Origin: Candidatus Bathyarchaeota archaeon
Lineage (GTDB): Archaea > Thermoproteota > Bathyarchaeia > Bathyarchaeales > Bathycorpusculaceae
Length of the DNA stretch: 64,000 nt
Assembly: GCA_963832745.1 (NCBI GenBank)
Contig: CAWHVC010000004.1
Coordinates: forward strand, 167,754-231,753
Direction of reading: 5' to 3'
The translations under genes were made by a program, and so were the position numbers. The number at the start of each line of letters is the position of its first letter. The first letter of the stretch is position 1. Shown in pieces: positions 1 through 64,000 of this stretch. The notes beneath the pieces were generated by a model. The model was not told the origin of the DNA. It saw nothing but the letters and a program-made list of their open reading frames with translations, and ran no database searches.

Positions 1-243
1 CGTAACCGCTGTTTTGTCTTTCATCAACGTGCCTGATTGTAGCACAAATAGGTTGGTATAGTTGGCCACTTTGTCGATTAATGCTTTGGCGTCTTGGGTG
101 CTGTTTCCACAGTAGGTTACGCCCACATGGAACGGTTTTTTTTCTTTGACGCTTTCGCCCAAGCTTGTGTAGCTAATGTAAGCAATTAATCCTGCTAATA
201 GTAGAAAAATAATCGCTGCTGAGGGTACAATTTTTCTTTTCAT
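1..243 (-). CDS. 5' part (81 codons; the gene continues left of the window) of a fourth member of the secreted paralog family
   Basis: ATG at 243-241. My translation MKRKIVPSAAIIFLLLAGLIAYISYTSLGESVKEKKPFHVGVTYCGNSTQDAKALIDKVANYTNLFVLQSG... is colinear with the N-termini of the ORFs at 359-1882, 1990-3486 and 3576-5147. Confidence 0.8.
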   Translation of the reverse strand, partial: MKRKIVPSAAIIFLLLAGLIAYISYTSLGESVKEKKPFHVGVTYCGNSTQDAKALIDKVANYTNLFVLQSGTLMKDKTAVT

Positions 244-250
244 AGGCAAA

Positions 251-338
251 CGCTTCTAAGATTGAGCATTTCACAAGTCGGGGTTTATTTATGTTTTCCA
301 GAATCTGCCAGTTAAGGGTAAAATTTTCAAGTGAGCAA
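251..338. repeat. Duplicated 5' flank of the paralog genes, copy A
   Basis: cgcttctaagattgagcatttcacaagtcggggtttatttatgttttccagaatctgccagtt (63 nt) is identical at 251-313 and 1891-1953 (offset 1640 nt). The next ~25 nt are near-identical. Confidence 0.9.
284..293 (-). promoter_or_regulatory. Candidate archaeal TATA box (minus-strand CATAAATAAA) about 40-50 nt upstream of the ATG at 243. An identical element lies at 1924-1933 upstream of the next paralog.
   Basis: AT-rich TATA-like octamer at a plausible distance from the start codon, conserved inside the duplicated flank. Confidence 0.35.
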
Positions 339-358
339 CGAAAAAGTGATCTGCTCTT

Positions 359-1882
359 TTATTCAAAAAAGTAGATGTTGGCATATTTGCCTGCTACAGG
401 AAACGCTGGGTCGTCATAGACAATGTCTAGTTTTGTGCCGTATTGGTTCAGCTTGTTTTGTACTTGGTTCCAAATTTGGGTTGAAGTATCGTTTGATTCC
501 CATATTCCCCAAATGATGTCGCTGGGGTTTCGCATGCCATAACCATAATTTTTTGGTAAAACCAGTACAGCTTCAGCTTTAACGCATCCATAGGTGACCG
601 CTGGGTTTTGGACTACCTCGTTCCAGAAACGTTCTAACGCCTGAAAATGTTGCTCTTGTAGTGTACCGTAAGGCCCTGACATGTCTGCTGCATAATTGAA
701 TAACATAACGTATCGGGCTCCGTTTTCGTAAGAGGTTTTCATTTGTTCAAACAATTCGTCGCCGTCAGCAAGGTAGGGTGCATGGGTGTATTTCCATGTT
801 AAGATTGTTCCCCAGTCTTTGCCCTGCAAATTGGCTGCCCCACGAACTAAAGCGATTTCTTGGGTGACAGAATTGTTCCAGCCAAGTTCCCCAAGAACCA
901 TGTCGTATCCGCTCTTGCAATCCCACCAGTACAATCCATAATCAGCCGTAAAAACAGGGAATTCCCCTTTGCTTATGTTCCATTGATTCTTTAAATCGGC
1001 TACTGAGGCGCTGGTTTTGTTTACAAAGACTTCAGCGGCGCCGTCACAGTCTGTTAGGGGGTTTTTGCTTGCCACTTGTTGATAAGTTTCTTCTTGGGCA
1101 ATGCGGTTTGAGCCATTTTCCATTGTATAGAAATCATTTTTTAATGTTTCATCTGCTGAATCCCCTGCATTAATAGGAACATAGGAAAGACCGCCCGTGT
1201 ACACTTTACTTGTTGAGTTTGTGATTGTTTCGCTTACTGTTATTGTACCGTTTGGTTTGTATGTAGTCGTATTGGTGTTTCTTAACATGATCGGCATTGT
1301 TACTGATGAATTAGTTGGGTCTACACTGGAAGAAGTTTCTTCCACTCTTTGAACTACAATTGTGCCGTCAAGATAAAATGTTGCAACATACTTGTTTCCA
1401 TCACGATAATTCACTAAGCCATTTTTATTTCTATCCAAGATTATTCCCCGCTCATTCGTGTAATAAATGTCTCCGTCAAGAAATTTACCTCCAGGTTCAT
1501 CACCCAAATAGACGCCTGCAAACATGTCTCCCCACCGTTGCTTCGCTGTGCCTACCCATTCAGCCTTATCTGCAGAAGTTAAAACGTCAAAATAAGCAGC
1601 AAAATGCAGTCCTTTAGCAACAGCATAATCCCCTACCTCATTTACTGCTGTGGCATTATTTTTCAATACGCCTGACTGCAGGACAAACAGGTTAGTGTAG
1701 CTGGCAACTTTGTCGATTAGGGTTTTGGCGTCTTGGATGTTGTTTCCGCCGTAGGTTACGCCAACATAAAACGGTTTCTGCTGTTGGCTACTTTCACCTA
1801 AGCCTGTAAAACTGATGTATGCAATTAAACCTGCCAATAGTAGAAAAATAATCACTGCTGAAAGCACAATTTTTCTTTTCAT
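359..1882 (-). CDS. Membrane-anchored secreted protein, paralog family of unknown function (possible clan GH-A-like TIM barrel with a variable insert)
   Basis: I prefer the ATG at 1882 (MKRKIVLSAVIIFLLLAGLIAY, hydrophobic signal-anchor) over the tracked start at 1909. The N-terminal block KPFYVGVTYGGNNIQDAKTLIDKV...GDEPGGK and the C-terminal block FYTMENGS...MVLGELGWNNS...LTWKYTHAPYL... are shared with 1990-3486 and 3576-5147. Confidence 0.85.
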   Translation of the reverse strand: MKRKIVLSAVIIFLLLAGLIAYISFTGLGESSQQQKPFYVGVTYGGNNIQDAKTLIDKVASYTNLFVLQSGVLKNNATAVNEVGDYAVAKGLHFAAYFDVLTSADKAEWVGTAKQRWGDMFAGVYLGDEPGGKFLDGDIYYTNERGIILDRNKNGLVNYRDGNKYVATFYLDGTIVVQRVEETSSSVDPTNSSVTMPIMLRNTNTTTYKPNGTITVSETITNSTSKVYTGGLSYVPINAGDSADETLKNDFYTMENGSNRIAQEETYQQVASKNPLTDCDGAAEVFVNKTSASVADLKNQWNISKGEFPVFTADYGLYWWDCKSGYDMVLGELGWNNSVTQEIALVRGAANLQGKDWGTILTWKYTHAPYLADGDELFEQMKTSYENGARYVMLFNYAADMSGPYGTLQEQHFQALERFWNEVVQNPAVTYGCVKAEAVLVLPKNYGYGMRNPSDIIWGIWESNDTSTQIWNQVQNKLNQYGTKLDIVYDDPAFPVAGKYANIYFFE

Positions 1883-1890
1883 GGGACAAT

Positions 1891-1978
1891 CGCTTCTAAG
1901 ATTGAGCATTTCACAAGTCGGGGTTTATTTATGTTTTCCAGAATCTGCCAGTTTAAGGTAAAATCTTCAGTGGAGCAA
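1891..1978. repeat. Duplicated 5' flank of the paralog genes, copy B
   Basis: See copy A at 251-338. Confidence 0.9.
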
Positions 1979-1989
1979 AGAAATAAGTG

Positions 1990-3486
1990 TTAAGTTATGT
2001 TCCAGAAGTAAATGTGTGAGTATTTGCCTGTTACAGGAAACGCTGGGTCATCATAAACTATGTCCAGTTTTATTCCGTATTGGTCAAGTTTGCTTTGTAC
2101 TTGGTTCCAGATTTGGGTTGAAGTGGCGTTTGGTTCCCATATTCCCCAGATAACGTCGCTGGGGTTTCGCATGCCCCACCCGTAGTTTTCGGGCAAAACC
2201 AGCACTGCTTCCGCCTTATCGCTTCCGTGAATTTCTGCTGGGTTCTGGACAACTTCTTTCCAGAAGCGTTCGAGGGCTTGAAAATGCTCTTCCTGCAATG
2301 TACCGTAAGGTCCAGTCATATCTTCGGCATAATTGAATATAACAACATAATCCGCTCCAGCCTTGTAGGAAGTTTTCATTTGGTCAAACATTTCAGCCCC
2401 ATCAGTCAAATATGGCGCGTGAGTGTATTTCCAAGTGATTATTGTTCCCCAACTTTTTCCCTGCAAGTTGGCTGCTCCACGGGCCAAACTGATTTCTTGA
2501 CTTACCGAATTGTTCCATGCAAGCTCAGCAAGAACCATGTCATAACCGCTCTGAAGGTCCCACCAGTAAAGTGCATAATCAGAAGTGAAAATCGGGAAAG
2601 ACCTCCCCTTAAGGTTACGTTGCCTGATTAAACCATCTACAAAACCGCTGGTTTTGTCAACATAGAAGTTAGCCGCGGTGTTGTAGTCGCGTAAGGGGTT
2701 TTTGTCTTTCGCTTGTTGATAAGTTTCTAATTGAGCGATGATGTCTGAACCATTTTCCATTGTGTACCTACTGAAACTGACTATTTCCGAAGAAATGATG
2801 CCTATACCCCCTTTTGCTGTTTTTTTCTCGATCATTTCAAAAAAGGTTATTGTGCCGTCTGTCTTGTAGGTTGTCGAGTTGGTTACTACACTATAGGCGG
2901 CGATGAATGAGGGGTCGTTATTATTAGAAAACAATGTGGAACTAGTAGAGTTTGTTTTAGATACCGTTATTGTGCCATTTGGATAAAAACTTCTCGAAAT
3001 ATCAGTTTCATCTGTATTGACTGTGCCGTCTTGCCATTTTGTAACTGACATATCTTCGCCTAAAACTAGCCAGGTAGTGTAACCGTCAAGCATTTTGCCT
3101 CCAGGTTCATCCTCATAATAGATTCCTGCAAACATTTTGCCCCACCGTTGCTCAGCAGCACTTATCCAGGTTGCATCTGAAATGCCGAAGGCTGAAGCAG
3201 CAGCGAAATGTAAACCTTTGGAGACTGCGTAATCGCCAATTTCGTTTACGGCGGTATTGTTTCCTATTATTGTAAATCCTGATTGTACTACAAAGAGGTT
3301 GGTGTAGTTTGCTACTTTGTCTATTAGCAGTTTGGCGTCTTGCACAGTGTTTCCGCAGTAAGTTACGCCTACAAGGAAGGGTTTTTGCTCTTCGCCTTCA
3401 CCGAAGTCTGTGTAGGCAACGAAGATTAGAGAGCTTACAAAGAGGATGCAAATAATTGCTGATGAAAGAATTTCTTTTCGGGTCAC
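1990..3486 (-). CDS. Membrane-anchored secreted protein, same paralog family
   Basis: GTG start, signal-anchor ILSSAIICILFVSSLIFVAY. Conserved blocks KPFLVGVTYCGNTVQDAKLLIDKV, YEDEPGGK, MVLAELAWNNS, ITWKYTHAPYL. The central ~100 aa are not alignable by eye to the neighbours. Confidence 0.85.
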   Translation of the reverse strand: MTRKEILSSAIICILFVSSLIFVAYTDFGEGEEQKPFLVGVTYCGNTVQDAKLLIDKVANYTNLFVVQSGFTIIGNNTAVNEIGDYAVSKGLHFAAASAFGISDATWISAAEQRWGKMFAGIYYEDEPGGKMLDGYTTWLVLGEDMSVTKWQDGTVNTDETDISRSFYPNGTITVSKTNSTSSTLFSNNNDPSFIAAYSVVTNSTTYKTDGTITFFEMIEKKTAKGGIGIISSEIVSFSRYTMENGSDIIAQLETYQQAKDKNPLRDYNTAANFYVDKTSGFVDGLIRQRNLKGRSFPIFTSDYALYWWDLQSGYDMVLAELAWNNSVSQEISLARGAANLQGKSWGTIITWKYTHAPYLTDGAEMFDQMKTSYKAGADYVVIFNYAEDMTGPYGTLQEEHFQALERFWKEVVQNPAEIHGSDKAEAVLVLPENYGWGMRNPSDVIWGIWEPNATSTQIWNQVQSKLDQYGIKLDIVYDDPAFPVTGKYSHIYFWNIT

Positions 3487-3575
3487 TGTGGTTCGCTTCT
3501 AAAGATAAGTGTTGTCTTGTTAAATAATTCTTTTCTATAAATCCCATATTTTTGGCAAAATAATGGAAAGGAAGG

Positions 3576-5147
3576 TTAAGTGTCATCCCAATAGTAAACA
3601 TCAGCATACTTGCCTTCAACTGGATGGGCTTGGTCCTGATAGACTATATCTAGTTTAGTGCCATACTGCTCCAGTCTGTTTTGTAGCTGTGTCCATATTT
3701 GACTTGACGTAGCGTTTGGTTCCCATATTCCCCAAATGACGTCAGATGGGTTACGCATCCCCCAGCCATAGTTGCAGGGTAAAACCAGTGTTGCTTCTGC
3801 TTTGATACCTCCCTGAATTACCTTAGGGTTTTGGACTACCTCGTTCCAAAAACGTTCTAATGCTTGAAAATGCTGTTCTTGCAGGGTTCCATATGGTCCT
3901 ATGGCGTCTGCTGCATAGTTGAAAAGTATGACGTATTGGGCTCCGTTTTCATAGGAGGTTTTCATTTGGTTAAAAATTTCGTCACCGTCGGCAAGGTATG
4001 GAGCTTGAGTGTATTTCCATGTTAAGATTGTTCCCCAGTCTTTGCCTTGCAAATTGGCTGCTCCACGAACTAAAGCGATTTCTTGGGCAACAGTATTATT
4101 CCAGCCAAGTTCCGCAAGAACCATGTCATATCCGCTCTGGTAGTCCCACCAGTAAAGACCATAATCGGCAGTAAAAATGGGAAAAGACCCTTGGCTCATA
4201 TTTAATTGCAACTTTGAATTTGCTAATTTTGCTTTGGTTTGGTTTGTGAAGACGTTTGCGGCGCCGTTGCAGTCTGATATGGGGTTTTTGCTCATTGTTT
4301 GTTGGTAAGTTTCTTCTTGAGCAATACGCTTTGAGCCATTTTCCATTGTATAAAAGTCGTTATGTAATATTTCGAATGAATTTTCCCCAATTGGAATAGG
4401 CCAAATAATATGGTTCATACCATTTTCATCAGTTGAATTTGAATCTTGAGCTTTTTGGATAAAATTCTTGCCTGTCGAATTAGAAATTATTTCCTTTATT
4501 GTCATTGAACCATTTGGATCGTAAACAATCGTGTCGGCTGTAGTTACTGTGTTCCATATTGTAATAGAAGAATTGTTTGGGTCAGTAATAGAGGTATCAA
4601 TCGAGTTACTTCTCATTTTAATAATGGTGCCGTTTGGGTAAACATCAACAGAAAATCCCGTATTGGGCTCATTGTAAGAGACTCTTCCATCTTCATTTTT
4701 TACAATAATGGAACTAGAATTTTCATAATTCAAGCAGATTGTGGTGCCATCAAGAAACTTTCCTGCTGGTTCATCATCATAATAGACTCCTGCAAACATG
4801 CTGCCCCACCGTTGCTCAGCAGTGCTTATCCATGTTGCATAAACAACATTGTAACTTGTAGTCGCAGCAAAGTGTAATCCTTTAGTTACTGCGTAATCCC
4901 CTATCTCGTTAATGGCTTGGTCGTTTTTAATTAGGGGTCCTGAATTGAGGACGAACAGGTTTGTGTAGTTGGAGACCTTGTCGATTAGGGTTTTAGCGTC
5001 TTGTACGTTGTTTCCGCCGTAGGTTACGCCTACAAGGAAGGGTTTTTGTTGTTCGCCTTCTCCAAAGTTTGCTTGACTGACAAATATTATTGAGCTTGCA
5101 AGGAGGATGCAAATGATGGCTGATGAAAGTGATTCTTTACGGTTCAA
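3576..5147 (-). CDS. Membrane-anchored secreted protein, same paralog family
   Basis: TTG start, signal-anchor LSSAIICILLASSIIFVSQ. Conserved blocks KPFLVGVTYGGNNVQDAKTLIDKV, YDDEPAGK, MVLAELGWNNT, LTWKYTQAPYL. It has the longest divergent central insert. Confidence 0.85.
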   Translation of the reverse strand: MNRKESLSSAIICILLASSIIFVSQANFGEGEQQKPFLVGVTYGGNNVQDAKTLIDKVSNYTNLFVLNSGPLIKNDQAINEIGDYAVTKGLHFAATTSYNVVYATWISTAEQRWGSMFAGVYYDDEPAGKFLDGTTICLNYENSSSIIVKNEDGRVSYNEPNTGFSVDVYPNGTIIKMRSNSIDTSITDPNNSSITIWNTVTTADTIVYDPNGSMTIKEIISNSTGKNFIQKAQDSNSTDENGMNHIIWPIPIGENSFEILHNDFYTMENGSKRIAQEETYQQTMSKNPISDCNGAANVFTNQTKAKLANSKLQLNMSQGSFPIFTADYGLYWWDYQSGYDMVLAELGWNNTVAQEIALVRGAANLQGKDWGTILTWKYTQAPYLADGDEIFNQMKTSYENGAQYVILFNYAADAIGPYGTLQEQHFQALERFWNEVVQNPKVIQGGIKAEATLVLPCNYGWGMRNPSDVIWGIWEPNATSSQIWTQLQNRLEQYGTKLDIVYQDQAHPVEGKYADVYYWDDT

Positions 5148-5285
5148 ACTTGTGGCTCCTAAGTTGAAGCGTTGACTTGCGCTGCTTATTTATTTTTTCC
5201 AAAATCAAGGCTTTCAGTAAAAATTGCCAAAAAACTTATCTGACCAACTAAACTATTAAATCTCTAAAATGTTCCTTGGAGGCCC

Positions 5286-5477
5286 TTGACTGTGAATAAC
5301 GATAAGGTTGTGGGCAGTTGGAAGCGCAAGCAGACAAAAAAGGTTGTTAAGGCAGCTAAGAAGCCAATTTTCAGGCATCGAGAAATGAAGGGTACTGGTC
5401 TTCGTTGGGCCTCTCAAACTTTTCCTAACCGTGCAGGTATCCGAAACATGAAGAAACATGCCAAAAAAGAAAAGTAG
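5286..5477 (+). CDS. Small, very basic ORF (63 codons, TTG start), product unknown
   Basis: K/R-rich translation (GSWKRKQTKKVVKAAKKPIFRHRE...MKKHAKKEK), co-directional with and upstream of rps19e. I recognise no family. Confidence 0.3.
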   Translation: MTVNNDKVVGSWKRKQTKKVVKAAKKPIFRHREMKGTGLRWASQTFPNRAGIRNMKKHAKKEK

Positions 5478-5702
5478 CCGCCTCGAAAATTTGGAAAAAC
5501 CCTTTATACCGCCCTGATATATGATTATTTTAAGCAGTGTAAGTGGTTTCGCCTCAACGTATCGCCCAGATTGGCGGTAAAGTTGTTACGGGGCGGTCTA
5601 TAGTTTGAAAAACTGCACAATAGTTAACAAGTTGTTCAGAGAATATTTATATTAGGCTTCACTGTTTTACTGCAAGGAAAAACTAAAAGGGACAAGAGCA
5701 TC

Positions 5703-6167
5703 TTGACAACTCCTCATGACGTACCCGCATCCAAGTTCATCGATAGGTTAGCAAAGTACTTGAAAGAAAATGTCGATGAAGTTCAACCATTGCCATGGAC
5801 AAGCGTAGCTAAAACAGGCATGCACGTTGAAAAACAGCCACAGAATCCAAACTGGTGGTATGTTCGCAGCGCATCTGTTCTGCGTAAAGTTTACATTCAT
5901 GGTCCAATCGGCATAGAAGACCTAAGGGCTGATTATGGTGGAAGAAAAAACCGTGGCAGCAAACCTGACCGCGTAAAAAAATCTGGCGGAAGCAGCATCC
6001 GCAAAGTTCTCCAACAGCTCGAGGCAGCAGAATTAATCGTTACCAGCCGTCCAGAAGGAAGAAAAATGTCTCCAAAAGGACGCAAACTACTTCAAGAAGT
6101 TGCTGGTGACCTGCAGAAAGAAATGATAAAAACTGTCCCAGAGCTCAAGAAGTATCAAGGCGAATAA
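5703..6167 (+). CDS. rps19e: 30S ribosomal protein S19e (eS19)
   Basis: HDVPASKFIDRLAKYLKEN...NWWYVRSASVLRKVYIHGPIGIEDLRADYGGRKNRG is the eS19 signature. TTG start, TAA stop. Confidence 0.9.
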   Translation: MTTPHDVPASKFIDRLAKYLKENVDEVQPLPWTSVAKTGMHVEKQPQNPNWWYVRSASVLRKVYIHGPIGIEDLRADYGGRKNRGSKPDRVKKSGGSSIRKVLQQLEAAELIVTSRPEGRKMSPKGRKLLQEVAGDLQKEMIKTVPELKKYQGE

Positions 6168-6172
6168 GTAAG

Positions 6173-6502
6173 ATGTCAGATGACGAGCTTGAGAATATTC
6201 GGAAACGAAAACTTTTGTCTATGCAGAATCGCGTAAGCGATGAGCAAAGGCAAGCTCAAGCTGAAGATAAAATTGAAGCTCAGAAGCAGGCGTTGCTTAG
6301 GCAAATCCTGTCACCTGAAGCAAGACAACGGCTTAACAACCTGAAAATGGTGCGAGCCGACTTCGCAGAGCAAATTGAACTGCAGCTGATCCAGATGGCT
6401 CAAATGGGCAAGTTGCCTATTCCGTTATCTGATGCTCAGCTTAAACAAATCCTGTTGCAGCTTCAATCACGCAAGCGAGAAACAAAAATTACAAGGATAT
6501 GA
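6173..6502 (+). CDS. PDCD5/TFAR19-type DNA-binding protein (MTH1615-like)
   Basis: LRQILSPEARQRLNNLKMVRADFAEQIELQLIQMAQMGKL matches the family, and the position between rps19e and rpl39e is typical in archaea. Confidence 0.8.
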   Translation: MSDDELENIRKRKLLSMQNRVSDEQRQAQAEDKIEAQKQALLRQILSPEARQRLNNLKMVRADFAEQIELQLIQMAQMGKLPIPLSDAQLKQILLQLQSRKRETKITRI

Positions 6503-6506
6503 GAGA

Positions 6507-6665
6507 ATGGCAAGAGTAAAACCAACCGCGAAAAAACGCCGATTAGCTAAAGCATCAAAGGAATCAACGTCTGTTCCAACATGGGTAGTCGCAAGAACTG
6601 ACGGCAAAGTCAGAGTTACACCTAAACAAAGACGGAACTGGCGAACAAGAAAAATAAAGGCATAG
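6507..6665 (+). CDS. rpl39e: 50S ribosomal protein L39e (eL39)
   Basis: MARVKPTAKKRRLAKASKESTSVPTWVVARTDGKVRVTPKQRRNWRTRKIKA. The ATG at 6507 lies inside the longer tracked ORF 6432-6665. TAG stop. Confidence 0.9.
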   Translation: MARVKPTAKKRRLAKASKESTSVPTWVVARTDGKVRVTPKQRRNWRTRKIKA

Positions 6666-6680
6666 GAGAATTGACAATTA

Positions 6681-7148
6681 ATGGTTAACGCAAAAGAAGA
6701 ACAGCAAACAGTTCAAGAAACCGAAGAATTAGCAGAAGCAATCGAAGAACCAGAGACTATACAAGAAGTTTTGCCAGAAGAAGCAGCACAGGAACCAACA
6801 GAAGCAGAAGCCAAAGTAGAAAAACCAAAAAAGAAAAAGAAAGACGAAGAAATCGTTGAAGAAAGAATATACACTATTCCACTTCAGAAAGCCTTGATTC
6901 GTCCACCAAAGAAACGTGCCCCACGCGCAATGCAGTTGGTTAAAATTTTCGTTGCAAAACACATGAAAATGGCTGTTACAGTTTCAGAAGATGAGGAAGA
7001 AGAAGAACTGCCTCATTTAATCATAACCCAAGAGGTTAACGAGAAAATCTGGAGCAGAAGCATCGAGAAGCCACCACGCAAAATCCGTGTTCGCGTAACC
7101 AAGGACAAAGACGGAAACGTCACTGTTCACTTGGCAGAAGCCGAATAA
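6681..7148 (+). CDS. rpl31e: 50S ribosomal protein L31e (eL31) with a long acidic/lysine-rich N-terminal extension
   Basis: eL31 core ERIYTIPLQKALIRPPKKRAPRAMQLVKIFVAKHMK...VNEKIWSRSIEKPPRKIRVRVTKDKDGNVTVHL. It is preceded by ~60 aa (EEQQTVQETEELAEAIEEPE...KPKKKKKDEE) with no internal canonical start. Confidence 0.85.
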   Translation: MVNAKEEQQTVQETEELAEAIEEPETIQEVLPEEAAQEPTEAEAKVEKPKKKKKDEEIVEERIYTIPLQKALIRPPKKRAPRAMQLVKIFVAKHMKMAVTVSEDEEEEELPHLIITQEVNEKIWSRSIEKPPRKIRVRVTKDKDGNVTVHLAEAE

Positions 7149-7213
7149 ACGGCTTTCAAAAATTTCTTTCTTAACTTTTAATATTATTTTTTGGCAAACG
7201 CTATATTGCACAT

Positions 7214-7603
7214 TTGCTCAGTTTTAAATGCCAAAAGTTGATTCCGTTGAACAACACACGCTCAAGATTACCTTCCATATTAAACAACAGTTTTCAGCCA
7301 AAAAGCGCAGAGTACGCTTTTGAGTTGTTCCTTTGCGGTATGACCCAAAAGTCCTTGCAGACAATAAAAGCCGTTAAAACCGTTCTGGACCAACAATTGC
7401 CAAACTACAAACTTGAAGTTATTGACATATTCAAAAACCCCCGACGAACCTGTCAAGAGCAAATCATGACTACGCCAACATTGATCAAAAAATCTCCGTT
7501 GCCCACGCGTAAAATTTCTGGAGATATAACAGGTAAGGACCGGATACTTTGCGGTTTAAACATAAACCAAAAAAGGCAAGCGTTAGGAGCAGAAGAACCA
7601 TGA
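7214..7603 (+). CDS. kaiB: KaiB-like protein (thioredoxin-like fold, circadian clock protein KaiB family)
   Basis: YAFELFLCGMTQKSLQTIKAVKTVLDQQLPNYKLEVIDIFKNPRRTCQEQIMTTPTLIKKSPLPTRKISGDITGKDRILCGLN aligns without gaps to cyanobacterial KaiB (YILKLYVAGNTPNS...[33 protein letters not shown]). The start codon is uncertain (in-frame TTG at 7214, 7238 or 7247). Confidence 0.8.
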   Translation: MLSFKCQKLIPLNNTRSRLPSILNNSFQPKSAEYAFELFLCGMTQKSLQTIKAVKTVLDQQLPNYKLEVIDIFKNPRRTCQEQIMTTPTLIKKSPLPTRKISGDITGKDRILCGLNINQKRQALGAEEP

Positions 7604-8103
7604 CTGAAACAAAAGAAATCCACAAGTTGAAACTGGAGATTGAGCATTTGCAGGGGCGACTGCAAGAGTTAGAGGAAACCATGGCCAGTGTTTGCGGTGG
7701 TACGGCGGATGCAATAATTGTTTCAACAGTTGACGGTGAGAAAGTTTTCACCTTGATGACTGAGGAGCAGCCTTACCGGCTATTTGTGGAGCAGATGCTT
7801 CAGGGTGCAGTTATGCTTTCAGATGATGATACCATTCTTTACTGTAACAAAGCCTTCGCGGGAATGGTGAAAGATAAAGCTGAAGTAGTAGTGGGCAAAA
7901 AACTCCAAACTTACGTATCCCAAAACCTGCATTGTGAGCTAAACATTTTTCTTACAAAAAATAGGCAAGAAAAAGTCCCTCAACAACAGAATTTACTTTT
8001 GCAAACAACAGACGGTTCCGCAGTTGACGTGCAGGTTTCAATTAGCAGGTTTGAGCAAAACGCTTTCAAAGGTTCCTGCCTGGTTTTTGTAAGTTGCCGC
8101 TAA
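7600..8103 (+). CDS. Coiled-coil plus PAS-domain protein with no output domain
   Basis: ATG 7600 overlaps the kaiB stop (ATGA). Heptad-like EIHKLKLEIEHLQGRLQELEETM is followed by a PAS-like core AIIVSTVDGEKVF...TILYCNKAFAGMVKDKAEVVVGKKL. Confidence 0.7.
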   Translation: MTETKEIHKLKLEIEHLQGRLQELEETMASVCGGTADAIIVSTVDGEKVFTLMTEEQPYRLFVEQMLQGAVMLSDDDTILYCNKAFAGMVKDKAEVVVGKKLQTYVSQNLHCELNIFLTKNRQEKVPQQQNLLLQTTDGSAVDVQVSISRFEQNAFKGSCLVFVSCR

Positions 8104-8299
8104 ACCCAGCGTTGAGTGGTCCCTCTATGGGTGAAGCCTAAAAAAGCTTCGCTAATCCGCGAAGATTTAAATGTGTGAAACTTGACTTTACAATTCAAAG
8201 TGTATAGGCGGAAATAAATTTGCAAAGTTTATCTCAATCAAAACATTGGGTGAAGCTTTGCATGGTTTTACGCTAGAACAGTTTAAGGATTGATTAATC

Positions 8300-8968
8300 T
8301 TGACCGTTTATTTATCAAGCATAGTTGGAAGCCCCAGCATAGGCGTGTACTCGCTGGCAACAGAAAACATAGTAATGATTCCACGTATGGTGCCCAAACA
8401 GAAGGCACAAGAATTTGCAGATTGGCTAAAGGTAAAATTAGCTTACACAACGATTAGCGGCTCAGTTTTGACTGGTGCGCTCGCATGCGCAAACTCTAAC
8501 GGCATGTTGGTTGCAAGTTCTATCCGAGAAGAAGAATTAACAGAAATCCGCAGTGTTTTCGACGGCAACATAACTATTATGGAAACAAAAAAAACCGCTT
8601 ACGGCAACCTAATTCTGGTAAATGACAAAGGAGCCGTAGCTGACCCACGCCTTAAGGAGACTGAGGTTAAAAAAATTTCTGAAGCCCTTGGCGTGGAAGT
8701 GTTGCAGTCTGAAATCGCCGGGTTGCCTTATGTGGGTTCTTTAGCTTGCGTCACAAACAAGGGCATTCTAGCTCATCCCATGTTGAAAGATGAAGAACGC
8801 AAAATTCTCGAGCAAGCCCTCAAGGTGCCTGTTGACGTCGGCACAATTAACTGTGGTATTCCATATGTCGGGACAGGCTTAATTGGGAACAGTACTGCAG
8901 CTGTTGCTGGCTCAATGACTACAGGTCCAGAAATGTTCATAATTGAACATGCCTTGGATACCTTGTAA
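8300..8968 (+). CDS. eif6: Translation initiation factor 6 (aIF6/eIF6)
   Basis: SIVGSPSIGVYSLATENIVMIP..., GNLILVNDKGAVADP, GSLACVTNKGILAHP, GLIGNSTAAVAG: the repeated subdomain pattern of eIF6. Confidence 0.9.
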   Translation: MTVYLSSIVGSPSIGVYSLATENIVMIPRMVPKQKAQEFADWLKVKLAYTTISGSVLTGALACANSNGMLVASSIREEELTEIRSVFDGNITIMETKKTAYGNLILVNDKGAVADPRLKETEVKKISEALGVEVLQSEIAGLPYVGSLACVTNKGILAHPMLKDEERKILEQALKVPVDVGTINCGIPYVGTGLIGNSTAAVAGSMTTGPEMFIIEHALDTL

Positions 8969-8993
8969 AATACGCTAAGCCCTTGTTAAAGAA

Positions 8994-10865
8994 TCATTCT
9001 TTTTCTTTTGCAACTAAATTCTTTTTGAAGCCTAAAATAACCAGTATAGTTAAGCTTGTTATTGCCAAAACAGATAGTAACACAATGATGATTGTTTGAG
9101 GTTGTGACGTGTTATTTTCTAGCGACGTCGAGTCGGTTGGGGCAACTATTTGTGTTGGAATGCTTGTTGGTGTTGCCGTGGGTGTAGGTGTAATTTTTGG
9201 GGAGGCGGTCGGGGTTGAAGGTGGAGTTAGAGTTGGTTTAGGCGTTGCTGTGGGTTCAACGGTTGGAGTAGGTGACGGTATTGGCGTGGCTGTGGGAGTT
9301 GGACTTGTTGTAGGCGAAGGTGTTGGGGTTGGTGCAGGAAACGGCTCAGCTGTTTCTGTGTTTCCAAGATAACTTCTATTTGGCAATTCAGACACAAGCG
9401 TTTTCGAGTTAATGTTGTTCCAGTCGTCGGCGAAATTTACCTGCCAAACGCCTATATTATTTAAATTATACTCGAAAATGTTTGTTCCAAGCATTGACAG
9501 GAAAGTTCCCGGTTTGGAAACGCTTAACGTTAATGTATGGGTTTCAAGATTTAAGCTACTAACTCCGCCATCAATTATGTTATTGATGTCTTGATATCTG
9601 TAATCCTGTAAAGGCACCGCTAAAGCACCAGTCACTGGAACGGTGGATAGTTGCATTAACAAGACTGCTGCGTCTGCAGTAGCCTCAGTGCTGACTGAAG
9701 TGTCAGAAAGCATTTTGAACATTCCAGTTGTTTCATCATAAAGTTTGCTTTGCATGATTAAATTCCAAGCTGGGGCTGGACCGGTTGAACCGTCTAAGAG
9801 TGCTTGAATCTTGTTTTGCATATCACTTGTTAAGTTGCCGTAGAATCCGAGCATGGCTGCCCAGGAATTTATTGTGTTTTCAAGTCTTTGCTGTGAATTT
9901 TCTGTTGCATGCACAACAACGTAGTCTGCCCATTGAGGGCTGTTCCATCCGTTGCTTAATGCTCTGGTTTCCATGTCAACGAAAAGATTCTCTACATTAG
10001 GGATTGATGAGTCATATTGGTAAAATTTCCAAATAATCTGGTCGAATGCGCCTGCTTCGCATTCAAAAGTGTTCCACTTGTTGGCGTATTTGTAGAAGCT
10101 TCCGCTGGAACTATTAACCCAAAGATTGGCGTTTTCCCAATTCCACCAATGTTTAGCCTGCGTTAATCCATCCTCTATACCCAACAACCAAAAATTAAGA
10201 TACATATCTATTGTTTGTGCACATTCATCATAATATCTGGGTCCATATTTAATTCCCCAACCAACGCCGTTGGACCCAACACAAAGGACTGGTTTGCCGT
10301 AAGCAGTAACACTATCATTAAACACAGCGTACGCTTCTGAGATGTTCCATTTTGATGTCTGATAATTTAATTGTTCAGCCCATTGGTATGCGTTTAGGAC
10401 ATATCGATTGTATACCATGAAGGAAGCAGTCTCTCCGTTTAAGTAATCAAAGGGTAAACCGCCGATATTTGGTAACATTGTTACTGCGTCTAACGCTGCT
10501 TCTATTGTAGTACTATTGATGCTAACCCCTAACTTGTTTAACTGAATATACCAGTAAAACACTGATTCAGCAGCAGAAGTAGATGAGACATTTATAGAGT
10601 CAACCGCTTGTTGAAGTTGTGCCACCGTAGTTTTACCCAAAACAATGCCGTCATATATTGTTTGCAGACTACTATTCCAGCCGCCATTGGCTTCAATTTT
10701 GCTTTCTAAAACAGAAATTGCAGACGATGAACCTTCCGATTGAGTTGAATAGTTAGTTGTCTGTCCACTAGCAAAGCTTGTTGTTCCAACAAAACAGCTA
10801 AGAATCAAGACGGCTGTAAGTTTTACTGTCGTAATTTGCAGTAATTTGGAAACTTGAGTCTGCAT
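8994..10865 (-). CDS. Secreted surface protein with a Pro/Thr-rich stalk and C-terminal TM anchor, function unknown
   Basis: N-terminal signal ([19 protein letters not shown]), ~480-aa W/N-rich globular part with many N-x-S/T sequons, PT linker ([26 protein letters not shown]...), then [24 protein letters not shown] plus a basic tail. Confidence 0.7.
9130..9345 (-). repeat. Low-complexity Pro/Thr-coding tract (stalk of the surface protein)
   Basis: Imperfect ggtgt/ggagt repeats on the + strand encode (P/T/S)n on the - strand. Confidence 0.8.
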
Positions 10866-11131
10866 TTTATGGAAGCAACGTTTAACCTTTATTTAAGTTT
10901 GCGTTTTTTTGTCTATAAAAGGCATTGTTTGTTATATTTGCAGATAAATAATCTATTGGATTAGACAGACAAGTGCTAACTTGATCAAAAATTCATGTGA
11001 GTGGCTTAAAGAACTTCAGATAGAGGTGTCTCTTATTTATTTTTGTTAGTTTGCTACAAATTAGAGTAACTTTTACTGTGAATATGTTTATAATTGGGAA
11101 TGCATTGGATGTTGTGCAGGAAGTAAAATAA

Positions 11132-11359
11132 ATGAAGGTTTTCAGAGTAACCGGCGAAATAAACAAGCCTAACTTGGCAACACCGTTCGCTAAAGAAATC
11201 TTAGCAGAAAAAAGCGAACATGCCGTAGAAAAAGTCTACGCAGAGATAGGCAGCAAACACCGCGTAAAAAGATATCACATAAAAATTTCAGGTTCAACCG
11301 AAGTTCCAGTAGACGAAATCGAAAATGATGTCCTTAAGAAAATAGTTCTTGGGGAGTAA
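11132..11359 (+). CDS. rplX: 50S ribosomal protein LX (L18Ae/eL20 family)
   Basis: MKVFRVTGEINKPNLATPFAKEILAEKSEHAVEKVYAEIGSKHRVKRYHIKI fits the archaeal LX pattern. Conserved position upstream of pfdA-ftsY. Confidence 0.85.
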   Translation: MKVFRVTGEINKPNLATPFAKEILAEKSEHAVEKVYAEIGSKHRVKRYHIKISGSTEVPVDEIENDVLKKIVLGE

Positions 11360-11364
11360 AGTTT

Positions 11365-11805
11365 TTGGCAGCTAGAAGCAGTCAAGAAGAAGAACTTCGT
11401 CGATTAAGCGTAGAAATGCGTTACTTGGAACAGACAGCTGAGACTCTGCAACAGCGAATCAGCATGATAAATGCTGCATTAACTGACTTAACATATGCCA
11501 ACTTAACCCTTGAAGGCATTGAGCAGGAAAGAGAAAACGCTGAAATGCTTGTGCCAATCGGTGGAAGCTCTTATGTGAAAGTAAAACTTGCAAACCCCGA
11601 CAACGTAATTGTTGGGTTAGGTGCAGGTGTTTCTGTAGAGAAAACTGTGGCTGACGCAAAAGCTACAATGAAAGAACGGTTGGATGAGCTTGAAAAAACA
11701 ATGAATTCTGCTCAAACACAATTCTCTCAGGTAGCTGAACGTATAAACTCTAGCCGCGGCAGAATGGAAAGTTTACTTGCCAACGTAAGAGAAGGGAAAG
11801 CTTGA
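11365..11805 (+). CDS. pfdA: Prefoldin alpha subunit
   Basis: Two coiled-coil arms flank the beta-hairpin core MLVPIGGSSYVKVKL...VIVGLGAGVSVEKT. Confidence 0.85.
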   Translation: MAARSSQEEELRRLSVEMRYLEQTAETLQQRISMINAALTDLTYANLTLEGIEQERENAEMLVPIGGSSYVKVKLANPDNVIVGLGAGVSVEKTVADAKATMKERLDELEKTMNSAQTQFSQVAERINSSRGRMESLLANVREGKA

Positions 11806-11809
11806 GCGT

Positions 11810-12715
11810 ATGTTTGATAAGCTCAAGTCCGGCTTTAAAGGTCTAGTTTCAAAAGTAACAACGACTGAGCTTAAAGCAGATAACCTTAACCCTATTTTAT
11901 CCGATTTTAAAATGAGTTTAGCCGAAAACGATGTAGCTTTTCCAGTTGCAGATAAAATCTGTGATGAACTAGAAAAGCGTCTTACAGGTGCTCCGATTAA
12001 ACGGTTGGACGACCGTAAAAAACTTGTCGAAGACAACCTGCGGCAGGTTTTACTGGATGTTTTGGAGACTGACAACCGTATTGACCTGCTGGAAATGATT
12101 GCAGAAAAACGTAAAAAATCTGAACCGTTCGTTTTGATGTTTGTCGGAATTAACGGTACAGGAAAAACAACTACAATCGCCAAAGTTGCCCAGTTCCTAC
12201 GTGAAAAAGGTTACTCGGTAGTTTTAGCAGGCGCAGACACTTACAGGGCAGGCTCCATTGAGCAACTTGAAGAGCACGGACGACGTTTAGGTATACGTGT
12301 AATTAAGCACACTTATGGGGCAGACCCAGCCGCGGTAGCTTTTGACACAATCAGCCACGCTAAAGCCCATGGAATAAACGTGGTACTAATCGACACAGCC
12401 GGAAGAATGCAGACTAACCAGAACCTTATGAATGAACTTATCAAAGTCAAACGTGTTGTGAAGCCAGACTTGGTGATTTTCACGGTTGACTCTTTAATTG
12501 GCAACGACGCGGTAATGCAGGCGGAAGAATTCAACAGGGCAATAGGAATTGACGCAACAATTCTGACAAAAGTTGATGCTGACGTTAAAGGTGGTTCATC
12601 TTTGAGCGTGACTTATGTTACCCAAAAACCAATATTGTTTATTGGGGTAGGTCAATCGTATAAGGATTTGGAGCTTTTTGACCCAGAAAAATTCGTCAAA
12701 ATGATACTCCGATAA
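11810..12715 (+). CDS. ftsY: Signal recognition particle receptor FtsY (short archaeal form)
   Basis: SRP-GTPase motifs GINGTGKTTTIAK, DTAGR, TKVDA, and the NG-domain layout. Confidence 0.9.
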   Translation: MFDKLKSGFKGLVSKVTTTELKADNLNPILSDFKMSLAENDVAFPVADKICDELEKRLTGAPIKRLDDRKKLVEDNLRQVLLDVLETDNRIDLLEMIAEKRKKSEPFVLMFVGINGTGKTTTIAKVAQFLREKGYSVVLAGADTYRAGSIEQLEEHGRRLGIRVIKHTYGADPAAVAFDTISHAKAHGINVVLIDTAGRMQTNQNLMNELIKVKRVVKPDLVIFTVDSLIGNDAVMQAEEFNRAIGIDATILTKVDADVKGGSSLSVTYVTQKPILFIGVGQSYKDLELFDPEKFVKMILR

Positions 12716-12837
12716 CCCTATTTTTTGTGTTTAGCCTTTTTGATTATATGGCAAGAAAATCTGCTGTTGCTGTCAACTTTATGGGTCAACTTGTTAGCTG
12801 AATTAACGGAACTGTCAGTTCAGGCTAAACATGTGTG

Positions 12838-13203
12838 TTATGGTTCTTCTATGTCGGCTAGTTCAAAACGGATTTTTGTTGGATAAATCCAGTAGGCGTT
12901 GATGAAGTCATCGATTTTTTGGTCAACATCTAAGACTTCAAAAAAGTTGGTAAACTCGCTGTCAACATCTTCAACGCTTGTAGAAGAATAAACTTTCAGG
13001 TCAACCAGGTACTCTTTTTCTGGTGATAAGCTTTCAAGGACATCTTTTTCTTTAACTTCAATGGTGAATGGTAGATTGGTTAAAACATCTAAAACCGCCA
13101 TTTTATGAACGTTAACGTTTTTAGCTTTAACAATTACTAATCTACGGTCTGTTACACGATAATTCCATTCAGCAGAATCCGAGCGACTCCAAGAAGCAGA
13201 CAT
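12838..13203 (-). CDS. Hypothetical protein (121 aa, acidic)
   Basis: Clean ORF with plausible composition. No family recognised. Confidence 0.45.
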   Translation of the reverse strand: MSASWSRSDSAEWNYRVTDRRLVIVKAKNVNVHKMAVLDVLTNLPFTIEVKEKDVLESLSPEKEYLVDLKVYSSTSVEDVDSEFTNFFEVLDVDQKIDDFINAYWIYPTKIRFELADIEEP

Positions 13204-13303
13204 ATTATTCCCTGCTGTTAACTATTCTTTTCAAAGGCATAAAAATGTGTGGTTGCCTAGCAACAGTCACATAGCCAGAAAAGCCCAACCCTGCTTATTT
13301 TAG

Positions 13304-13789
13304 ATGGTGACTTCTTTGAAGAGAGTATACGCTCTCTTTTTTGGATTGTTAACTGTCTTGTTTTTTGTGTTGATGTCAAAAATCGATTACATTGTACACG
13401 CTACCCTGTACGAGTATGGCCTCACTTTTTCTTATGACTGGGCAAACACTTACTGGCTAACATACAACTTGGTCTTCTTAGCCTTTGCATTAACCATGGC
13501 ATTCTGCTATTACGTCGGTTCCCAAAAAAGCTTTCAAAATAAAAAAGTTGCACTTGCAATTTTTGCTTCAATTAATGTGCTTGCAGTTTGTGGATTCCAG
13601 GATGTACTGTTTTTTGTTTTATGGTCTGGCAGCCTGCCGCCGGGAACGCTGGTTTGGTGGTGGTCAATGTGGGCGCCTGTTTTTGGAACCTGGAACAGTC
13701 AACTTCAAGTTGCCCTAACAGGTTTAGGTTTCGCATGCGTTACCGCAACATGGATACTAACTTTGTACAAGAAAAAACCGGTTTTATAG
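13304..13789 (+). CDS. Hypothetical integral membrane protein (about 4 TM)
   Basis: Four hydrophobic segments, W-rich loop LPPGTLVWWWSMWAP. No family recognised. Confidence 0.55.
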   Translation: MVTSLKRVYALFFGLLTVLFFVLMSKIDYIVHATLYEYGLTFSYDWANTYWLTYNLVFLAFALTMAFCYYVGSQKSFQNKKVALAIFASINVLAVCGFQDVLFFVLWSGSLPPGTLVWWWSMWAPVFGTWNSQLQVALTGLGFACVTATWILTLYKKKPVL

Positions 13790-13819
13790 ATTAAAAAAGA
13801 GAAAGCCCAAAAAAATGGG

Positions 13820-15259
13820 TTATCTTATTTGGCGGTCTAGTAGGTTTCCGTTTGCGTCAAACAGTTTAACATCAAGTGCCATTTGGCCAACTGCGTGTGT
13901 TGCACAGCTTAAGCATGGGTCAAACGCGCGTATGACTGCTTCTACACGGTTAAGCATGCCTTCTTGCAAGTGTTGTGCTTTAACATATTTTTTGGCTACT
14001 TGAGTGACCGCCATGTTATAGGCAATGTTGTTGTGTTCTGTCGCGATGACCATGTTGTTCCATGTAATTCTGCCTTGTGGGTCAACTTTGTAGTGGTGAA
14101 TCAATGTGCCTCTTGGTGCTTCGGCGACGCCTACGCCTTCGTAATTGTTAACCATTGCTCTTGATGTGACATGTTCAGAGAGAATTTCTGGGTCTTCCAG
14201 CAGTTTCTTGGCTGTTTCAATGCAGAACAATGTTTCAATTAGTCTAGCGTAATGATATTGGAACGTGCTTTGGACTACACCGTTTTTGCCTAGCTTCTTG
14301 AAGTTTTTGAGTTCTTCATCGGCTAATGGTGTTCCGCAATGTGTTGCAACGTTTAGCCGTGCTAATGGTCCAACACGGTATGCCCCGTCTGGGTAGCCGA
14401 TTGCTTTGAAGTAGGGGAATTTCATGAATGTCCATGGCTCTACTGCTTCGCCGATAAACTCTTGGTACCTTAGGGGGTCAACGCATTCAGCTGCTATGAC
14501 GCCGTCTTTATCCATTATACGCAGTTTGCCGTCATAATGCTCCAAGCCGCCGTCAGGTGTAACCAGTCCCATGTAGTAACTGGGAAAATTGCCAAAGTTC
14601 TCAACTTCCTCGTCGAAACCATCAAGCATCTGCTTATACCTTGCTAACGTGTTCTGGGTAATTTCTAACGCTTCTGGCAACTTGTTTTGTAGGTAATCGG
14701 CGCGTTCTTTTGTTAATGGCCATTTTGCGCCTCCAGGCTGGATCCAGTCGCTTGAATGGATACGTTTACCTGCAACTTTCTCGATGAGTTCTTGTCCGAA
14801 ACGCCGTAGTTTTATGCCTTGCATTGCTATGTCTGGCTGTTTTTCTATTAAGCCGAAGATGTTTCTTTTTGCTGGGTCTGAGTCGAAGCCGAGCAGTAAG
14901 TCTGGTGAGGATAAATGGAAGAAGTTTAGTGCGTGTGACTGGATAAGTTGTCCCATGTGCATTAATCGTCGAAGCATGATTGTGGTTTTTGGTGGTGTTA
15001 AGCCAACTATGGCGTCGCAGGCTTTGGCGGATGCGAGCAGGTGGCTTACGGGACATATTCCGCAGGAACGACTGGTTATTGCTGGCATTTCATAGTATGG
15101 TCTGCCTTCAGTGAATTTTTCAAAGCCTCGAAAGTCTACGACTTTGAATTGTGCTTCTTTTACTGTGTCATCTGGGTTTAACAATATGTTTACTTGAGCG
15201 TGCCCTTCGATACGTGTGACTGGGCTGATTACAATTTTCTTTTCTGGTGTTTTATCCAT
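13820..15259 (-). CDS. hoxH: [NiFe] hydrogenase large subunit, HoxH-like (group 3)
   Basis: N-terminal RIEGH and CGICPVSH; C-terminal DPCLSCATH followed by a 24-aa tail typical of a protease-cleaved extension. Confidence 0.9.
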   Translation of the reverse strand: MDKTPEKKIVISPVTRIEGHAQVNILLNPDDTVKEAQFKVVDFRGFEKFTEGRPYYEMPAITSRSCGICPVSHLLASAKACDAIVGLTPPKTTIMLRRLMHMGQLIQSHALNFFHLSSPDLLLGFDSDPAKRNIFGLIEKQPDIAMQGIKLRRFGQELIEKVAGKRIHSSDWIQPGGAKWPLTKERADYLQNKLPEALEITQNTLARYKQMLDGFDEEVENFGNFPSYYMGLVTPDGGLEHYDGKLRIMDKDGVIAAECVDPLRYQEFIGEAVEPWTFMKFPYFKAIGYPDGAYRVGPLARLNVATHCGTPLADEELKNFKKLGKNGVVQSTFQYHYARLIETLFCIETAKKLLEDPEILSEHVTSRAMVNNYEGVGVAEAPRGTLIHHYKVDPQGRITWNNMVIATEHNNIAYNMAVTQVAKKYVKAQHLQEGMLNRVEAVIRAFDPCLSCATHAVGQMALDVKLFDANGNLLDRQIR

Positions 15260-15794
15260 ATCTTGCTCTGCCCTCCATGCTGGGTGCCCTGCCTGACAGC
15301 AGTTCTGTTAAGACGTAATGTATCAGGTCTGCTGATGGTGGGCATCCTGGAATGTAGAAATCAACTTTAACAATTTCGTGTAGCGGTCTGGCTTTGATAA
15401 GCAGTTTAGGTACCATGTTTGGAACTGCAGCGTTTAAATCTTCAGGAGCTTTGTAAGCGCGTTCCAAAACTTCAGTGTCACTGTTATCCCAAGAATTTCT
15501 AAGTGCTGTAACGTTGCCAGTGACTGCGCAGTCCCCAAGCGAAATCAAAACACGGGTTCTTGACCGCACCTTTTTTAGCATTTCAAGCTGTTCCTCATTT
15601 GCTATTGCACCTTCAATGAGTGTCACGTCAACGTTTTCAGGGAACTCTTTAACGTCCGCTATTGGACTGTAGACAAGATGAATACTTTTTGCTAAATCAA
15701 TTAGTCTCTCATCTTGGTCAAGGAAGGACATGTGGCATCCTGAGCAACCGCTAAGCCAAACTGTTGCAACTCTCGCTTTTCTTTTTGTGGTCAT
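15252..15794 (-). CDS. hoxY: [NiFe] hydrogenase small subunit, HoxY-like (NuoB fold)
   Basis: VWLSGCSGCHMSFLD, GDCAVTGNV, IPGCPP cluster-binding motifs. 8-nt overlap with hoxH. Confidence 0.9.
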   Translation of the reverse strand: MTTKRKARVATVWLSGCSGCHMSFLDQDERLIDLAKSIHLVYSPIADVKEFPENVDVTLIEGAIANEEQLEMLKKVRSRTRVLISLGDCAVTGNVTALRNSWDNSDTEVLERAYKAPEDLNAAVPNMVPKLLIKARPLHEIVKVDFYIPGCPPSADLIHYVLTELLSGRAPSMEGRARYG

Positions 15795-16501
15795 TTACGG
15801 TTTCTCCTTTCAGTGATGAATTCGGCAACGTCACGGTTTTTGGTTTGAGTGATTGGTTCGCCTTCAATATAGATGGCTCCGACTGGGCAGACTTTGGCGC
15901 ATTTGCGGCAACTTGTACAGCTGCAAGAGTTGCCCCATGACTCGTTCAAATCCATAATTACTTCTGTGTCTTTGCCGCGAAGCTTTAAGTCAAGCGTGTG
16001 GACTCCTTCAATTTGGTCGCAAACGCGGATGCAACGTGTACAAAGTATGCAACGGTTTCTGTCAATAACCAAAAAGTCATGTGATGAATCAATGACGTCA
16101 CGGGTAAAGTTGCGTTCAAACATTACATGGTCAACACCCAACTGATTGGCAAGAGCTTGTAGTTCACAGTGGTCGTTGGCAACGCAGACAGAACAGATAT
16201 GTACCCTTTCAGCCATGAGCATTTGAATTGCCATTCTACGGTAATCTTTTAGGCGTTCAGAGTTGGTGGTGATTTCCATGCCGGGGCTAACTGGAGTGGT
16301 GCAGGCAGGAAACAGTTTTGGTGTACCTGTAACTTCTACTAGGCACAGCCGGCAACCGCCATACGGAGTTAACCCTTCTAGGTTGCAGAGTGTGGGAATT
16401 AGGATTCCGTTGTCTTTGGCTGCTTTTAGGATGGTTGTGCCTTCAGGAACGGAAACTTGAACGCCGTCAATTTTTAGGGATACCCTGGGATTTATGCTCA
16501 T
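15791..16501 (-). CDS. hoxU: Diaphorase Fe-S subunit HoxU-like (NuoG N-terminal type: 2Fe-2S plus 4Fe-4S)
   Basis: KIDGVQVSVPEGTTILKAAKDNGILIPTLC...GGCRLCLVEV, then HICSVC...C and two CxxCxxCxxxCP motifs. Confidence 0.85.
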   Translation of the reverse strand: MSINPRVSLKIDGVQVSVPEGTTILKAAKDNGILIPTLCNLEGLTPYGGCRLCLVEVTGTPKLFPACTTPVSPGMEITTNSERLKDYRRMAIQMLMAERVHICSVCVANDHCELQALANQLGVDHVMFERNFTRDVIDSSHDFLVIDRNRCILCTRCIRVCDQIEGVHTLDLKLRGKDTEVIMDLNESWGNSCSCTSCRKCAKVCPVGAIYIEGEPITQTKNRDVAEFITERRNRK

Positions 16502-16503
16502 TT

Positions 16504-18033
16504 TTACTCCTCCGCTTTTTTGTCTTTAAAGCAGACGCCTGCCCTGCATTTTTTATCCACGATATGTTCGATGTATTCTTCTTTGAAGTACCTTAGCGTG
16601 GTTAGAATTGGGTTGGGTGCTGTTTGTCCTAGACCGCACAGGCTGGCGTTACTGATATAATCGCTTGATTTTTCTAAAATGTCAATGTCACTTAATTCGC
16701 CGTTCCCTTGTGTGATTTTATCGAAAATTTCTTTAACACGTGCAAGTCCTGCCCTGCAGGGAGTGCATTTGCCGCAGGATTCGTCAATGCAGAAATCGGT
16801 GAAGAAGCGGGCTGTATCTACCATGCATGAATCCTCGTTAAGTACTACGATGCCGCCTGAACCCATAATTGCGCCTACTTTCTTTAATGAGTCGTAATCG
16901 ATGGGTGCCTCTAGTAGTGTTTCTGGTAAGCAGCCGCCTGATGGGCCTCCGACGAGTACGGATTTGAATTTTTTGCCGTTTGGCATGCCGCCGCCTATGT
17001 CGTAGACTATTTCACGTAGGGTTATGCCCATGGGGACTTCAATTAAGCCTGGGTTGTTGATTTCGCCTGTTAAAGAGAAGCATTTTGTGCCCGTGCAGTT
17101 GGGTAAACCAAAACTTTTGAACCATGCCCAACCGTTCAAAATGATAAGTGGCGTGTTAGCTAATGTTTCAACGTTTTGAATCAATGTAGGCTGTTTCCAT
17201 AAACCCTGGTTTGCTGGGTATGGTGGTCGAGGACGCGGTTGAGCTCTGCGGCCTTCAACTGACGCAAGAATCGCTGTTTCTTCTCCAGCAACAAAAGCGC
17301 CTGCGCCGAAGCGTAATTCAAGGTCAAACTTGAACTGTGTTTCAAGAATGTTATCCCCTAAAAGGTTCATGGCTTTAGCTTGGGCGATGGCTTTCTGCAG
17401 CGTTTGAATAGCTAACGGGTATTCTGAACGGATGTAAATGTAACCTTTTTGTGCGCCAATCGCGTAGCCGGCAATCAGCATGCCCTCGATAATTGCGTGT
17501 GGGTCAGCTTCTGCAAGTGTTCGGTTTGCGAAAACACCTGGGTCACCTTCGTCAAGGTTTGCTACAATGTATTTTGGTGTATCGTGTGCCCGTGCGACTA
17601 GGTTCCATTTTTGTCCTGTTGGGAAACCTGCGCCACCTCTTCCGCGTAGTCCGCTGCTGGTGACTTCGTAAATTACTCCTTGTGGCGTCATAGTTGCAAG
17701 GCATTTTGCAAGTGCCGCGTAGCCGCCTGCCGAAATGTAGTCTTGTATTCTGGTTGGGTCAATTTTGCCTGCGTTTCTAAGCACTAGACGTTGCTGTTTT
17801 TGGAAGTAGCCGTCATTATTGTATAGCATGCTTTTGACGGGTAATCCTAACACGATGTGGTCGCGTACGATTTCGCGGACGTTTTCAGGTTTGACACTTT
17901 GATACAGGTGGTCGCCTGGTTCGATAAGTACCGCTGGGCCAACAGAGCATGTGCCAATGCATCCTGTTCTGGCGACTTTGCATATGTTTTCCACGCCGAA
18001 CTCTTTTACCGCATCTTCAAAGGCTTTAAGCAC
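16504..18033 (-). CDS. hoxF: NAD(H)-binding diaphorase subunit HoxF-like (NuoF family). The true 5' end probably lies upstream of the tracked GTG.
   Basis: GLRGRGGAGFPTGQKW (FMN/NADH site), ESCGKCTPCR (4Fe-4S), N-terminal thioredoxin-like 2Fe-2S module. The frame stays open to 18153 and encodes two needed Cys (see finding). Confidence 0.85.
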   Translation of the reverse strand: MLKAFEDAVKEFGVENICKVARTGCIGTCSVGPAVLIEPGDHLYQSVKPENVREIVRDHIVLGLPVKSMLYNNDGYFQKQQRLVLRNAGKIDPTRIQDYISAGGYAALAKCLATMTPQGVIYEVTSSGLRGRGGAGFPTGQKWNLVARAHDTPKYIVANLDEGDPGVFANRTLAEADPHAIIEGMLIAGYAIGAQKGYIYIRSEYPLAIQTLQKAIAQAKAMNLLGDNILETQFKFDLELRFGAGAFVAGEETAILASVEGRRAQPRPRPPYPANQGLWKQPTLIQNVETLANTPLIILNGWAWFKSFGLPNCTGTKCFSLTGEINNPGLIEVPMGITLREIVYDIGGGMPNGKKFKSVLVGGPSGGCLPETLLEAPIDYDSLKKVGAIMGSGGIVVLNEDSCMVDTARFFTDFCIDESCGKCTPCRAGLARVKEIFDKITQGNGELSDIDILEKSSDYISNASLCGLGQTAPNPILTTLRYFKEEYIEHIVDKKCRAGVCFKDKKAEE

Positions 18034-18136
18034 TTTAAGTGCGCCAAAGGGTACACAGCCGCTTGAGCAGCAAACGTTAATGCGGTACTTGTAGGCTCTT
18101 TGGAATTCTGTTTCTTGTTCTGCAATTTTTTGTATG

Positions 18137-18628
18137 TCAGACAGTTTCGTCTTTTATGCCTCCAAGTGCGTTTTTGATTTTCCTAATTACTACTTCTTTG
18201 GTTGCTTTACCGATGACTTGGTCGTCTATGACAATGTTTGGTGCCATTGCACAGGCTCCAATGCATCGTGTAAAAAGCAGAGACAATTTGCCGTCGGCTG
18301 TTGAGCCGCCACGTTTGAGGCTGAACTCTTTTTCGATGGCAGTTATAATTTGTTCTACCCCTTTTACGTAGCAGGCGGTTCCAAAGCATGCGGTAACAAT
18401 GTGTTCGCCTGGTTTTCGTAGTTTAAAGAAACTGTAAAAGGTGGTTACTCCGTAAACGTGACTTGGAGGTAAATTCAGTGAACCCGCAATGTCCATAAGC
18501 AGGTTCCTGTCAAGGTAACCGTAAATTTCTTGGGCACGGTGTAAAATTTCTAGAAGTGCGCTTTCTTCGTAATTGTGCTCTTTTAAAACTTTTTCAAGCA
18601 GTACTCGCCGATTGTCGCTTGTAGCCAA
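18137..18628 (-). CDS. hoxE: Diaphorase 2Fe-2S subunit HoxE-like (NuoE family)
   Basis: LLEILHRAQEIYGYL..., CFGTACYVKG ... CIGACAMAP (NuoE Cys pattern). I prefer TTG at 18628, 9 nt after GGAGG. The tracked extension to 18715 reads as non-coding and contains a TATA-like element. Confidence 0.8.
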   Translation of the reverse strand: MATSDNRRVLLEKVLKEHNYEESALLEILHRAQEIYGYLDRNLLMDIAGSLNLPPSHVYGVTTFYSFFKLRKPGEHIVTACFGTACYVKGVEQIITAIEKEFSLKRGGSTADGKLSLLFTRCIGACAMAPNIVIDDQVIGKATKEVVIRKIKNALGGIKDETV

Positions 18629-18682
18629 ACATTGAAGCCTCCAATAAACAATTTCGATACTAGTATGCCAACATTTAATCTG

Positions 18683-18690
18683 ATATAAAA
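18683..18690 (-). promoter_or_regulatory. Candidate TATA box (minus-strand TTTTATAT) of the hox operon
   Basis: Lies about 55 nt upstream of the proposed TTG start of hoxE, followed by a GGAGG ribosome-binding site at 18638-18642. Confidence 0.35.
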
Positions 18691-18839
18691 GGTTACAGGA
18701 GCCAAGTTTCAACATTTAACGACAAATTTGCGCCAAAAACACTAGCTTCAACCAGAGTTGCATAACAAATGTCTAATGGACACAAGGAAGGTTGAAAAGT
18801 TTTTGATTGATATAAACTAAAATTGAAAATTTGGGGAAG

Positions 18840-21677
18840 TTAAGCTGCGGCTTTGTCAGGTACCTGTTTGGTTACGCCCTTTATTTCAGCTACATTTTTA
18901 ATTGCAGGCGTTTGTATGACTTCTGTTTCAGGCGCGGAGGCTTTTTCTGGCGCTTTTTCAATTCTTGTGCATCGAATGTCAATATCTTCTTCTTTGAGGT
19001 TAAGTGCAGCTTTTATTGTGCCATCTTCAAGATAGTCAATGTTGAAACCCATTTTTTTAGTTAAGCTCAAAGCGCGATAATTATCAGGCAACATAATTGC
19101 GTAAATGTTTTCAACACCTTTTTCTTTGGCAATGTCAAGTGTGTAATCAACCATTTTTGTTCCTAAGCCTAAGCCTTGCCATTGGTCGCTTACAATGAAA
19201 GCCATTTCTCCGTGTTTGCCATCGGTTTCGATGCTGACGCGGCTTACCCCTAGCATTTTTCTTTTGCCATCTTCCTCAATTTCTGCTACCAAAGCGATTT
19301 CACGGTCATAATCAATGTTGCAGTAACGGACTCGAACCTCGTGTGGCGTGTCTTTTAGCATTTGGAAGAAACGGTAGCGGATTGACTCTTCGGATAAGCT
19401 TTGGAACCATTCAAGCCACAGGGGTTCGTCTTCTGGTTTTATTGGTCTTAGTAGGACTTCTTGACCGTTTTTCAGGGTCCAAAGCAGTTCGTATTTTTTT
19501 GGGTACGGACTGATCACGATGTGCTCGTGCGGTTCATGTTTTTTGCAGACTTTCTCCTTGTCGACTAAGATTCTGGCGTCAAGGATGCAGGCCTCTTTCT
19601 CGCTAATCAACATTGGGTTAATGTCGATTTCTTTGATTTGCGGGAAATCAACCAATAGCTGTGAGAACGTTAACAGGGTTTCTTCAAGTTTCTTTAGGTC
19701 AACTGGTGCTGAACCGCGGTAGCCTTTGAGCAGTTGATAAACTTTGGTTTCTTCAAGCATGCGGCGAATCAATGTAGAGTTTAATGGTGGAAGTCCAATT
19801 GAGTAGTCTTTGAATAGTTCAACTCCGACGCCGCCCATGCCGAACAGCACTGTGGGACCAAAGACTGGGTCTGTCTTTCCGCCGATAATAATTTCATAAC
19901 CTTTCTTTTCAACCATAGGCTGAACTGTTACGCCTATGATGTGTGCAGTTGGGTCATGTGCTGTAGCTCTTTGAATTAGCAAGTCAAAAGCTTCGCGAAC
20001 TTCCGTTTCAGAATGAATGTTTAATATGACTCCGCCGACGTCGCTTTTGTGTATGATTTGGGGCGAAAGTATCTTTAGCACTACGGGGAAACCCATTTGT
20101 TGAGCGTAAGCTACTGCCTCGTCAACCGTGTTTGCAACTTCGGTTCGGACAACTGGGAAATTATAGTATTTGAGAATCTTTTTTGCTTCATCTTCTGTTA
20201 GGACTTCGCGGTCTTCCATCGCAGCATTCTTGAGTATCACTCTGACTGGACGTTGTGGCGGTGTAGCATCTCCCGGATATTCTTCTGGCGTTTCATATAG
20301 AAGCTCAACGTTGCGTTGGTAATGGTACATGGTCATGTAAGTTTTAACTGCCTGCTCAGGAGTTGAATAAGTTGGAATGTTGTTGGCGTTTAGAATGTTG
20401 TTTGCTTCAAGCACTGCGCCTGAACCCATAAACGAGGTAACAATAGTTTTGGTTTGGTACGTTTTGTTGTGAACCAGTTCAGCAATGCTTTTAGCTATTC
20501 CAACAGCGTCTGAAACTGCTTGCTGAGTAAACACTATTGCGATGCCATCTACGTTGTCATCATTAAGGCAGGCTTCAAGTGCGACTTTATAGCGGTCTGA
20601 CTTGGCATCTCCCAAAACATCAACTGGGTTGCCGTGGCTCCAGAAAGGCGGCAAAACCGCGTTAAGGCTATCAATCGTCTTCTTACTGAGTTGAGCCAGT
20701 TGACCGCCTTGGGCAATTAACGCGTCAGTAGTCATAACCCCGGGGCCTCCAGCGTTTGTGATAATTGCTAAACGTTTGCCTTTTGGAAGCGGTTGAGTGC
20801 CTAAAACTTCTGCAGCGTTAAACAAGTCAGCGATTTCATCAACCCTGACTACGCCGGCACGTTTAAACGCGGCATCATAAATATCGTCGTGACCTGAAAG
20901 TGAGCCTGTGTGTGAAGCTGCAGCTTTTGCGCTTTCTGTAAATTTACCTGATTTTACTACAACTATTGGTTTGGTTCTTGCGAAGTGACGGGCTGCACTC
21001 ATGAATTTGCGGGCTTCAGTTATGCCTTCTACGTACATAAGAATGCTTTTTGTTTTAGGGTCACTACCAAAATAATCAATTAAATCCCCAAAATCCACGT
21101 CAAGCATGGAGCCGACGGAGACGAAGTTGCTAAAACCAATGTTTTCACTTATAGCCCAGTCAAGGATTGCTGAGCCTAACGCGCCACTTTGAGAAAGGAA
21201 AGCGATTTTTCCCGCTTTTGGCATTTTATCCAAAAAAGTGGCGTTTAAACAGTTTCTTGGTCGTATTATTCCAATGCAGTTTGGTCCAATTACTCGGATT
21301 CTATATTTTTTTGCTACTTCAGCAACTTTATCTTCTAAAGCTTTGCCTTGGGGGCCAATTTCTTTAAAGCCAGCTGAAACAATGATTACTCCTTTAACGT
21401 GTGCTTTTCCGCATTCTTCCATGACGTCTGGCACGGTTTTTGCGGGGGTTGCAATCATTGCTAAATCGATTGGTTCCGGGATCTGGTCAACCGATGGGTA
21501 AGTTTTTATGCCTAAAATTTCAGGTTTTTTTATGTTAACAAAATATACTTTGCCGGTATAGCCTTCTTGTGTAAAGTTTTTTACTATTGCATATCCAACT
21601 GAGCCTTCTGTGTCACTGGCGCCGATGATGGCTACGCTCTTAGGATTAAAAATCTTATCAAGATTTAATGTAACCAT
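18840..21677 (-). CDS. Fused ADP-forming acyl/acetyl-CoA synthetase (alpha plus beta) with a C-terminal GNAT acetyltransferase domain (Pat-like architecture)
   Basis: CoA-binding KSVAIIGASD..., phosphohistidine loop AASHTGSLSG, ATP-grasp region, then GNAT core LRPIKPEDE...IVSDQWQGLGLGTKMVDYTLDIAKEKG. 945 aa. Confidence 0.85.
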   Translation of the reverse strand: MVTLNLDKIFNPKSVAIIGASDTEGSVGYAIVKNFTQEGYTGKVYFVNIKKPEILGIKTYPSVDQIPEPIDLAMIATPAKTVPDVMEECGKAHVKGVIIVSAGFKEIGPQGKALEDKVAEVAKKYRIRVIGPNCIGIIRPRNCLNATFLDKMPKAGKIAFLSQSGALGSAILDWAISENIGFSNFVSVGSMLDVDFGDLIDYFGSDPKTKSILMYVEGITEARKFMSAARHFARTKPIVVVKSGKFTESAKAAASHTGSLSGHDDIYDAAFKRAGVVRVDEIADLFNAAEVLGTQPLPKGKRLAIITNAGGPGVMTTDALIAQGGQLAQLSKKTIDSLNAVLPPFWSHGNPVDVLGDAKSDRYKVALEACLNDDNVDGIAIVFTQQAVSDAVGIAKSIAELVHNKTYQTKTIVTSFMGSGAVLEANNILNANNIPTYSTPEQAVKTYMTMYHYQRNVELLYETPEEYPGDATPPQRPVRVILKNAAMEDREVLTEDEAKKILKYYNFPVVRTEVANTVDEAVAYAQQMGFPVVLKILSPQIIHKSDVGGVILNIHSETEVREAFDLLIQRATAHDPTAHIIGVTVQPMVEKKGYEIIIGGKTDPVFGPTVLFGMGGVGVELFKDYSIGLPPLNSTLIRRMLEETKVYQLLKGYRGSAPVDLKKLEETLLTFSQLLVDFPQIKEIDINPMLISEKEACILDARILVDKEKVCKKHEPHEHIVISPYPKKYELLWTLKNGQEVLLRPIKPEDEPLWLEWFQSLSEESIRYRFFQMLKDTPHEVRVRYCNIDYDREIALVAEIEEDGKRKMLGVSRVSIETDGKHGEMAFIVSDQWQGLGLGTKMVDYTLDIAKEKGVENIYAIMLPDNYRALSLTKKMGFNIDYLEDGTIKAALNLKEEDIDIRCTRIEKAPEKASAPETEVIQTPAIKNVAEIKGVTKQVPDKAAA

Positions 21678-21991
21678 TTAGACCCTCTGTCAAAGTTCGA
21701 TGGTAACGAGCAAATTAAAGGTTATGTATCAAAACTTCACAGTTTTGAAATGAAATATTGAAAAAACCAAGAAAAAGTGTGCTTGCTAGTTCAAAAATGA
21801 CGGGGAACAAGCACCCAATTTTAACTGGAAAAACAATTCAAAATGTAACTGAAAAAAGTTCAAACTGTTACTAGCCCTATGTGGTTGTAGGGCAATTCAT
21901 AGATGCTCTCTGCTGGAAACAGTGGGGAACTCTTATCTAATAGTCACATAACACAAGTGTAAATAGCTTCATTAACTGAGAGGGGCATGAA

Positions 21992-23311
21992 GTGGTTAAC
22001 GGTAAATACTGGAACGAAAAAATCGAAACCCTGCCAAGCGAAGAAATAAAAGAACTCCAGCTGCAAAAACTCAAAGAACAAGTAAAATACTGTTACACTA
22101 ACAGCGTTTTTTATCACAAAAAATTTGACAGCGTCGGATTAAAACCCGAAGACATAAAATCTCTTGACGACCTTAAAAAAATTCCTTTCACCATAAAAGC
22201 TGACCTAAAAGAAAATTACCCCTACGGAATGGTAGCTGCCAAGCCAGACGAAATCGTTGAAATTCACGCTTCAAGCGGAACAACCGGCAACCCAATCGTG
22301 GGCGCTTACACAAGAAACGATATGGATGTTTGGCAAGAACTAATGGCTCGCTCCATCTACACAGCCGGTGGACGCCCCCAAGACGTTATCCACATTGCCT
22401 ATGGCTATGGCTTATTCACTGGCGGATTAGGCTTCCATTATGGCGCCCAAAAACTCGGTGTCCGCATAGTCCCTGCTAGTGGAGGCATGACACAGCGTCA
22501 AATCAAACTCATGAAAGACCTTGACGTGACAATACTCGCTTGCACCCCAAGCTTTGCAGTGTATCTTGCAGAAACCATGATTCAAGAAGGTGTTGTCCCA
22601 CAAAAAGACCTCAAACTTAGACGAGGTATATTTGGCGCTGAACCTTGGTCCAACCAAATTAGGCAAAGAATCGAAAAAGAACTCGGCATAGAAGCTTTTG
22701 ATATTTATGGGTTAACTGAACTTTGCGGTCCAGGTGTTTCAGTAGAATGCCCTGAGCATGACGGCTTGCATGTTTGGGAAGACCAATTTATCATTGAAAC
22801 CATCGACCCTGATACTGGCGAATCCGTGCCAGACGGGGAAGAAGGTGAATTAGTTTTCACTGCCTTAGGCAAAACTGGGTTGCCGATTCTCCGTTACCGT
22901 ACGCGTGACATCTCAAAAATTACCCGCGAAAAATGTGTTTGCGGACGTACACATGCCAGAATGGAACGTGTCACTGGCAGGTCAGATGACATGTTAATTG
23001 TTCGAGGCGTAAACGTTTTCCCTTCACAAATTGAGTTCGCTGTAATGCAGTTCCCTGAATTGGCAACTCAATACTTAATTGTTCTTGACCGCCCTGGTGC
23101 ACTTGATACTTTTCTGGTCAAAGTAGAATTAACAGAACAATCACACAAGAACACACAACTCGATGTTAACGTGCTTAAAAGTTGTATACAGCAAAGAATA
23201 CACATAATCACTGGCCTATCTGCCGATATTGAAGTTGTTAAACCAAATGAACTTCCAAGAACCGAGGGAAAAGCAAAAAGAGTACTAGACCTACGAAAAG
23301 GCAAAATGTAA
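21992..23311 (+). CDS. paaK: Phenylacetate-CoA ligase family (PaaK-type aryl-acetate adenylating enzyme)
   Basis: Characteristic N-terminus KYWNEKIETLPSEEIKELQLQKLKEQV, AMP motif SSGTTGNP, C-terminal TEGKAKRV. 439 aa. Confidence 0.85.
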   Translation: MVNGKYWNEKIETLPSEEIKELQLQKLKEQVKYCYTNSVFYHKKFDSVGLKPEDIKSLDDLKKIPFTIKADLKENYPYGMVAAKPDEIVEIHASSGTTGNPIVGAYTRNDMDVWQELMARSIYTAGGRPQDVIHIAYGYGLFTGGLGFHYGAQKLGVRIVPASGGMTQRQIKLMKDLDVTILACTPSFAVYLAETMIQEGVVPQKDLKLRRGIFGAEPWSNQIRQRIEKELGIEAFDIYGLTELCGPGVSVECPEHDGLHVWEDQFIIETIDPDTGESVPDGEEGELVFTALGKTGLPILRYRTRDISKITREKCVCGRTHARMERVTGRSDDMLIVRGVNVFPSQIEFAVMQFPELATQYLIVLDRPGALDTFLVKVELTEQSHKNTQLDVNVLKSCIQQRIHIITGLSADIEVVKPNELPRTEGKAKRVLDLRKGKM

Positions 23312-23324
23312 AAGGATATCGCTT

Positions 23325-25517
23325 ATGACTTCAAAGATTGCAGTTGATAAGCCGGGCAGCTTCGCCTTGCTTAACGGTGATGAAGCGGTTGCAAGAGGTG
23401 CAGTAGAAGCTGGCATTAAAGTTGCAGCCGCCTATCCTGGTACGCCGTCTACTGAAGTCTTGGAAACTCTCTCACAAGCTGCTAAAACTTTGGGTTTTTA
23501 CGCTGAATGGAGCGTTAACGAAATAGTTTCTACCGAAGTGGCAGCTGGCGCATCCATGGCTGGAGCAAGAGCGCTTGTAGCCATGAAGCATGTTGGGTTA
23601 AATGTTGCTTCAGACGCCGTTATGACCCTTGCATACACGGGTGTTGAAGGAGGCTTAGTTATTGTGGTCTGTGACGACCCTGCTTTGCATAGCAGCCAAA
23701 ACGAGCAGGACACCCGTTATTTCGCAGTGCATTCTAAACTGCCGTTGCTTGACGTTGGAAACCCTCAAGAAGCGTTGGATATGGCGCGTGAAGCTTTTCA
23801 TATAAGCGAATATTTACATCTCCCAATTATTTTGCGTTTAACAACCCGAGTAGCCCATGGAAAAGCCAAAGTTCGGTTTGGCGACTTCCAAAAGCTCAAA
23901 CGTAACATTGCCTTTGACAAGAACGGCTCCAAATGGGTAATGGTTCCCGCAAACGCTATCCGCCAACACCGCGTTTTAGAGGAACGGCTGGTTGAAGCAA
24001 AACTGGTTGCTGAAATTTCTCGTTTCAATAAAATAGAAGATAACAACTCAGAAATCGGCATTATCGGTAGCGGAGTAGGCTATTATTATGCCCGCAGTGT
24101 ACTTGATACAAAAAAGTTTTCATGGCTTAAACTTGGCTTTGTACATCCTTTCCCTTCTGAGCTTGTGAAAGAGTTTGCCGCAAAAGTCAAAAAAATCATA
24201 GTACTCGAAGAATTGCGTCCATATATTGAAGAAAACCTTCAACGCTTAAGACTTGATGTTACAGGAAAAACATTGCTTGGTCTTGGCGAAATCGGGGAAT
24301 ACACGCCTGATCGGGTGCGTGAAGCGTTTGCAAAGTTGGGTTTAACCGACAAAGCCCCGTCTCCAACTACTGTGGATTTGCCCCCAAGACCCCCAAATCT
24401 TTGCCCCGGCTGTACACACCGCGCCTTCTATTACGCCCTCAACTCAGTCAATCAACATGTTGCTTGTGACAACACCAAATGCGTCGGCTGCGGCATCTGC
24501 GAATACATCTGCTCCTTTGAAAAAGAACAGGCCTTCAATCCCCTTAAATCAAGAATCCGTGCTATCCGCATTAACCAAATTAACAACACAGCAACAACCT
24601 GCAGAGCCTGCTTGGACGCTCCTTGCGTTGCTTCATGCCCCCATAATGCGCTTTCTAAATCAGTGAAAACCGGCACAATCCTTGTTGATGAAACCAAATG
24701 TACAGGTTGTGGCTGGTGTATTGAATCATGCCAATACGGCGCCGTAACTTTAGACCCAAGCAAAAGAAAAGCAATCATCTGCGACACCTGCCAAGGCGAC
24801 CCAGCATGTGTAAAATACTGCCCCGAAAACGCCTTAACTTTGGTCGGCAAATCAAACGACAAAATCGTAACAGGTGACATTGGCTGCTATACCCTTGGTG
24901 TTTTGCCGCCGTTAAGCACAGTTCAAACCTGTTTATGTATGGGCGGCGGTATCTCGCAGGCTGCAGGGATGATTCATGCAGGCGTAAAAGACAAAGTCTT
25001 CGCTGTTCTTGGCGACTCCACGTTTTTCCACGCGGGCATGCCGGGACTGCTAAACATCGCTTATAACAAGGCTAACGTCTGCGTTATCGTTTCAGATAAT
25101 CATATAGTTGCAATGACAGGACATCAGCCGACGCCGGCTTCAGGAAAAACCGCTATGGGTGACGACGCCAAAATTGTAAGCATACAAGAAATCGCCAAAA
25201 GCGTCGGCATCGACAAAGTCATAACCGTTGACCCCTATGATGTTAAAGCCACAACAAAAGCTGTCCGAGAAATAATGACGTATGATGGCCCATCAGTAAT
25301 TGTTTCCCAACGACCCTGCCCACTCCTAAGTGAACGTGGTGCACCCAGAGAAGTCACAGACAAATGTGGCGGCTGTGGCGTATGCACCACCAACTTTGGT
25401 TGCCCCGCAATCACCCAAAACGGTGACCGTGCAGAAATTGACCCAACCCTATGCAACGGCTGTGGGGTATGCGAGTCAGTTTGTACTCATGAAGCTATAC
25501 GGAGGAAGCCCCAGTGA
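23325..25517 (+). CDS. iorA: Indolepyruvate:ferredoxin oxidoreductase alpha subunit with an inserted polyferredoxin domain
   Basis: TPP-enzyme blocks AAYPGTPSTE, LCPGCTHR, GDIGCYTLG, GDSTFFHAG; C-terminal 2x CxxCxxCxxxC. An extra ~134-aa four-motif Cys domain sits at aa 379-512. Confidence 0.85.
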   Translation: MTSKIAVDKPGSFALLNGDEAVARGAVEAGIKVAAAYPGTPSTEVLETLSQAAKTLGFYAEWSVNEIVSTEVAAGASMAGARALVAMKHVGLNVASDAVMTLAYTGVEGGLVIVVCDDPALHSSQNEQDTRYFAVHSKLPLLDVGNPQEALDMAREAFHISEYLHLPIILRLTTRVAHGKAKVRFGDFQKLKRNIAFDKNGSKWVMVPANAIRQHRVLEERLVEAKLVAEISRFNKIEDNNSEIGIIGSGVGYYYARSVLDTKKFSWLKLGFVHPFPSELVKEFAAKVKKIIVLEELRPYIEENLQRLRLDVTGKTLLGLGEIGEYTPDRVREAFAKLGLTDKAPSPTTVDLPPRPPNLCPGCTHRAFYYALNSVNQHVACDNTKCVGCGICEYICSFEKEQAFNPLKSRIRAIRINQINNTATTCRACLDAPCVASCPHNALSKSVKTGTILVDETKCTGCGWCIESCQYGAVTLDPSKRKAIICDTCQGDPACVKYCPENALTLVGKSNDKIVTGDIGCYTLGVLPPLSTVQTCLCMGGGISQAAGMIHAGVKDKVFAVLGDSTFFHAGMPGLLNIAYNKANVCVIVSDNHIVAMTGHQPTPASGKTAMGDDAKIVSIQEIAKSVGIDKVITVDPYDVKATTKAVREIMTYDGPSVIVSQRPCPLLSERGAPREVTDKCGGCGVCTTNFGCPAITQNGDRAEIDPTLCNGCGVCESVCTHEAIRRKPQ

Positions 25518-26101
25518 AGCTTGATGTTGTCTTTACAGGAGTCGGCGGTCAAGGCGTAGTGGTTTTAAGTGACATTTTCTGTGAAGCAGCCATGCTTGAC
25601 GGTTTCGACGTGGCTAAAGCAGAGATTCACGGCATGGCACAACGTGGCGGCTCAATTGTAGCTTTTGCACGGATAGCTGAAAAAGTTGAAACTCCTCTTA
25701 TTGAAACTGGCCAGGCAGATGCAGTTGTGGGTTTTGAAATTCTTGAAACCGCACGGTCGCTGCCTATGCTAAAACCAGCCGGTACAGTAATCGTAAACAC
25801 CAAATACATTGCGCCCAGCAGCTTTTCTAAAACAGTAAAACCGAAAACAGCACAGGAACTGCTTGACTTAATCAAAAGCCACGCTCAAATGGTTCATGAA
25901 GTAGACGGGTCAGGCATCGCAAAACAAGTGGGAAACAACTTGGTCGTGAACACCGTTTTGCTTGGCGCATTGTCAGCGTTGCCCACCATGCCGATTAAAC
26001 GTGAATCCTTTGAAACTGCAATGGCAGGACGGCTAAAAGAAAAGTATCTCCAAGTTAACCTGAAAGCTTTTGAACTGGGCAGACAAAGGGTATTGAAGTG
26101 A
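25514..26101 (+). CDS. iorB: Indolepyruvate:ferredoxin oxidoreductase beta subunit
   Basis: GVGGQGVVVLSD...EIHGMAQRGGSIV motif of the 2-oxoacid oxidoreductase gamma-type domain. 4-nt overlap with iorA. Confidence 0.85.
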   Translation: MKLDVVFTGVGGQGVVVLSDIFCEAAMLDGFDVAKAEIHGMAQRGGSIVAFARIAEKVETPLIETGQADAVVGFEILETARSLPMLKPAGTVIVNTKYIAPSSFSKTVKPKTAQELLDLIKSHAQMVHEVDGSGIAKQVGNNLVVNTVLLGALSALPTMPIKRESFETAMAGRLKEKYLQVNLKAFELGRQRVLK

Positions 26102-26475
26102 GCGTAATGAACGGTAAAGACCTCTTCGCTGAAACACTTGGCATCCAAATCATCGACGTTAAAGACGGCTACGCCAAAGTAGAAATGACCGTAAAGAAAA
26201 CTCACACAAACGCTTTAGGCTTCACACATGGCGGCGCAATCTTTTCACTTGCCGATTACGCTTTCGCAGAAGCTTGCAACTTTGGAGACAACATAGCGGT
26301 TGCGCTTCAGGTAAGCATCAATTTCTTGCGTCCAACTGTGGAAGGCGATGTTTTGATTGCGGAGGCGTCAAGGGTTTCGGACGGTAAAACAACTGGCCTG
26401 TACAATGTAATTGTTAAGTGTGGAGAAAAAACGGTTGCTTTCTTTTCTGGTGTAGCATACAAAAAGTCTGCTTAG
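26098..26475 (+). CDS. paaI: PaaI/PaaD-type hot-dog thioesterase
   Basis: NALGFTHGGAIFSLADYAFAEA and GKTTGLYNV motifs. 4-nt overlap with iorB. Confidence 0.8.
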   Translation: MSVMNGKDLFAETLGIQIIDVKDGYAKVEMTVKKTHTNALGFTHGGAIFSLADYAFAEACNFGDNIAVALQVSINFLRPTVEGDVLIAEASRVSDGKTTGLYNVIVKCGEKTVAFFSGVAYKKSA

Positions 26476-26528
26476 CCGGCAAGCGGTTGCGTGTTTTACC
26501 CACAAAAGTAATTAAGCCGCCGCAAATA

Positions 26529-26538
26529 TTTTTATTTA
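26529..26538 (+). promoter_or_regulatory. Candidate TATA box (TTTTTATTTA) for tRNA-Cys
   Basis: AT-rich element ending 21 nt before the first tRNA nucleotide. Confidence 0.4.
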
Positions 26539-26558
26539 ACTTATACGCAGTTTGCGAT

Positions 26559-26634
26559 GCTGGGGTGGCCGAATCGCTGAGGCGGTAGCCTGCAGAGCTG
26601 CTTTATATGGGTTCAATTCCCATCCCCAGCTCCA
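26559..26634 (+). tRNA. tRNA-Cys (anticodon GCA), CCA encoded, no intron
   Basis: Hand-folded. Acceptor GCTGGGG/CCCCAGC; D arm GCCG..(A)GGC; anticodon stem GTAGC/GCTGC with loop CTGCAGA; T arm ATGGG-TTCAATT-CCCAT; discriminator U73 (the Cys identity element); then CCA. Confidence 0.9.
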
Positions 26635-26699
26635 ATCGTAAATTATTCTGAATAATCGATAAAACAAAAAGAAGAGACGTTGAATCTTCAAAATAAGAC

Positions 26700-26927
26700 T
26701 TAGCTTTGTCCAGTGACTTTTATGGCGTTTACAGGGCAAGACTCTTCGGCTTCTTGAGCATCCTCTACTTTGTCATCATCGAAACTTCCTTCAGATTTCC
26801 CATTGGTCGTTCCATTGATTACTTTCGATTTTCGGGTTTCATCAGGTTCAAAATGGGCTGGATCCACAAGGTAACAGGTTCCGCATGCAATGCATTTTTC
26901 TCTATCAACTTCAATTTTGTAATTCAA
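26700..26927 (-). CDS. Small single-cluster ferredoxin
   Basis: CIACGTC ... CPVNAI spacing typical of mono-cluster [4Fe-4S]/[3Fe-4S] ferredoxins. 75 aa. Confidence 0.75.
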   Translation of the reverse strand: MNYKIEVDREKCIACGTCYLVDPAHFEPDETRKSKVINGTTNGKSEGSFDDDKVEDAQEAEESCPVNAIKVTGQS

Positions 26928-27048
26928 CAGGCATTCCTACTATAGATTGATATCTTGCTAACATGTAATTATAACTTACATAGCAAGGGTTCATTTAACT
27001 AAAAACTTAGGCAAATGAATAACGTGCCAAGTGGTAATGTGAATAAAG

Positions 27049-27429
27049 ATGAGCTTCCTTCAGCGCTTATCGATGCGAGAATTCAGGGAACTAGGCGACT
27101 GGCGTGGAGAAACGTTAGCCAAAGCGCGTCAACTTATAATGGAGGCAGACCCCACAGTAGTTGAAGAATGGAAGTGGGCAAAGTCAACAAACCCTGGGAT
27201 TCCAGTTTGGTCCCATAACGGTGGCATTTGCACATGGGAGACTTACAAGAGCGTTGTCAAGCTCACTTTCTTCAAGGGTGCTTCGCTGGAGGACCCCTTC
27301 CACCTTTTCAATCAGCCGGGGACTGTTAGACGCGCCATCGACATCCATGAAGGCGAGAAGATTGACGAGGAAGCCTTCAAGAATCTAATTCATGCCGCTG
27401 TGAAATTGAACACTTCCAAATCTCGCTGA
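27049..27429 (+). CDS. DUF1801 (YdhG-like) domain protein
   Basis: ETLAKARQLIMEADPTVVEEWKW...VKLTFFKGASLEDP...GTVRRAIDIHEGEKIDEEAF fits the family pattern. Confidence 0.6.
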   Translation: MSFLQRLSMREFRELGDWRGETLAKARQLIMEADPTVVEEWKWAKSTNPGIPVWSHNGGICTWETYKSVVKLTFFKGASLEDPFHLFNQPGTVRRAIDIHEGEKIDEEAFKNLIHAAVKLNTSKSR

Positions 27430-27461
27430 AACCTTTTTTCATCTATTTGATAAGCATTAAC

Positions 27462-28904
27462 CTAATGTTGTTCTTTTGACGTTTCTACTTTACTTGGGCT
27501 TGATTTAGCTCCTAAAATTGCAAAGGGAATTGCGAATATGTTGATTATCATCATGGCAAAATAGGTTGATTGCAAACCGTTGAGAAATAGAAGTTTGTTT
27601 GCAGCAGAAATGGTAGCAGGGTTTGCGGTTCCGATTATGTTTGTTATTATTTCGTAGGGAACGGTAAAAGACATGAAAAGTATTGCCAAATTTAAGCTCA
27701 AGGTTAAGCCGATATTGAACATCAAGACGAATACTGCTGAGCCTATTCCACGCCTGTTTGCTGGAAGAGAACCCATCACAGCTTTCATGTTAGGCGCTAA
27801 AAACAATCCTATGCCTACCCCAAAAAGTATCATGTAAATGGCATGCGCGATGTACGGTGTAGTTATGTTTGCGGTTGAAAACAAGTACAATGCTATTGTT
27901 GCCACTATTAAGCCCGAGAGAGTAAACCATTTATGACCATACTTGTCGGATAATCTGCCGCTTAATGGTCCAACTGCCAAAAATGCCACCTCAAAGGGCA
28001 GTATTCGTAAGCCTGCTGAAAGGGGTGATTCGTTGTTGATAAGCTGAAATTGCAGGCTTAAAAGCAGTAATACTGTTGCTAAAGTGATAATGTTAAAGAA
28101 CCGAGCAAAAGACCCGCCTACGAACTCTTTTATTTTGAACAAATTTAAATCTACAAGCGGTTGCCTGGTTCGTCTTTCCCATAGGCCAAACAGGAGCAAG
28201 AAAACTCCAGAAACCGGCAATAAAACATAGACGATTTCTAACATGCTTGAGCCGTATGTTGCAAAAGTTAACCCCAACATTAAACTCAGCAGAAAGACAG
28301 TAAATAGTACAAAGCCAATCCAGTCTACTTTGGCATTTTTTTCGAGTTCACCAATTTCTTTGAGAGACCTATGAGCCCAGTAAGTACCAAAAATCCCTAT
28401 GGGTATATTAATTAAAAATAGCGCCTGCCAAGCAAAAAAGGACAAAATTAATCCGCTCAAAACTAAGCCCAGAATGGCTCCTGCTCTGAAAGAAATCTGG
28501 TTAATGCCCACTGCAAAGCCGAGTTGGTTTTTTGGGGTTGCGTCTGTCACTATAGTAAGGGCGTTTGCTAAAATCATTGATGCACCGAACCCTTCTACAC
28601 CTCTGAAAATAATGACTTCTAAAGGAGTAGTGCCGGCAGCAATCAACCCTGAGCCTATAGTGAATATGGCAAAGCCGTAAACAAAGAGTCTTACCCGCCC
28701 TATAATGTCTACTAACCTTCCGATTAACACTAGCATTATGGTAGTGGCTAAAACGTAGGATTGAGTAATCCAAATGGCTTGCACAGCGTTGGCATGTAAC
28801 TGCTCAGCAACTTGAGGCAAACCCACAATAACTATTCGAAGATCGATGCCCACCATCAAAACTCCGATGGTAGTTACCGTCAATGCGATCCATTTATACT
28901 GCAA
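27462..28904 (-). CDS. MFS transporter, 14-TM DHA2 (EmrB/QacA-like) type
   Basis: ~14 hydrophobic segments, GRLVDIIGR and GPLSGRLSDKYG loop motifs. 480 aa. Confidence 0.8.
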   Translation of the reverse strand: MQYKWIALTVTTIGVLMVGIDLRIVIVGLPQVAEQLHANAVQAIWITQSYVLATTIMLVLIGRLVDIIGRVRLFVYGFAIFTIGSGLIAAGTTPLEVIIFRGVEGFGASMILANALTIVTDATPKNQLGFAVGINQISFRAGAILGLVLSGLILSFFAWQALFLINIPIGIFGTYWAHRSLKEIGELEKNAKVDWIGFVLFTVFLLSLMLGLTFATYGSSMLEIVYVLLPVSGVFLLLFGLWERRTRQPLVDLNLFKIKEFVGGSFARFFNIITLATVLLLLSLQFQLINNESPLSAGLRILPFEVAFLAVGPLSGRLSDKYGHKWFTLSGLIVATIALYLFSTANITTPYIAHAIYMILFGVGIGLFLAPNMKAVMGSLPANRRGIGSAVFVLMFNIGLTLSLNLAILFMSFTVPYEIITNIIGTANPATISAANKLLFLNGLQSTYFAMMIINIFAIPFAILGAKSSPSKVETSKEQH

Positions 28905-29173
28905 CGCGTCAACTCCACGTCAAAAAAAGGATATCCAGTTTTTTGATAATCCCAAAAGAAGATAATTGAGCGTGTTTATTTCTGTGTTTGCTTGGCTAAT
29001 AAATTATGTTAAATAAAACGGTTTTCTGCAGTTACACTTAGGGGCAAAATGTTAATTTACTTTCCGTTCGACTGGCAATATTTCTGTATTTTAGAACGGT
29101 TTTAAGTATTATATAAGAGAAAAACAATAGATAGACCCTTGGTCTAGCAAGTTAGATAGCCTATAATTTATGG

Positions 29174-30778
29174 GTGCTAAACATGAACGCTGATGGCAAA
29201 AGATTCCGAGATGCAATAATCGAGTTTTTACCTGATGCCACGTTTGTCATCGATTTGGACGGTAAAGTCATTGCTTGGAACAGCGCTATGGAAATGCTAA
29301 CCAGCATTCCCCGAAGCGACATGCTTGGAAAAAGCAATTACGAATATGCCCTTCCATTCTACAAAGAACGCAGACCCATGCTGGCAAACCTAATTTTCTT
29401 GCCTCAAGTTGACTTTGAAACGAAATATGACTCTATAGAAAGAATCGGCGACGCGCTTGTTGTAGAAATTTATTTACCCGATTTTAGACCAGGCGGCGTA
29501 TACCTCTGGGCTAAAGCCAGTCCACTCTATGATTCACAGGGCGAAATCGTCGGTGCCATCGAAACAATCAGAGACATAACAGACCGGAAACGAGCAGAAG
29601 AAGAAATTATTCGATCACGCCGCAGTCTTGCAGACATTCTCAGCTTCCTTCCCGATGCCACGTTTGTCATCGATTTGGACGGTAAGGTCATTGCTTGGAA
29701 CAGCGCCATGGAAATGTTAACCAGTATACCTGCAGACTCCATGCTTGGAAAAGGTGACTATGAGTACGCAATCCCATTCTATAAGAAGCGGCGACCAATG
29801 TTGGCGGACCTAGTTTTCATGCCTGAAACAGAATTAAAAGAGAAATATAACAATGTTGAACGCAACATGGACACTCTTGTTGTCGATGTTTTTATTCCAG
29901 ATTTTCGGGTGGGCGGTGCCTACTTCTGGGCTAAGGCAAGTCCCTTGTATGACCCTAACAGTGGAAATGTAGTGGGCGCAATTGAAACAATCCGGGACAT
30001 AACCGAACGCCGAGAACTTGAAGGACGGCTTGCCCGTTCAAATGCCGAGCTACAGATTGCTGCAGAAATACAGAAAAGCTTTCTACCCGAGGCGATTCCT
30101 CAAATTCCAGGTTTTGATGTCGCAGCCCGCACCGTTATGGCAAAGGAAGTTGGAGGAGACTTCTTTGACGTAATCCCATATGAAGTTATGACTCTTGATA
30201 AGGGCATGCATGGCATGCTCGTCGCGGATGTATCGGGAAAAGGTGTTCCAGCAGCCCTCTTTATGGCGTTGTCAAGGATTGTTGTTCGAGTGAACGCTCT
30301 TTGGCATCATGACCCCGCGAAAGTAATTTACAGTTCCAACAACACCATAACCCAAGATTCAAAATCCGGCATGTTCGTAACCCTCTTTTTCGGACTGCTA
30401 AACGAGACAAACCGGTCCCTTACCTATGTTAACGCTGGACACAACCCGCCGCTAGTATTCCGGAGCCATGATGGGTCAGTTGAGAAGCTCATGCCTACAG
30501 GAATCGTGCTTGGGGCAGTCGAGAATTTGGAGTATAAGTCCAGAAGCGTAAAGATTGCGGAAGGCGACGTTGTTGTCATGTTTACCGATGGCGTTACGGA
30601 ATCAATCAATTCGCAGAGTGAACTGTTTGGAGAAAAGCGGCTTATAGCGGTTATTCAGAAAAACGCTGGCCTTTCGGCTCAGGGGATTCTTGAGCAGATT
30701 TTGGTTGAAGTAAACGCGTTTGCGGGAGATATGCCGCAGGCAGATGATATCACGTTACTTATTATCAAGGGGACCTGA
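29174..30778 (+). CDS. PAS-PAS-PP2C (SpoIIE/RsbU-type) serine phosphatase
   Basis: Two tandem PAS units (LPDATFVIDLDGKVIAWNSAMEMLTSIP twice), then the PP2C core AEIQKSFLP...EVGGDFFDV...VADVSGKGVPAALFMA...FTDGVTES...ADDITLL. Confidence 0.85.
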   Translation: MLNMNADGKRFRDAIIEFLPDATFVIDLDGKVIAWNSAMEMLTSIPRSDMLGKSNYEYALPFYKERRPMLANLIFLPQVDFETKYDSIERIGDALVVEIYLPDFRPGGVYLWAKASPLYDSQGEIVGAIETIRDITDRKRAEEEIIRSRRSLADILSFLPDATFVIDLDGKVIAWNSAMEMLTSIPADSMLGKGDYEYAIPFYKKRRPMLADLVFMPETELKEKYNNVERNMDTLVVDVFIPDFRVGGAYFWAKASPLYDPNSGNVVGAIETIRDITERRELEGRLARSNAELQIAAEIQKSFLPEAIPQIPGFDVAARTVMAKEVGGDFFDVIPYEVMTLDKGMHGMLVADVSGKGVPAALFMALSRIVVRVNALWHHDPAKVIYSSNNTITQDSKSGMFVTLFFGLLNETNRSLTYVNAGHNPPLVFRSHDGSVEKLMPTGIVLGAVENLEYKSRSVKIAEGDVVVMFTDGVTESINSQSELFGEKRLIAVIQKNAGLSAQGILEQILVEVNAFAGDMPQADDITLLIIKGT

Positions 30779-30826
30779 GCCTGTTATGTCAGAAGAAAAC
30801 CCTAAAAACCCTGGAAGGAGACAACC

Positions 30827-31252
30827 GTGAAAAGCTTTGAGCTTACCGTGGAGAGCAGGCTGGAAAGTCTTCCTAAGATAAGCGCGTTTATTGATGAAGC
30901 AATGCAGCACTATAACGTACAAAACGTAAAAGAAGTGTATGCAGTCCAGTTGTCGGTTGATGAAGCCTGCACTAACATAATTAAACATGCATACGCGAAC
31001 AAAAGCGATGGAAAAATTGTTATTCGCTGCACGCTGTGTAAGGCACCTGACAAGTTTGTAGTGGAAATAATGGATTGGGGTTGCCCTTTTGACCCAACAA
31101 CTCTGCCGACGCCTAATACGAAAAGCGGTTTGGATGAACGAAAGGAAGGCGGTTTGGGCATCTTTTTTATAAGAAAATTCATGGATGAAGTTAGCTATCG
31201 TAGAAGTGGCGATATGAATTTATTAACAATCGCCAAGTATATAAAAAAATAA
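30827..31252 (+). CDS. RsbW/SpoIIAB-type anti-sigma-like serine kinase (HATPase_c)
   Basis: N-box VDEACTNIIKHAY, G-boxes MDWGCPFDP and EGGLGIFFIRKFMD. 141 aa. Confidence 0.8.
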   Translation: MKSFELTVESRLESLPKISAFIDEAMQHYNVQNVKEVYAVQLSVDEACTNIIKHAYANKSDGKIVIRCTLCKAPDKFVVEIMDWGCPFDPTTLPTPNTKSGLDERKEGGLGIFFIRKFMDEVSYRRSGDMNLLTIAKYIKK

Positions 31253-31270
31253 TTACTGGAGAAAGAATAC

Positions 31271-31606
31271 ATGGAAACAAGGACAGAAGGAAATACAACC
31301 ATCGTAGTAATGGTTCCCAGATTCGACGCTTATACTGCCAATGACGTTGATACAGCATTAAAAGAGTTACTTGCGAAGGGCACCAAAAAAATAATCTGTG
31401 ATTTCTCCCAAACCGATTATGTAGCCAGTGCTGGCCTTAGGGTTCTTTTGTCTTCAGCTAAAACCCTGCAAAGGCAAGGCGGCCAAATTGTTTTATGCTC
31501 AATGAAACCTTACGTTCATGAAGTTTTTGAAATATCTGGGTTTACTCAGATTTTCAAAGTTTTTGAATCTAAAGAAGAAGCCTCTAAAAGCCTCAACCAA
31601 CCATAA
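31271..31606 (+). CDS. STAS-domain anti-anti-sigma-like protein (RsbV/SpoIIAA type)
   Basis: IICDFSQTDYVASAGLRVLL (phosphorylatable Ser context) and VHEVFEISGFTQIFKVFESKEEA. Confidence 0.8.
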   Translation: METRTEGNTTIVVMVPRFDAYTANDVDTALKELLAKGTKKIICDFSQTDYVASAGLRVLLSSAKTLQRQGGQIVLCSMKPYVHEVFEISGFTQIFKVFESKEEASKSLNQP

Positions 31607-31627
31607 AGAGGAGAAGCAAGCAGTTAA

Positions 31628-32854
31628 ATGTCAACTATAAAGTCTGAAGCAGAACGATGCCTAAAATGCAAAGTGCCCAGCTGTTCCAAGGGTTGTCCTG
31701 TTGGAACTCCTATCCCTCAGGTTACGACAAAGTTCTTGGAAGGCAAATTGGAAGAAGCAGGCAGGCTGCTTTTCAACAACAACCCCCTATCCGCCATAAC
31801 CTCAATCGTTTGTCCGCATGACAGAAACTGCAAGGGTCACTGCATACTAAACAAGAAAGGTCAACCGGTTGAATTCTATAAAATAGAGCAATACATCTCA
31901 CGTTTCTATTTGGAAACCTTCCAGCCACCGCAGGTTGAGAGAAACGGCAAAAAAGTAGCAGTTGTAGGCGCTGGCCCAGCTGGAATAACAGCGAGCATAA
32001 TTTTAGCGAAAAAGGGTTATTCAATCACTTTATTTGAGGAAATGGACAGCATCGGTGGAGCCATGCGTTATGGCATTCCAGAGTTTAGGCTACCTAGAAG
32101 CATCTTTGAGTTTTACAGAAAAATTCTTGACTCTTTAAATGTTAAATTCCGTCCCAACACCCAGATAGGCACCAATTTTAGCGCTGAAGACATGTTTCTT
32201 GATGGTTATGACGCTGTCCTTATTTGCACGGGCACAAACCGACCGAACCGTTTCGGTCTTTTAGGTGAAACTTTAGGGCACGTGCATTTTGCTGTTGACT
32301 ACTTGAGGTCTCCTGACGTCTATAAGCTGGGAAAGAACCTTGTGATTCTTGGAGCAGGAAACGTGGCTATGGATGCCGCAAGAACCGCCATCAGAAAGCA
32401 ACACGTCGACGTTACCATTCTCAATTACAGGGCACCAGAGGATGTAACGGCAGATAAAGCGGAAGTGGAAATGGCAATGATTGACGGCGTAAAACTGCTT
32501 CATAACTGCCAAGTCGTCCGTATCATGGATAATTCTGTCAAGTGCGTAAAAGTTGATAAAATCATCGCTGAAGACGGTTCAGTGAGTATAAAAGAGGATT
32601 TTAAATCTGCGTTTGAATTACCTGCTGAAGCTGTAATTATTGCGATCGGTCAAGGTCCCGGTTCAGACGTAGTAAGCGTCGGAGGCGCCAAAGTCACACA
32701 GAAAGGACTTTTACAGGCGGACGAGTTTGGTCAAACGTCACAAGAAGGAGTATTCGCTGCAGGAGACGTCGTTACTGGCCCTAGAACGGTAATCGAAGCC
32801 ATTGCGTCCGCAAAAAAAGCATCAGAAAAAATTGAAGAATACTGTAGCAAATAA
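31628..32854 (+). CDS. GltD/PreT/NfnB-family NAD(P)H-dependent Fe-S flavoprotein oxidoreductase
   Basis: N-terminal Cys clusters (CLKCKVPSCSKGCP, CPHDRNCKGHC); dinucleotide folds KKVAVVGAGPAGITAS and LVILGAGNVAMDAA; GVFAAGDV. Confidence 0.8.
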   Translation: MSTIKSEAERCLKCKVPSCSKGCPVGTPIPQVTTKFLEGKLEEAGRLLFNNNPLSAITSIVCPHDRNCKGHCILNKKGQPVEFYKIEQYISRFYLETFQPPQVERNGKKVAVVGAGPAGITASIILAKKGYSITLFEEMDSIGGAMRYGIPEFRLPRSIFEFYRKILDSLNVKFRPNTQIGTNFSAEDMFLDGYDAVLICTGTNRPNRFGLLGETLGHVHFAVDYLRSPDVYKLGKNLVILGAGNVAMDAARTAIRKQHVDVTILNYRAPEDVTADKAEVEMAMIDGVKLLHNCQVVRIMDNSVKCVKVDKIIAEDGSVSIKEDFKSAFELPAEAVIIAIGQGPGSDVVSVGGAKVTQKGLLQADEFGQTSQEGVFAAGDVVTGPRTVIEAIASAKKASEKIEEYCSK

Positions 32855-33035
32855 TTATATTCAATTAGTCGACCAGCAACTAATCTTCAAAATAAGCGTG
32901 GATAATGCTCATTTTTCCTCTAGCTTCAATCGTTACCTTTTGTTTCTTTTTTATTGTCAGGCATTAAATCGGTTAGCTGATTGACCAAAATCTTAATACA
33001 AATTAACATGTCTTTTTATCCGACTGGAATTTAAC

Positions 33036-34928
33036 ATGGAGTATGAAATCTTTCTGCTTCTTGCAGCCATCTTGCTAATCTTCTTAGATATAGCAGTTTT
33101 TTCAAGAACTAAATTTTCTTCTAACCGCTTAAATTATGCGGGCTTTATAGCGGCTGCATTTGCTTTCTTGTTGATATTAAGCTCTTACCTGTTGCTTTTG
33201 ATTGCTTTTGTGAATAACGACTTTTCATTTGTCGGCGTCTACTCTTTTAGCTCATCAAACTTGTCCCTGTTATCAAAAATTTACGCCAGCTGGGCAGGCG
33301 CAGGTGGTTCAATGCTTTTACTAACCATAATTTTAAGCACGTTCTATTTTGGGCTCAAAATTGCATCCTTAAAGAACACAGAGAAATTTAAAACACTAAC
33401 TTGTCAGGTAATGGGTTTTGTTGTTATTGTCTTTACATTGGTATGTTTACTGAGAAACCCCTTTGAACGACTTCCAGTAGCCGCTGTTGAAGGTTTTGGG
33501 CTTAACCCTCAACTGCAGAGTGTATGGATGGCTATTCATCCTCCAATTGTCTTTTCAGCTTACGCTTTTGTTGTACTTGCGTTTGCTTTGACAATTGCAA
33601 GTTTAAAAACCAACAAAGACATTGATACTTCAAAACTTTTCAAAGTATCAACTTATGCTTCTTGGATGCTGCTTACTGTTGGAATAGCTTTAGGCGGTGT
33701 TTGGGCGTATGAAGTTTTAGGTTGGGGTGGATATTGGGCTTGGGATCCAGTAGAAACAGCATCACTATTACCCTGGCTTATTTTAACAGGTTACTTTATT
33801 GTAAAATCTATTACAAAAAATCTAAGTCTTACTCGGGAAACACTGATTATGCTTACCTTTGCCAGTCTTGTTTTCCTAAGTGCCCTAACCCGTGGAGGGT
33901 TAACTCAATCTGTTCACTCGTATGCTGCCTCAGCAATTGGTCCAATAATGCTACTGTTTGCTGTAGGTATGATGGGTTACTTTTTTTACTTGGCAAAAAG
34001 CAAAAGGAAAAGTTTCTTCAAATTAACGGTTGACAGGAAATCTTTGACTTCCCGGTCATCTTTTGTTGGGTTTTGGGCGTTGATTTTTATTTCAATTGTG
34101 TGCTTGGTTGGGTTAGCTGTTCCGGATTTTGCTTACAGTTACTGGACTTATCCATTTGTCTTGTTGTTTGTTATATCGTTGGTTGGTTTCAGTCTTAACG
34201 ATAAAATGCATTATGCACGCCAATTCATAATCGTAACCGTAGGGTTGGTTGCTGGAGTTATTTTTACCTTGTTGGGTTTTGCTTCAGTAAATGTGCTTGT
34301 CACTTTAACTGTTCCTTTAATGGTTATAACCTTAGGTGCATTGTTCTACAAGCTCGCAACTTCGATAAGGCGACGAACTCTTCTTTGGCAATACCTTTTC
34401 GGTATAGCAGTTGTCGTGCTGCTTTTAGGCGTATTTGTAAGTTCAGGAGCCAAAACTTCTACAACACTTCAAAATGTTAACGTTAACTCTCCAGTACATG
34501 CTTCGGACTTAACGGTAACTTTAAGCGATTTGCATGTAAGCAACAGCACCACAAGGGTTTACAATACTCAAGTCGAAGGCGTTTTTCCTGAATATTCAAT
34601 TGTTACTGCAGATGTTTCTGTTCAGGGCTCTGGTTTAAATTATAACGGTAACTTGCAAGCGGCTTTCTATCCGAATTATGGATTAGTAATTAACCCCCTA
34701 ATTATCTCCACAATCACAGGTGACATTTACATTCATTTTGAATACACTGATTCACTTTACAACTCTTTAACTCAGAATTTGATTGGACAAAGTGTACTTC
34801 CCGACAATTTAGCATTAACTATCCAAAATAATCCATTGATTTACTTGGTTTGGGCAGGTGTGATTCTCATGTTGTTGGCATTGACTGCTGAGTTTATACT
34901 TGGAAATAAACAAACAATTAGCCTTTAA
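33036..34928 (+). CDS. ccmF: Cytochrome c maturation haem lyase CcmF (System I)
   Basis: W-rich motif WGGYWAWDPVETASLLPW, conserved His context AIHPPIVFSAYAF. Polytopic, 630 aa. Confidence 0.85.
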   Translation: MEYEIFLLLAAILLIFLDIAVFSRTKFSSNRLNYAGFIAAAFAFLLILSSYLLLLIAFVNNDFSFVGVYSFSSSNLSLLSKIYASWAGAGGSMLLLTIILSTFYFGLKIASLKNTEKFKTLTCQVMGFVVIVFTLVCLLRNPFERLPVAAVEGFGLNPQLQSVWMAIHPPIVFSAYAFVVLAFALTIASLKTNKDIDTSKLFKVSTYASWMLLTVGIALGGVWAYEVLGWGGYWAWDPVETASLLPWLILTGYFIVKSITKNLSLTRETLIMLTFASLVFLSALTRGGLTQSVHSYAASAIGPIMLLFAVGMMGYFFYLAKSKRKSFFKLTVDRKSLTSRSSFVGFWALIFISIVCLVGLAVPDFAYSYWTYPFVLLFVISLVGFSLNDKMHYARQFIIVTVGLVAGVIFTLLGFASVNVLVTLTVPLMVITLGALFYKLATSIRRRTLLWQYLFGIAVVVLLLGVFVSSGAKTSTTLQNVNVNSPVHASDLTVTLSDLHVSNSTTRVYNTQVEGVFPEYSIVTADVSVQGSGLNYNGNLQAAFYPNYGLVINPLIISTITGDIYIHFEYTDSLYNSLTQNLIGQSVLPDNLALTIQNNPLIYLVWAGVILMLLALTAEFILGNKQTISL

Positions 34929-34934
34929 TTTCTT

Positions 34935-35381
34935 TTAACCAAAGCTTAAGTGAAGCGCATAATACAGCAGCCCAAGTCCTAGAGATAACAACCAGATTGC
35001 CAATATTTTCCACATTAGCTTTTTTCTTGGAGCACAAAATTGTGTACTGCTTGATTCATTTATTGCCCAAACCCAAACAAGCCATACGCCCAAAATTAAT
35101 CCGACAGCTCCAATTACTCCATGAATTACGCCCATAGCAGCGACTATATTGAATGCGTTAAATGTTTCTGCGAAAGCAGAAACAAATGATGGCCCCATGT
35201 GCGAAAGTAACAGTAAAGCTGTGATTATCATAACAATAATCATTGAGTTGCCATGCCATACCGGTTTCCGTTTTTTTAATAGGTACAAGCTTAACCCTAT
35301 CAAAGCTAAAGCAACAAGAAAGATGACAACGTTTGTTTCTGCCATCCATTCGTGAACTACTTCAAATGAAACCATAAGCAA
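34935..35381 (-). CDS. Hypothetical 4-TM membrane protein
   Basis: Four hydrophobic helices. No family recognised. Confidence 0.5.
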   Translation of the reverse strand: MLMVSFEVVHEWMAETNVVIFLVALALIGLSLYLLKKRKPVWHGNSMIIVMIITALLLLSHMGPSFVSAFAETFNAFNIVAAMGVIHGVIGAVGLILGVWLVWVWAINESSSTQFCAPRKKLMWKILAIWLLSLGLGLLYYALHLSFG

Positions 35382-35513
35382 CCCCTTTCTGCTGCTTTAC
35401 CTTGTTAAATCCAGTTAATTTACTTTAAATTAGTCTTTGGCAATAGGTGCATTACTGAAAAGTTTTTTATAGTAAGTTAGCGTTTGGTAATTAAATCTAT
35501 TTTGTGGTAAGTT

Positions 35514-36944
35514 ATGTCTCAACCCCAAGACGCTAATGTAGTGGTTCCTGAAAAAATCGATTACAAAACTTCAGATTCAGTATCTAAATACTGGCTGTAC
35601 TCTGCTATACTATGGTTTCCAATTTTTGCCACTTTTGGCTTCATAATGGCAATCAAATTTTTTTATCCTACATTTCTAATCGATTCAGCTTTTGATACAT
35701 TTGGAAGAATCCGGCCAGCACACGTTAACGGGTTGCTTTTTGGCTTTTTATCTTCAGGCCTTATCGGCGCCATGTATTACGTTGTTCCCCGATTAAGCCA
35801 CGTATCTCTGTATAAGCCACAGATTGGAAAAATATCTGCTGTATTGTGGAATGTTGCGGTTTTAACTGGTGTGCTTCTCATTATGGGTGGGGATACTCAG
35901 GCTAGAGAATACGCCGAGATGCCTTGGATAATTGATGTTCTTGTAGTCATTACATTAATTCTAATAGGAATCACAATAATTGGAACAATACTGAAACGGA
36001 AAGAACGTAAACTTTATGTGAGTTTATGGTTTTTCGCGGCTATTTTCCTTTGGTTCCCCATAGTCTATTTCATAGGAAACGTAATGTGGAATCCTCCAAC
36101 AGGTGCACTTTATGGCTTAACAGACGCCATCGTCAACTGGTTCTACGGACACAACGTGTTAGGCTTATGGTTTACTCCTTTCGGGTTAGCTTTATGGTAT
36201 TACTTTATACCTAAACTTACTAAAAGAGCATTATACAGCGTAACATTATCGTTGATTAGCTTCTTTGCATTAGCGTTTTTCTACACTGGAGTTGGCGGTC
36301 ATCACTTGCTTCAATCCTCAATTCCTGAATGGCTAAAAACAATCGCTGTTGCAACAAGCGGTCTTATGATGCTTTCAGTTCTAACTTTCGCCACTAACAT
36401 AGGCATGACAATGCGTGGCGCTTGGCATTCATTTTTAAGCAATGTACCTTTAAGGTTCATTCTTTTCGGTTTTATCTGCTACATATTTGTCTCTATTCAA
36501 GGAACCTTTCAAGCACTTCGCGATATGAACCTCTACTTGCATTACTCTCAATGGACTGTAATGCATTCACATTTGGCATTATACGCATCATTCGGTATTA
36601 CCATAATGGGCATAATGTTCTACGTTATCCCAAAAATTTCCGGAAAACAGCTTTACAGCAAAAAATTGATGGATGTAACTTGGTGGGTTTCACTGCTTGG
36701 TTTTGTAATTTTCATGATGGGCATGTTACTGGCTGGATTAGTAGCTAACGCAGGTTGGTTTACAAGTCAAACAATAGCGCAAGTTTTGCCACTGCTCCCT
36801 CCTTACTTTATTATACGAGCAATAGGCGGCGGAATAGTTGTTGTATCTGCTTTCCTGTTCGCTATTAACATTATAATGACAATTTTGTCCAAACCAACAG
36901 GTGAAGAGTTGACTAAACAAACAATGGTGGTGCAGCAGGCATGA
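35514..36944 (+). CDS. ccoN: cbb3-type (C-family) haem-copper oxidase catalytic subunit CcoN
   Basis: RPAHVNG (haem b His), NWFYGHNVLGLWFT (compare CcoN WWYGHNAVGF), GVGGHHLL (CuB His pair), VMHSHLALYASFG (haem b3/b His pair). 12 TM, 476 aa. Confidence 0.85.
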   Translation: MSQPQDANVVVPEKIDYKTSDSVSKYWLYSAILWFPIFATFGFIMAIKFFYPTFLIDSAFDTFGRIRPAHVNGLLFGFLSSGLIGAMYYVVPRLSHVSLYKPQIGKISAVLWNVAVLTGVLLIMGGDTQAREYAEMPWIIDVLVVITLILIGITIIGTILKRKERKLYVSLWFFAAIFLWFPIVYFIGNVMWNPPTGALYGLTDAIVNWFYGHNVLGLWFTPFGLALWYYFIPKLTKRALYSVTLSLISFFALAFFYTGVGGHHLLQSSIPEWLKTIAVATSGLMMLSVLTFATNIGMTMRGAWHSFLSNVPLRFILFGFICYIFVSIQGTFQALRDMNLYLHYSQWTVMHSHLALYASFGITIMGIMFYVIPKISGKQLYSKKLMDVTWWVSLLGFVIFMMGMLLAGLVANAGWFTSQTIAQVLPLLPPYFIIRAIGGGIVVVSAFLFAINIIMTILSKPTGEELTKQTMVVQQA

Positions 36945-38527
36945 ATGGCTTCGAGAAAAAACTAGAAAAGAACTTTGAAAGAATAGAAAATGCTGTAACT
37001 AATCAAACAAAACATCGTAAAAAACTAAGCTTCAAAAATCTTTTCCCGTTAGTAGCTGGTGGGGTGGCTGTCTTCCTGCTTATGGTCAGCATGGTTGTAG
37101 TTGCTCCTTACATGTTCCTCTTAGATGTCCCCCCAACCGACACTGCACACGTTTACACCACGCAAGAAGCTGAAGGCAGAAGCCTTTACATGAGTTTAGG
37201 TTGCTTCTACTGCCATTCTCAACAAGTTCGAGCCTCTGACTGGGGACTAGGCAATGTTTCTCAAGAAGGCGACTACGTGTATGACAGCCCGAACTCTTTA
37301 GGAACAGAAAGAACTGGTCCTGACCTTGCTCAAATAGGCGGTATGCGTCCAACTGCTTGGCATCAAATGCATTATAGAGATCCAAGAAGCGTATCTCCCG
37401 GTTCAATAATGCCCAACTTTGAATTCCTAACAGACCAACAAATCGATTCCTTAATCACCTACATACAGAACCTCGGTCAAGAAAACCTACAAGTTCAACA
37501 ATCAATAACTAACGGCTCCGCCTATCACCCGGTAGTTCCTGAAGAATACATAAACGCAACCAACCAGTTTGAACCAATGTATCTAACCGTTTTATCACAA
37601 TATGATGCAACAAATGATGTTTACAATGGCAATGCCTCACTTGCAGATCAATGGGCTGCGATTTATGACGTTGCCAAAGCCGATTACACCCAACGATGCT
37701 TACCTTGCCATGGCTGCTCTGGAAATGCTCAGGGCCCATACGCTCGGCATGTGGTAACTCAACCCGCTAACCTGCATGAAAGAATCGCTACTTTTCCAGG
37801 TGATAACTATCATATCTGGCGAGTGAGTGAAGGTGTGCCTGGAACTGCAATGCCTGCATGGAAGCTTTCTCTAAACAGCACCGAGATTCAGTTAATCGCA
37901 ATTTACGAAATGAGCTTTGTTTTTGGTTCAGCAAGAACTTTTCCAGGAAGCACCTCAGACGATGAAGGCGACAATTACGCATTGACTGTTTTGAATACGC
38001 CGCCAATAAGCGGTACTCAGCAAGATTTCCAGTCAGGACAAGACATTTTTAATTTATACTGCGCTCAATGTCACGGTTCAGATGGTCAAGGTGACGGTCC
38101 AGCATCCATCAATGTTCCTGGCGGATATATCAGCCCTGCTCCAGCCAACTTTACAGAGTCAGGAAGCGACTTCCAATATTATGGCAGATACGTCTGGAAA
38201 GTAAAAGAAGGAGTAGAAACGACCAACATGCCACCATGGAAATACGCCTTATCAGACAACGAAATCTACCAAGCAGTCTTATACGTTCAAAGCTTTTCAA
38301 CAGCACAAGATTACAATTCAAAATGGGCACCACAATACACAGACCCCTATGCAAGAAACCTCAAGATTAACGCTGCATCAAGTAGCTTCACAAGTATAGA
38401 AACTAACCCTGTTGCCGTAATAGCGGTATTGTCCGCTGCTGTGCTTTGGAATCTGCAGGTAAATCGCCAAATTTTACGAACCAAAAATTTAACCTGTTTT
38501 TTACGTTTTAGGAGGAACCTGAAGTGA
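36941..38527 (+). CDS. Tri-haem cytochrome c: CcoO (FixO) domain fused to a CcoP-like dihaem domain
   Basis: ATGA overlap with ccoN. N-terminal TM. CcoO block GRSLYMSLGCFYCHSQQVR...GTERTGPDLAQIGGMRPTAWHQMHYRDPRSVSPGSIMPNF. Then CLPCHG...GTAMPAW and CAQCHG...TNMPPW, followed by a C-terminal hydrophobic segment. Confidence 0.85.
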   Translation: MNGFEKKLEKNFERIENAVTNQTKHRKKLSFKNLFPLVAGGVAVFLLMVSMVVVAPYMFLLDVPPTDTAHVYTTQEAEGRSLYMSLGCFYCHSQQVRASDWGLGNVSQEGDYVYDSPNSLGTERTGPDLAQIGGMRPTAWHQMHYRDPRSVSPGSIMPNFEFLTDQQIDSLITYIQNLGQENLQVQQSITNGSAYHPVVPEEYINATNQFEPMYLTVLSQYDATNDVYNGNASLADQWAAIYDVAKADYTQRCLPCHGCSGNAQGPYARHVVTQPANLHERIATFPGDNYHIWRVSEGVPGTAMPAWKLSLNSTEIQLIAIYEMSFVFGSARTFPGSTSDDEGDNYALTVLNTPPISGTQQDFQSGQDIFNLYCAQCHGSDGQGDGPASINVPGGYISPAPANFTESGSDFQYYGRYVWKVKEGVETTNMPPWKYALSDNEIYQAVLYVQSFSTAQDYNSKWAPQYTDPYARNLKINAASSSFTSIETNPVAVIAVLSAAVLWNLQVNRQILRTKNLTCFLRFRRNLK

Positions 38528-38676
38528 ATATTGACATGTTGATATATACTATAGGCGCTTTTCTCATTACTCTAATAACGGCTGGTTTTGTAGTTTGGGC
38601 TTTCAAGACTAAACAGTTTGAAGCCAACGACTTTTTACGTTACATGCCACTTGAGGAGGACGCAGACGAAGAATGA
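38524..38676 (+). CDS. Small single-TM protein, CcoQ/CcoS (FixQ/FixS)-like. Below the ORF-track size cut-off.
   Basis: AGGAGG at 38512-38517, then GTG 38524 (or ATG 38536). MLIYTIGAFLITLITAGFVVWAFKTKQFEANDFLRYMPLEEDADEE resembles the ...WA.k.GQ(F/Y)DD....R.l.DD pattern. Its stop overlaps the next start (ATGA). Confidence 0.6.
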   Translation: MNIDMLIYTIGAFLITLITAGFVVWAFKTKQFEANDFLRYMPLEEDADEE

Positions 38677-38963
38677 CGTGGCCATTTTACTTAACTGCAT
38701 ATATTGTCTATCTTGATCCAACTTACGTTTACTTTACGTTATTCTTAATTGCAGCAGTTTCAATTGTCATCTACTTAGTTGTCAGAAGTTCGAACGATTT
38801 CTCAGTTGAAGAGACCGAAAAAAACTCTGAAGATTTTGCCGGAGAAGTTCGTGACTCAAACGGTCCAGTGACCAAATGGCTCTGGGTAGTTTATGCTGGA
38901 TTAATAATTTGGGCATTAGCTTATTTGGTTCAGCATTGGAGCGAATTTGCGGTTTTCCCATAA
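38673..38963 (+). CDS. 2-TM protein resembling the N-terminal membrane domain of CcoP (FixP_N-like)
   Basis: GEVRDSNGPVTKWLWVVYAGLIIWALAYLV parallels the CcoP N-terminal motif DGI.E.DNPLPRWW...FYATI.fA.gY. Confidence 0.55.
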   Translation: MTWPFYLTAYIVYLDPTYVYFTLFLIAAVSIVIYLVVRSSNDFSVEETEKNSEDFAGEVRDSNGPVTKWLWVVYAGLIIWALAYLVQHWSEFAVFP

Positions 38964-39025
38964 AATCTATTTTTTCAATTTCTACCTGCGCGCTTTTTTT
39001 GATTTCAGAAAACTAATAAATTGGT

Positions 39026-40351
39026 TTGTTACGTTACTTTCAATGGTGTCCTTGTTTGGTTACTGAAAAAGTTACTCGATTTTACGGCTGCCAATTAACC
39101 ACTACTCATTCAGCAAAACAACATAAACTAAGCAAACTAATCGCTTGGCTTTCTGATAAAGAAGCGCCAGACCGAGAATTTATTTCTCTTTACATTCCCC
39201 CGCATATTTCAATAGAGCAAGTGGTAGCAAACATCAAAAAAGAAGCAGAATCAGCAGTTCTTGACTCAAAAAACGCTACTGACCGCCTACAAACCGCAGT
39301 AAAAAACATGCTCCAACATGTCAAAGCAAAAACTGAGTTGCCGGAAAACGGCTTAGCCATTTTTGCAGGAACTTTCCTTGGGAATAACCAAGATAAGCCT
39401 GTTTTAAACGTGGAAGAACTTGTTCCACCTCAACCGATTGCGACGTATCTTTGTAAGGCCGATAACCAGTTCGAGTTAGAACCACTGAGGCAAATGTTAA
39501 GAGATGAACGTATTATTGGTTTGATTTCGTTGGATTCTAAACAGGCAAGTTTTGGGTTGGTTGTAGGTGAACGTTTTGAGCCTCTGAAAAGCATTTCTTC
39601 GGGGGTTATGGGAAAAACTGGTAAGGGTGGCCAAAGCCAGAGACGCTATGAAAGGGAACGTGACATGTCTATCGGTTTCTTTTTTCGCCGAATCGCAGAG
39701 CACGCGACAAAAGAGTTTCTTGAAAACCGCAGCATTACCTTGCTAATAATCGGCGGGCCTGGACAAACAAAAAATGATTTTCTAAAAGGTGATTACCTAA
39801 ATTACATGTTAAAAGATGCTCTTTTTGGCATGTTTGACGTTCAATCAGCAGGTCCAGAGGGCGTCAGGGAAATTTTTGAAAAATCATCTGATAGCCTAAA
39901 AAATGTTTGTTTGCCGGTTGAGCGGAAAGTTATGCAGCGGTTACAGATTGAACTTAACAAGGATGCAGGGTTAGCCATAACCGGTTTAGACCCAGTGCTT
40001 GAAGGCTTAAAAACTGGCGAAGTTGAAGTGGCACTTGTCACGGACTCAACTGATCTGATACAAGCAGATGCTACATGCAAAAAATGTGGTTTAACAAAAA
40101 ATGAACTGCTGCATAAGTCATACATTCAGGGTCTGCAGGAGTTCCTTTCAACGCCCTGTACCCGTTGCAACGCAGTGGATTTCGAGTTGGCTGAAAAAGA
40201 CATCATCGACGTCTTAGAAGACTTGGCTGCACAAACAAAGGCAAGCGTTGAAGTGATATTTACAGGGTCAGACGAAAAGGCGCAGCTTACTACTCTGGGC
40301 GGATTTGCAGCTTTACTAAGATATCGCTCTAACAATGAGGGCCTAGCCTGA
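39026..40351 (+). CDS. prf1: aRF1/eRF1-family peptide chain release factor with divergent stop-codon-recognition motifs
   Basis: FISLYIPP, GKGGQSQRRYERER (GGQ at 39626-39634), C-domain with CxxC...CxxC mini-domain, C-terminal LGGFAALLRYR. The NIKS position reads LDSK. The start is uncertain (TTG 39026 or 39056). Confidence 0.75.
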   Translation: MLRYFQWCPCLVTEKVTRFYGCQLTTTHSAKQHKLSKLIAWLSDKEAPDREFISLYIPPHISIEQVVANIKKEAESAVLDSKNATDRLQTAVKNMLQHVKAKTELPENGLAIFAGTFLGNNQDKPVLNVEELVPPQPIATYLCKADNQFELEPLRQMLRDERIIGLISLDSKQASFGLVVGERFEPLKSISSGVMGKTGKGGQSQRRYERERDMSIGFFFRRIAEHATKEFLENRSITLLIIGGPGQTKNDFLKGDYLNYMLKDALFGMFDVQSAGPEGVREIFEKSSDSLKNVCLPVERKVMQRLQIELNKDAGLAITGLDPVLEGLKTGEVEVALVTDSTDLIQADATCKKCGLTKNELLHKSYIQGLQEFLSTPCTRCNAVDFELAEKDIIDVLEDLAAQTKASVEVIFTGSDEKAQLTTLGGFAALLRYRSNNEGLA

Positions 40352-40405
40352 AAAGCGTTAAACAAAAAAAATAAAAGGGGATTATTTGGGGCCTATTTTT
40401 TTATT

Positions 40406-43003
40406 TTAGGGTTTTCTGTAGAGTAATGCGCCGACTATTGCTACAACAACCATTACTGCTATACCCATAGCTACAATGGTCATTGTGTAGTCTGGTACCG
40501 AAATTTCCTGTTGCTGGCTTGATGGTGATGGTTGTGCTGCGCCTACCACTACTGAAGTTGATGCGGAAGAGCTGCCGTACGAGTCGTCGCCCATAAAGGA
40601 TACAATAATTTGGTAAGTTCCTTCCAAGTCTGGTGTCCAATCAATGCTGAAGGTTCCATAGTAACCGTTGGTTGTAACTTGGCCAATGTCTACTGTGTTT
40701 CCATTGGGATCAATAGCTGTGAGTATTACTTGAACGCCGTCTATTGTTTTATTATTCCAGATTCCGCCAATTGGGTACTGTAAATGCAAGTACTCCATTT
40801 GTGTCGACATTGAATCTGCAGAAACGCACGGTGTGCCTGGCTGCGCTGGTGACATGTCTAAAACAGTGCCCTTGATTACTACTCCGTTGCCTTTTGCAAT
40901 TACAATATCTGGAGCGGTTACGGTGGTTTGGGTTTCGCCTTTGCCGAAAACAAATTCATAGCCGTTTCTTGAGTCAGCTGCGGCCAAGTATCCATCTGCT
41001 AAACCGCCAATTGCCATGGGGTTTGCTATTCGCCAAATTAGCTCGCCAGTTGTAGCGTTGATGCATAAAGTTCCCCAACCTCTTGTCAAGGGTTGGCTTT
41101 CAGTATGTTCAGTGTTGTATGTGTACATTTTGCCATCCACAATCTGGGCGCCAGTATTAATCGAGTATACAGTTGTTCCGTTTTTGTCTGTGTAAGGGCT
41201 TTCGTACATACTTAATGCATAGTCAACGTAATGCCAAACTATGCTACCATCAGTCCAGTCAAAAGCGTAGACGCCGTCGTATGCTTCGCGGTATAACATG
41301 CCGTAAGCTGATTGTATAGCGTAGGCTCCGAATGCTGGCTCAGCCCATGGGTAATCCATTGCTTCACCTTTCCACGCTAGATTGCCTGTAGCTAAATCCC
41401 ACGCCATAAAGTATCCGCCCATCATCAGGACTGCCACTTTGCCATGATCAGCTACACACACTGTCATGCTGTAGCAAGTATCTTTAACGGTTGTGTTCCA
41501 AAGTACTGCTCCAGTGTATAGATTGAAGCCTACAACGTTTGTTCCATACCATGCGCCGACTTCCGGGGGTGTAAGTGACGTAACTGTTGCGCCATAACCT
41601 GTTTGCCAATCTATTAATGAAGGCAAACTAGCACTCGCATATGAGGTGTTGCTTATTATTCTTGAAGTAAAGTTAGTTGATGAACCTTTTGTAGTCCAGT
41701 TAATCAGCCGATAGTTAGGGTTAGCTGCGTTGCCAGCATTTTGGACACTTAAAACGTAGCCGTCCATCTGATTGTATAGTGTTCCACTGGTTAAAGGTGC
41801 AATTGAAGTATTGAGTGTCAAAGCGCCCGTGGCTGGATTCCATTTGTATAGACGACCGTTGCTTATTGTTAGCAACTCTATTGAGTAAGTTCCTACGGCT
41901 GCTGCTCCAGGTACTTCTAAGTTGCCACTTTGCGTGTAAACTATTGTGTTTGGCACTAAAGCAGTTGTGAACATCATTCCAAACATTGAAGCTGTCGTTG
42001 TTGCTGCAGGCTGTTCAAAGTAGACTTCTCCAGTGCGTAGATCACTACATCGCCAATATGTTGCCCCGTTTTCTCCAGGTTTAGTATAACTGTCATAAAC
42101 TTTTCCTGCATAAATCAAGTTAATGCTGCCGGGGCTGCTGGTTGTGGCTAAATTACCTGCTGGTCCACCGATTAAGCCTGCTATTGTATCTGAACGCTTC
42201 CAGACTATGTGCCCAGTTTCTGGTCCTTGAACCCATGGATGAAAATTGTATTGTGCACTCCACATTGGATTGGTGTCTGGGTAAAGCATGTCCCACATTG
42301 GACCGCCACCTTGATAGCCTGTGCCTGGATAGTTGCCAAGTATTGGCCACCATTCTCTATTTTCTAGTGCTACGGGTCTTGTCCAATAGTCTGTTGGTAA
42401 TGGTGATTCAGGCCATGGCCAAACTGGGTCTTCTTGTACTGTTAGGGTTTGTTCTGCAGTTGAGCTTGGTTCGTAGTAGCAATCTCCGTTGAAGCTTACA
42501 TAGCCTGAACCGAAAACTGCTCCTGGGTCTGCTGTGTAGTTTCCTGCCGGGAAGTATCCGCCTGGGAATTCAAATTTAAGTTTCCATTCACCGAGTTGGT
42601 CTGGTGCAAATTCAAACCAAGCGGTAGTGTCAGCTTCATAAGAATCCATCACTCTTACGTCTGTGTGTCCTTGGGGGTCTGTGATTGTCACTTTGTAATC
42701 TGACATGTATCGGCTAACATGTGTTGCTGGGTTAAGCCAAACGTTGACTAGGACTGTTTGGCCTTTGCCGACTGGGTTTGGTCTAAAGCTTAGAAACGCG
42801 TGAGTTTCAATGGTTACGTCTGGAGTTATGCCTGATGCTAAGGGTCCTGGTATTGAACCGCCTTCTTGCAAGTTTGTTGGTGTAACGCCGGGTGGTAAAA
42901 AGGTTGATTGTGCTTGTGCTGGCGTTAACATTGCTATGGAGGAAATGATGAGAATTGCGGTGATAATCATTGAAAAGGTTGCTTTTTTGATAATTTTCTG
43001 CAT
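40406..43003 (-). CDS. Large secreted surface protein with a PQQ-like (BamB-type) beta-propeller and C-terminal TM anchor
   Basis: Signal peptide MIITAILIISSIAMLTPAQA. Repeated propeller motifs (DGVYAFDWTDGSIVWHY, YFMAWDLATGNLAWKG, LCINATTGELIWRI, VGFNLYTGAVLWNT). C-terminal TM IVAMGIAVMVVVAIVGALLY-RKP. Confidence 0.75.
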   Translation of the reverse strand: MQKIIKKATFSMIITAILIISSIAMLTPAQAQSTFLPPGVTPTNLQEGGSIPGPLASGITPDVTIETHAFLSFRPNPVGKGQTVLVNVWLNPATHVSRYMSDYKVTITDPQGHTDVRVMDSYEADTTAWFEFAPDQLGEWKLKFEFPGGYFPAGNYTADPGAVFGSGYVSFNGDCYYEPSSTAEQTLTVQEDPVWPWPESPLPTDYWTRPVALENREWWPILGNYPGTGYQGGGPMWDMLYPDTNPMWSAQYNFHPWVQGPETGHIVWKRSDTIAGLIGGPAGNLATTSSPGSINLIYAGKVYDSYTKPGENGATYWRCSDLRTGEVYFEQPAATTTASMFGMMFTTALVPNTIVYTQSGNLEVPGAAAVGTYSIELLTISNGRLYKWNPATGALTLNTSIAPLTSGTLYNQMDGYVLSVQNAGNAANPNYRLINWTTKGSSTNFTSRIISNTSYASASLPSLIDWQTGYGATVTSLTPPEVGAWYGTNVVGFNLYTGAVLWNTTVKDTCYSMTVCVADHGKVAVLMMGGYFMAWDLATGNLAWKGEAMDYPWAEPAFGAYAIQSAYGMLYREAYDGVYAFDWTDGSIVWHYVDYALSMYESPYTDKNGTTVYSINTGAQIVDGKMYTYNTEHTESQPLTRGWGTLCINATTGELIWRIANPMAIGGLADGYLAAADSRNGYEFVFGKGETQTTVTAPDIVIAKGNGVVIKGTVLDMSPAQPGTPCVSADSMSTQMEYLHLQYPIGGIWNNKTIDGVQVILTAIDPNGNTVDIGQVTTNGYYGTFSIDWTPDLEGTYQIIVSFMGDDSYGSSSASTSVVVGAAQPSPSSQQQEISVPDYTMTIVAMGIAVMVVVAIVGALLYRKP

Positions 43004-43130
43004 TATTTGTTTTTCTCTCCTAAAAATATTTTATAAAAATCTATATGTTGCTTTCTCCTTTTAAGCTTTAGCGATAGCTTTAAATGCGATTTGCGCCAAT
43101 TTCATGGGCATGTTTTGTATTTTAAGCGAT

Positions 43131-43154
43131 GCAAATACTTTAAAACGTATTTGC
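43131..43154. promoter_or_regulatory. Perfect 8-bp inverted repeat GCAAATAC-N8-GTATTTGC in a divergent intergenic region (candidate operator)
   Basis: Seen directly. Related half-sites (gcgatttgc, gcgatagc) lie just upstream at ~43070-43100. Confidence 0.3.
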
Positions 43155-43331
43155 TCGATGTTAACCGGGTCTTGTTTTTGAAACTTAGCATATGCCTACA
43201 ATTTCAATTGTTGATGTAAACTGTTCGAGACAACCCTTAGGATGAAAATTTTTCACCAGTCCATATCGTATCAATAGTTTTATAAGATTGGTTCATGCGT
43301 AAAAACTGCTTATGACTAGGGAGATTTCACC

Positions 43332-44006
43332 GTGAAAAGTATCAAAAACATCCTCGTAGTTGGAGAAAAAAACATCTTCGGCGAAATTGCCCAAATCATA
43401 ACTGTTGCCCAGGAAACAAACGAGATACTATATGAAATGCTCGGTGAATGTAAAAATGAGCAAACCCTTGACCAAGACATGCAAGCAATACGTGTCCTCG
43501 AGAAAAAATCTGACGACATCGCCTTCAAAGTTAACGAGGATATAACAACCGGCGCGGTTAGCCCAAGCATTATTGATAACCTTTTAAAATGCGTAGGCGT
43601 TGCCGACGATATTGTTGACAACTACTATTACCAGAGTCGCCAGCTTAGCCGTATGTGCAAAGCCAAATTTCCCTATTCCGATGCGCCTCAAGAAGCTGAA
43701 TGGATTAAACTTTTCAAAACAATGCTGGATTTAGCAGGTCAAGCTTTAGTTAAAGTTAAGATGACCCTGTCCTTGTCTGACTTGTCTGAAATTTTGAAGC
43801 TTAGAAAGGAAATAGAAGAATTAGAGCAGCAGGGTGACGACATAAAAGACAAGGGCTTTGACTGGCTCTACCATGAAGCCCCCCGAATGCATTACCTGCA
43901 ATTCTACCATTACAGTGAATTGCTGCATAAATTTGACGATATCCTTGACGGTTGCGAAGACCTTTCAGACCTGATTTTATCAGTTATAACATCAATCCTA
44001 AAGTGA
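43332..44006 (+). CDS. DUF47 / PhoU-like accessory protein of PiT phosphate transporters
   Basis: Helical protein with a conserved partnership immediately upstream of a PiT-family gene. GTG start. Confidence 0.65.
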   Translation: MKSIKNILVVGEKNIFGEIAQIITVAQETNEILYEMLGECKNEQTLDQDMQAIRVLEKKSDDIAFKVNEDITTGAVSPSIIDNLLKCVGVADDIVDNYYYQSRQLSRMCKAKFPYSDAPQEAEWIKLFKTMLDLAGQALVKVKMTLSLSDLSEILKLRKEIEELEQQGDDIKDKGFDWLYHEAPRMHYLQFYHYSELLHKFDDILDGCEDLSDLILSVITSILK

Positions 44007-44013
44007 GATTGTC

Positions 44014-44916
44014 TTGATTCTTGAAGTCTTGCTTGTAGTTTTGGTTTTTCTTGCCGTTGCATTAGTTGCAGGAAATAATCTTTCTGCTTGTGTGGGACCT
44101 GCAGTTGGTGCACGGATAATTTCTAAACGTACAGGCGCATTGTTGGGACTTACAGGTTTTTCGGCTGGTTTAATAGTGCAGGGTTCAGGCATGTCTCATT
44201 CAGTGGCTACTTTGTTGCCTAACTCGACAATTGAGCTTCAAGTCATCGCGTTGCTAGTTGCTACTGCTATTTTTGGGGTTGCAAATTATGCGAGGGTTCC
44301 ATTATCCTTAAGCATGTCGCTTGTAGGGTTGCTTGCGGGCTTATCATTTTCCCAAGGAATTACAACTAGTTTAACCTACCTTTCTGGGGTTGCTTCAATG
44401 TGGTTTATTGCTCCCGCGGTGGCAGCGCTCATCTCGTTTTACATGATACGAATCATAAATAAACGAAAAGTGATTGATATTTGGCGTAGAATACGTTTTT
44501 ACAAGGCATTGCTAATCGTGCTCTCATTTACGACAGCGTTCGGTTTGGGCGCTAACACGTTGGGTTTGATTGTGGCAACAGCAGGCTTTAACCTAATAAC
44601 TGTGGCTGTTGCTGTGGGCGGAATTTTTGTTGGCACATTTTATCTTGCTGAAGGTTCAATCCGTAGAATGTCACAAGAGTTTTACTTAATGCGGTATTCT
44701 AACGCTGTTGTTGTTCTTGCAACCTCAACAATTTTGGTGGAATTGGCGGCTTTTCTGAATATTCCGTTATCTAACACGCAGACAACTGCTGCAGCGGTTT
44801 TCGGAACCGGCGTTTCCTACAAAGCGAAGTTTATGTCGTTAAAACCATTTCTGGTTATCATTGCAGGTTGGGTTTTAGCGCCATTGCTCAGTTTCTTGAT
44901 AGGCTGGATAATTTAA
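44014..44916 (+). CDS. PiT (PHO4) family inorganic phosphate transporter-like membrane protein
   Basis: N-terminal VALVAGNNLSACVGPAVG (degenerate GANDVAN-type motif) and a second-half repeat LGANTLGLIV. ~9 TM. Confidence 0.65.
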   Translation: MILEVLLVVLVFLAVALVAGNNLSACVGPAVGARIISKRTGALLGLTGFSAGLIVQGSGMSHSVATLLPNSTIELQVIALLVATAIFGVANYARVPLSLSMSLVGLLAGLSFSQGITTSLTYLSGVASMWFIAPAVAALISFYMIRIINKRKVIDIWRRIRFYKALLIVLSFTTAFGLGANTLGLIVATAGFNLITVAVAVGGIFVGTFYLAEGSIRRMSQEFYLMRYSNAVVVLATSTILVELAAFLNIPLSNTQTTAAAVFGTGVSYKAKFMSLKPFLVIIAGWVLAPLLSFLIGWII

Positions 44917-45072
44917 GTAGCGTTAAATTTTAAGTTGTTTTAGGCAATTGTTATGTTGCTTTTTCTGGTTGCTGCTCTTTTTGAAACTGATATTTTCATG
45001 TTTATCACTGCCGATAAGCCGAGAAATAAGCCAGTTTTTATGGTGAGAAGACAAAGCCGTCAGCATTGACGC

Positions 45073-45360
45073 TTATTTTTTGAGCATTTTTAGAAAGTCG
45101 TCAATTGGTTTTGCAGGCATGCTCATTATATGAACGGTTCCTCTTGAGCCTAACTCGATTGAGACGCGTGTGATTGTGTCATTGTCTGGAGCTTCGACTA
45201 TGCTGACAAAATCGTATCTGCCGATTGTTGCATATTGTTCGAGGACTTTGGCGCCGAGTTTTTCAACTTCTTTATTAACTTCTTTGATGCGGTCAGGGCG
45301 TTCTTTGATTGTTTTTCTGCCTTCAGAAGTGAGGGTGGACATCATAATGTAGATTGCCAT
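45073..45360 (-). CDS. GYD-domain protein
   Basis: YIMMSTLTSEGRKTIKERPDRIKEV...ATIGRYDFVSIVEAPDNDT is the family pattern. Confidence 0.75.
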   Translation of the reverse strand: MAIYIMMSTLTSEGRKTIKERPDRIKEVNKEVEKLGAKVLEQYATIGRYDFVSIVEAPDNDTITRVSIELGSRGTVHIMSMPAKPIDDFLKMLKK

Positions 45361-45542
45361 TAAAAATTCCTCAATTAAAATGAGGTTTCATAATGATTTA
45401 AGGTTTTTTACAATGGGTATTGTTGCTGTTTAGTGCCTGTTTGGTTTATACTGTGTTGATTGGTGCGAATAATTTTTATTATTTATTGTTTGATATAATC
45501 TTAATTAGGTTAAGTGAGAAGTACTATATTGAGGAAGATTTT

Positions 45543-46379
45543 ATGGGGATAATTAAAAACTCTAAAAAAGAGTTTCCGAGCGTCCTCGACAGTGCATATG
45601 AACAGTATAAACGAGATTTAGAACGTTACAAGCTTGTAGAAGAAATAATGACTCCTAAAGTAATCACTATCGCGCCTGAAGAGTCAATGGATAAAGCCGC
45701 AAGAATCATGGGAGCCAAACATATCGGCAGCTTAATTGTCAAAAAATATGATACCCCAGTTGGTATAGTAACAGAGCGAGACCTGCTAACCAAAGTTTTT
45801 GCTCAAAATAAGGAGCCAACACAAGAGAAAGTAGAAAACCACATGTCTTACCCGCTTGCAACTATTTGTTACACTGCCAAAATTAAAGAAGCTGCACAGG
45901 TTATGATTCAGAAAAAGTGTCGCTTGGGCGTTTTTGATTGTGGAAAAATGATGGGAATTGTTACTGCTTCTGATTTGATTCGAAGCTTGCCTGATATTCC
46001 AGAAACTGAAGCGTTGGTTGACAACTTTATGACTACGGACGTAATCACCGCTGACGAGTCGACACCTATACGTGTTATCGCTATGACTATGGGCGAAAAA
46101 CGTGTAGGAAGCGTTCTTGTCACAAAAAAAGAAAAGATTTCAGGAATTTTTACCGAACGCGATTTGCTTAACACTTTTATCAATGAAGTTGACGGTTTAG
46201 AATCAAACGTTGGGAAACACTCGACAGCAGAGTTAATCACGATACCTTCGGGGACAAGTGTTCATAATGCAGCAACAACCATGACGATGAAACAGATACG
46301 TCGTTTGCCTATTATGAAAGATGACAAGTTTGTGGGAATAATCACTGCGCGTGATCTAGTAGAAGCATACGCAAAATAA
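45543..46379 (+). CDS. Four-CBS-domain (two Bateman modules) protein
   Basis: I prefer ATG 45543 (the tracked start 45420 adds non-coding-looking sequence). Four repeats of the MTPKVITI...GIVTERDLL type. Confidence 0.8.
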   Translation: MGIIKNSKKEFPSVLDSAYEQYKRDLERYKLVEEIMTPKVITIAPEESMDKAARIMGAKHIGSLIVKKYDTPVGIVTERDLLTKVFAQNKEPTQEKVENHMSYPLATICYTAKIKEAAQVMIQKKCRLGVFDCGKMMGIVTASDLIRSLPDIPETEALVDNFMTTDVITADESTPIRVIAMTMGEKRVGSVLVTKKEKISGIFTERDLLNTFINEVDGLESNVGKHSTAELITIPSGTSVHNAATTMTMKQIRRLPIMKDDKFVGIITARDLVEAYAK

Positions 46380-46399
46380 ACCCATGTAGTAACTCATTT

Positions 46400-47206
46400 T
46401 TATTTTCGTTTGTTTTTTTGGGTAAATAGTATTAGGCATCCAAAAATGAATACTGCGAAGCTGATTATGTAAAGAATCCAAAGAGTTGTGCTACCTAATG
46501 TTTCGAGTTCTCTTTGCCACTGCCAAAAATAAGGTCCCTCTGGAAAGTCAGGGCTGACTGGAACGTCTGGCCAAGCTCCAATTAACAAATAAGTAAATCC
46601 GCTTAGTGTTAGAATTAGGCCGATAGCGGTTTTTTTGTTTGATTTAATTGGCTCTTTTATGATTGTGATGTATTCTTGGATGTCATTTTTTACGTTTTTC
46701 ATGCTTGTTGCCGAGTAGCCTTTTGTTAAACCAAACGCTACAAGTAACGTTATTCCTGTTGTTATTAAGATGAGGCTGGTTACGAAAAATTCGATGTATA
46801 ATGCTCTAATCAGCCATGTTGAGGTTAGGTATTTTTGTACATCATTTGCAAAGGCGAAGGGGTAGGCGGAGTTTGCTGTTAATAATGTGATTAAGCTTAG
46901 GCCTATAATTGTTGTCGTTGTCCCGTAAAATAAAAAATGATTTTTAATGTGTCTGAATAGGCTTTTTGCTGAAATAGCAAATCCTGTGAATATGATGATT
47001 ACGCCTGAATCATAAAGGGCTGAGACGTAGCCATTAAGCGTCCATCTGTTAATGTTCAATATTATGTCTTTTTGCCATCTGAACCAAAACCAATCCGGCT
47101 CCAGACTCAAAAATCTTCCAGCTATAACTAGTGCTATGCCACCGACTATTAAGAAAATGCTCAAAACTTGCCTCTTAGTTAGGGGTCCTATCTGGTCTTG
47201 TTCCAT
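46400..47206 (-). CDS. Hypothetical polytopic membrane protein
   Basis: 6-7 hydrophobic segments. No family recognised. Confidence 0.5.
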   Translation of the reverse strand: MEQDQIGPLTKRQVLSIFLIVGGIALVIAGRFLSLEPDWFWFRWQKDIILNINRWTLNGYVSALYDSGVIIIFTGFAISAKSLFRHIKNHFLFYGTTTTIIGLSLITLLTANSAYPFAFANDVQKYLTSTWLIRALYIEFFVTSLILITTGITLLVAFGLTKGYSATSMKNVKNDIQEYITIIKEPIKSNKKTAIGLILTLSGFTYLLIGAWPDVPVSPDFPEGPYFWQWQRELETLGSTTLWILYIISFAVFIFGCLILFTQKNKRK

Positions 47207-47755
47207 TATCTGTTAGTCACCAGCCGGGTTGGTGCTATAATTTAGCCAAGTTAATATGTATTTGGAGTTATATTGATTTTGGTTTAGCTAGAATTTGCTT
47301 TTTTAGATGATTTTGTTCTGCGTTAGGAAAAGTTTTTGAATCCTTAATTTCAAGAGATTCTTTATTTTTTGTCCAAACACCTAAATCTTTGTTTTGAACC
47401 TTATTTTTTGGTGAAAAATATGGGCCGATGTACCAAGACTGTTGGCGAACGTAGGCTTGGCAGAACCATCTACAAGCTTGGAAACAGCGTTGAATTCAGC
47501 AGCAAAGAATGTAACGTCAAAATGTCTGAAACAAAGACCAAAAAGCAGATTCAAGAAGAGCAAGGCTACACGGATGATTCGCCAGTTCAGAACCTGCGTG
47601 ATCCTAAAAGCTACAAAAAGTAGTCATAGCTTTTTTGTTGTTGCTCAGGGGCATTTTCTTTTTGTCTTGAATTAACTTTATGTAGTTTGTTTTGCTTTGA
47701 GTTGTAACTAAGCACGCACAGTTTACATAAGCCTAAACTGTCTGGGTGAAACTTT

Positions 47756-48322
47756 ATGACTGAGACACCAGCAACTCAAGCTTCTAATGGGGAACAGCCG
47801 ATAAAAGCTTCTGAACTGGACCCCAAGTTTAAGTATGAACTTGTAAAGATGCATGGAAGCGAAAATATCCTCAAATGCTTCCAATGTGGAACCTGCACCA
47901 GCGATTGCCCCGTTGCACGTTTCAGTGACAGTTACCGACCGCGTACTTTGATTCATATGGCAACTCTTGGCTTAAGAGACCGCGTGCTAAAAAGCGACAC
48001 ACTCTGGTTATGCGCAGCTTGCTTCACGTGTACCGACCGTTGCCCACAGGACGTTGAAGTGGCAAGCGTAATTCGTGTATTCCGCAACTTAGCCGTTGAA
48101 AACGGTTGCATACCCCAAGTTTTCAAAGACCAATTTGGGTCAGTTCTCGAGTCAGGTTACGCTTACAAAATCCCTGAATTACGCATTAAAAAGCGTGACT
48201 CCCAGGGGCTTCCACCGTTGCCTAAAGGTGACGCAGACAAAGTCCAAAAAGTCCTAAAAGGCTTAAAAATAATTGACAAAATCCAAAAACCTCAAGGAGA
48301 AAACGCAAATGCAAAACAATAA
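47756..48322 (+). CDS. hdrC: Heterodisulfide reductase subunit C-like (2x4Fe-4S)
   Basis: CFQCGTCTSDCP and CAACFTCTDRCP motifs. Confidence 0.8.
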   Translation: MTETPATQASNGEQPIKASELDPKFKYELVKMHGSENILKCFQCGTCTSDCPVARFSDSYRPRTLIHMATLGLRDRVLKSDTLWLCAACFTCTDRCPQDVEVASVIRVFRNLAVENGCIPQVFKDQFGSVLESGYAYKIPELRIKKRDSQGLPPLPKGDADKVQKVLKGLKIIDKIQKPQGENANAKQ

Positions 48323-49205
48323 GTACCTGATTTTTTTGGGCTGCGCTATTCCTTACCGTGTTTCCAGTTACGAAATTTCTTCACGCAAAGTGTTAGCTAA
48401 ACTTGGGGTTGAACTGGTTGAAATGCCTGAATTCAACTGTTGCGGTTTACCACTTGACCCCGTCAGCCATGAAGCAATGCTTGTGTTAGCTGCAAAAAAT
48501 TTGGCGCTTGCAGAAAAGGAAGGCTTAAACATCCTAACGTTATGCCCAGGCTGTGCAGGGACACTTAAGAAAGTTAACAAAATCCTAAAAGAAGACCCCT
48601 CGTTAAAGCAGAAAATTAACGAGCACCTTAAAGAAGCAGGTTTAGAATTTAAAGGAACAGTCGAAACCAAACATCTGCTTCAGTTTCTAAAAGAAGACGT
48701 TGGCTTAGAAAAAATCAAAGCAGCCGTCACAAAACCGTTAACAGGCCTAAAAGTTGCCGAACATAACGGTTGCCATATTCTGCGGCCTAAACAGTACATT
48801 GGGTTTGATGATCCTGAAGACCCGCAAACTCTTAAAATGCTGGTTGAAGCAACTGGCGCCACCTGCCTTGACTATGTTGACGAGACTGAATGTTGTGGTG
48901 CACCCAGCGTTGGGGTTAGCGATAAGGTTGCGTTGTCGCTTGCAAGAGATAAACTTAGCCACGTAAAAGATGTTCAAGCTCAAGCCTTGATAACTATCTG
49001 TCCATTCTGCCACATAATGTATGACACTAACGAGTTACGCATAGAGAAGATGTTCAACGAAGCATACGGCATTCCTATTCTGCATTACCCACAACTACTC
49101 GGCTTAGCCATGGGCATGAATCCTGACGAGTTAGCATTCAAAGACCTCCGAGTCGACGCTTCAAACATTCTAAAACAGGTTGCTGCAATTCCCGACAAAG
49201 TGTAA
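48309..49205 (+). CDS. hdrB: Heterodisulfide reductase subunit B-like (two CCG domains)
   Basis: ATG 48309 lies after AAGGAG. CCGLP...CPGC and CCGAPS...CPFC CCG-domain motifs. Overlaps the hdrC end. Confidence 0.8.
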   Translation: MQNNKYLIFLGCAIPYRVSSYEISSRKVLAKLGVELVEMPEFNCCGLPLDPVSHEAMLVLAAKNLALAEKEGLNILTLCPGCAGTLKKVNKILKEDPSLKQKINEHLKEAGLEFKGTVETKHLLQFLKEDVGLEKIKAAVTKPLTGLKVAEHNGCHILRPKQYIGFDDPEDPQTLKMLVEATGATCLDYVDETECCGAPSVGVSDKVALSLARDKLSHVKDVQAQALITICPFCHIMYDTNELRIEKMFNEAYGIPILHYPQLLGLAMGMNPDELAFKDLRVDASNILKQVAAIPDKV

Positions 49206-49301
49206 TCTTTTTTCTTTCATGTGACTTTTTTGGCGATTACTTTATTTTGCGATGATAAGTAATTAGACTTGACAGCTTACGTTATAATTTGGGGTTTAAA
49301 A

Positions 49302-50783
49302 TTGGCTCAAAAAAGCGTGTTAATTATCGGTGCAGGCATCGGCGGCTTATCCGCAGGTTGCTATGCCCAAATGAACGGTTTTCAAACACAAATTTTTGAA
49401 ATGTATACTCTCCCCGGCGGCCAATGTACTGCTTGGAAACGTGGCAGCTACATTTTCGACGGCTGCATCCACCACCTTGCAGGCTGCAAACCCGGAAAAC
49501 TCCTCTATGAGATGTGGGAAGAACTAGGCGCCCTGCCGCAAAGACCATTAATTTACCCCGCAGACCTATGCCAAGTTGAAGATGAATCGGGCAAACGGTT
49601 TACCGTTTACGTTAACCTTGACCAGCTACAGCAGCACATGCTTGAACTTGCACCCCAAGACAAGTCCGCCATTGAAGGCTACATTAACGCAGCTAAAAGC
49701 TTCATGGACTTGGACTTCTTGGAAACTGCGTTGCTTGAAGGTGCCGCTTTCACTCGGCGGTTCCTCAAAATGGGTACAGTTCTAACTAAGTACGGTGCAA
49801 ACATGACCAAGTACGCCGAAAAGTTTACTGACCCTTTTCTACGCAAGGTTTTTCCAACCATTCAGTATGACTGGACAGACATCCCCCTGTTCATTCACCT
49901 TAACATGATTGGCAACTGCGCCAGCAACAACTACGCTGTTCCAGCAGGCGGCTCACTCGAGTTTGCCAAAGCAATAGAGCAAAGATTCCTCAAACTCGGC
50001 GGCATTATCAATTACGGCAAAAAAGTCGACAAGATCCTTGTTGAAAACGATAAAGCCGTTGGCGTCCGCCTAAAAGACGGCACAGAGCACCGTGCAGACA
50101 TTGTGGTTTCTGACGCGTTTGGCTACACAACCATCTTCAGCTTGCTTGACGGCAAATATGTAGATGACAAAATAAAGAAGCAGTACGCTAAGCATCAAGA
50201 AAACATGGTTATGGGTATTCACGTTTCATTTGGAGTGAATCGTGACCTTTCAAAAGAGCCCCGTGCGTTGGTGTTGTTTCTTGAAAACCCTGTAACTATC
50301 GCCGATCGGGAACACGCTAAGCTAGATTTGGAACTATTTGGTTACGACCCAAGCCTTGCACCAAACGGGAAATCAGTCATTAAAGCCCTCATAAACACAA
50401 ACTACAGTTACTGGAAACAACTTTACAGTGACCCTGCAAAGTACAGGGCTGAAAAACAAAAAGTCGCTGACACTGTCCTGAAACTCCTGGAAAAACGGTT
50501 CCTCGGCATCCAAGGGCAAGTAGAAGTAGTCGACGTTGCCACGCCAATTACTACTGAACGTTTTGTCGGTGTCGGTCAAGGGTTCGAATCCAACTGGGGT
50601 TTCTCTGACGCGGTAAGCATGATGCGTGGTCAACCCAAAACCCTGCCTAAACTGCAAAACTTCTACATGGTTGGTTTCTCTGTTGGAGGCGGAGGCATTC
50701 CCGGTTGTGCCGCTATGGGACGCAACCTAGTCAAAAAACTCTGCAAGCAAGAACACGTTAGCTTTAATGCTTCAAAACCTTAA
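49302..50783 (+). CDS. Phytoene desaturase (CrtI)-family FAD/NAD(P)-dependent oxidoreductase
   Basis: SVLIIGAGIGGLSAG dinucleotide fold, C-terminal GGGIPG. Start TTG 49302 or 49269. Confidence 0.7.
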   Translation: MAQKSVLIIGAGIGGLSAGCYAQMNGFQTQIFEMYTLPGGQCTAWKRGSYIFDGCIHHLAGCKPGKLLYEMWEELGALPQRPLIYPADLCQVEDESGKRFTVYVNLDQLQQHMLELAPQDKSAIEGYINAAKSFMDLDFLETALLEGAAFTRRFLKMGTVLTKYGANMTKYAEKFTDPFLRKVFPTIQYDWTDIPLFIHLNMIGNCASNNYAVPAGGSLEFAKAIEQRFLKLGGIINYGKKVDKILVENDKAVGVRLKDGTEHRADIVVSDAFGYTTIFSLLDGKYVDDKIKKQYAKHQENMVMGIHVSFGVNRDLSKEPRALVLFLENPVTIADREHAKLDLELFGYDPSLAPNGKSVIKALINTNYSYWKQLYSDPAKYRAEKQKVADTVLKLLEKRFLGIQGQVEVVDVATPITTERFVGVGQGFESNWGFSDAVSMMRGQPKTLPKLQNFYMVGFSVGGGGIPGCAAMGRNLVKKLCKQEHVSFNASKP

Positions 50784-50882
50784 CGCGTTTTTCTTTTTGC
50801 TTGTTCTTGGTAAAAATTGTCAAAAAATTCTTGTTAAAAACCGTTTTAGCCTGCATCACTCAATAGCGTTGTTGGTGAAAAT

Positions 50883-51446
50883 ATGTCTACTCAAAATGAA
50901 CAAATTGAAACTGTTACTTTTCAAGCTTTAGCCCATCCTATTCGGCGGACAATAATTAGACTTGTTCAGTCTCACAGTCAAGGCGTCACCTACACGGAAT
51001 TACTTACTGACCTGGGGTTGCCTACTGGAAAACTGAACTATCATTTAGAACAACTTAAAGGGGTAATTGAAAAGGACAGCAGTAGCGCATATGTTTTAAC
51101 TTCGTTTGGCAAAAAAGCCGTTGAACATCTCAACCTAATAGAGCAGCGAACTAACAGTGAAGACCAAAAATACGTTCAAATTGCCAGTTTATCCCACAAA
51201 GGCAGCCTTCAACCAATAATCAAAAGCTTCCTGATACTAACAATCATAATGATGACGGTTTTCACGGGTTTATGGGTTTACATTGGCTGCATCGCATACA
51301 TAGAGGGTGCTCCATCAGTGGTTTTTGTGCTGCTGCCAATAGGGATTACTGTTGGACTTGGTGTGCTTTCAGTTTCAGTCTATGCTTTACTAAAAACGCC
51401 AATGTGGCTTAGACGTTTCGAGCAAAGGTTCTTTGGTGAAAGCTAA
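50883..51446 (+). CDS. ArsR-family winged-helix regulator fused to a C-terminal 2-TM segment
   Basis: FQALAHPIRRTIIRLV...VTYTELLTDLGLPTGKLNYHLEQL, then two hydrophobic helices. Confidence 0.7.
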   Translation: MSTQNEQIETVTFQALAHPIRRTIIRLVQSHSQGVTYTELLTDLGLPTGKLNYHLEQLKGVIEKDSSSAYVLTSFGKKAVEHLNLIEQRTNSEDQKYVQIASLSHKGSLQPIIKSFLILTIIMMTVFTGLWVYIGCIAYIEGAPSVVFVLLPIGITVGLGVLSVSVYALLKTPMWLRRFEQRFFGES

Positions 51447-51457
51447 CTCGCCAAAAT

Positions 51458-52192
51458 CTACCATCTTCCGCCTGCTCCACCACCGCCTGAACGTCCGCCA
51501 CCAATTCTTCCCCTACCTGCAACAGGCACAAAAATGCCAAGCACAACTATGACCACAATTAGCCAAAGGGGCATTCCGAAAAAGTACCAATCCCAGAATG
51601 GTGACGGCGTTTGGACGGGTTCGTTGGTGCTTTCGTAATAGTAGATGCCTCTTGCTGGAAGGTTGTTTGGTGTGGTTTGGGGTGGGATTTGTTCTCCTAA
51701 GGCTATGACTGTGTAGTACAAGCCTTTGCCATAATTGTTTTGCTGGAACTCTGGGACCAAATATTCTTGGGCAATCAGGTTGGCTTCAACGTCGGTTATG
51801 TCTCCTTCAAGCCCGTACCCAACTTCTATACGCCATTCCCGTTCCTCCAACGCTACCAGAACCAGTACGCCGTTGTCTTTGCCGCTTTTACCAATGCCTG
51901 TTTGTTCTCCATCCCAAACTTCCAATGGTTCATCGTTTAAAATTTGGACACCAAGCTGAACAATGTCATGGATTTCGTTGCCAGATTTGTCAGTTACTCC
52001 GTGACCAGAAAGTGAAGGCAGTACCACAACTACTATTTCAGCGGTTGTGTTCAGGTCAATTGAGTACGCGTAGTCTTCAATGCTTGCAACCCAATCGTTT
52101 TCAATATATTGAGCTTGACAGGGAATAGTAAACAGGACAGGGCTTACGATAAGGAACAAAAGCAAAAAAGGAATGAAACGGTTTTTTTGCAA
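51458..52192 (-). CDS. TPM-domain (YgcG-like) protein with a TM and Gly-rich tail
   Basis: AEIVVVVL..., NGVLVLVALEEREWRIEVGYGLEGDITD, C-terminal GGRSGGGGAGGRW. Confidence 0.8.
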   Translation of the reverse strand: MQKNRFIPFLLLFLIVSPVLFTIPCQAQYIENDWVASIEDYAYSIDLNTTAEIVVVVLPSLSGHGVTDKSGNEIHDIVQLGVQILNDEPLEVWDGEQTGIGKSGKDNGVLVLVALEEREWRIEVGYGLEGDITDVEANLIAQEYLVPEFQQNNYGKGLYYTVIALGEQIPPQTTPNNLPARGIYYYESTNEPVQTPSPFWDWYFFGMPLWLIVVIVVLGIFVPVAGRGRIGGGRSGGGGAGGRW

Positions 52193-52216
52193 ACCTTAGC
52201 CTTTACCTCAAACCGT

Positions 52217-52798
52217 TTAAAGGTTAACTTGGGGCGCAGTGTAAGCGGCTACTTGTGCTTCAAAGAATGCTCTGCTTTCATAGCCCCATCCTGCCGCCCA
52301 AAGGTTTGCAGGGAATACTTTGATGGCGGTGTTGTAGTCGCCGACTGCTTCGTTGTAACGCATGCGTTCTGTTGATATGCGGTTTTCTGTGCCTTCCAAT
52401 TCAATGATTAATGATTGGACTACGTCTGAGGCTTTTAGGTCTGGATAGGCTTCGACGCTTATGATTAACTGGGAAACGCCTGACTCCAAATTGTCTGTTG
52501 CGTTGCTGATTTCGTCGACGTTGCCGCCTGCTACTGCAGCATCCCATTGAGCACGTAAGCGCGTAACGTTTTCCAGCACGGAGCCTTCATAGGTCATGTA
52601 GGCTTTAGCTGCTGTTACAACGTTGGGTATCAAGTCGTAACGTCTTTGTAGTTCCTGATCAATCTGCGCCCACTTCTCGTCAACAGTAACGTTGAGGTTG
52701 ACAAGGTTGTTGTAGGTTGTAAAGTATAATGCAGCAAAACTTGCCACGATAATTATTGCGATAACCGCTATGGTTGCTACTACTATTTTGGTTTTCAT
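52217..52798 (-). CDS. lemA: LemA family protein
   Basis: I prefer ATG 52798. TM, then NNLVNLNVTVDEKWAQIDQELQRRYDLIPNVV and RMRYNEAVGDYN motifs. Confidence 0.85.
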   Translation of the reverse strand: MKTKIVVATIAVIAIIIVASFAALYFTTYNNLVNLNVTVDEKWAQIDQELQRRYDLIPNVVTAAKAYMTYEGSVLENVTRLRAQWDAAVAGGNVDEISNATDNLESGVSQLIISVEAYPDLKASDVVQSLIIELEGTENRISTERMRYNEAVGDYNTAIKVFPANLWAAGWGYESRAFFEAQVAAYTAPQVNL

Positions 52799-52893
52799 GC
52801 CAAGCATCTCTCCCTGCCGAAAATATCGGTGAATACATATATTTACTGATTGGTAAAAAAGCGAAATATTACCAGAACAGAAAGCGCAAAGTA

Positions 52894-53562
52894 TCAACTA
52901 CGCAACTTTTTTACCAGTTTCTGCAGCCTCTGAGCCGTCAACTTGACATTAAGGCTTGCTGGAACAGGATGTCCATGCGCTTCACAATGCCCATCCACAA
53001 TAGCTTTAGCGATAGCCTCCACAGTCGGCTCCTCCACGTCGATTGTTGTGTAGCCGAAACCGATTTGGGGACCATAATGCGCATCCGTGCCTGCAACTCT
53101 GGATAGATTGAATTTTTCTGCGGCTTCCGTGGCTTTTTTTACGCTTCTGCCAAACGGGAACGCTCTGGCATTGATGATTTCGATGGCGTCAAATTCTGCG
53201 CAGACCGCGTTGTTAAGGCATCCTTTTAGGAACACGTAGGGGTGACATGCAATTGCAACTCCTCCTGCCTCATGAATGCGCTGCACGGTTTCAACGGCTG
53301 TTAACCCTTTGGGAATAAGCTGGTTAACGTTTAAAGCTACGATGTGGCCTTCGCTGCTGGAAACCTCCATGCCAGGAATCACCAAGAAGTCTTTGGTTTC
53401 TTTGGCGATTTTTACTGCACCATCAAAATAGTTGTGGTCAGTGACTGCAACCGCGTTGAGCCCATTCTTTTTAGCGTAAAAGATGAGGTCTTTTGGGGTG
53501 ATCAGTGAATCGTTGGAGTAGGTGGTGTGTACGTGGAGATCAGCGCGGATTTGAACAGTCAT
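52894..53562 (-). CDS. PHP-domain metal-dependent phosphoesterase
   Basis: I prefer ATG 53562. DLHVHTTYSNDS, AVTDHN, CHPY, GTDAH motifs. Confidence 0.8.
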   Translation of the reverse strand: MTVQIRADLHVHTTYSNDSLITPKDLIFYAKKNGLNAVAVTDHNYFDGAVKIAKETKDFLVIPGMEVSSSEGHIVALNVNQLIPKGLTAVETVQRIHEAGGVAIACHPYVFLKGCLNNAVCAEFDAIEIINARAFPFGRSVKKATEAAEKFNLSRVAGTDAHYGPQIGFGYTTIDVEEPTVEAIAKAIVDGHCEAHGHPVPASLNVKLTAQRLQKLVKKLRS

Positions 53563-53611
53563 AATTAACCCTGTTTTCAAATGTTCACCGTTTAATATCT
53601 GTATTGCCACG

Positions 53612-54883
53612 TTAAACCATCAAAGGTTTAGGCGAAAAAACTGCTTTCCGCTTTATGATTAGTGTGACTGCGGCTAACGCAACCGTGGTTGCCAAGACTG
53701 CGATAATCCAGATTGTTGATGGTGAACTGGTTGGTTGAGCGGTTTCTGAATGGGTGGATTCGGGGTTGCTAATGGGTGTGAGAGTTGGTGCTGGTTCTGG
53801 GGTTGGAGTTGATGGCACTAACGAGTTTGGTCTAACGCTGTAAAGGGTGATATACGCTATTTCTTTGGTGTCTCCCCACATTTGTACTTGAACGCCTTGA
53901 TGGTTGCTAATAGGTTTGAAATAAAATGTTGCTGACCAGTAAGGGTACAGTTTCAGCGGGTCTCGCGTAGCATTACCTTCGTTAACGCCGCTATCGCTAA
54001 GCGCGTTGTTAAGTTCATTGCTGAATTGTCGTCCAAGAATCATGTTTAAGCCGATGTCTACTGTTGTCCAGTTAGGCGTAATATTTATGGGACCACTGGT
54101 TGTGCCAACTTGTACTGTGGCGGCATAGTTTTTGGCTGCCGCGAACATCAAAGCTTGAGCTTCCTCTTGGTTGACAACGCTTAGGCACCCGATGCTGTAG
54201 AGGTTCCATAAATCAGTAAAAATGAACGTATTAGTGTTAAAAGTGATACTCATGCCCTTGTTTGGCATGTCAACGCCATCAAGAGTGTAGCACCAACCAA
54301 TACTTGATTGCCCTATGCTCATCTTCATGTTGCCTTCTGTTATGTTGGTTGGAGTGAAGTCGCTTATGCCATTAAAGTTGGTTGGAGACCCATATGGTGG
54401 AGCGTTTGGGGTACTGCGAATCAGGCTTAGGGCTTGGGTAACCTGTGAAGCGTTTATACCATACTGCTCGGTAAAGTTTTGGTATCTTTCAAGAATATTT
54501 TTTGTTTCAACCAAAGCGTCATTTGACGGTTGCTTTGACCAAAAAATCGAGCCATTCATGGCGTTAACGTGTATCCACCAAATAAAGCCGTTATAGAAAA
54601 TGCCTGAAACCGATAAACTGCCACTGTTGGATTCAAGATTAAAGGTTGTACCTTCGTTTTTCACTTGACCACCAAACTCTGAAGGATAAGTGAGAGCATA
54701 ACCCTCATTTGTTATGTTGTACTGTGAGACGTCAATACCCATAACGTCGCCGACAAAAGCTAAAACCTCTTTTTCTACCGCTTTTACTCCTTCGGGCTGG
54801 TCTGCTTGGGAAGACTGAACAAGCACAGCTGAAAAAACAAGGACTACAACCACAAAGGCGCATGTTAACTTAGCTTTCCGCAA
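53612..54883 (-). CDS. Secreted surface protein with a PT-rich stalk and C-terminal TM anchor, function unknown
   Basis: Signal peptide CAFVVVVLVFSAVLVQSSQA, N-x-S/T-rich body, STPTPEPAPTLTP linker, TM IWIIAVLATTVALAAVTLII-KRK. Confidence 0.7.
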   Translation of the reverse strand: MRKAKLTCAFVVVVLVFSAVLVQSSQADQPEGVKAVEKEVLAFVGDVMGIDVSQYNITNEGYALTYPSEFGGQVKNEGTTFNLESNSGSLSVSGIFYNGFIWWIHVNAMNGSIFWSKQPSNDALVETKNILERYQNFTEQYGINASQVTQALSLIRSTPNAPPYGSPTNFNGISDFTPTNITEGNMKMSIGQSSIGWCYTLDGVDMPNKGMSITFNTNTFIFTDLWNLYSIGCLSVVNQEEAQALMFAAAKNYAATVQVGTTSGPINITPNWTTVDIGLNMILGRQFSNELNNALSDSGVNEGNATRDPLKLYPYWSATFYFKPISNHQGVQVQMWGDTKEIAYITLYSVRPNSLVPSTPTPEPAPTLTPISNPESTHSETAQPTSSPSTIWIIAVLATTVALAAVTLIIKRKAVFSPKPLMV

Positions 54884-54951
54884 TCTTTACTCTCCCAGTA
54901 TCTCAAGAATCAAAAGGAAAAAGTAAAGATAAAAAAGTTGCCTAGAAAAGC

Positions 54952-56661
54952 CTATTTCGGAAGGGTGCCGAGTTTTGAGCGGGTTTGTGCAAGTTGCTCG
55001 TCAAGTTTTGCTTCGTCTGTTTCGATTTTGTGGAATAGCGGTGTGGGTTTAGCGATTTTGTGTCCTCCTTCAATTGGCACGGTAGCGTCACTCCATTTTG
55101 AAACGTTTCCTGGCAGTTGCAGTGTGTGCCATAGCTGTTCAGCGGTTTGTGGCATGAACGGTGCTGAAACGACGGTGCATGCTTTGACCACTTGTGCTGC
55201 AACATAGAATATTGTGCCTGCTTTCTCCTTGTCGGTCTTCATGAGGTTCCATGGTTCTTTGGTGTTAAGGTACTGGTTACCAATTCGGCTAATGCTGATG
55301 AGCGTAGTGGCGGCTGATTGTAGCCATCCGTCTTCAAATTCTTTAGCGGCTTGCTCAACCTTCGCTTTTACAGCGTCGAGAACTGCTTGGTCATCCGCCT
55401 CAAGCTTGGTTGGCGCTGGAATGGTACCTTCAAACTTGCTTGTGATAAACGAGAGTGTGCGGTGAATGAAGTTGCCAAAGGTGTCGTTTAGGTCATTGTT
55501 GATTTTGTCTGCAAAGGCGCTCCATGTGAAGTTAGTGTCTTTGCTTTCGGGGCGGGTTGCCATGAGGAAGAAGCGCCAGTAGTCCACTGGGAACATTTCT
55601 AAGGCTTCGTCTATCCAGATGCCGACACGTTGACTTTTAGAGGCTTTCTGGCCGCGGAACTGCAGGAATTCTGTCGCGGAAACGTTCCATGGCAGGTTGT
55701 AGCCTTGACCAGACGCCAACAGTAGCGCGGGCAGGATGATGGTGTGGAACGGAATGTTGTCTTTGCCTACAAAATAGAGTGTTTTAGCTTGGTTGTTTAG
55801 CCAGAACTCCCGCCATTTCTCAGGCTGTCCTAACTGTTGAGACCGCTCAATCGTTGCCGAAACGTAGCCCAGCACGGCGTCTACCCAAACGTAGATGGTT
55901 TTTCCTTCTGCGCCCTCAAACGGTGCAGGGATGCCCCAGTCAATGTCTCGGGTGACAGCTCGGGGTTTTAAGCCTTCTTTTATCCAGTTTAGGCTGAAAC
56001 TTTTCACGTTAGCGGGCAGTTGCTGGTTAGTTTTAAGATACTCGGTTAAGGGTTCGGCGAGTTTGGAGAGGTCAATGTACCAGTGCTTGGTCGTTTTGAC
56101 TATTGGCTTGTTTTTGCAAATTGTACAGTACGGTTCCACGAGCAGTGTGGGTTCAAGCAGTTTGCCGCATGCGTCACATTGGTCACCTCGGGCTTTCTCG
56201 CAGCCGCAGTAGGGACATTTGCCTTCCACGAAACGGTCAGGCAAGAAGCGTTGGTCATGTTCACAGTAGAGCATTTGGGTTTCTTGCTCGAAAATATAAC
56301 CATTTCTTTGAATTTCAAGAAGCGTTTTTTGGACGAATTCCTTGTGAACTGGGCTTTCAGTACAGGTGTAATTGTCATAGGAGGCGCCCCAGCGGCGGAA
56401 AAGTTCTGCAACTTTGGCGTGGTTGCGGTCTGTTAACTCTTTTGGGGTTATGCCCTGTTTTATGGCTTCCACTTCGATTGGGGTGCCATGTTCGTCTGAA
56501 CCGCTGACAAACAGGACGTCGTCGCCTTTTAGTCGATAATAGCGTGCAGTGACATCCGCGGATAATACGGAGCCGACGAGGTTTCCAAGGTGCGGCGTCA
56601 CGTTAATGTAAGGCCATGCTGAAGTAACTAAAACTTTATCTGGCAAACTATGTGTCTCCAA
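54952..56661 (-). CDS. metG: Methionyl-tRNA synthetase (archaeal/eukaryal type, no C-terminal appended domain)
   Basis: WPYINVTPHLGNLVGSVLSADV, Zn knuckles CPYCGCEKARGDQCDACG, KMSKS-equivalent KASKS. Probable TTG start near 56661 (the tracked 56766 extension looks non-coding). Confidence 0.85.
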   Translation of the reverse strand: METHSLPDKVLVTSAWPYINVTPHLGNLVGSVLSADVTARYYRLKGDDVLFVSGSDEHGTPIEVEAIKQGITPKELTDRNHAKVAELFRRWGASYDNYTCTESPVHKEFVQKTLLEIQRNGYIFEQETQMLYCEHDQRFLPDRFVEGKCPYCGCEKARGDQCDACGKLLEPTLLVEPYCTICKNKPIVKTTKHWYIDLSKLAEPLTEYLKTNQQLPANVKSFSLNWIKEGLKPRAVTRDIDWGIPAPFEGAEGKTIYVWVDAVLGYVSATIERSQQLGQPEKWREFWLNNQAKTLYFVGKDNIPFHTIILPALLLASGQGYNLPWNVSATEFLQFRGQKASKSQRVGIWIDEALEMFPVDYWRFFLMATRPESKDTNFTWSAFADKINNDLNDTFGNFIHRTLSFITSKFEGTIPAPTKLEADDQAVLDAVKAKVEQAAKEFEDGWLQSAATTLISISRIGNQYLNTKEPWNLMKTDKEKAGTIFYVAAQVVKACTVVSAPFMPQTAEQLWHTLQLPGNVSKWSDATVPIEGGHKIAKPTPLFHKIETDEAKLDEQLAQTRSKLGTLPK

Positions 56662-56792
56662 CAAATCGTTAAGTCTCAACCTTATTAAAATTGCTATCCA
56701 AACAAAAAATTCAACTTTTAAGTGGTAATTAGCCAGCTGTTTGGCAACGCTTAAATCCAGATTCAAAAATACATTTACATCAGGTCAAACTT

Positions 56793-57896
56793 ATGCCTTA
56801 CTGCCGAAGATGCGGAGCCAAACTTGCTGACGATGCACAATACTGTTACAACTGCGGCGCCCCAGTTATTCCTCCAACAACCCAGACTTCGTCTCCTCCT
56901 CCACAGTCAAGAGCCTACGAAAGCCCCCATAGTCGCCCCCTGCGAAAGAATCCTCTATTCATTCCCGTCATGGTCATAATCGCCATTACCATTTCAGCCT
57001 TGGTTATAGCCGCTTTTGCTGCTGCACCGATTAACCCTGTAAATTTCAAAGAGCAAAGCCAAATCCCAATATCAGGTCAAAACAAGTTAAACCTAGATTT
57101 TCAAGCTGACATCGGCGACATCAACGTTTACACCAACCTCACCGGCGATAGCATGTTGCTTATGGATGTTTCAGCAACCGGTGGCACCAGCATTTTTGGG
57201 TCAGATCAACCTGTAAAGTTTGATGTTCAAAACAGCACTGCTAATGGCACGCAAATGGTTACGGCCGTTGTTTCTTCACCGATGAATTTCCCGTTCGCCG
57301 GAAACCTGCATGTGATCTGCAACATCTATGTTAACCCTCAAGCAAACTTGGCACTTAACGTGCATTCGGATGTTGGTGAAGTCTACATGGAAGCGGGTTT
57401 GAACGCAAAAATTGAGTTGCTTAAGCTTGAAACAATCACTGGCAGCACAAATTTGAATCTTCAGAAAGGCGCTACTGTTAAAGGTGGTTTAACGCTTTCA
57501 ACAGCAACAGGCACTGTTTGGTTTAGTATTAACCAAGTTAATGTTAATGGAAATGTAACTATCGATTTAGGTTCAGGTACTGGTAACGTGGAAATGGACA
57601 TTAATCAAACGCAGAAGTTTAACGGTAACCTACAATTAAACGCTCACACTGGCACCGGTAACGTAAACCTTAATCGAATGCTAATAGATGGTGAAGTAGC
57701 CACAAAAATTCAATCTAACACTGGTCTTGGCCAAATACACGTTAACGTGCAAAACTTTAACGGGAACCAGTCGCCGATTCAATCAAACAATTACCCATCC
57801 AACTGCAACATCAACATGAACCTAAACACTGGCGTAGGCAACATCAACTTAAACGCTGTATACCAGACAACGATGGCGCCTACCCTTAGAGTTTAA
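56793..57896 (+). CDS. Zinc-ribbon / TM / DUF4097-like beta-helical repeat protein
   Basis: YCRRCGAKL...YCYNCGAP, one TM, then repetitive GD/GTGNVN(L/M) strands. Confidence 0.65.
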   Translation: MPYCRRCGAKLADDAQYCYNCGAPVIPPTTQTSSPPPQSRAYESPHSRPLRKNPLFIPVMVIIAITISALVIAAFAAAPINPVNFKEQSQIPISGQNKLNLDFQADIGDINVYTNLTGDSMLLMDVSATGGTSIFGSDQPVKFDVQNSTANGTQMVTAVVSSPMNFPFAGNLHVICNIYVNPQANLALNVHSDVGEVYMEAGLNAKIELLKLETITGSTNLNLQKGATVKGGLTLSTATGTVWFSINQVNVNGNVTIDLGSGTGNVEMDINQTQKFNGNLQLNAHTGTGNVNLNRMLIDGEVATKIQSNTGLGQIHVNVQNFNGNQSPIQSNNYPSNCNINMNLNTGVGNINLNAVYQTTMAPTLRV

Positions 57897-57960
57897 GCTG
57901 GTTAACGCCTTAACGTTTAAAACCTTGCCTAACCATTAGAAAAAGTGAAGGTGCATTTTT

Positions 57961-58203
57961 TTGGCAGAAAGAAAAATTTCTAAACAAGAGTTAGAAGAAA
58001 ATAATGGAAAAGAAGGTAAACCAGCATATTTTGCGTATAAAGGAAAAGTTTACGAAGCTACCGATAGTGCAATGTGGATGGATGGAGAACACATGGGCAT
58101 GCATCAAGCCGGCAAAGACTTAACTGACGACATGGATATGGCGCCTCACGGTCCAGAAAATGTTGAACGCGTAAAATACATCGGCGAATTAGCCGACTCC
58201 TAA
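57961..58203 (+). CDS. Cytochrome b5-like haem/steroid-binding domain protein (COG4892-like)
   Basis: LEENNGKEGKPAYFAYKGKVYEATDS..W.DGEH...HQAGKDLT pattern. TTG start. Confidence 0.65.
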   Translation: MAERKISKQELEENNGKEGKPAYFAYKGKVYEATDSAMWMDGEHMGMHQAGKDLTDDMDMAPHGPENVERVKYIGELADS

Positions 58204-59441
58204 AACAGACACTGCAACACGCCATCAACCCGAAGCAAGTTCTCGGTTATTTTCTTTTTATCTTCAACACCAATTTTCTCTTTAAATCCTTCAAGTTCAA
58301 TCATGGTTTCGTATAAGCTGTCAAAGGCTGTTTTTAAGTCTAAATTGTCATTCATGGCCTCTTCGAAACCTGAAACAATTTTTTCCACAAGCACTTTGAC
58401 CTTTTCTGATTCCTGTTTACTGTTAGGCTCTGTCTTTTGTAGGTCAGCAATTTTCGCCTTTAAATTATCCAATTTTTTGGTTGTTTCGGCAAGCTTTTCA
58501 AAAGTGAAGTCCAACGTTTCCCTGTAGCAGCCGTAAATCAAAAAGAATCTCATCTTTCCGCCACTGTAACCATTTGCTTGTAGATCTTTGGGGTAATACA
58601 CGTTGCCTTTGCTTTTAGACATCTTTTCCCCATCCACGTACAGGTGGCCACCGTGAAGCCAGTAACGGGAAAACTGTCGCCCCGAAACCGACTCTACAAC
58701 CGCAATAGTGTAATCATGATGCCTAACCAAATTGTCAACTCCACCACAGGCAACATCAATCTCGAAACCCAAATGTTTAGTTACAATCGCTGGGTCCTGA
58801 ACGTTCCAAGCTGGTCTGCCAGTACCGACAGGAGTTTTGTAGCAGATGTCACTTTTTGGGCAGCCATGCCAAAGAATAAAGTCACCCATGTTCCAAGGTG
58901 TACCTGGATACGTGTCCTTATGGAATCTACGCCGTTTTTTTGGCCATTTGCTCATGTCCAGATGCGCCAGTTTACCAAACCCTTCAAATTTAAGAGGGTC
59001 AAAATACACGTTTTCTTCTCCCTTGTAACAGTAATAATAGGCTGCTCCACAATCGACAAGTTTGGTGATAAGCATAGCCGCTTGGTCCACCGCCGTGGAC
59101 GCCCTAACCGCGAAGTTAGGCGTTTTGATTCTCAGGAATTTAAAATCGTTAAAAAAAGTTTTTTCGTTTCGGCTTGATAGTTCCTCGACTGTAAGGTTTT
59201 CTTTTTTTGCTTGCTCGATGGCTTTGTCTTCCACATCGGTTAAAGTGATTAGCCGCGTTACTTTGTAGCCTAAATATTCAAGGTACCTTTGCAGGATGTC
59301 TTCAAAAAGAAACGTGCGGTAGTTGCCAATGTGCGCTGGCTGATAAGTTGACGGCCCGCAAGTGTACATTTTAACTTGCCCTTCTTCTCTGGGTTTGAAG
59401 GGCTCAACTTTTTTGGTCAGGGTGTTGTAAATGTTTAGCAA
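58200..59441 (-). CDS. cysS: Cysteinyl-tRNA synthetase family protein, short and with a divergent active site
   Basis: MYTCGPSTYQPAHIGN..., LTDVEDKAI, GRPAW, GEKMSKSKGN all align with CysRS. It is 413 aa, which is ~50 aa short at the C-terminus. See finding for the substituted Zn ligands. Confidence 0.7.
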   Translation of the reverse strand: MLNIYNTLTKKVEPFKPREEGQVKMYTCGPSTYQPAHIGNYRTFLFEDILQRYLEYLGYKVTRLITLTDVEDKAIEQAKKENLTVEELSSRNEKTFFNDFKFLRIKTPNFAVRASTAVDQAAMLITKLVDCGAAYYYCYKGEENVYFDPLKFEGFGKLAHLDMSKWPKKRRRFHKDTYPGTPWNMGDFILWHGCPKSDICYKTPVGTGRPAWNVQDPAIVTKHLGFEIDVACGGVDNLVRHHDYTIAVVESVSGRQFSRYWLHGGHLYVDGEKMSKSKGNVYYPKDLQANGYSGGKMRFFLIYGCYRETLDFTFEKLAETTKKLDNLKAKIADLQKTEPNSKQESEKVKVLVEKIVSGFEEAMNDNLDLKTAFDSLYETMIELEGFKEKIGVEDKKKITENLLRVDGVLQCLF

Positions 59442-59458
59442 TACGGCGTGGTTCTCCG

Positions 59459-59935
59459 TTATGTGGCAGCGGCTTGTTGTGTCTCTATTTCTTTTAGGGC
59501 TTTTTCTGCTTCTTGTACGTGTTGTTCAGCGTGGGTTTGGCTCTCAAAAATGCTGCGGACAATGCCTTGCTTGTCGATGACGTAGGTGACTCTACCTGGA
59601 ACGATTCCCATAGTTGAATGCACCCCATATAGTTCCCTAACCTTGTGGTCAGCATCGCTTAACAGGATAAAGGGTAAACCATAATGAGTGGCAAATTTCA
59701 TGTGAGATTCGATGCTTTGGCTGCTAACGCCGAGCACTTCTGCTCCTAGACTTGTTAATTCTTGGTAGTTGTCGCGGAAACTGCAGGCTTCTTTGGTGCA
59801 GCCCGGTGATTCATCTTTAGGATAAAAATACAGGACAATATTTTTTTTGCCAAGAAACTCTGAGAGGGTTACGTTGTCGCCCATTTGGGATGGAAGCGTA
59901 AAATCGGGTGCTTTATCGCCTACTTTAACAGCCAA
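59459..59935 (-). CDS. bcp: Peroxiredoxin, Bcp/PrxQ type
   Basis: [15 protein letters not shown] peroxidatic/resolving Cys motif. Confidence 0.85.
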
Positions 59936-60051
59936 AAAATTTCACCACAAACAAAAAGCCACTGTCAGCTATTATCTTTTTCGCAGATTATAAAATGGCA
60001 AATAGGGTTTTTAAGCGTCATCAGTGTTAACCAAAACATAGGCAGATCCTT

Positions 60052-60657
60052 ATGGAAAAAAAGTTATCCTTAAACGGTTACAAATGCCCCGCACTTGTAA
60101 ATAAGGTGCCCGGTGTTCCAATAGTTTTCTTGCATGGTTTATCTTATAACATTGAAATCTGGAACCGAATCGGCATAACTGATGTTCTTGACGAAAAACA
60201 TGTACCCTACCTTGCTTTAGACATGCCATACGGCGAGAAAAGCCAATGCAAACCAAAAACTCGTGACCCAGAAAAAAACGTAACCTTCGTCTATGAGGCT
60301 ATAGAAAACGTTTTTGGAGGTCCATTACCTCCTGTTCTGGTTGGCGCAAGCATCGGCGGTAACATGGCGCTTCATTTTGCTTCCCGATTTCCGGTGAAGG
60401 GGCTCGTGCTTGTTGGTCCTGCCCGGGCGCTCGAAGAAGATTTAGTGCATGCTTACGGCAGCTTTAAGTTTCCGTCAACCATTATTTGGGGTTCTGAAGA
60501 CACCATAATTGCCAGCGAAAACATGCGGACCTTGGCTGACAAGTTGCCGAATTCTAAACTGATTGTCTATCAGGGCGCGAAGCATTCAGCTTACAAGGAT
60601 GAACCAGACAGGTTCAAACGTGACTTGTTGGAGCTTTACATTAACGCTGAAATTTAA
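60052..60657 (+). CDS. Alpha/beta-fold hydrolase
   Basis: PIVFLHGL oxyanion region, nucleophile elbow GASIGG, C-terminal GAKHSAY. Confidence 0.7.
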   Translation: MEKKLSLNGYKCPALVNKVPGVPIVFLHGLSYNIEIWNRIGITDVLDEKHVPYLALDMPYGEKSQCKPKTRDPEKNVTFVYEAIENVFGGPLPPVLVGASIGGNMALHFASRFPVKGLVLVGPARALEEDLVHAYGSFKFPSTIIWGSEDTIIASENMRTLADKLPNSKLIVYQGAKHSAYKDEPDRFKRDLLELYINAEI

Positions 60658-61220
60658 AGGCCTTTTCTTGCCAGTACCAAGTAATGGTAGGGTCCAACAT
60701 CAAAGCTGCATTGAACCATTAAACCGTGTGAACGCATCATGTTAGTCACGGTTACTTCATCAAATTTAATGTCCAACGGTGGACCCACCGGTATTTCTTC
60801 TTTCTTCCAGTCTAAATCAGCAACGATGCCATCCATTTTTAACATGTCCCTCGCGTTAGACAGAACTTGTTCAGGATAATCAAAATCGTGCAAGTCCATG
60901 CTAAAGAACACAATGTCGGCGCAGTTTTTGCAGAAAACCGTTTCCTCTGCTTTGCCCGCGGTTGCAGTGATGTTGTTGTAGCCTTCTTCTTTGGCTCTCT
61001 TTTGAATTTTCTCAATTGACTTTGGGTCAATATCGACTGCGTAGACTTTGCCTTTTTCGCCTACAATTTTTGCCGCTAAAAAGGTGAAATAGCCATCGCC
61101 GCAGCCTACGTCAACAAAAGTCATGCCTTCCCCTAGTTCAACCGCTTCTAAGATATCGTCCGGATTATACCATGAACGCCGTTTAGCCTCATCTAAGCTG
61201 AATCCACCATGACAAACCAT
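60654..61220 (-). CDS. Class I SAM-dependent methyltransferase
   Basis: Motif I VDVGCGDGYFT, post-I acidic YAVDID. Confidence 0.8.
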   Translation of the reverse strand: MVCHGGFSLDEAKRRSWYNPDDILEAVELGEGMTFVDVGCGDGYFTFLAAKIVGEKGKVYAVDIDPKSIEKIQKRAKEEGYNNITATAGKAEETVFCKNCADIVFFSMDLHDFDYPEQVLSNARDMLKMDGIVADLDWKKEEIPVGPPLDIKFDEVTVTNMMRSHGLMVQCSFDVGPYHYLVLARKGL

Positions 61221-61232
61221 AACATTGCCTCT

Positions 61233-61532
61233 TTACTGTTGTCCAAGCATTTCCTTAATTTGCTTTTCGTGGGTTTGCCTGGTTGTTAACGGGTAAATTT
61301 CTCGTTCGCACTCAAAGAACAGTGGGTCTTGCCCAATAATTTTTGGGAGTGCCTCGTCAGATTCAGCGTTAACGATTAGCATGCTGCCTTGATGCCCAAT
61401 CAGGTGATAGCATGATTCTAAAGTTTTGGCTTTTTCTAAGGATTCAAAATATCGGAATTGTAACGGTAAAAACCGTGACCATTTTTCTAGGGGAACTTCA
61501 CGTTTTACTTTTTGAATAATCAAGAATTTCAT
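61233..61532 (-). CDS. Hypothetical protein (99 aa)
   Basis: Clean ORF. No family confidently recognised. Confidence 0.45.
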   Translation of the reverse strand: MKFLIIQKVKREVPLEKWSRFLPLQFRYFESLEKAKTLESCYHLIGHQGSMLIVNAESDEALPKIIGQDPLFFECEREIYPLTTRQTHEKQIKEMLGQQ

Positions 61533-61634
61533 AAATAAGGTACCTCCTTAGACAAAGCACTATAAAATATAAAACATTTATGAAAAAAATTCAAAAGTAA
61601 GAAAACAAAAAGATGCTTAAGTCACTCTTGCACT

Positions 61635-61790
61635 TTATTCTTTCTTTTCGTTGCTTTTCATCATTTCTGGAATCTTTGTGCCTGCCTTAGACATTGCCTC
61701 TTTGACCACGTCCATTAGTTCGTCGTTGACTTCCATTTCGATGGTGAGTTTTAGTTTTCCGCTTTTTGAGGGCATTGCTGTTTCAGTCAT
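61635..61790 (-). CDS. Small hypothetical protein (51 aa), not in the ORF track
   Basis: My translation is MTETAMPSKSGKLKLTIEMEVNDELMDVVKEAMSKAGTKIPEMMKSNEKKE. The ATG at 61790 overlaps the end of the upstream ORF by 8 nt. Confidence 0.35.
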   Translation of the reverse strand: MTETAMPSKSGKLKLTIEMEVNDELMDVVKEAMSKAGTKIPEMMKSNEKKE

Positions 61791-62094
61791 GGAACCACCT
61801 CCTGAACCGTTTTAGCTGTTTTGGAAAAATGTTACCGACAAGCCGAATTGCCTGCTTTCCTGTTAAATCTAAATCCATGGAGATTCGGTAATGGAACTTG
61901 CCAAGCCTTTTAGTATGCGCCTTGTAACTGCATATTGCGCCTAACTCTTTATACCGCCGCAACCGCTGGTTAAGGTAAAATGTGATTGCAGTAGGCGCTA
62001 ACGGTTCAAACACTAACACAATGCGAAACAAAACTCGCGTCGCGCTCTCCATCAGCGACTCAGAAACAGATTCTTCCAAAACAGGCAACCTCAC
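61783..62094 (-). CDS. Hypothetical basic protein (103 aa)
   Basis: ORF only. No family recognised. Confidence 0.35.
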   Translation of the reverse strand: MRLPVLEESVSESLMESATRVLFRIVLVFEPLAPTAITFYLNQRLRRYKELGAICSYKAHTKRLGKFHYRISMDLDLTGKQAIRLVGNIFPKQLKRFRRWFHD

Positions 62095-62210
62095 ATTTTA
62101 AAACTTAGCGCTCAAATTGAGAAACTGGCTTGCAAAACTCAAATCTAGTTGAAGGGCGCGAATTTTTTAAGGATGTGTGACTGTCAATATGCAACTACAA
62201 GACGGGTTGG

Positions 62211-62723
62211 TTGTTTGTGTCACTCGAAGAAATCAGCATGCAGGTTCAACAATGTAAAAAGTGCCGTTTGTGGCAAACCGCAAAGCATGGGGTTCCTGGA
62301 GAAGGTCCCTTTAACGCAAAAATCATGATAATTGGGCAAAATCCTGGCGCCGAAGAAGATCAAACCGGACGCCCCTTTGTTGGTAGGGCAGGCAAATTCT
62401 TAACCAAAACTTTGGCAGAGTTTGGCATAAAACGTGAAGAAGTCTTCATAACCAACATTGTTAAGCACACTTCGCCAGAAAACCGCAAACCCTACAATGA
62501 CGAGGTCGCCGCGTGCCTGCCATACCTGAATCAGCAAATTGCCATAATAAAACCGAAAATTGTTGTGCTGCTTGGTGCAAGCGCAAAAGAAACCCCGCGT
62601 GTGGAAGGTATTGAGTATTTTGAGATTGTTCATCCCTCAGCGGCTATGAGGTTCACAAAGATGCGTGAAAAATTCCGAGCGCAGCTTGTAGAGCTTGCAA
62701 AGCTGATTCAAGAGTTCAAATAG
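62211..62723 (+). CDS. udg: Uracil-DNA glycosylase, family 4 type
   Basis: CKKCRL...GVPGEGPFNAKIMIIGQNPGAEEDQTGRPFVGRAGKFL and HPSA motifs. The start may be ATG 62238. Confidence 0.85.
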   Translation: MFVSLEEISMQVQQCKKCRLWQTAKHGVPGEGPFNAKIMIIGQNPGAEEDQTGRPFVGRAGKFLTKTLAEFGIKREEVFITNIVKHTSPENRKPYNDEVAACLPYLNQQIAIIKPKIVVLLGASAKETPRVEGIEYFEIVHPSAAMRFTKMREKFRAQLVELAKLIQEFK

Positions 62724-62836
62724 TGTTGGATTTAATTGATAGTTACGAGGTAAATCTGGTCAATAAAGTTTGACTAACCTTAGTCAAGAATCCTTTACAA
62801 AAATCCTTTTCAATATTAATTGATTAATCGCTAACT

Positions 62837-64000
62837 ATGAATAAACCTGCCGTTTCCGTCCTCTTGTTTTGCTTATTGTTATCATGTTTAGTAATGGTGC
62901 AAACTGGTAAGGCAGATTCTAGAACAATTGTTGTTCCCACTGATTATTCAACAATCACTGAAGCTATTAACAACGCTGTGGACGGTGATTCAGTGTTTGT
63001 TAAAAGCGGCGTTTATCATGAAAACATGTTAGCAGTGAATAAGTCTATATCACTTATCGGTGAGAACGTTAACAATACAATAGTTTACTTTAACCCGCCT
63101 GTACTTAACGTGACAGTTTTTTCAACACCCTTTCAAATAACTGATAATTCAATAAAAATTAACGCTGACAACGTTACCCTATCAAATTTCAGCTTCTTCT
63201 GTCCAGATGTTATCTCTTCAATTGCAGGCCCCGGCGGCATTGCTTCAATTACAGGCAACAGTGTCACACTTGTCGGAAACAGTTTCCCGACAGGGCTTAA
63301 ACTTGTTGGCTCATGCTCAACTATCATTGATAATGTTATAAAAGGTGGAAAATTCGAATTAATCGGTTCAAACAATATTTTAATAGAAAACACAATAATG
63401 GCTTCGGAGACTCCTGCAGTTTCCTGTGAAGGCTCATACAACATAATCGCTGGAAACAACGCAACAGGTTCCACAAGCTTCTATGTAGAAGGCTACTCCA
63501 ATGTTCTGTTTAACAATACGCTGAACTTTGTGGATGGTTTAGATTTAGACGGCACAGAGTGCGTTATAGCAAAAAACAGTTTGACATCTCTAATTGTCTT
63601 AGGTTCAAACAATACCGCTTATGGAAACAAGGTTACTCAAGGAATGACAATATGCTGTTCGAACAGCGTTTTTTATGCAAACACTTTTTCGCTGATTTAT
63701 TCTATTGTCTGGCGTAATGATGCAAATAACCAATTTTACCATAACAATTTTGACTGCAACATAACCTTTCGGGAAGACCAAGAAGTTGCTTCTTACTATT
63801 GGGACAATGGGCAGGAAGGCAATTATTGGCAGAATTACTCAGGTCATGATTTTAATGGCGACGGTATCGGGGATGTACCTTTTAGTGTAAGTAATAACAC
63901 TGTTGACCGTTATCCACTCATGCTGGCCTTTGATGTTATTAATACAACAATAGACTTGCCTGACTGGGTAAGTATCTTTTTGGGGGATCAGCCAGCATAT
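62837..64000 (+). CDS. Secreted right-handed parallel beta-helix (NosD/pectin-lyase-fold-like) protein, 3'-truncated by the window edge
   Basis: Not in the track because there is no stop in the window. ATG 62837, signal peptide VSVLLFCLLLSCLVMVQTGKA. Repeated G/N-rich helix rungs. Hallmark EGNYWQNYSGHDFNGDGIGDVPF...DRYPL. Confidence 0.75.
   Translation, partial: MNKPAVSVLLFCLLLSCLVMVQTGKADSRTIVVPTDYSTITEAINNAVDGDSVFVKSGVYHENMLAVNKSISLIGENVNNTIVYFNPPVLNVTVFSTPFQITDNSIKINADNVTLSNFSFFCPDVISSIAGPGGIASITGNSVTLVGNSFPTGLKLVGSCSTIIDNVIKGGKFELIGSNNILIENTIMASETPAVSCEGSYNIIAGNNATGSTSFYVEGYSNVLFNNTLNFVDGLDLDGTECVIAKNSLTSLIVLGSNNTAYGNKVTQGMTICCSNSVFYANTFSLIYSIVWRNDANNQFYHNNFDCNITFREDQEVASYYWDNGQEGNYWQNYSGHDFNGDGIGDVPFSVSNNTVDRYPLMLAFDVINTTIDLPDWVSIFLGDQPAY

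Follow-up and report, generated by a model that had tools for sequence, protein, structure and literature searches.

A divergent cbb3-type haem-copper oxidase cassette in Bathyarchaeia

Gene content and surroundings of the cassette

The cassette lies within a window of 64,000 nucleotides (the whole stretch of DNA that was analysed, referred to below as the 64-kb window), on a 267.6 kb contig of a Bathyarchaeota archaeon. The features of the locus, followed by two landmarks of the surrounding DNA, are:

33036-34928, forward strand: CcmF-like gene, 630 aa (Pfam PF01578, TIGR00353, TIGR03145)
34935-35381, reverse strand: DUF420/CtaM-like gene, 148 aa (Pfam DUF420, below cutoff)
35382-35513: putative divergent promoter in the intergenic gap that separates ccoN from the DUF420-like gene
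35514-36944, forward strand: ccoN, 476 aa (Pfam COX1, TIGR00780)
36941-38527, forward strand: ccoO fused to two CcoP-like cytochrome c domains, 528 aa (FixO, Cytochrome_CBB3)
38524-38676, forward strand: CcoS (FixS)/CcoQ (FixQ)-like ORF, 50 aa, single helix
38673-38963, forward strand: CcoP-hairpin homologue, 96 aa, two helices (FixP_N, below cutoff)
39026-40351: aRF1 gene (TIGR03676, 8.4e-98, above cutoff)
13820-18715: HoxEFUYH-type NAD-linked [NiFe] hydrogenase

As read from the sequence, ccoN, the ccoO fusion, the 50-aa ORF and the 96-aa ORF are chained by ATGA, GTGA and ATGA overlaps, and the first of these had already been seen in an earlier, sequence-only reading of this DNA. That reading described the locus as a cbb3 operon. 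The oxidase is indeed of the C-family, but the operon is not a standard one, because CcoO and the cytochrome domains of CcoP form one polypeptide and the hairpin and a small peptide are encoded separately. The locus is thus a seven-part module rather than a canonical ccoNOQP operon, and in HMM searches all of the oxidase subunits score far under the NCBIfam equivalog cutoffs.

The surroundings are archaeal, as the sequence-only reading had stated: in addition to aRF1, the flank genes include those for ribosomal proteins S19e and L31e, eIF6, an SRP-receptor-type GTPase and prefoldin. Within the archaea, the oxidase tree and the shared gene order of the cassette point to Bathyarchaeia as the most likely source of the contig. 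The metabolism encoded around the cassette in the 64-kb window is of an anaerobe type, with a 2-oxoacid:ferredoxin oxidoreductase, Hdr-like proteins and the Hox hydrogenase, which had been correctly recognized as NAD-linked. The window also encodes a peroxiredoxin and O2-sensitive ferredoxin-dependent enzymes. Genes for ccmABCE, ccoG/H/I and haem or quinone biosynthesis were not seen within the 64-kb window, and no electron donor (bc1, alternative complex III, soluble cytochrome c or cupredoxin) was found in the window or conserved beside the cassette.

Oxidase subunits and linked proteins

The ccoN product matches Pfam COX1 at 1.8e-78 and TIGR00780 (ccoN) at 7.1e-82 (275.8 bits, under the cutoff of 583). 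The cbb3 structures 3mk7 and 9g6b match it at ~1e-67, and solved cbb3 CcoN chains match it at 5e-67 to 1e-55, compared with only 5.5e-9 for NorB and partial matches of ~1e-9 to 1e-11 for ba3 and CtaD. The motifs that first suggested CcoN (RPAHVNG, WFYGHNVLG, GGHHLL and MHSHLALY) are all present in 35514-36944. In an alignment of 68 C-family sequences the six histidine ligands (H70, H213, H263, H264, H351 and H353) are invariant, and so are the helix-VII cross-link Tyr257, which has the same YxxxxxHH spacing as Pseudomonas stutzeri Y251/H257/H258, and the proton-channel residues T221, Y229, S246, N295 and Y323. At the cross-link tyrosine and channel positions of the same alignment, NorB has L, F, Y, a gap, F and Ser. 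A neighbor-joining (NJ) tree places the window CcoN within the C-family, from which a long branch with 100% bootstrap separates NorB, and the Bathyarchaeia CcoN proteins are monophyletic at 97%. Judged by its sequence, the protein is a true C-family (cbb3-type) haem-copper O2 reductase. An identity as a nitric-oxide reductase (NOR), the alternative that a CcoN phylogeny was to decide, was rejected given the retained ligands, Tyr257 and channel, the weak NorB match and the separation in the tree.

Residues 42-177 of the CcoO fusion correspond to Pfam FixO (3e-35), Cytochrome_CBB3 is found twice (3.6e-23), and PDB CcoO chains match at ~1e-23. The CcoO block motifs CFYCHSQQVR, GTERTGPDLAQIGG and WHQMHYRDPRSVSPGSIMPNF are present. 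TIGR00782 (ccoP) matches the same polypeptide at 1.7e-15, and PDB CcoP chains match residues 353-453 (6e-6 to 2e-5). The CxxCH motifs at 88, 253 and 374 are kept in all of the Bathyarchaeia loci, which would imply three haems c. The protein is anchored in the membrane at its N-terminus and ends in a hydrophobic, basic tail that is specific to Bathyarchaeia. In the window, as in almost all of the related loci, it is the sole c-type cytochrome. At one divergent Bathyarchaeia locus (L015), multihaem cytochromes adjoin its CcmF gene. The two extra cytochrome c domains were overlooked or left uninterpreted in the sequence-only reading, as were the DUF420-like gene, the 50-aa ORF and the nature of the 96-aa ORF.

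The 50-aa ORF (missing from the earlier ORF listing) begins with a GTG that overlaps the stop of the CcoO fusion, with AGGAGG 9 nt upstream, and its own stop overlaps the start of the 96-aa ORF. The window peptide matches FixQ at 9.3e-4 and FixS at 0.039, both below the Pfam cutoff when taken alone. Within its family, FixS matches 18 of the 20 members (best 5.4e-10) and FixQ matches nine (best 4.7e-7). All loci of the clade have an orthologue at the corresponding site, and dN/dS is 0.05-0.16 where computable.

The 96-aa protein matches Pfam FixP_N at 5.6e-4, below the cutoff, and the same is true in kind of the 148-aa protein and DUF420 (2.4e-4, full-length alignment). In scans of the two families with a match limit of E <= 0.01, a minority of the members reach it: FixP_N matches six of the 20 orthologues of the 96-aa protein (best 1.5e-5), and DUF420 matches four of the 14 homologues of the 34935-35381 protein (best 2.6e-5), with no other family matching any. 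A profile of the 96-aa family has the CcoP chains 8snh_G, 8smr_G and 3mk7_C among its four best PDB matches; the alignment covers residues 6-76 and is weak (E 0.036-0.54). In the alignment D61, an acidic residue, falls opposite a Glu in the IEEYDNPLP motif of CcoP. The gene is kept 3' of the oxidase across the whole clade (dN/dS 0.09-0.18), and oligo-T runs follow its stop. By these profile comparisons, the protein is a homologue of the N-terminal transmembrane hairpin of CcoP.

Some relatives of the DUF420-like protein are annotated PF04238 and, at JGI, 'YozB (DUF420 family)'. AlphaFold predicts a four-helix bundle for it with confidence (pLDDT 88.6), and the family has invariant or near-invariant His, Met and Cys residues. 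In Bathyarchaeia the gene always adjoins the cassette, divergent from ccoN. By analogy with CtaM, whose role in assembly is known (PMC4958251, PMC13344008), the protein is a candidate CuB or oxidase assembly factor. The gap of 35382-35513 probably acts as a divergent promoter region; it contains a TATA-like element, TTTTTTATA, at 35463-35471, 43 nt 5' of the ccoN ATG, and 13 Bathyarchaeia loci have an A/T-rich TATA-like block at a comparable distance. Among these 13 loci, no conserved palindrome was found in the gap.

The gene that the sequence-only reading called a System-I CcmF matches Pfam Cytochrom_C_asm (PF01578) at 7.3e-30 and NCBIfam CcmF/NrfE TIGR00353 at 1.8e-51 (175.7 bits, cutoff 569), and TIGR03145 aligns along its full length. 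It accompanies the oxidase in conserved synteny at 23 related loci. The assignment to the CcmF family and the linkage thus stand, but the b-haem histidines are missing and no other ccm gene is nearby, so that a working System I is no more than putative. In canonical CcmF, the b-haem is bound by transmembrane histidines on which the mechanism depends. The WWD motif and both periplasmic histidines (H168 and H294) are present, and these are the only invariant histidines among 19 Bathyarchaeia homologues. Neither these homologues nor a comparison with PDB 6zmq CcmF (4.6e-36) revealed conserved transmembrane b-haem histidines, the His1 position being I/V.

Distribution and related systems

Bathyarchaeia are usually regarded as strict anaerobes. 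The cassette recurs, with differing flanks, in ~22 species-level Bathyarchaeia genomes (23 loci), on contigs of 0.2-2.7 Mb labelled Bathyarchaeota or Bathyarchaeia, and at one locus (L014) it is once more beside aRF1. Synonymous divergence is saturated and omega is <0.2, and inter-gene distance correlations across the cassette are r = 0.79-0.95; the cassette genes co-evolve under purifying selection. Sister enzymes are present in Methanoperedenaceae, ANME-2, Methanolobus (including the cultured isolate M. vulcani) and anaerobic bacteria (Dehalococcoidales, Syntrophales and Desulfosporosinus). The earlier view that cbb3 oxidases are essentially confined to Bacteria is therefore outdated and its claim of novelty was overstated; that C-family oxidases occur sparsely among archaea had already been mentioned by Murali et al. 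2024 (PMC11214002).

The canonical bacterial CcoNOQP enzymes (P. stutzeri 3mk7/5djq; P. aeruginosa 8smr/8snh) share with the Bathyarchaeia cassette the CcoN fold, ligands, cross-link position and channel, a complement of one CcoO-type and two CcoP-type haems c, and the order N-O-small peptide-P. CcoN identity, as measured against canonical genome ccoN genes (Polaromonas, Gemmatimonas), is 33-37%; the ~1e-67 given above applies to the PDB chains. However, in Bathyarchaeia the CcoP cytochrome domains are on the C-terminus of CcoO and the CcoP hairpin alone is a separate 96-aa gene, the small peptide is nearer to CcoS than to CcoQ, ccoGHI are absent from the 64-kb window and the host is an archaeon.

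Closer relatives are same-clade fused CcoN-CcoO-cytochrome c polypeptides of 880-985 aa (NCBIfam PRK14485 'bifunctional subunit I/II') in Methanolobus vulcani PL-12/M (L053:6605-9559), Methanoperedens, Dehalococcoidales, Clostridia and Syntrophales. They have 53-57% identity to the window CcoN, the same three-haem complement, and downstream CcoS-like and CcoP-hairpin-like ORFs. In Bathyarchaeia, by contrast, N and O are separate, translationally coupled genes accompanied by CcmF-like and DUF420-like genes; the Clostridia loci have System II ResB/ResC downstream instead. A second cbb3-like operon on Sinorhizobium meliloti pSymA (L083), with a ccoN-like gene of 479 aa, a 554-aa 'subunit II' and a 74-aa ORF, likewise combines a separate CcoN with a CcoO that is lengthened by further cytochrome c domains and with a small ORF downstream, so this layout exists in cultivated bacteria. 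However, its CcoN is only 33% identical, it falls outside the anaerobe clade among other C-family lineages in the NJ tree, and the genes that come next are TauE/SafE and a P-type ATPase, not CcmF or DUF420 genes.

More distant systems differ in other ways. The NORs characterised so far contain FeB. Both cNOR (NorBC) and the Tyr-less families of the C-branch (qNOR, NOD and a putative N2O reductase; Murali et al. 2024) belong to the same superfamily branch and have a cytochrome c second subunit and histidine ligands in common with the cassette enzyme, but they lack the cross-link tyrosine and the cytoplasmic proton channel, both of which the window CcoN has. The archaeal A-/B-family oxidases (SoxM/SoxABCD, ba3) are also terminal haem-copper oxidases but of a different family; in the cassette enzyme a cytochrome c takes the place of the CuA subunit as second subunit, and haem A is not required. 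That type is implied for the soil Bathyarchaeia genus Houtuousia by Hou et al. 2023 (PMC10321748), who refer to unspecified 'cytochrome c oxidases'. CtaM (Bacillus subtilis, Staphylococcus aureus) and the DUF420-like protein share four helices, conserved histidines and a genetic tie to a haem-copper oxidase, but CtaM has so far been tied to A-family aa3/caa3 rather than to the C-family, and the DUF420 match of the window protein is weak. Full-length NrfE/CcmF architecture, the WWD motif and both periplasmic histidines are common to the Bathyarchaeia CcmF-like protein and the CcmF of E. coli and Thermus thermophilus (6zmq), but the Bathyarchaeia protein lacks the transmembrane pair of b-haem histidines and has no adjacent CcmABCE(H) genes.

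Proposed function

We think it quite probable, from comparative sequence evidence, that 33036-38963 is a functional, self-contained module for a divergent cbb3-type cytochrome c:O2 oxidoreductase. CcoN would hold haem b and the haem b3-CuB centre, together with the His-Tyr cross-link on which the four-electron reduction of O2 depends. Electrons would enter via the three c-type haems on one extracytoplasmic polypeptide, and substrate protons would be admitted by the conserved C-family channel, whose entrance the CcoP-hairpin protein may complete. Attachment of the three haems c would presumably fall to the CcmF-like lyase, stabilisation or maturation of CcoN to the CcoS/CcoQ-like peptide, and support of CuB or oxidase assembly to the DUF420/CtaM-like protein.

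In some methanogens, cytochrome bd oxidases are considered to be O2 scavengers, and this oxidase could likewise be purely protective, with no meaningful gain in energy or growth and with archaea that are still obligate anaerobes. We consider this possible, though less probable than not, since close relatives occur in obligate anaerobes (see above), the window encodes both a peroxiredoxin and O2-sensitive enzymes, and the cassette is not linked to a donor complex of its own; a published precedent is cbb3 O2 scavenging in the anaerobe Scalindua (PMC13253579). However, full conservation of the proton channel on the cytoplasmic side should make turnover electrogenic, and a (micro)aerobic way of life has been proposed for soil Bathyarchaeia (PMC10321748, PMC12694404). 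Either role could account for the cost at which six genes are maintained under strong purifying selection. It is quite improbable that the triple-haem subunit takes electrons directly from extracellular Fe(II) or reduced humics in a minimal lithotrophic donor-to-O2 chain. Its position on the outer face of a cell without an outer membrane, its status as the only c-type cytochrome, the lack of a linked donor complex, the soil or sediment habitat and the multihaem cytochromes of L015 would fit such a chain, but the idea is purely inferential, donor genes may lie elsewhere in the genomes, and no Cyc2-like or cupredoxin gene was seen.

A physiological role in reducing or detoxifying NO (or another N-oxide) instead of O2 is very improbable. 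The cNOR, qNOR and putative N2O-reductase families branch near the C-family, whose oxidases also reduce NO in vitro as a side activity (PMC11214002), and several hosts, e.g., Methanoperedens, handle nitrogen oxides. Nevertheless, the cross-link tyrosine and the CuB-type three-histidine site are invariant, NorB differs at every channel position and is remote in both profile match and tree, the NOR and N2O reductase families are defined by loss of the tyrosine (PMC11214002), and the 64-kb window has no nir, nor or nos genes. That a bacterial fragment was mis-assembled or mis-binned onto an archaeal contig is effectively excluded, as the sequence-only reading had argued. The C-family is overwhelmingly bacterial and the GC content of the cassette (38-44%) is slightly under the window mean; however, archaeal informational genes are on both flanks, the tetranucleotide correlation (r 0.943, versus 0.947 +/- 0.016 for 6-kb windows across the sequence) shows no break, and the cassette recurs in ~22 independent metagenome-assembled genomes as monophyletic, deeply diverged sequences with saturated dS.

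In conclusion, the Bathyarchaeia cbb3-type cassette is a real, divergent variant that is widespread yet undescribed in public archaeal genomes. Most likely, the C-family oxidase would allow otherwise fermentative, hydrogenase- and ferredoxin-dependent soil archaea to consume trace O2 in what may be a form of microaerobic respiration, which would protect their O2-sensitive enzymes and may conserve some energy as membrane potential.

The catalytic subunit and the order of the oxidase genes

The six genes of the cassette (33036-38963) and the gene that follows them are:

33036-34928, + strand, CcmF-like haem lyase, 630 aa; PF01578 at 7.3e-30, CcmF/NrfE at 1.8e-51
34935-35381, - strand, DUF420-like membrane protein, 148 aa; Pfam match over the full length but below cutoff, 2.4e-4
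35514-36944, + strand, CcoN, 476 aa; Pfam COX1 at 1.8e-78, TIGR00780 ccoN at 7.1e-82
36941-38527, + strand, CcoO-P, CcoO fused to two CcoP-like cytochrome c domains, 528 aa; Pfam FixO at 3e-35 and two Cytochrome_CBB3 domains
38524-38676, + strand, 50-aa single-helix ORF, FixS/FixQ-like; previously unlisted, found in the 145-bp 'gap' after CcoO-P
38673-38963, + strand, 96-aa two-helix protein, CcoP-hairpin-like; weak but consistent FixP_N/CcoP matches
39026-40351, + strand, aRF1, downstream of the cassette; TIGR03676 at 8.4e-98, above cutoff

The C-family signatures that a sequence-only reading of this DNA had quoted for ccoN (RPAHVNG, WFYGHNVLG, GGHHLL and MHSHLALY) are all read in 35514-36944. 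The CcoN chains of solved cbb3 structures in the PDB match the window protein at 5e-67 to 1e-55, and the matches to NorB of cNOR (5.5e-9) and to ba3/A-type subunit I (about 1e-9) are much weaker. The protein was aligned with 51 clade members, 16 other C-family proteins and two NorB references, both drawn from plasmid nor operons (70 sequences). The histidines that bind haem b, haem b3 and CuB (H70, H213, H263, H264, H351 and H353) are invariant across the C-family sequences aligned and correspond to P. stutzeri H60, H207, H257, H258, H345 and H347. The A and B families place the active-site cross-link Tyr at His+4 in helix VI; the residue at H213+4 of the window protein is not Tyr (GHNVLG), and the cross-link residue is Y257, six residues before H263/H264 in helix VII (YxxxxxHH) and invariant in 68/68 C-family sequences. 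Also invariant in every C-family sequence aligned are T221, Y229, S246, N295 and Y323, the counterparts of P. stutzeri T215, Y223, S240, N289 and Y317, which make up the single C-type proton input channel.

The protein is nevertheless far from canonical. It scores 275.8 bits against TIGR00780, under the equivalog cutoff of 583.15 (fused clade members score 273-293), and it is only 33-37% identical to the canonical ccoN of Proteobacteria and Gemmatimonas. It is a member of a divergent C-family subfamily, not the canonical ccoN equivalog. Two replacements considered as clade-specific active-site changes, E323->Q and H243->S in P. stutzeri numbering, were discarded, as Q and G also occur in the canonical CcoN of Polaromonas and Gemmatimonas.

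A nitric oxide reductase of the cNOR type (NorB/NorC), which has an FeB site with an extra Glu ligand, lacks both the cross-link Tyr and the cytoplasmic proton channel, and the window CcoN has both. In the alignment NorB has Ser in place of the Tyr, and L, F, Y, a gap and F at the five channel positions. A neighbor-joining, distance-based tree (70 sequences, 458 columns, 100 bootstraps), the kind of check that the sequence-only reading had proposed, separates all C-family CcoN from NorB by a long branch at 100% and places the window CcoN inside a Bathyarchaeia clade supported at 97%. The NOR-type and putative N2O-reductase families of Murali et al. 2024 (PMC11214002) are defined by loss of the cross-link Tyr, and its presence here therefore excludes them. 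Together with the retained channel, the 100% branch and the match to NorB at 5.5e-9 against 1e-67 to CcoN, this led us to reject the NOR readings in favour of a C-family oxidase.

The claim that ccoN is translationally coupled to a CcoO-type cytochrome c subunit was borne out: the ATG of CcoO-P overlaps the ccoN stop (ATGA), and the quoted CcoO block is read in 36941-38527. The FixO score is 122 bits against a cutoff of 29.6, CcoO chains in the PDB match at about 1e-23, and the CcoO part has CFYCH and the Met of GSIMP; the TIGR00781 cutoff of 200.65 is not reached (109.6). CcoO-P has three CxxCH motifs, at positions 88, 253 and 374. The two Cytochrome_CBB3 domains, with CcoP-like matches, are C-terminal of the FixO domain, and the C-terminal tail is hydrophobic and basic. 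The canonical CcoP, with hairpin and dihaem cytochrome c in one polypeptide, is not present, but both of its parts exist, rearranged. Hence, of the cbb3 operon that had been claimed, the CcoN and CcoO components stand and the standard ccoNOQP arrangement does not, because the cytochrome part of CcoP is now fused to CcoO.

The GTG start of the 50-aa ORF overlaps the CcoO-P stop (GTGA) and has AGGAGG 9 nt upstream; its own stop overlaps the ATG of the 96-aa gene (ATGA), and so all four genes from ccoN onwards are translationally coupled. An orthologue is present at the same position in every clade locus. The window peptide matches FixQ (9.3e-4) and FixS (0.039) weakly, both below the Pfam cutoff. 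In the orthologue family, FixS (CcoS) is matched by 18/20 members (best 5.4e-10) and FixQ (CcoQ) by 9/20 (best 4.7e-7), which argues that the peptide belongs to the FixS/FixQ kind, with a putative CcoS- or CcoQ-like role. Six of the 20 orthologues of the 96-aa protein match Pfam FixP_N (best 1.5e-5). When the family profile is compared with the PDB, CcoP chains are three of the four best matches, with weak E-values (0.036-0.54), and they cover residues 6-76, equivalent to the CcoP membrane hairpin. D61, which is Glu in other lineages, aligns with a Glu of the CcoP motif IEEYDNPLP, a residue that work on V. cholerae and P. stutzeri placed at the entrance of the proton channel. With these identities for the two small proteins, the genes follow the N - O - (S/Q) - P order of canonical ccoNOQP, with the CcoP cytochrome domains on CcoO. 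A regulatory motif was sought upstream of ccoN in 14 loci, and nothing was conserved beyond a TATA-like A/T block.

Maturation genes beside the oxidase

The CcmF-like protein aligns with TIGR03145 over residues 7-615, equivalent to model positions 10-625 of 631. It has a WWD motif (WGGYWAWDPVE), and the flanking periplasmic H168 and H294 are invariant. The position of the first transmembrane b-haem His, aligned to 'LHTAF' of T. thermophilus, is I/V, and there is no invariant His besides H168 and H294 across 19 Bathyarchaeia homologues. The protein is therefore an atypical CcmF, without conserved transmembrane His to ligate a b-haem. The System-I CcmF reported upstream of ccoN is thus a CcmF-family gene with the WWD motif and both periplasmic His, but without the b-haem His. 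No ccmABC(D)E(H) genes were found in the 64-kb window or in the +/-10-kb flanks of 23 loci. In the window, and in almost every related locus, CcoO-P is the sole protein with CxxCH.

Clostridia members of the clade carry the System II genes ResB and ResC downstream of a fused oxidase. For example, four Clostridia loci (L033, L036, L050 and L058, at about 13.2-16.3 kb) have the fused oxidase followed by a DUF4399 protein, ResB and ResC. As Bathyarchaeia have the CcmF-like gene in association with the oxidase, a cytochrome c maturation gene that travels with the oxidase is a recurring theme.

The DUF420-like gene is strictly linked to the oxidase in the Bathyarchaeia loci. The window protein scores 21.8 bits against PF04238 (cutoff 30.5); among its homologues, 4/14 match DUF420 at E <= 0.01 and none matches another family. 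When the family profile was used to search a database, some members came up with a precomputed PF04238 assignment and the name YozB (DUF420 family). AlphaFold predicts a four-helix bundle with confidence (pLDDT 88.6), for which Foldseek against the PDB found only generic helical bundles and no match at E < 1. DUF420 is CtaM, which S. aureus and B. subtilis need for the assembly of functional aa3/caa3 oxidases; a role for CtaM in copper trafficking has recently been proposed (PMC4958251; PMC13344008), and one half of haem A synthase is related to it (PMC8239418). We found no description in the literature of a DUF420 link to a C-family oxidase, and a DUF420/CtaM-like protein tied to an oxidase without haem A is a biochemical lead.

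Host lineage, relatives and neighbouring genes

In a scan that took one genome for each GTDB species, the nearest CcoN relatives (74-89% identity) were those of about 22 MAGs, which carry the labels Candidatus Bathyarchaeota, Bathyarchaeia or 'uncultured archaeon'; many are on long-read contigs of 0.2-2.7 Mb. OY970286.1, a 2.68-Mb chromosome, and a 2.47-Mb contig of CAVZJV01 are among the carriers. All have the CcmF-like, DUF420-like, CcoN, CcoO-P and 96-aa genes, and the 50-aa ORF is present wherever the gap was examined. The flanks vary between genomes, and the only clusters common to at least 20 of the 23 Bathyarchaeia loci are the cassette genes. From its place in the CcoN clade and from the synteny of the cassette, the window is most likely from Bathyarchaeia.

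The flanks are archaeal, as had been reported; the window encodes aRF1, S19e, L31e, eIF6, an SRP-receptor-type GTPase, prefoldin, MetRS and CysRS, and aRF1 adjoins the cassette again in L014, a syntenic locus of another genome. The suggested tetranucleotide check likewise supports continuity, as the value for the cassette (r = 0.943) falls within the 0.947 +/- 0.016 obtained for stretches of 6 kb along the whole sequence. The contig from which the sequence comes is 267.6 kb long. Synonymous sites are saturated between cassettes, and omega is < 0.2 wherever it could be computed, both small ORFs included. Among the five larger genes, the distances between pairs of loci are correlated (r = 0.79-0.95), and the module was thus inherited as a unit; Bathyarchaeia CcoN is monophyletic at 97% in the tree. 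Recurrence, saturated dS, monophyly, composition and co-inheritance effectively exclude a chimera or a recent transfer.

Some details of these loci deserve mention. The aRF1 of the window is only 58% identical to that of L014, compared with 84% for CcoN. Translated from the first start codon, the aRF1 ORF (39026-40351) has about 30 N-terminal residues beyond the TIGR03676 model, and therefore the true start is probably further downstream. One Bathyarchaeia MAG has two whole cassettes about 0.8 Mb apart (loci L020 and L057; CAVZJV010000014.1, at about 1.46 Mb and 2.27 Mb); the CcoN match of each is split into two HSPs at one point, probably by long-read indel errors. The most divergent Bathyarchaeia cassette (L015:19630-21371, - strand; 64% CcoN identity) has its CcmF-like gene about 5 kb downstream, beside multihaem cytochromes, one with 12 CxxCH and one with at least five, which hints at possible extracellular electron transfer in that lineage.

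Beyond Bathyarchaeia, CcoN homologues at 53-57% identity are present in Methanoperedenaceae, in ANME-2 and Methanolobus, and in anaerobic bacteria. In the neighbor-joining tree the 13 Methanoperedenaceae sequences form a clade at 100%, and those of ANME-2 and Methanolobus, the cultured M. vulcani PL-12/M among them, are nested with a Clostridia MAG at 90-100%. The bacterial carriers are Dehalococcoidales and other Chloroflexota, Clostridia including Desulfosporosinus, Syntrophales and Thermoleophilia. With Bathyarchaeia, all of these form an 'anaerobe clade' with moderate support (64%). The relatives outside Bathyarchaeia have a single CcoN + CcoO + two-cytochrome polypeptide of 880-985 aa, with 985 aa in M. 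vulcani PL-12/M, whereas the Bathyarchaeia genes are split; CcoS-like and hairpin ORFs follow the oxidase in both. In the M. vulcani locus the gene directly downstream of the cassette (L053:10055-12502) encodes an 815-aa homologue of P3-type (plant/fungal plasma-membrane-like) H+-ATPases. It was considered as the copper ATPase CcoI and rejected, as it matches such a pump (PDB 5ksd, 6e-186).

A split CcoN and long CcoO also exist on S. meliloti pSymA (L083:3471-6947), which has a divergent ccoN-like gene, a 554-aa CcoO-cytochrome c fusion and a 74-aa ORF, followed by TauE/SafE and a P-type ATPase. This variant stands beside canonical fixNOQP copies on the same symbiotic plasmid and has apparently not been studied in this model bacterium.

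The window has several other genes of interest. Three tandem genes without a Pfam match (359-5147, - strand; 516, 498 and 523 aa) look like a lineage-specific family of secreted or surface proteins; the first two are paralogues that share 59% identity, and each has a hydrophobic anchor or signal at its N-terminus. A 129-aa KaiB-domain protein, its 3' end overlapped by the gene for a 184-aa PAS-domain protein (7214-8103, + strand), is located between ribosomal protein genes and eIF6, an unusual place for an archaeal KaiB-like gene. A 945-aa ADP-forming acyl-CoA synthetase with a fused C-terminal GNAT acetyltransferase domain (18840-21677, - strand) adjoins an AMP-binding enzyme and an indolepyruvate-type 2-oxoacid:ferredoxin oxidoreductase (21992-26101). 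Three genes at 29174-31606 (+ strand) would form a bacterial-style partner-switching module; from reading the sequences alone, their products of 534, 141 and 111 aa are labelled as a PAS-PAS-SpoIIE/PP2C phosphatase, an RsbW-like protein and a STAS protein. Immediately after this putative module come a GltD/NfnB-like NAD(P)H oxidoreductase (31628-32854) and the cassette, an adjacency that is not conserved in related loci. Finally, the gene at 40406-43003 (- strand) encodes a secreted protein of 865 aa with a PQQ-like beta-propeller, an Ig-like domain and a membrane anchor at its C-terminus. Distant paralogues (24-39% identity) are found near the cassette in several Bathyarchaeia loci (L002, L005, L012, L013 and L057).

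Proposed working of the oxidase and its meaning

At the level of sequence, the analysis shows that the binding sites for haem b, haem b3-CuB-Tyr and three haems c are all present, that the cytoplasmic proton channel is intact and that the cassette has been under long-term purifying selection. Such an enzyme would be predicted to reduce O2 to water with high affinity and to be electrogenic. The CcmF-like protein would attach the three haems c of CcoO-P, and the 96-aa hairpin protein would complete the entrance of the proton channel. Genes for CcoI (the Cu ATPase), CcoG and CcoH are present neither in the 64-kb window nor as conserved neighbours of the cassette; the 50-aa peptide and the DUF420-like protein may stand in for them by aiding cofactor or copper insertion.

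When all flanking ORFs of the 23 Bathyarchaeia and 35 other loci were clustered, no linked electron donor was found: bc1, alternative complex III, soluble cytochrome c and cupredoxin are not linked to the cassette, and the only recurring extra genes are ResB/ResC/DUF4399 in Clostridia and an ABC ATPase. The NAD-linked hydrogenase that had been noticed is indeed encoded, as a HoxEFUYH-type set at 13820-18715. It is one of the anaerobe-type genes of the window, along with the 2-oxoacid:ferredoxin oxidoreductase, the ADP-forming acyl-CoA synthetase and Hdr-like proteins; a peroxiredoxin is also encoded. Because of these neighbours, and because relatives of the oxidase occur in obligate anaerobes, we favour O2 scavenging with some energy gain as the probable role, rather than a fully aerobic lifestyle.

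The classical view is that cbb3 oxidases are a bacterial invention, and the sequence-only reading likewise considered them essentially confined to Bacteria. Murali et al. 2024 already note that C-family oxidases are sparsely distributed in archaea. The carriers in Bathyarchaeia, Methanoperedenaceae and ANME-2/Methanolobus place C-family oxidases in at least three archaeal groups, which bears on the classical view and on the practice of dating the haem-copper oxidase families by their archaeal distribution. The system is therefore a real one, correctly identified and in an unexpected host lineage, but it is not the first archaeal cbb3; the cassette proteins are already in public databases, some automatically annotated as 'cbb3-type subunit I/II'. 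For the soil genus Houtuousia (Bathyarchaeia), Hou et al. 2023 (PMC10321748) and a 2025 review describe 'cytochrome c oxidases' of unspecified type, which they compare to the Sulfolobus enzymes, and suggest a (micro)aerobic lifestyle. In open-access full text we found no C-family oxidase assigned to Bathyarchaeia, Methanoperedens or Methanolobus and no description of the cassette, although this absence is not proof.

The chemistry of the enzyme is expected to be conventional; fresh leads come from the way its subunits are rearranged, from a CcmF that lacks its b-haem ligands and from the association with a DUF420-like gene. One relative is present in a cultured methanogen, M. vulcani, and so the function can be tested experimentally. 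We can offer only tentatively, as a possibility that we regard as rather doubtful in its full form, that a soil clade of Bathyarchaeia, a class that had counted as strictly anaerobic, respires microaerobically and conserves energy through a compact cbb3 module of six genes that it has long retained, which would have its own maturation set (a CcmF without b-haem, a CtaM-like factor on a C-family enzyme and a CcoS-like peptide) and would belong to an old anaerobe clade shared with Methanolobus, ANME-2 and Methanoperedenaceae. If this is true, high-affinity O2 respiration would recur among 'anaerobic' archaea and would so far have been overlooked there. That a high-affinity oxidase is conserved and under selection in about 22 lineages from soil suggests that they use trace O2 or defend themselves against it, which would alter how the niche of Bathyarchaeia in periodically aerated soils is read.

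Follow-up and report, generated by a model that had tools for sequence, protein, structure and literature searches.

A diverged aRF1 paralogue of Bathyarchaeia without stop-codon-reading motifs, a candidate stop-codon-independent A-site factor

The window, that is the whole stretch of 64,000 nucleotides that was analysed, belongs to a soil archaeon of the Bathyarchaeia. An open reading frame from 39026 to 40351 on its + strand, which carries all the features of the gene described below, encodes a full three-domain archaeal release factor 1 (aRF1). In a profile search the product reached 327.8 bits on the TIGR03676 aRF1 model (cut-off 234.7) and it matched Pfam eRF1_1, eRF1_2 and eRF1_3, in agreement with the original prediction of a release-factor homologue; a Pfam acVLRF1 match of 39 bits lies underneath the stronger eRF1_2 match. 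The start at 39026 given by the earlier ORF limit was replaced by a TTG codon at 39056, which is most likely the true start because homologues begin there, one of them with ATG. The best homologue, P0001, begins at the residue encoded by this TTG, and among 25 orthologues the codon at the aligned position is TTG in 21, GTG in one and ATG in one. The residues of the in-frame upstream segment (39026..39055) are not conserved in orthologues, among which conservation starts at an LVTEK motif, and this segment is probably not translated. The likeliest coding sequence therefore runs from 39056 to 40351 (431 aa, TGA stop).

The first 17 residues (39056..39106) form a paralogue-specific N-terminal extension with near-invariant F9 and Q13 and invariant C12, columns that are gaps or other residues in 92 canonical Bathyarchaeia aRF1s; residues 1-15 are predicted to be disordered (pLDDT <50) in an AlphaFold2 model with an overall pLDDT of 75. 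The top Foldseek match of this model is the aRF1 structure 4af1 (E 8e-35), and its N domain superimposes on the eRF1 N domain 2llx with a TM score of 0.78 and an rmsd of 3.0 Å. Domain C carries a four-cysteine insert (CxxC...CxxC, 40076..40168; C341, C344, C368 and C371 invariant), a pattern common to archaeal aRF1 and also present in the canonical copy of the same genome. Near the C-terminus lies the motif GGFAALLRY (40298..40324; G415, G416, L421 and R422 invariant), of the GILRY type found in e/aRF1 and Pelota, to which a role in partner binding is ascribed in PMC2613156. The protein is thus like canonical archaeal aRF1 (TIGR03676; structures 4af1 and 3agk/3vmf) in its three-domain fold, length, four-cysteine insert, GG-containing loop, C-terminal GG..LRY motif and score above the family cut-off.

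The Bathyarchaeia genome that harbours this gene is 99% complete and also encodes a canonical aRF1 (G000:C3:317159-318385; 522 bits on TIGR03676) with intact NIKS, YxCxxxF and GGQ motifs, to which the window's protein is 33% identical. A search for such a second copy and for Pelota had been proposed together with the original prediction, and both were found, Pelota with 261.1 bits on TIGR00111; an NFACT/RqcH homologue is present as well. The canonical copy rules out the idea that the gene in the window is a highly divergent sole aRF1. In two genomes of the same genus canonical aRF1 was not found: G027 (94% complete) contains the paralogue, and in G032 (92% complete) no aRF1 was found at all. 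As no aRF1 was found in G032, both cases are read as assembly gaps rather than as the paralogue standing alone.

Stop-codon usage in the genome is normal. Three adjacent genes in the window have the stops that had been reported for them, TAA for rps19e (6165-6167), TGA for the PDCD5-like gene (6500-6502) and TAG for rpl39e (6663-6665), and the genome's 1141 ORFs with 300 aa or more end in TAA (759), TGA (215) or TAG (167). No suppressor tRNA was found in the genome by aragorn, with or without introns. The earlier view that no codon is reassigned thus extends to the whole genome, and codon reassignment and recoding of the Pyl or Sec type were ruled out.

In domain N, the elements that would read a stop codon have either disappeared or vary freely. 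The equivalent of the NIKS loop is the tip loop of the alpha2-alpha3 hairpin (residues 66-76, 39251..39283, SAVLDSKNATD), which in the AlphaFold2 model sits between the helices 53-65 and 76-90. LDSK (39260-39271) had been placed at the NIKS position on the basis of an ungapped alignment to e/aRF1; the coordinates and the loss of NIKS are correct, whereas the alignment is not strictly gap-free and the exact register is uncertain by one residue. NIKS was aligned to LDSK by BLASTP against the canonical aRF1 of the same genome, to VLDS against 4af1 and to DSKN against human eRF1, and none of the three alignments yields an N-I-K motif. In a joint alignment the Asn column of NIKS is a one-residue deletion in all 25 paralogues, and the tip loop varies in sequence and length between orthologues inside one genus. 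At the eukaryotic GTS-loop position the predicted D39-R40-E41 (39170..39178) does align with human G31-T32-S33 (HMMER). The archaeal equivalent is HTE in the canonical aRF1 of the same genome and GTE in other Bathyarchaeia and in the closest NIKS-bearing aRF1s seen; the window's paralogue retains just the Glu, and just two of the 25 paralogues have the canonical Thr. The YxCxxxF motif had been described as expanded to YLCKADNQF (39446-39472). The coordinates hold, but two alignments show a loss rather than an expansion: the equivalent is C-K-A-D-N-Q-F (39452..39472), in which Tyr is replaced by Cys and Cys by Ala and only Phe is kept. Across the 25 paralogues the Cys position is always V, A, I or L, and the Tyr is kept in 14. 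Positions invariant in canonical aRF1 are retained by the paralogues in 15 of 64 cases in domain N, 31 of 60 in domain M and 16 of 45 in domain C.

The loop directed to the peptidyl-transferase centre (PTC; residues 182-203, 39599..39664) is the most constrained region tested (omega 0.03). GGQ is intact at 39626-39634 in the window's copy, as originally noted, and is followed by a paralogue-specific invariant Gln195 (39638-39640), so that this copy has both the classical Gln and a Gln at +2. G191, G192, S194, Q195 and R196-R202 are invariant in all 26 aligned rows, and residue 193 varies across the family (Q, S, E, W or M). Among 25 paralogues of the clade 15 have GGQ and 10 have GGS, and the 117 database members with the pattern comprise 78 GGQ, 27 GGS, six GGE, five GGW and one GGM, all 117 with Gln at +2, where canonical aRF1 has Ala in 91 of 92 sequences. 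Ser at residue 193 has at least two origins and is maintained through five synonymous codons. The paralogue thus differs from canonical aRF1, beside which it lives, in the loss of NIKS, of the Thr of the GTS equivalent and of the Tyr and Cys of YxCxxxF, in the family-wide variability of the GGQ Gln, and in its new invariant residues K190, Q195 and E201 and its N-terminal extension. The replacement of this otherwise universally conserved catalytic Gln in about a third of the members, in some of them by Trp, could equally mean that catalysis has been given up.

The data support the assignment of the gene to a distinct paralogue clade that is selectively maintained, in line with the specialised paralogue offered as one option in the original prediction. 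All finds of the clade come from a single Bathyarchaeia family, in which its distribution is patchy, the gene not being found in many of the relatives examined; at least 808 database clusters (90% identity) match it, all of them annotated as plain aRF1. Omega was 0.11-0.26 across many pairs, and the canonical aRF1 gene gave 0.03-0.075 between the same genomes; the dN of the paralogue was about 2.7 times that of the canonical gene. By region, omega was 0.05 in helix alpha1, 0.19 in domain N overall, 0.11 in domain M and 0.13 in domain C. The tip loop had the highest dN of all regions tested (0.52), with indels among orthologues; no region exceeded an omega of 1, a weak test for positive selection in the tip loop, where dS is saturated. 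The purifying selection on domain N, its new invariant residues and the conserved N-terminal extension together indicate that this domain does something specific. In a set of 26 sequences, 82 columns are invariant, at an identity to the window's protein of only 48-85%. Of 27 loci examined, 25 are intact; one of the two degraded loci (L088) is in out-of-frame pieces, and the other (L089) is split in two with an in-frame TAG. The patchy distribution and this occasional degradation suggest that the gene is probably dispensable. Clustering of the ORFs from the 27 loci gave no neighbour cluster with members in more than six of them, and the sole cluster common to all was the paralogue gene itself; the annotated neighbour clusters include a histidine kinase, MarC, a tRNA-splicing endonuclease and an IF-2B-family protein.

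The paralogue branches inside the classical aRF1 clade. Trees place its clade with the aRF1 of ammonia-oxidising Nitrososphaeria and not with Bathyarchaeia aRF1, and an AU test rejects a single clade of the paralogues and the canonical Bathyarchaeia aRF1s (p = 1.4e-5, for a group named after the tree had been seen and with a long paralogue stem of 0.76). Duplication within the family was rejected as the origin by this test. The closest NIKS-bearing relative is P0002; its best genome matches, with 46-55% identity, belong to family f40, and archaeal AmoA was present in all five f40 genomes tested. The gene was probably acquired by the Bathyarchaeia family from a Nitrososphaeria-like lineage and then remodelled.

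Several known factors resemble this protein in part. Second aRF1 copies beside the main gene, as here, have been described, including aRF1-2 of Methanosarcina, and two copies are given for 4.3% of the archaeal genomes sampled in PMC12626013; the sections of that paper on these copies treat them as duplications tied to genome size and report no motif loss, and the Methanosarcina copy differs from the paralogue in that the latter probably has a foreign, Nitrososphaeria-like origin. Vms1/ANKZF1, of the VLRF1 clade of the aeRF1 superfamily, has an eRF1-like catalytic domain without stop-codon recognition and is active without a stop codon (as described in PMC5989216). Its catalytic Gln lies in GxxQ (GGSQ in yeast) rather than in GGQ, and G192-x-S194-Q195 of the paralogue has equal spacing (PMC5989216). 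However, Vms1 lacks eRF1 domain 1, works on split 60S subunits and has other accessory domains, whereas the paralogue has all three aRF1 domains and lies inside the classical aRF1 clade; the presence of domains 1 and 3 argues against VLRF1 membership despite the G-x-S-Q spacing. Bacterial ArfB/ICT1 and PrfH are likewise release-factor paralogues that kept the PTC loop, shed codon recognition and serve in ribosome rescue, according to the account in PMC6514570, although their bacterial RF-type fold is unrelated and their sensing elements are different, which makes the likeness one of analogy only. Pelota (aDom34) shares the central and C-terminal domains with the paralogue and needs no codon reading for its action in the A site, but it has an Sm-like N domain and no GGQ loop, and the paralogue scored only 41.6 bits on the Pelota model TIGR00111 (cut-off 177.65). 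A literature search found no published description of this Bathyarchaeia clade; the supplements of PMC12626013 (Table S9) and PMC13324472 might list such genes.

The paralogue still has the fold of a three-domain aRF1, an extremely constrained loop in its middle domain and, at the C-terminus, the domain and motif common to aRF1 and Pelota. As the parts that read stop codons are lost, it probably acts on ribosomes without the need of a stop codon. Our preferred, still tentative reading is that this e/aRF1-family protein serves, beside canonical aRF1 and Pelota, as a third, accessory factor for the A site, independent of stop codons and probably used for ribosome rescue or peptide release. Such a factor would reach the A site as aRF1 does, with aEF1-alpha-GTP as the presumed carrier, would bind there without requiring a stop codon and would insert the GG-x-SQ loop into the peptidyl-transferase centre. 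Nascent chains might then be freed where a ribosome has stalled on a sense codon or on truncated mRNA, or is damaged, along the lines of bacterial ArfB/ICT1 or eukaryotic Vms1, and the invariant Gln two residues on, at the GxxQ spacing of Vms1, may replace the classical Gln in its role. The likeness of G-x-S-Q to Vms1 is a pattern match in the sequence. A more specific version appears doubtful: a third A-site factor of one Bathyarchaeia family, built from an aRF1 captured from ammonia-oxidising Nitrososphaeria, that releases nascent chains independently of stop codons or cleaves tRNA by means of a Vms1-like shifted G-x-S-Q loop and a new N-terminal element. Pelota is the normal archaeal rescue factor, and its presence in the genome counts against the preferred explanation, as do the lack of a conserved gene neighbour pointing to a pathway in the 27 loci, the specific function to which the constraint on domain N points, and the replaced catalytic Gln in about a third of the members.

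The main rival is a non-catalytic occupant of the A site and PTC, a Balon-like hibernation or protection factor parked in the idle ribosomes of cells that lie dormant in soil or peat. Bacterial Balon is itself an aeRF1 derivative without decoding and GGQ motifs, and the putative archaeal Balons, a proposed third A-site factor, lack NIKS and GGQ and coexist with a working aeRF1 in Methanosarcinia, Syntropharchaeia and Thermoplasmatota (PMC13324472). The unconserved classical Gln and the patchy distribution, as expected of an accessory gene, are consistent with such a role. Yet the archaeal Balon candidates are defined by the absence of GGQ and no Bathyarchaeia are named among them in the sections consulted of PMC13324472, whereas the paralogue, found in just one Bathyarchaeia family, keeps GG-x-SQ, its two glycines and flanking loop being the most constrained part of the protein and the Gln at +2 invariant. 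Scores of 27-52 bits on the Balon-family models NF052289 and NF052288 (cut-offs 320 and 480) do not place it in that family either, and a hibernation role is considered rather unlikely. A role in conflict, in which a release-factor paralogue relieves or causes the jamming of ribosomes by toxins or viruses and the variable tip loop reflects an arms race, seems improbable. The probable foreign origin, the patchy distribution, the varying genomic context and the fast-changing tip loop would suit it, and the recruitment of release-factor paralogues in conflicts has been argued in general terms by Burroughs and Aravind (PMC6514570). No match was obtained with PADLOC, however, the annotated neighbours are housekeeping or sensory rather than defence genes, viral contigs yielded no paralogue-level copy that would point to a viral origin (one weak match, 33% identity), and omega stays at or below 1 in every region.

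That the protein is a specialised class-I release factor with an altered decoding surface, reading only some of the stop codons or only certain contexts, had also been proposed. The intact GGQ of the window's copy and the full-length aRF1 score would allow this, and variant NIKS motifs in ciliates with altered stop-codon use are described in PMC2613156. It is nevertheless quite improbable, because the presumed decoding loop is the region with the highest dN and with indels, even within one genus; moreover, the family has no conserved Tyr or Cys in YxCxxxF, the genome uses all three stops and has a canonical aRF1 of the omnipotent type, and the catalytic Gln is missing from a third of the members. 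Least probable, and already disfavoured, is a functionless duplicate turning into a pseudogene. The raised dN, the two degraded loci and the failure to find the gene in many relatives point in that direction, but the omega values over many pairs, the many invariant columns at low identity, the size of the clade, the new paralogue-specific invariant residues and the intact state of nearly all loci show that the gene is not a decaying copy.

Archaeal termination and rescue are not known to use factors other than aRF1, Pelota, aEF1-alpha and ABCE1, and we know of no settled account of peptidyl-tRNA release when an archaeal ribosome has stalled or been split. As a conserved derivative of aRF1 that no longer reads codons but has kept and remodelled its PTC loop, the paralogue is a concrete candidate for this release. 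As the paralogues exceed the TIGR03676 equivalog cut-off, annotation pipelines name them aRF-1, and counts of release factors as well as genetic-code inferences from release-factor motifs can therefore be misled. In addition, the family provides a natural experiment on whether the "universal" glutamine of GGQ can be dispensed with. If the more specific version given above, with a shifted catalytic loop, is true, archaea would have in this enzyme their missing equivalent of ArfB/ICT1 or Vms1.

The mechanically called ORF at 39026..40351 (+) encodes 441 aa. The TTG at 39056 is most likely its true start, giving a protein of 431 aa, because both the best database homologue and the conservation among orthologues begin there; the aligned codon is TTG in 21 of 25 orthologues, GTG in one and ATG in one. 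All residue numbers are therefore counted from 39056. The canonical aRF1 genes of the genus (L001 1492-2757 in the same genome, and L090-L116) also apparently start with TTG or GTG and not ATG, and non-ATG starts for both release-factor genes may be a habit of the lineage. The protein scored 327.8 bits against the aRF1 model TIGR03676 (cut-off 234.7), matched all three Pfam eRF1 domains and was aligned end to end with the solved chains 4af1 (E 4.5e-52) and human eRF1 (1.6e-37). An AlphaFold2 model (mean pLDDT 75.2, pTM 0.54) was compared to known structures using Foldseek, and the top match was aRF1 4af1 (E 8e-35), with Balon and Pelota ranked far below. The N domain of the model superimposed on that of eRF1 (2llx) with a TM score of 0.78 and an rmsd of 3.0 A.

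The original prediction considered that this gene might be a divergent sole aRF1. However, the window is part of contig 4 of a 3.02-Mb, 5-contig, 99%-complete genome, contig 3 of which carries a canonical aRF1 (421 aa, 522 bits) whose NIKS, YxCxxxF and GGQ motifs are all intact. The two proteins share 33% identity, and the window gene is a paralogue, distinct from the release factor of the cell. Pelota, which had been proposed as a further check, is also present (261 bits, cut-off 177.65). The canonical gene is flanked by two ORFs (L001 112-1119 and 2838-3851; one of 335 and one of 337 aa) which, guessing from their translations alone, we take to be a eukaryote-type topoisomerase IB and a formylmethanofuran-tetrahydromethanopterin formyltransferase.

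The decoding motifs had been reported as lost, and their coordinates proved correct when checked on the sequence and the alignments. NIKS and YxCxxxF have been described as universal in e/aRF1, except for NIKS variants in ciliates and YxTxxxF in a few archaea (PMC2613156). In a BLASTP alignment with the canonical aRF1 of the same genome, the NIKS position reads LDSK (39260-39271); two HMMER alignments place VLDS or DSKN there, the register being uncertain by one residue, and N-I-K appears in none of these alignments. When 25 paralogues were aligned jointly with 92 canonical Bathyarchaeia aRF1s, every paralogue showed a gap in the column of the NIKS Asn. At the place of the eukaryotic GTS the protein reads D39-R40-E41, again as predicted; the canonical archaeal counterpart is H/G-T-E, whose Thr is retained in only 2 of the 25 paralogues. 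YxCxxxF is absent, and not expanded in the way that had been proposed: the aligned residues are C-K-A-D-N-Q-F, in which the Tyr and Cys are gone and the Phe is retained. GGQ is intact at 39626-39634.

All three stop codons are used among the 1141 ORFs of 300 aa or longer in the genome (TAA 759, TGA 215, TAG 167), and aragorn found no stop-anticodon tRNA, either among the 47 tRNA genes listed with introns allowed or without introns. There is thus no sign of recoding, in agreement with the view first taken from three ribosomal-region genes, which do terminate in TAA, TGA and TAG. The aragorn output also included a tRNA-like gene with a two-base unreadable anticodon (G000:C5:85211-85296) and, possibly as an artefact, a tRNA-Gly(CCC) with an 'intron' of 1678 nt (G000:C3:70055-71823).

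Around the catalytic motif, G191, G192, S194, Q195 and R196-R202 are invariant across 26 aligned paralogues. The classical Gln at residue 193 varies: of the 25 copies taken from genomes, 15 have Q there and 10 have S. Among the 120 database members listed, three fall outside the loop pattern and the other 117 carry Q in 78 cases, S in 27, E in 6, W in 5 and M in 1 at this position, and all 117 carry Gln at +2 (Q195), a position occupied by Ala in 91 of 92 canonical aRF1s. The counts would fit a Gln shifted by two residues, but do not show function. The Q/S state changed at least twice on the paralogue tree and Ser, once arisen, was retained across five different codons; since at least two base changes separate a Gln codon from any such Ser codon, Ser is under selection and not drifting. 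Vms1, a stop-codon-independent eRF1-like hydrolase, carries a GxxQ motif (GGSQ in yeast; PMC5989216). The G192-x-S194-Q195 of the paralogue matches this motif in spacing. The window paralogue has both glutamines (193 and 195). Further features of the clade are an N-terminal extension, predicted to be disordered, in which C12 is invariant and F9 and Q13 are nearly so, a more basic helix alpha1 (K21, Q22, H23), and K190 and E201 flanking the GG loop. Neither the four-Cys insert nor the C-terminal GG..LRY motif has been lost.

Selection was compared over 190 pairs from 20 genomes holding both genes. Mean protein identity was 0.62 between paralogues and 0.86 between canonical aRF1s, and omega in the 25 closest pairs was 0.11-0.26 and 0.026-0.075, respectively. 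Summed over 8 independent pairs, paralogue omega was 0.19, 0.11 and 0.13 in the N, M and C domains, falling to 0.03 in the GGQ loop (residues 182-203) and 0.05 in helix alpha1. No region exceeded 1 in these pairs, in which dS is saturated in places. The highest dN (0.52) was that of the NIKS-loop equivalent, which also varies in length between orthologues. The canonical Bathyarchaeia aRF1s have 169 positions with conservation of 95% or more, of which the paralogues retain 15/64 in N, 31/60 in M and 16/45 in C. Judging from these sequence comparisons, the paralogue is maintained by selection, differently from aRF1. Degradation was seen at two loci out of 27, L088 in G028 and L089, which is the additional copy in G009. 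This is consistent with a dispensable accessory gene.

The closest public loci (84% and 79% identity) belong to Thermoproteota/Bathyarchaeia MAGs, one of them Bathy6. Using a single-protein query, paralogue-level matches (48-62% identity) were found in 22 of 36 same-genus genomes, including one degraded and two genomes with two copies, and in none of 24 genomes from 11 other families of the order, 23 of which gave canonical-level matches at most (31-37%). A profile of the 26 paralogues (alignment A1) scored at least 635 bits in 13 of 151 family genomes, 11 of which represent 7 further genera; the scores were cleanly bimodal, the next-best match being canonical aRF1 at 399 bits. Class-wide, 9 of 301 genomes carry the paralogue, all from this same family (8/48 plus the genome of the window), and none was found in 252 class genomes from other families. 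At least 808 clusters of the protein database (90% identity) match at E 1e-100 or better, and among the 120 matches listed every source-given name was release factor aRF-1 or subunit 1. One genome (G005) has two intact copies from different subclades (L077 4134-5402 and L085 6004-7266), and the second subclade (L085 with L086 and L087) has a tip loop 4 residues shorter. In two same-genus genomes canonical aRF1 was not found: G027 (94% complete) gave the paralogue alone, beside a Pelota-like match, and G032 (92% complete) no aRF1. These are probably assembly gaps, although G027 might be a case of the paralogue standing alone.

The paralogues formed one clade in a quick tree of 77 rows (100% SH-aLRT) and a careful tree of 46 rows (100/100). 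In the latter they joined NIKS-bearing aRF1s of the type of their closest such relative (P0002) and those of family f40 (99/94), and not the canonical Bathyarchaeia aRF1s, with a long paralogue stem (0.76) that makes some long-branch pull possible. Archaeal AmoA was found in five of five tested f40 genomes, which are therefore taken as ammonia-oxidising Nitrososphaeria. A single clade of paralogues and canonical Bathyarchaeia aRF1s was rejected, at a cost of 56 log-likelihood units (AU p = 1.4e-5, for a group named once the tree had been seen). The simplest reading would be that an ancestor within the Bathyarchaeia family captured a Nitrososphaeria-like aRF1 gene, followed by remodelling, vertical descent and frequent loss. 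Six of the closest NIKS-bearing relatives (P0003, P0004, P0005, P0007, P0011 and P0014; 666-1452 aa) contain intein-like inserts, starting with Cys and ending in His-Asn, exactly within the two best-conserved motifs, either behind the Cys of YxC or between GGQ and the next Ser; some of the proteins have inserts at both sites.

No neighbour is conserved clade-wide, as clustering of the ORFs of 27 loci left only the gene itself common to all. In the window, a cbb3-type oxidase cassette with FixO/FixP-like genes (36941-38963) lies upstream and a convergent gene for an 865-aa exoprotein downstream, both unrelated to the paralogue; the parts of the former directly next to the gene are a FixO-type monohaem subunit, to which two more cytochrome c domains are fused, and a membrane stub resembling FixP_N. 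Neighbours at other loci include tRNA-splicing endonuclease, IF-2B-family and MarC genes. PADLOC gave no match, and no paralogue-level copy was found on viral contigs. An e/aRF1-like stretch with 33% identity to the paralogue (L136 5001-5792), on a 156-kb contig filed as viral (IMGVR_UViG_3300031999_007842), does not belong to the clade.

Archaeal double aRF1 genes and the role of release-factor paralogues in rescue are already in print: two papers report two aRF1 genes in 4.3% of sampled archaeal genomes, including Methanosarcina aRF1-2 (PMC12626013), and repeated recruitment of such paralogues to rescue (PMC6514570). A literature search of the main text of articles found no description of the Bathyarchaeia clade. 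The main rival to a role in rescue is a non-catalytic, Balon-like hibernation factor, which would accommodate the variability of the classical Gln and has a parallel in the NIKS-less, GGQ-less aeRF1 relatives of other archaea reported in a 2026 paper (PMC13324472). However, GG-x-SQ is under extreme constraint, and the scores of the paralogue against the Balon model are far under the cut-off.

The genome of the window also encodes an NFACT_N (RqcH/Rqc2-type) protein of ~700 aa (G000:C2:435492-436844, 219.6 bits), which may represent a pathway that a release factor independent of codons could partner. No releasing enzyme is known for an archaeal RQC-like pathway. The paralogue combines an aRF1 fold, a constrained PTC loop and a retained C domain with degenerate, variable decoding elements, and it is held under purifying selection while coexisting with aRF1 and Pelota. 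Such a protein would enter the A site like aRF1, without requiring a stop codon, and act at the PTC; most plausibly, it would release or cleave peptidyl-tRNA on stalled ribosomes.
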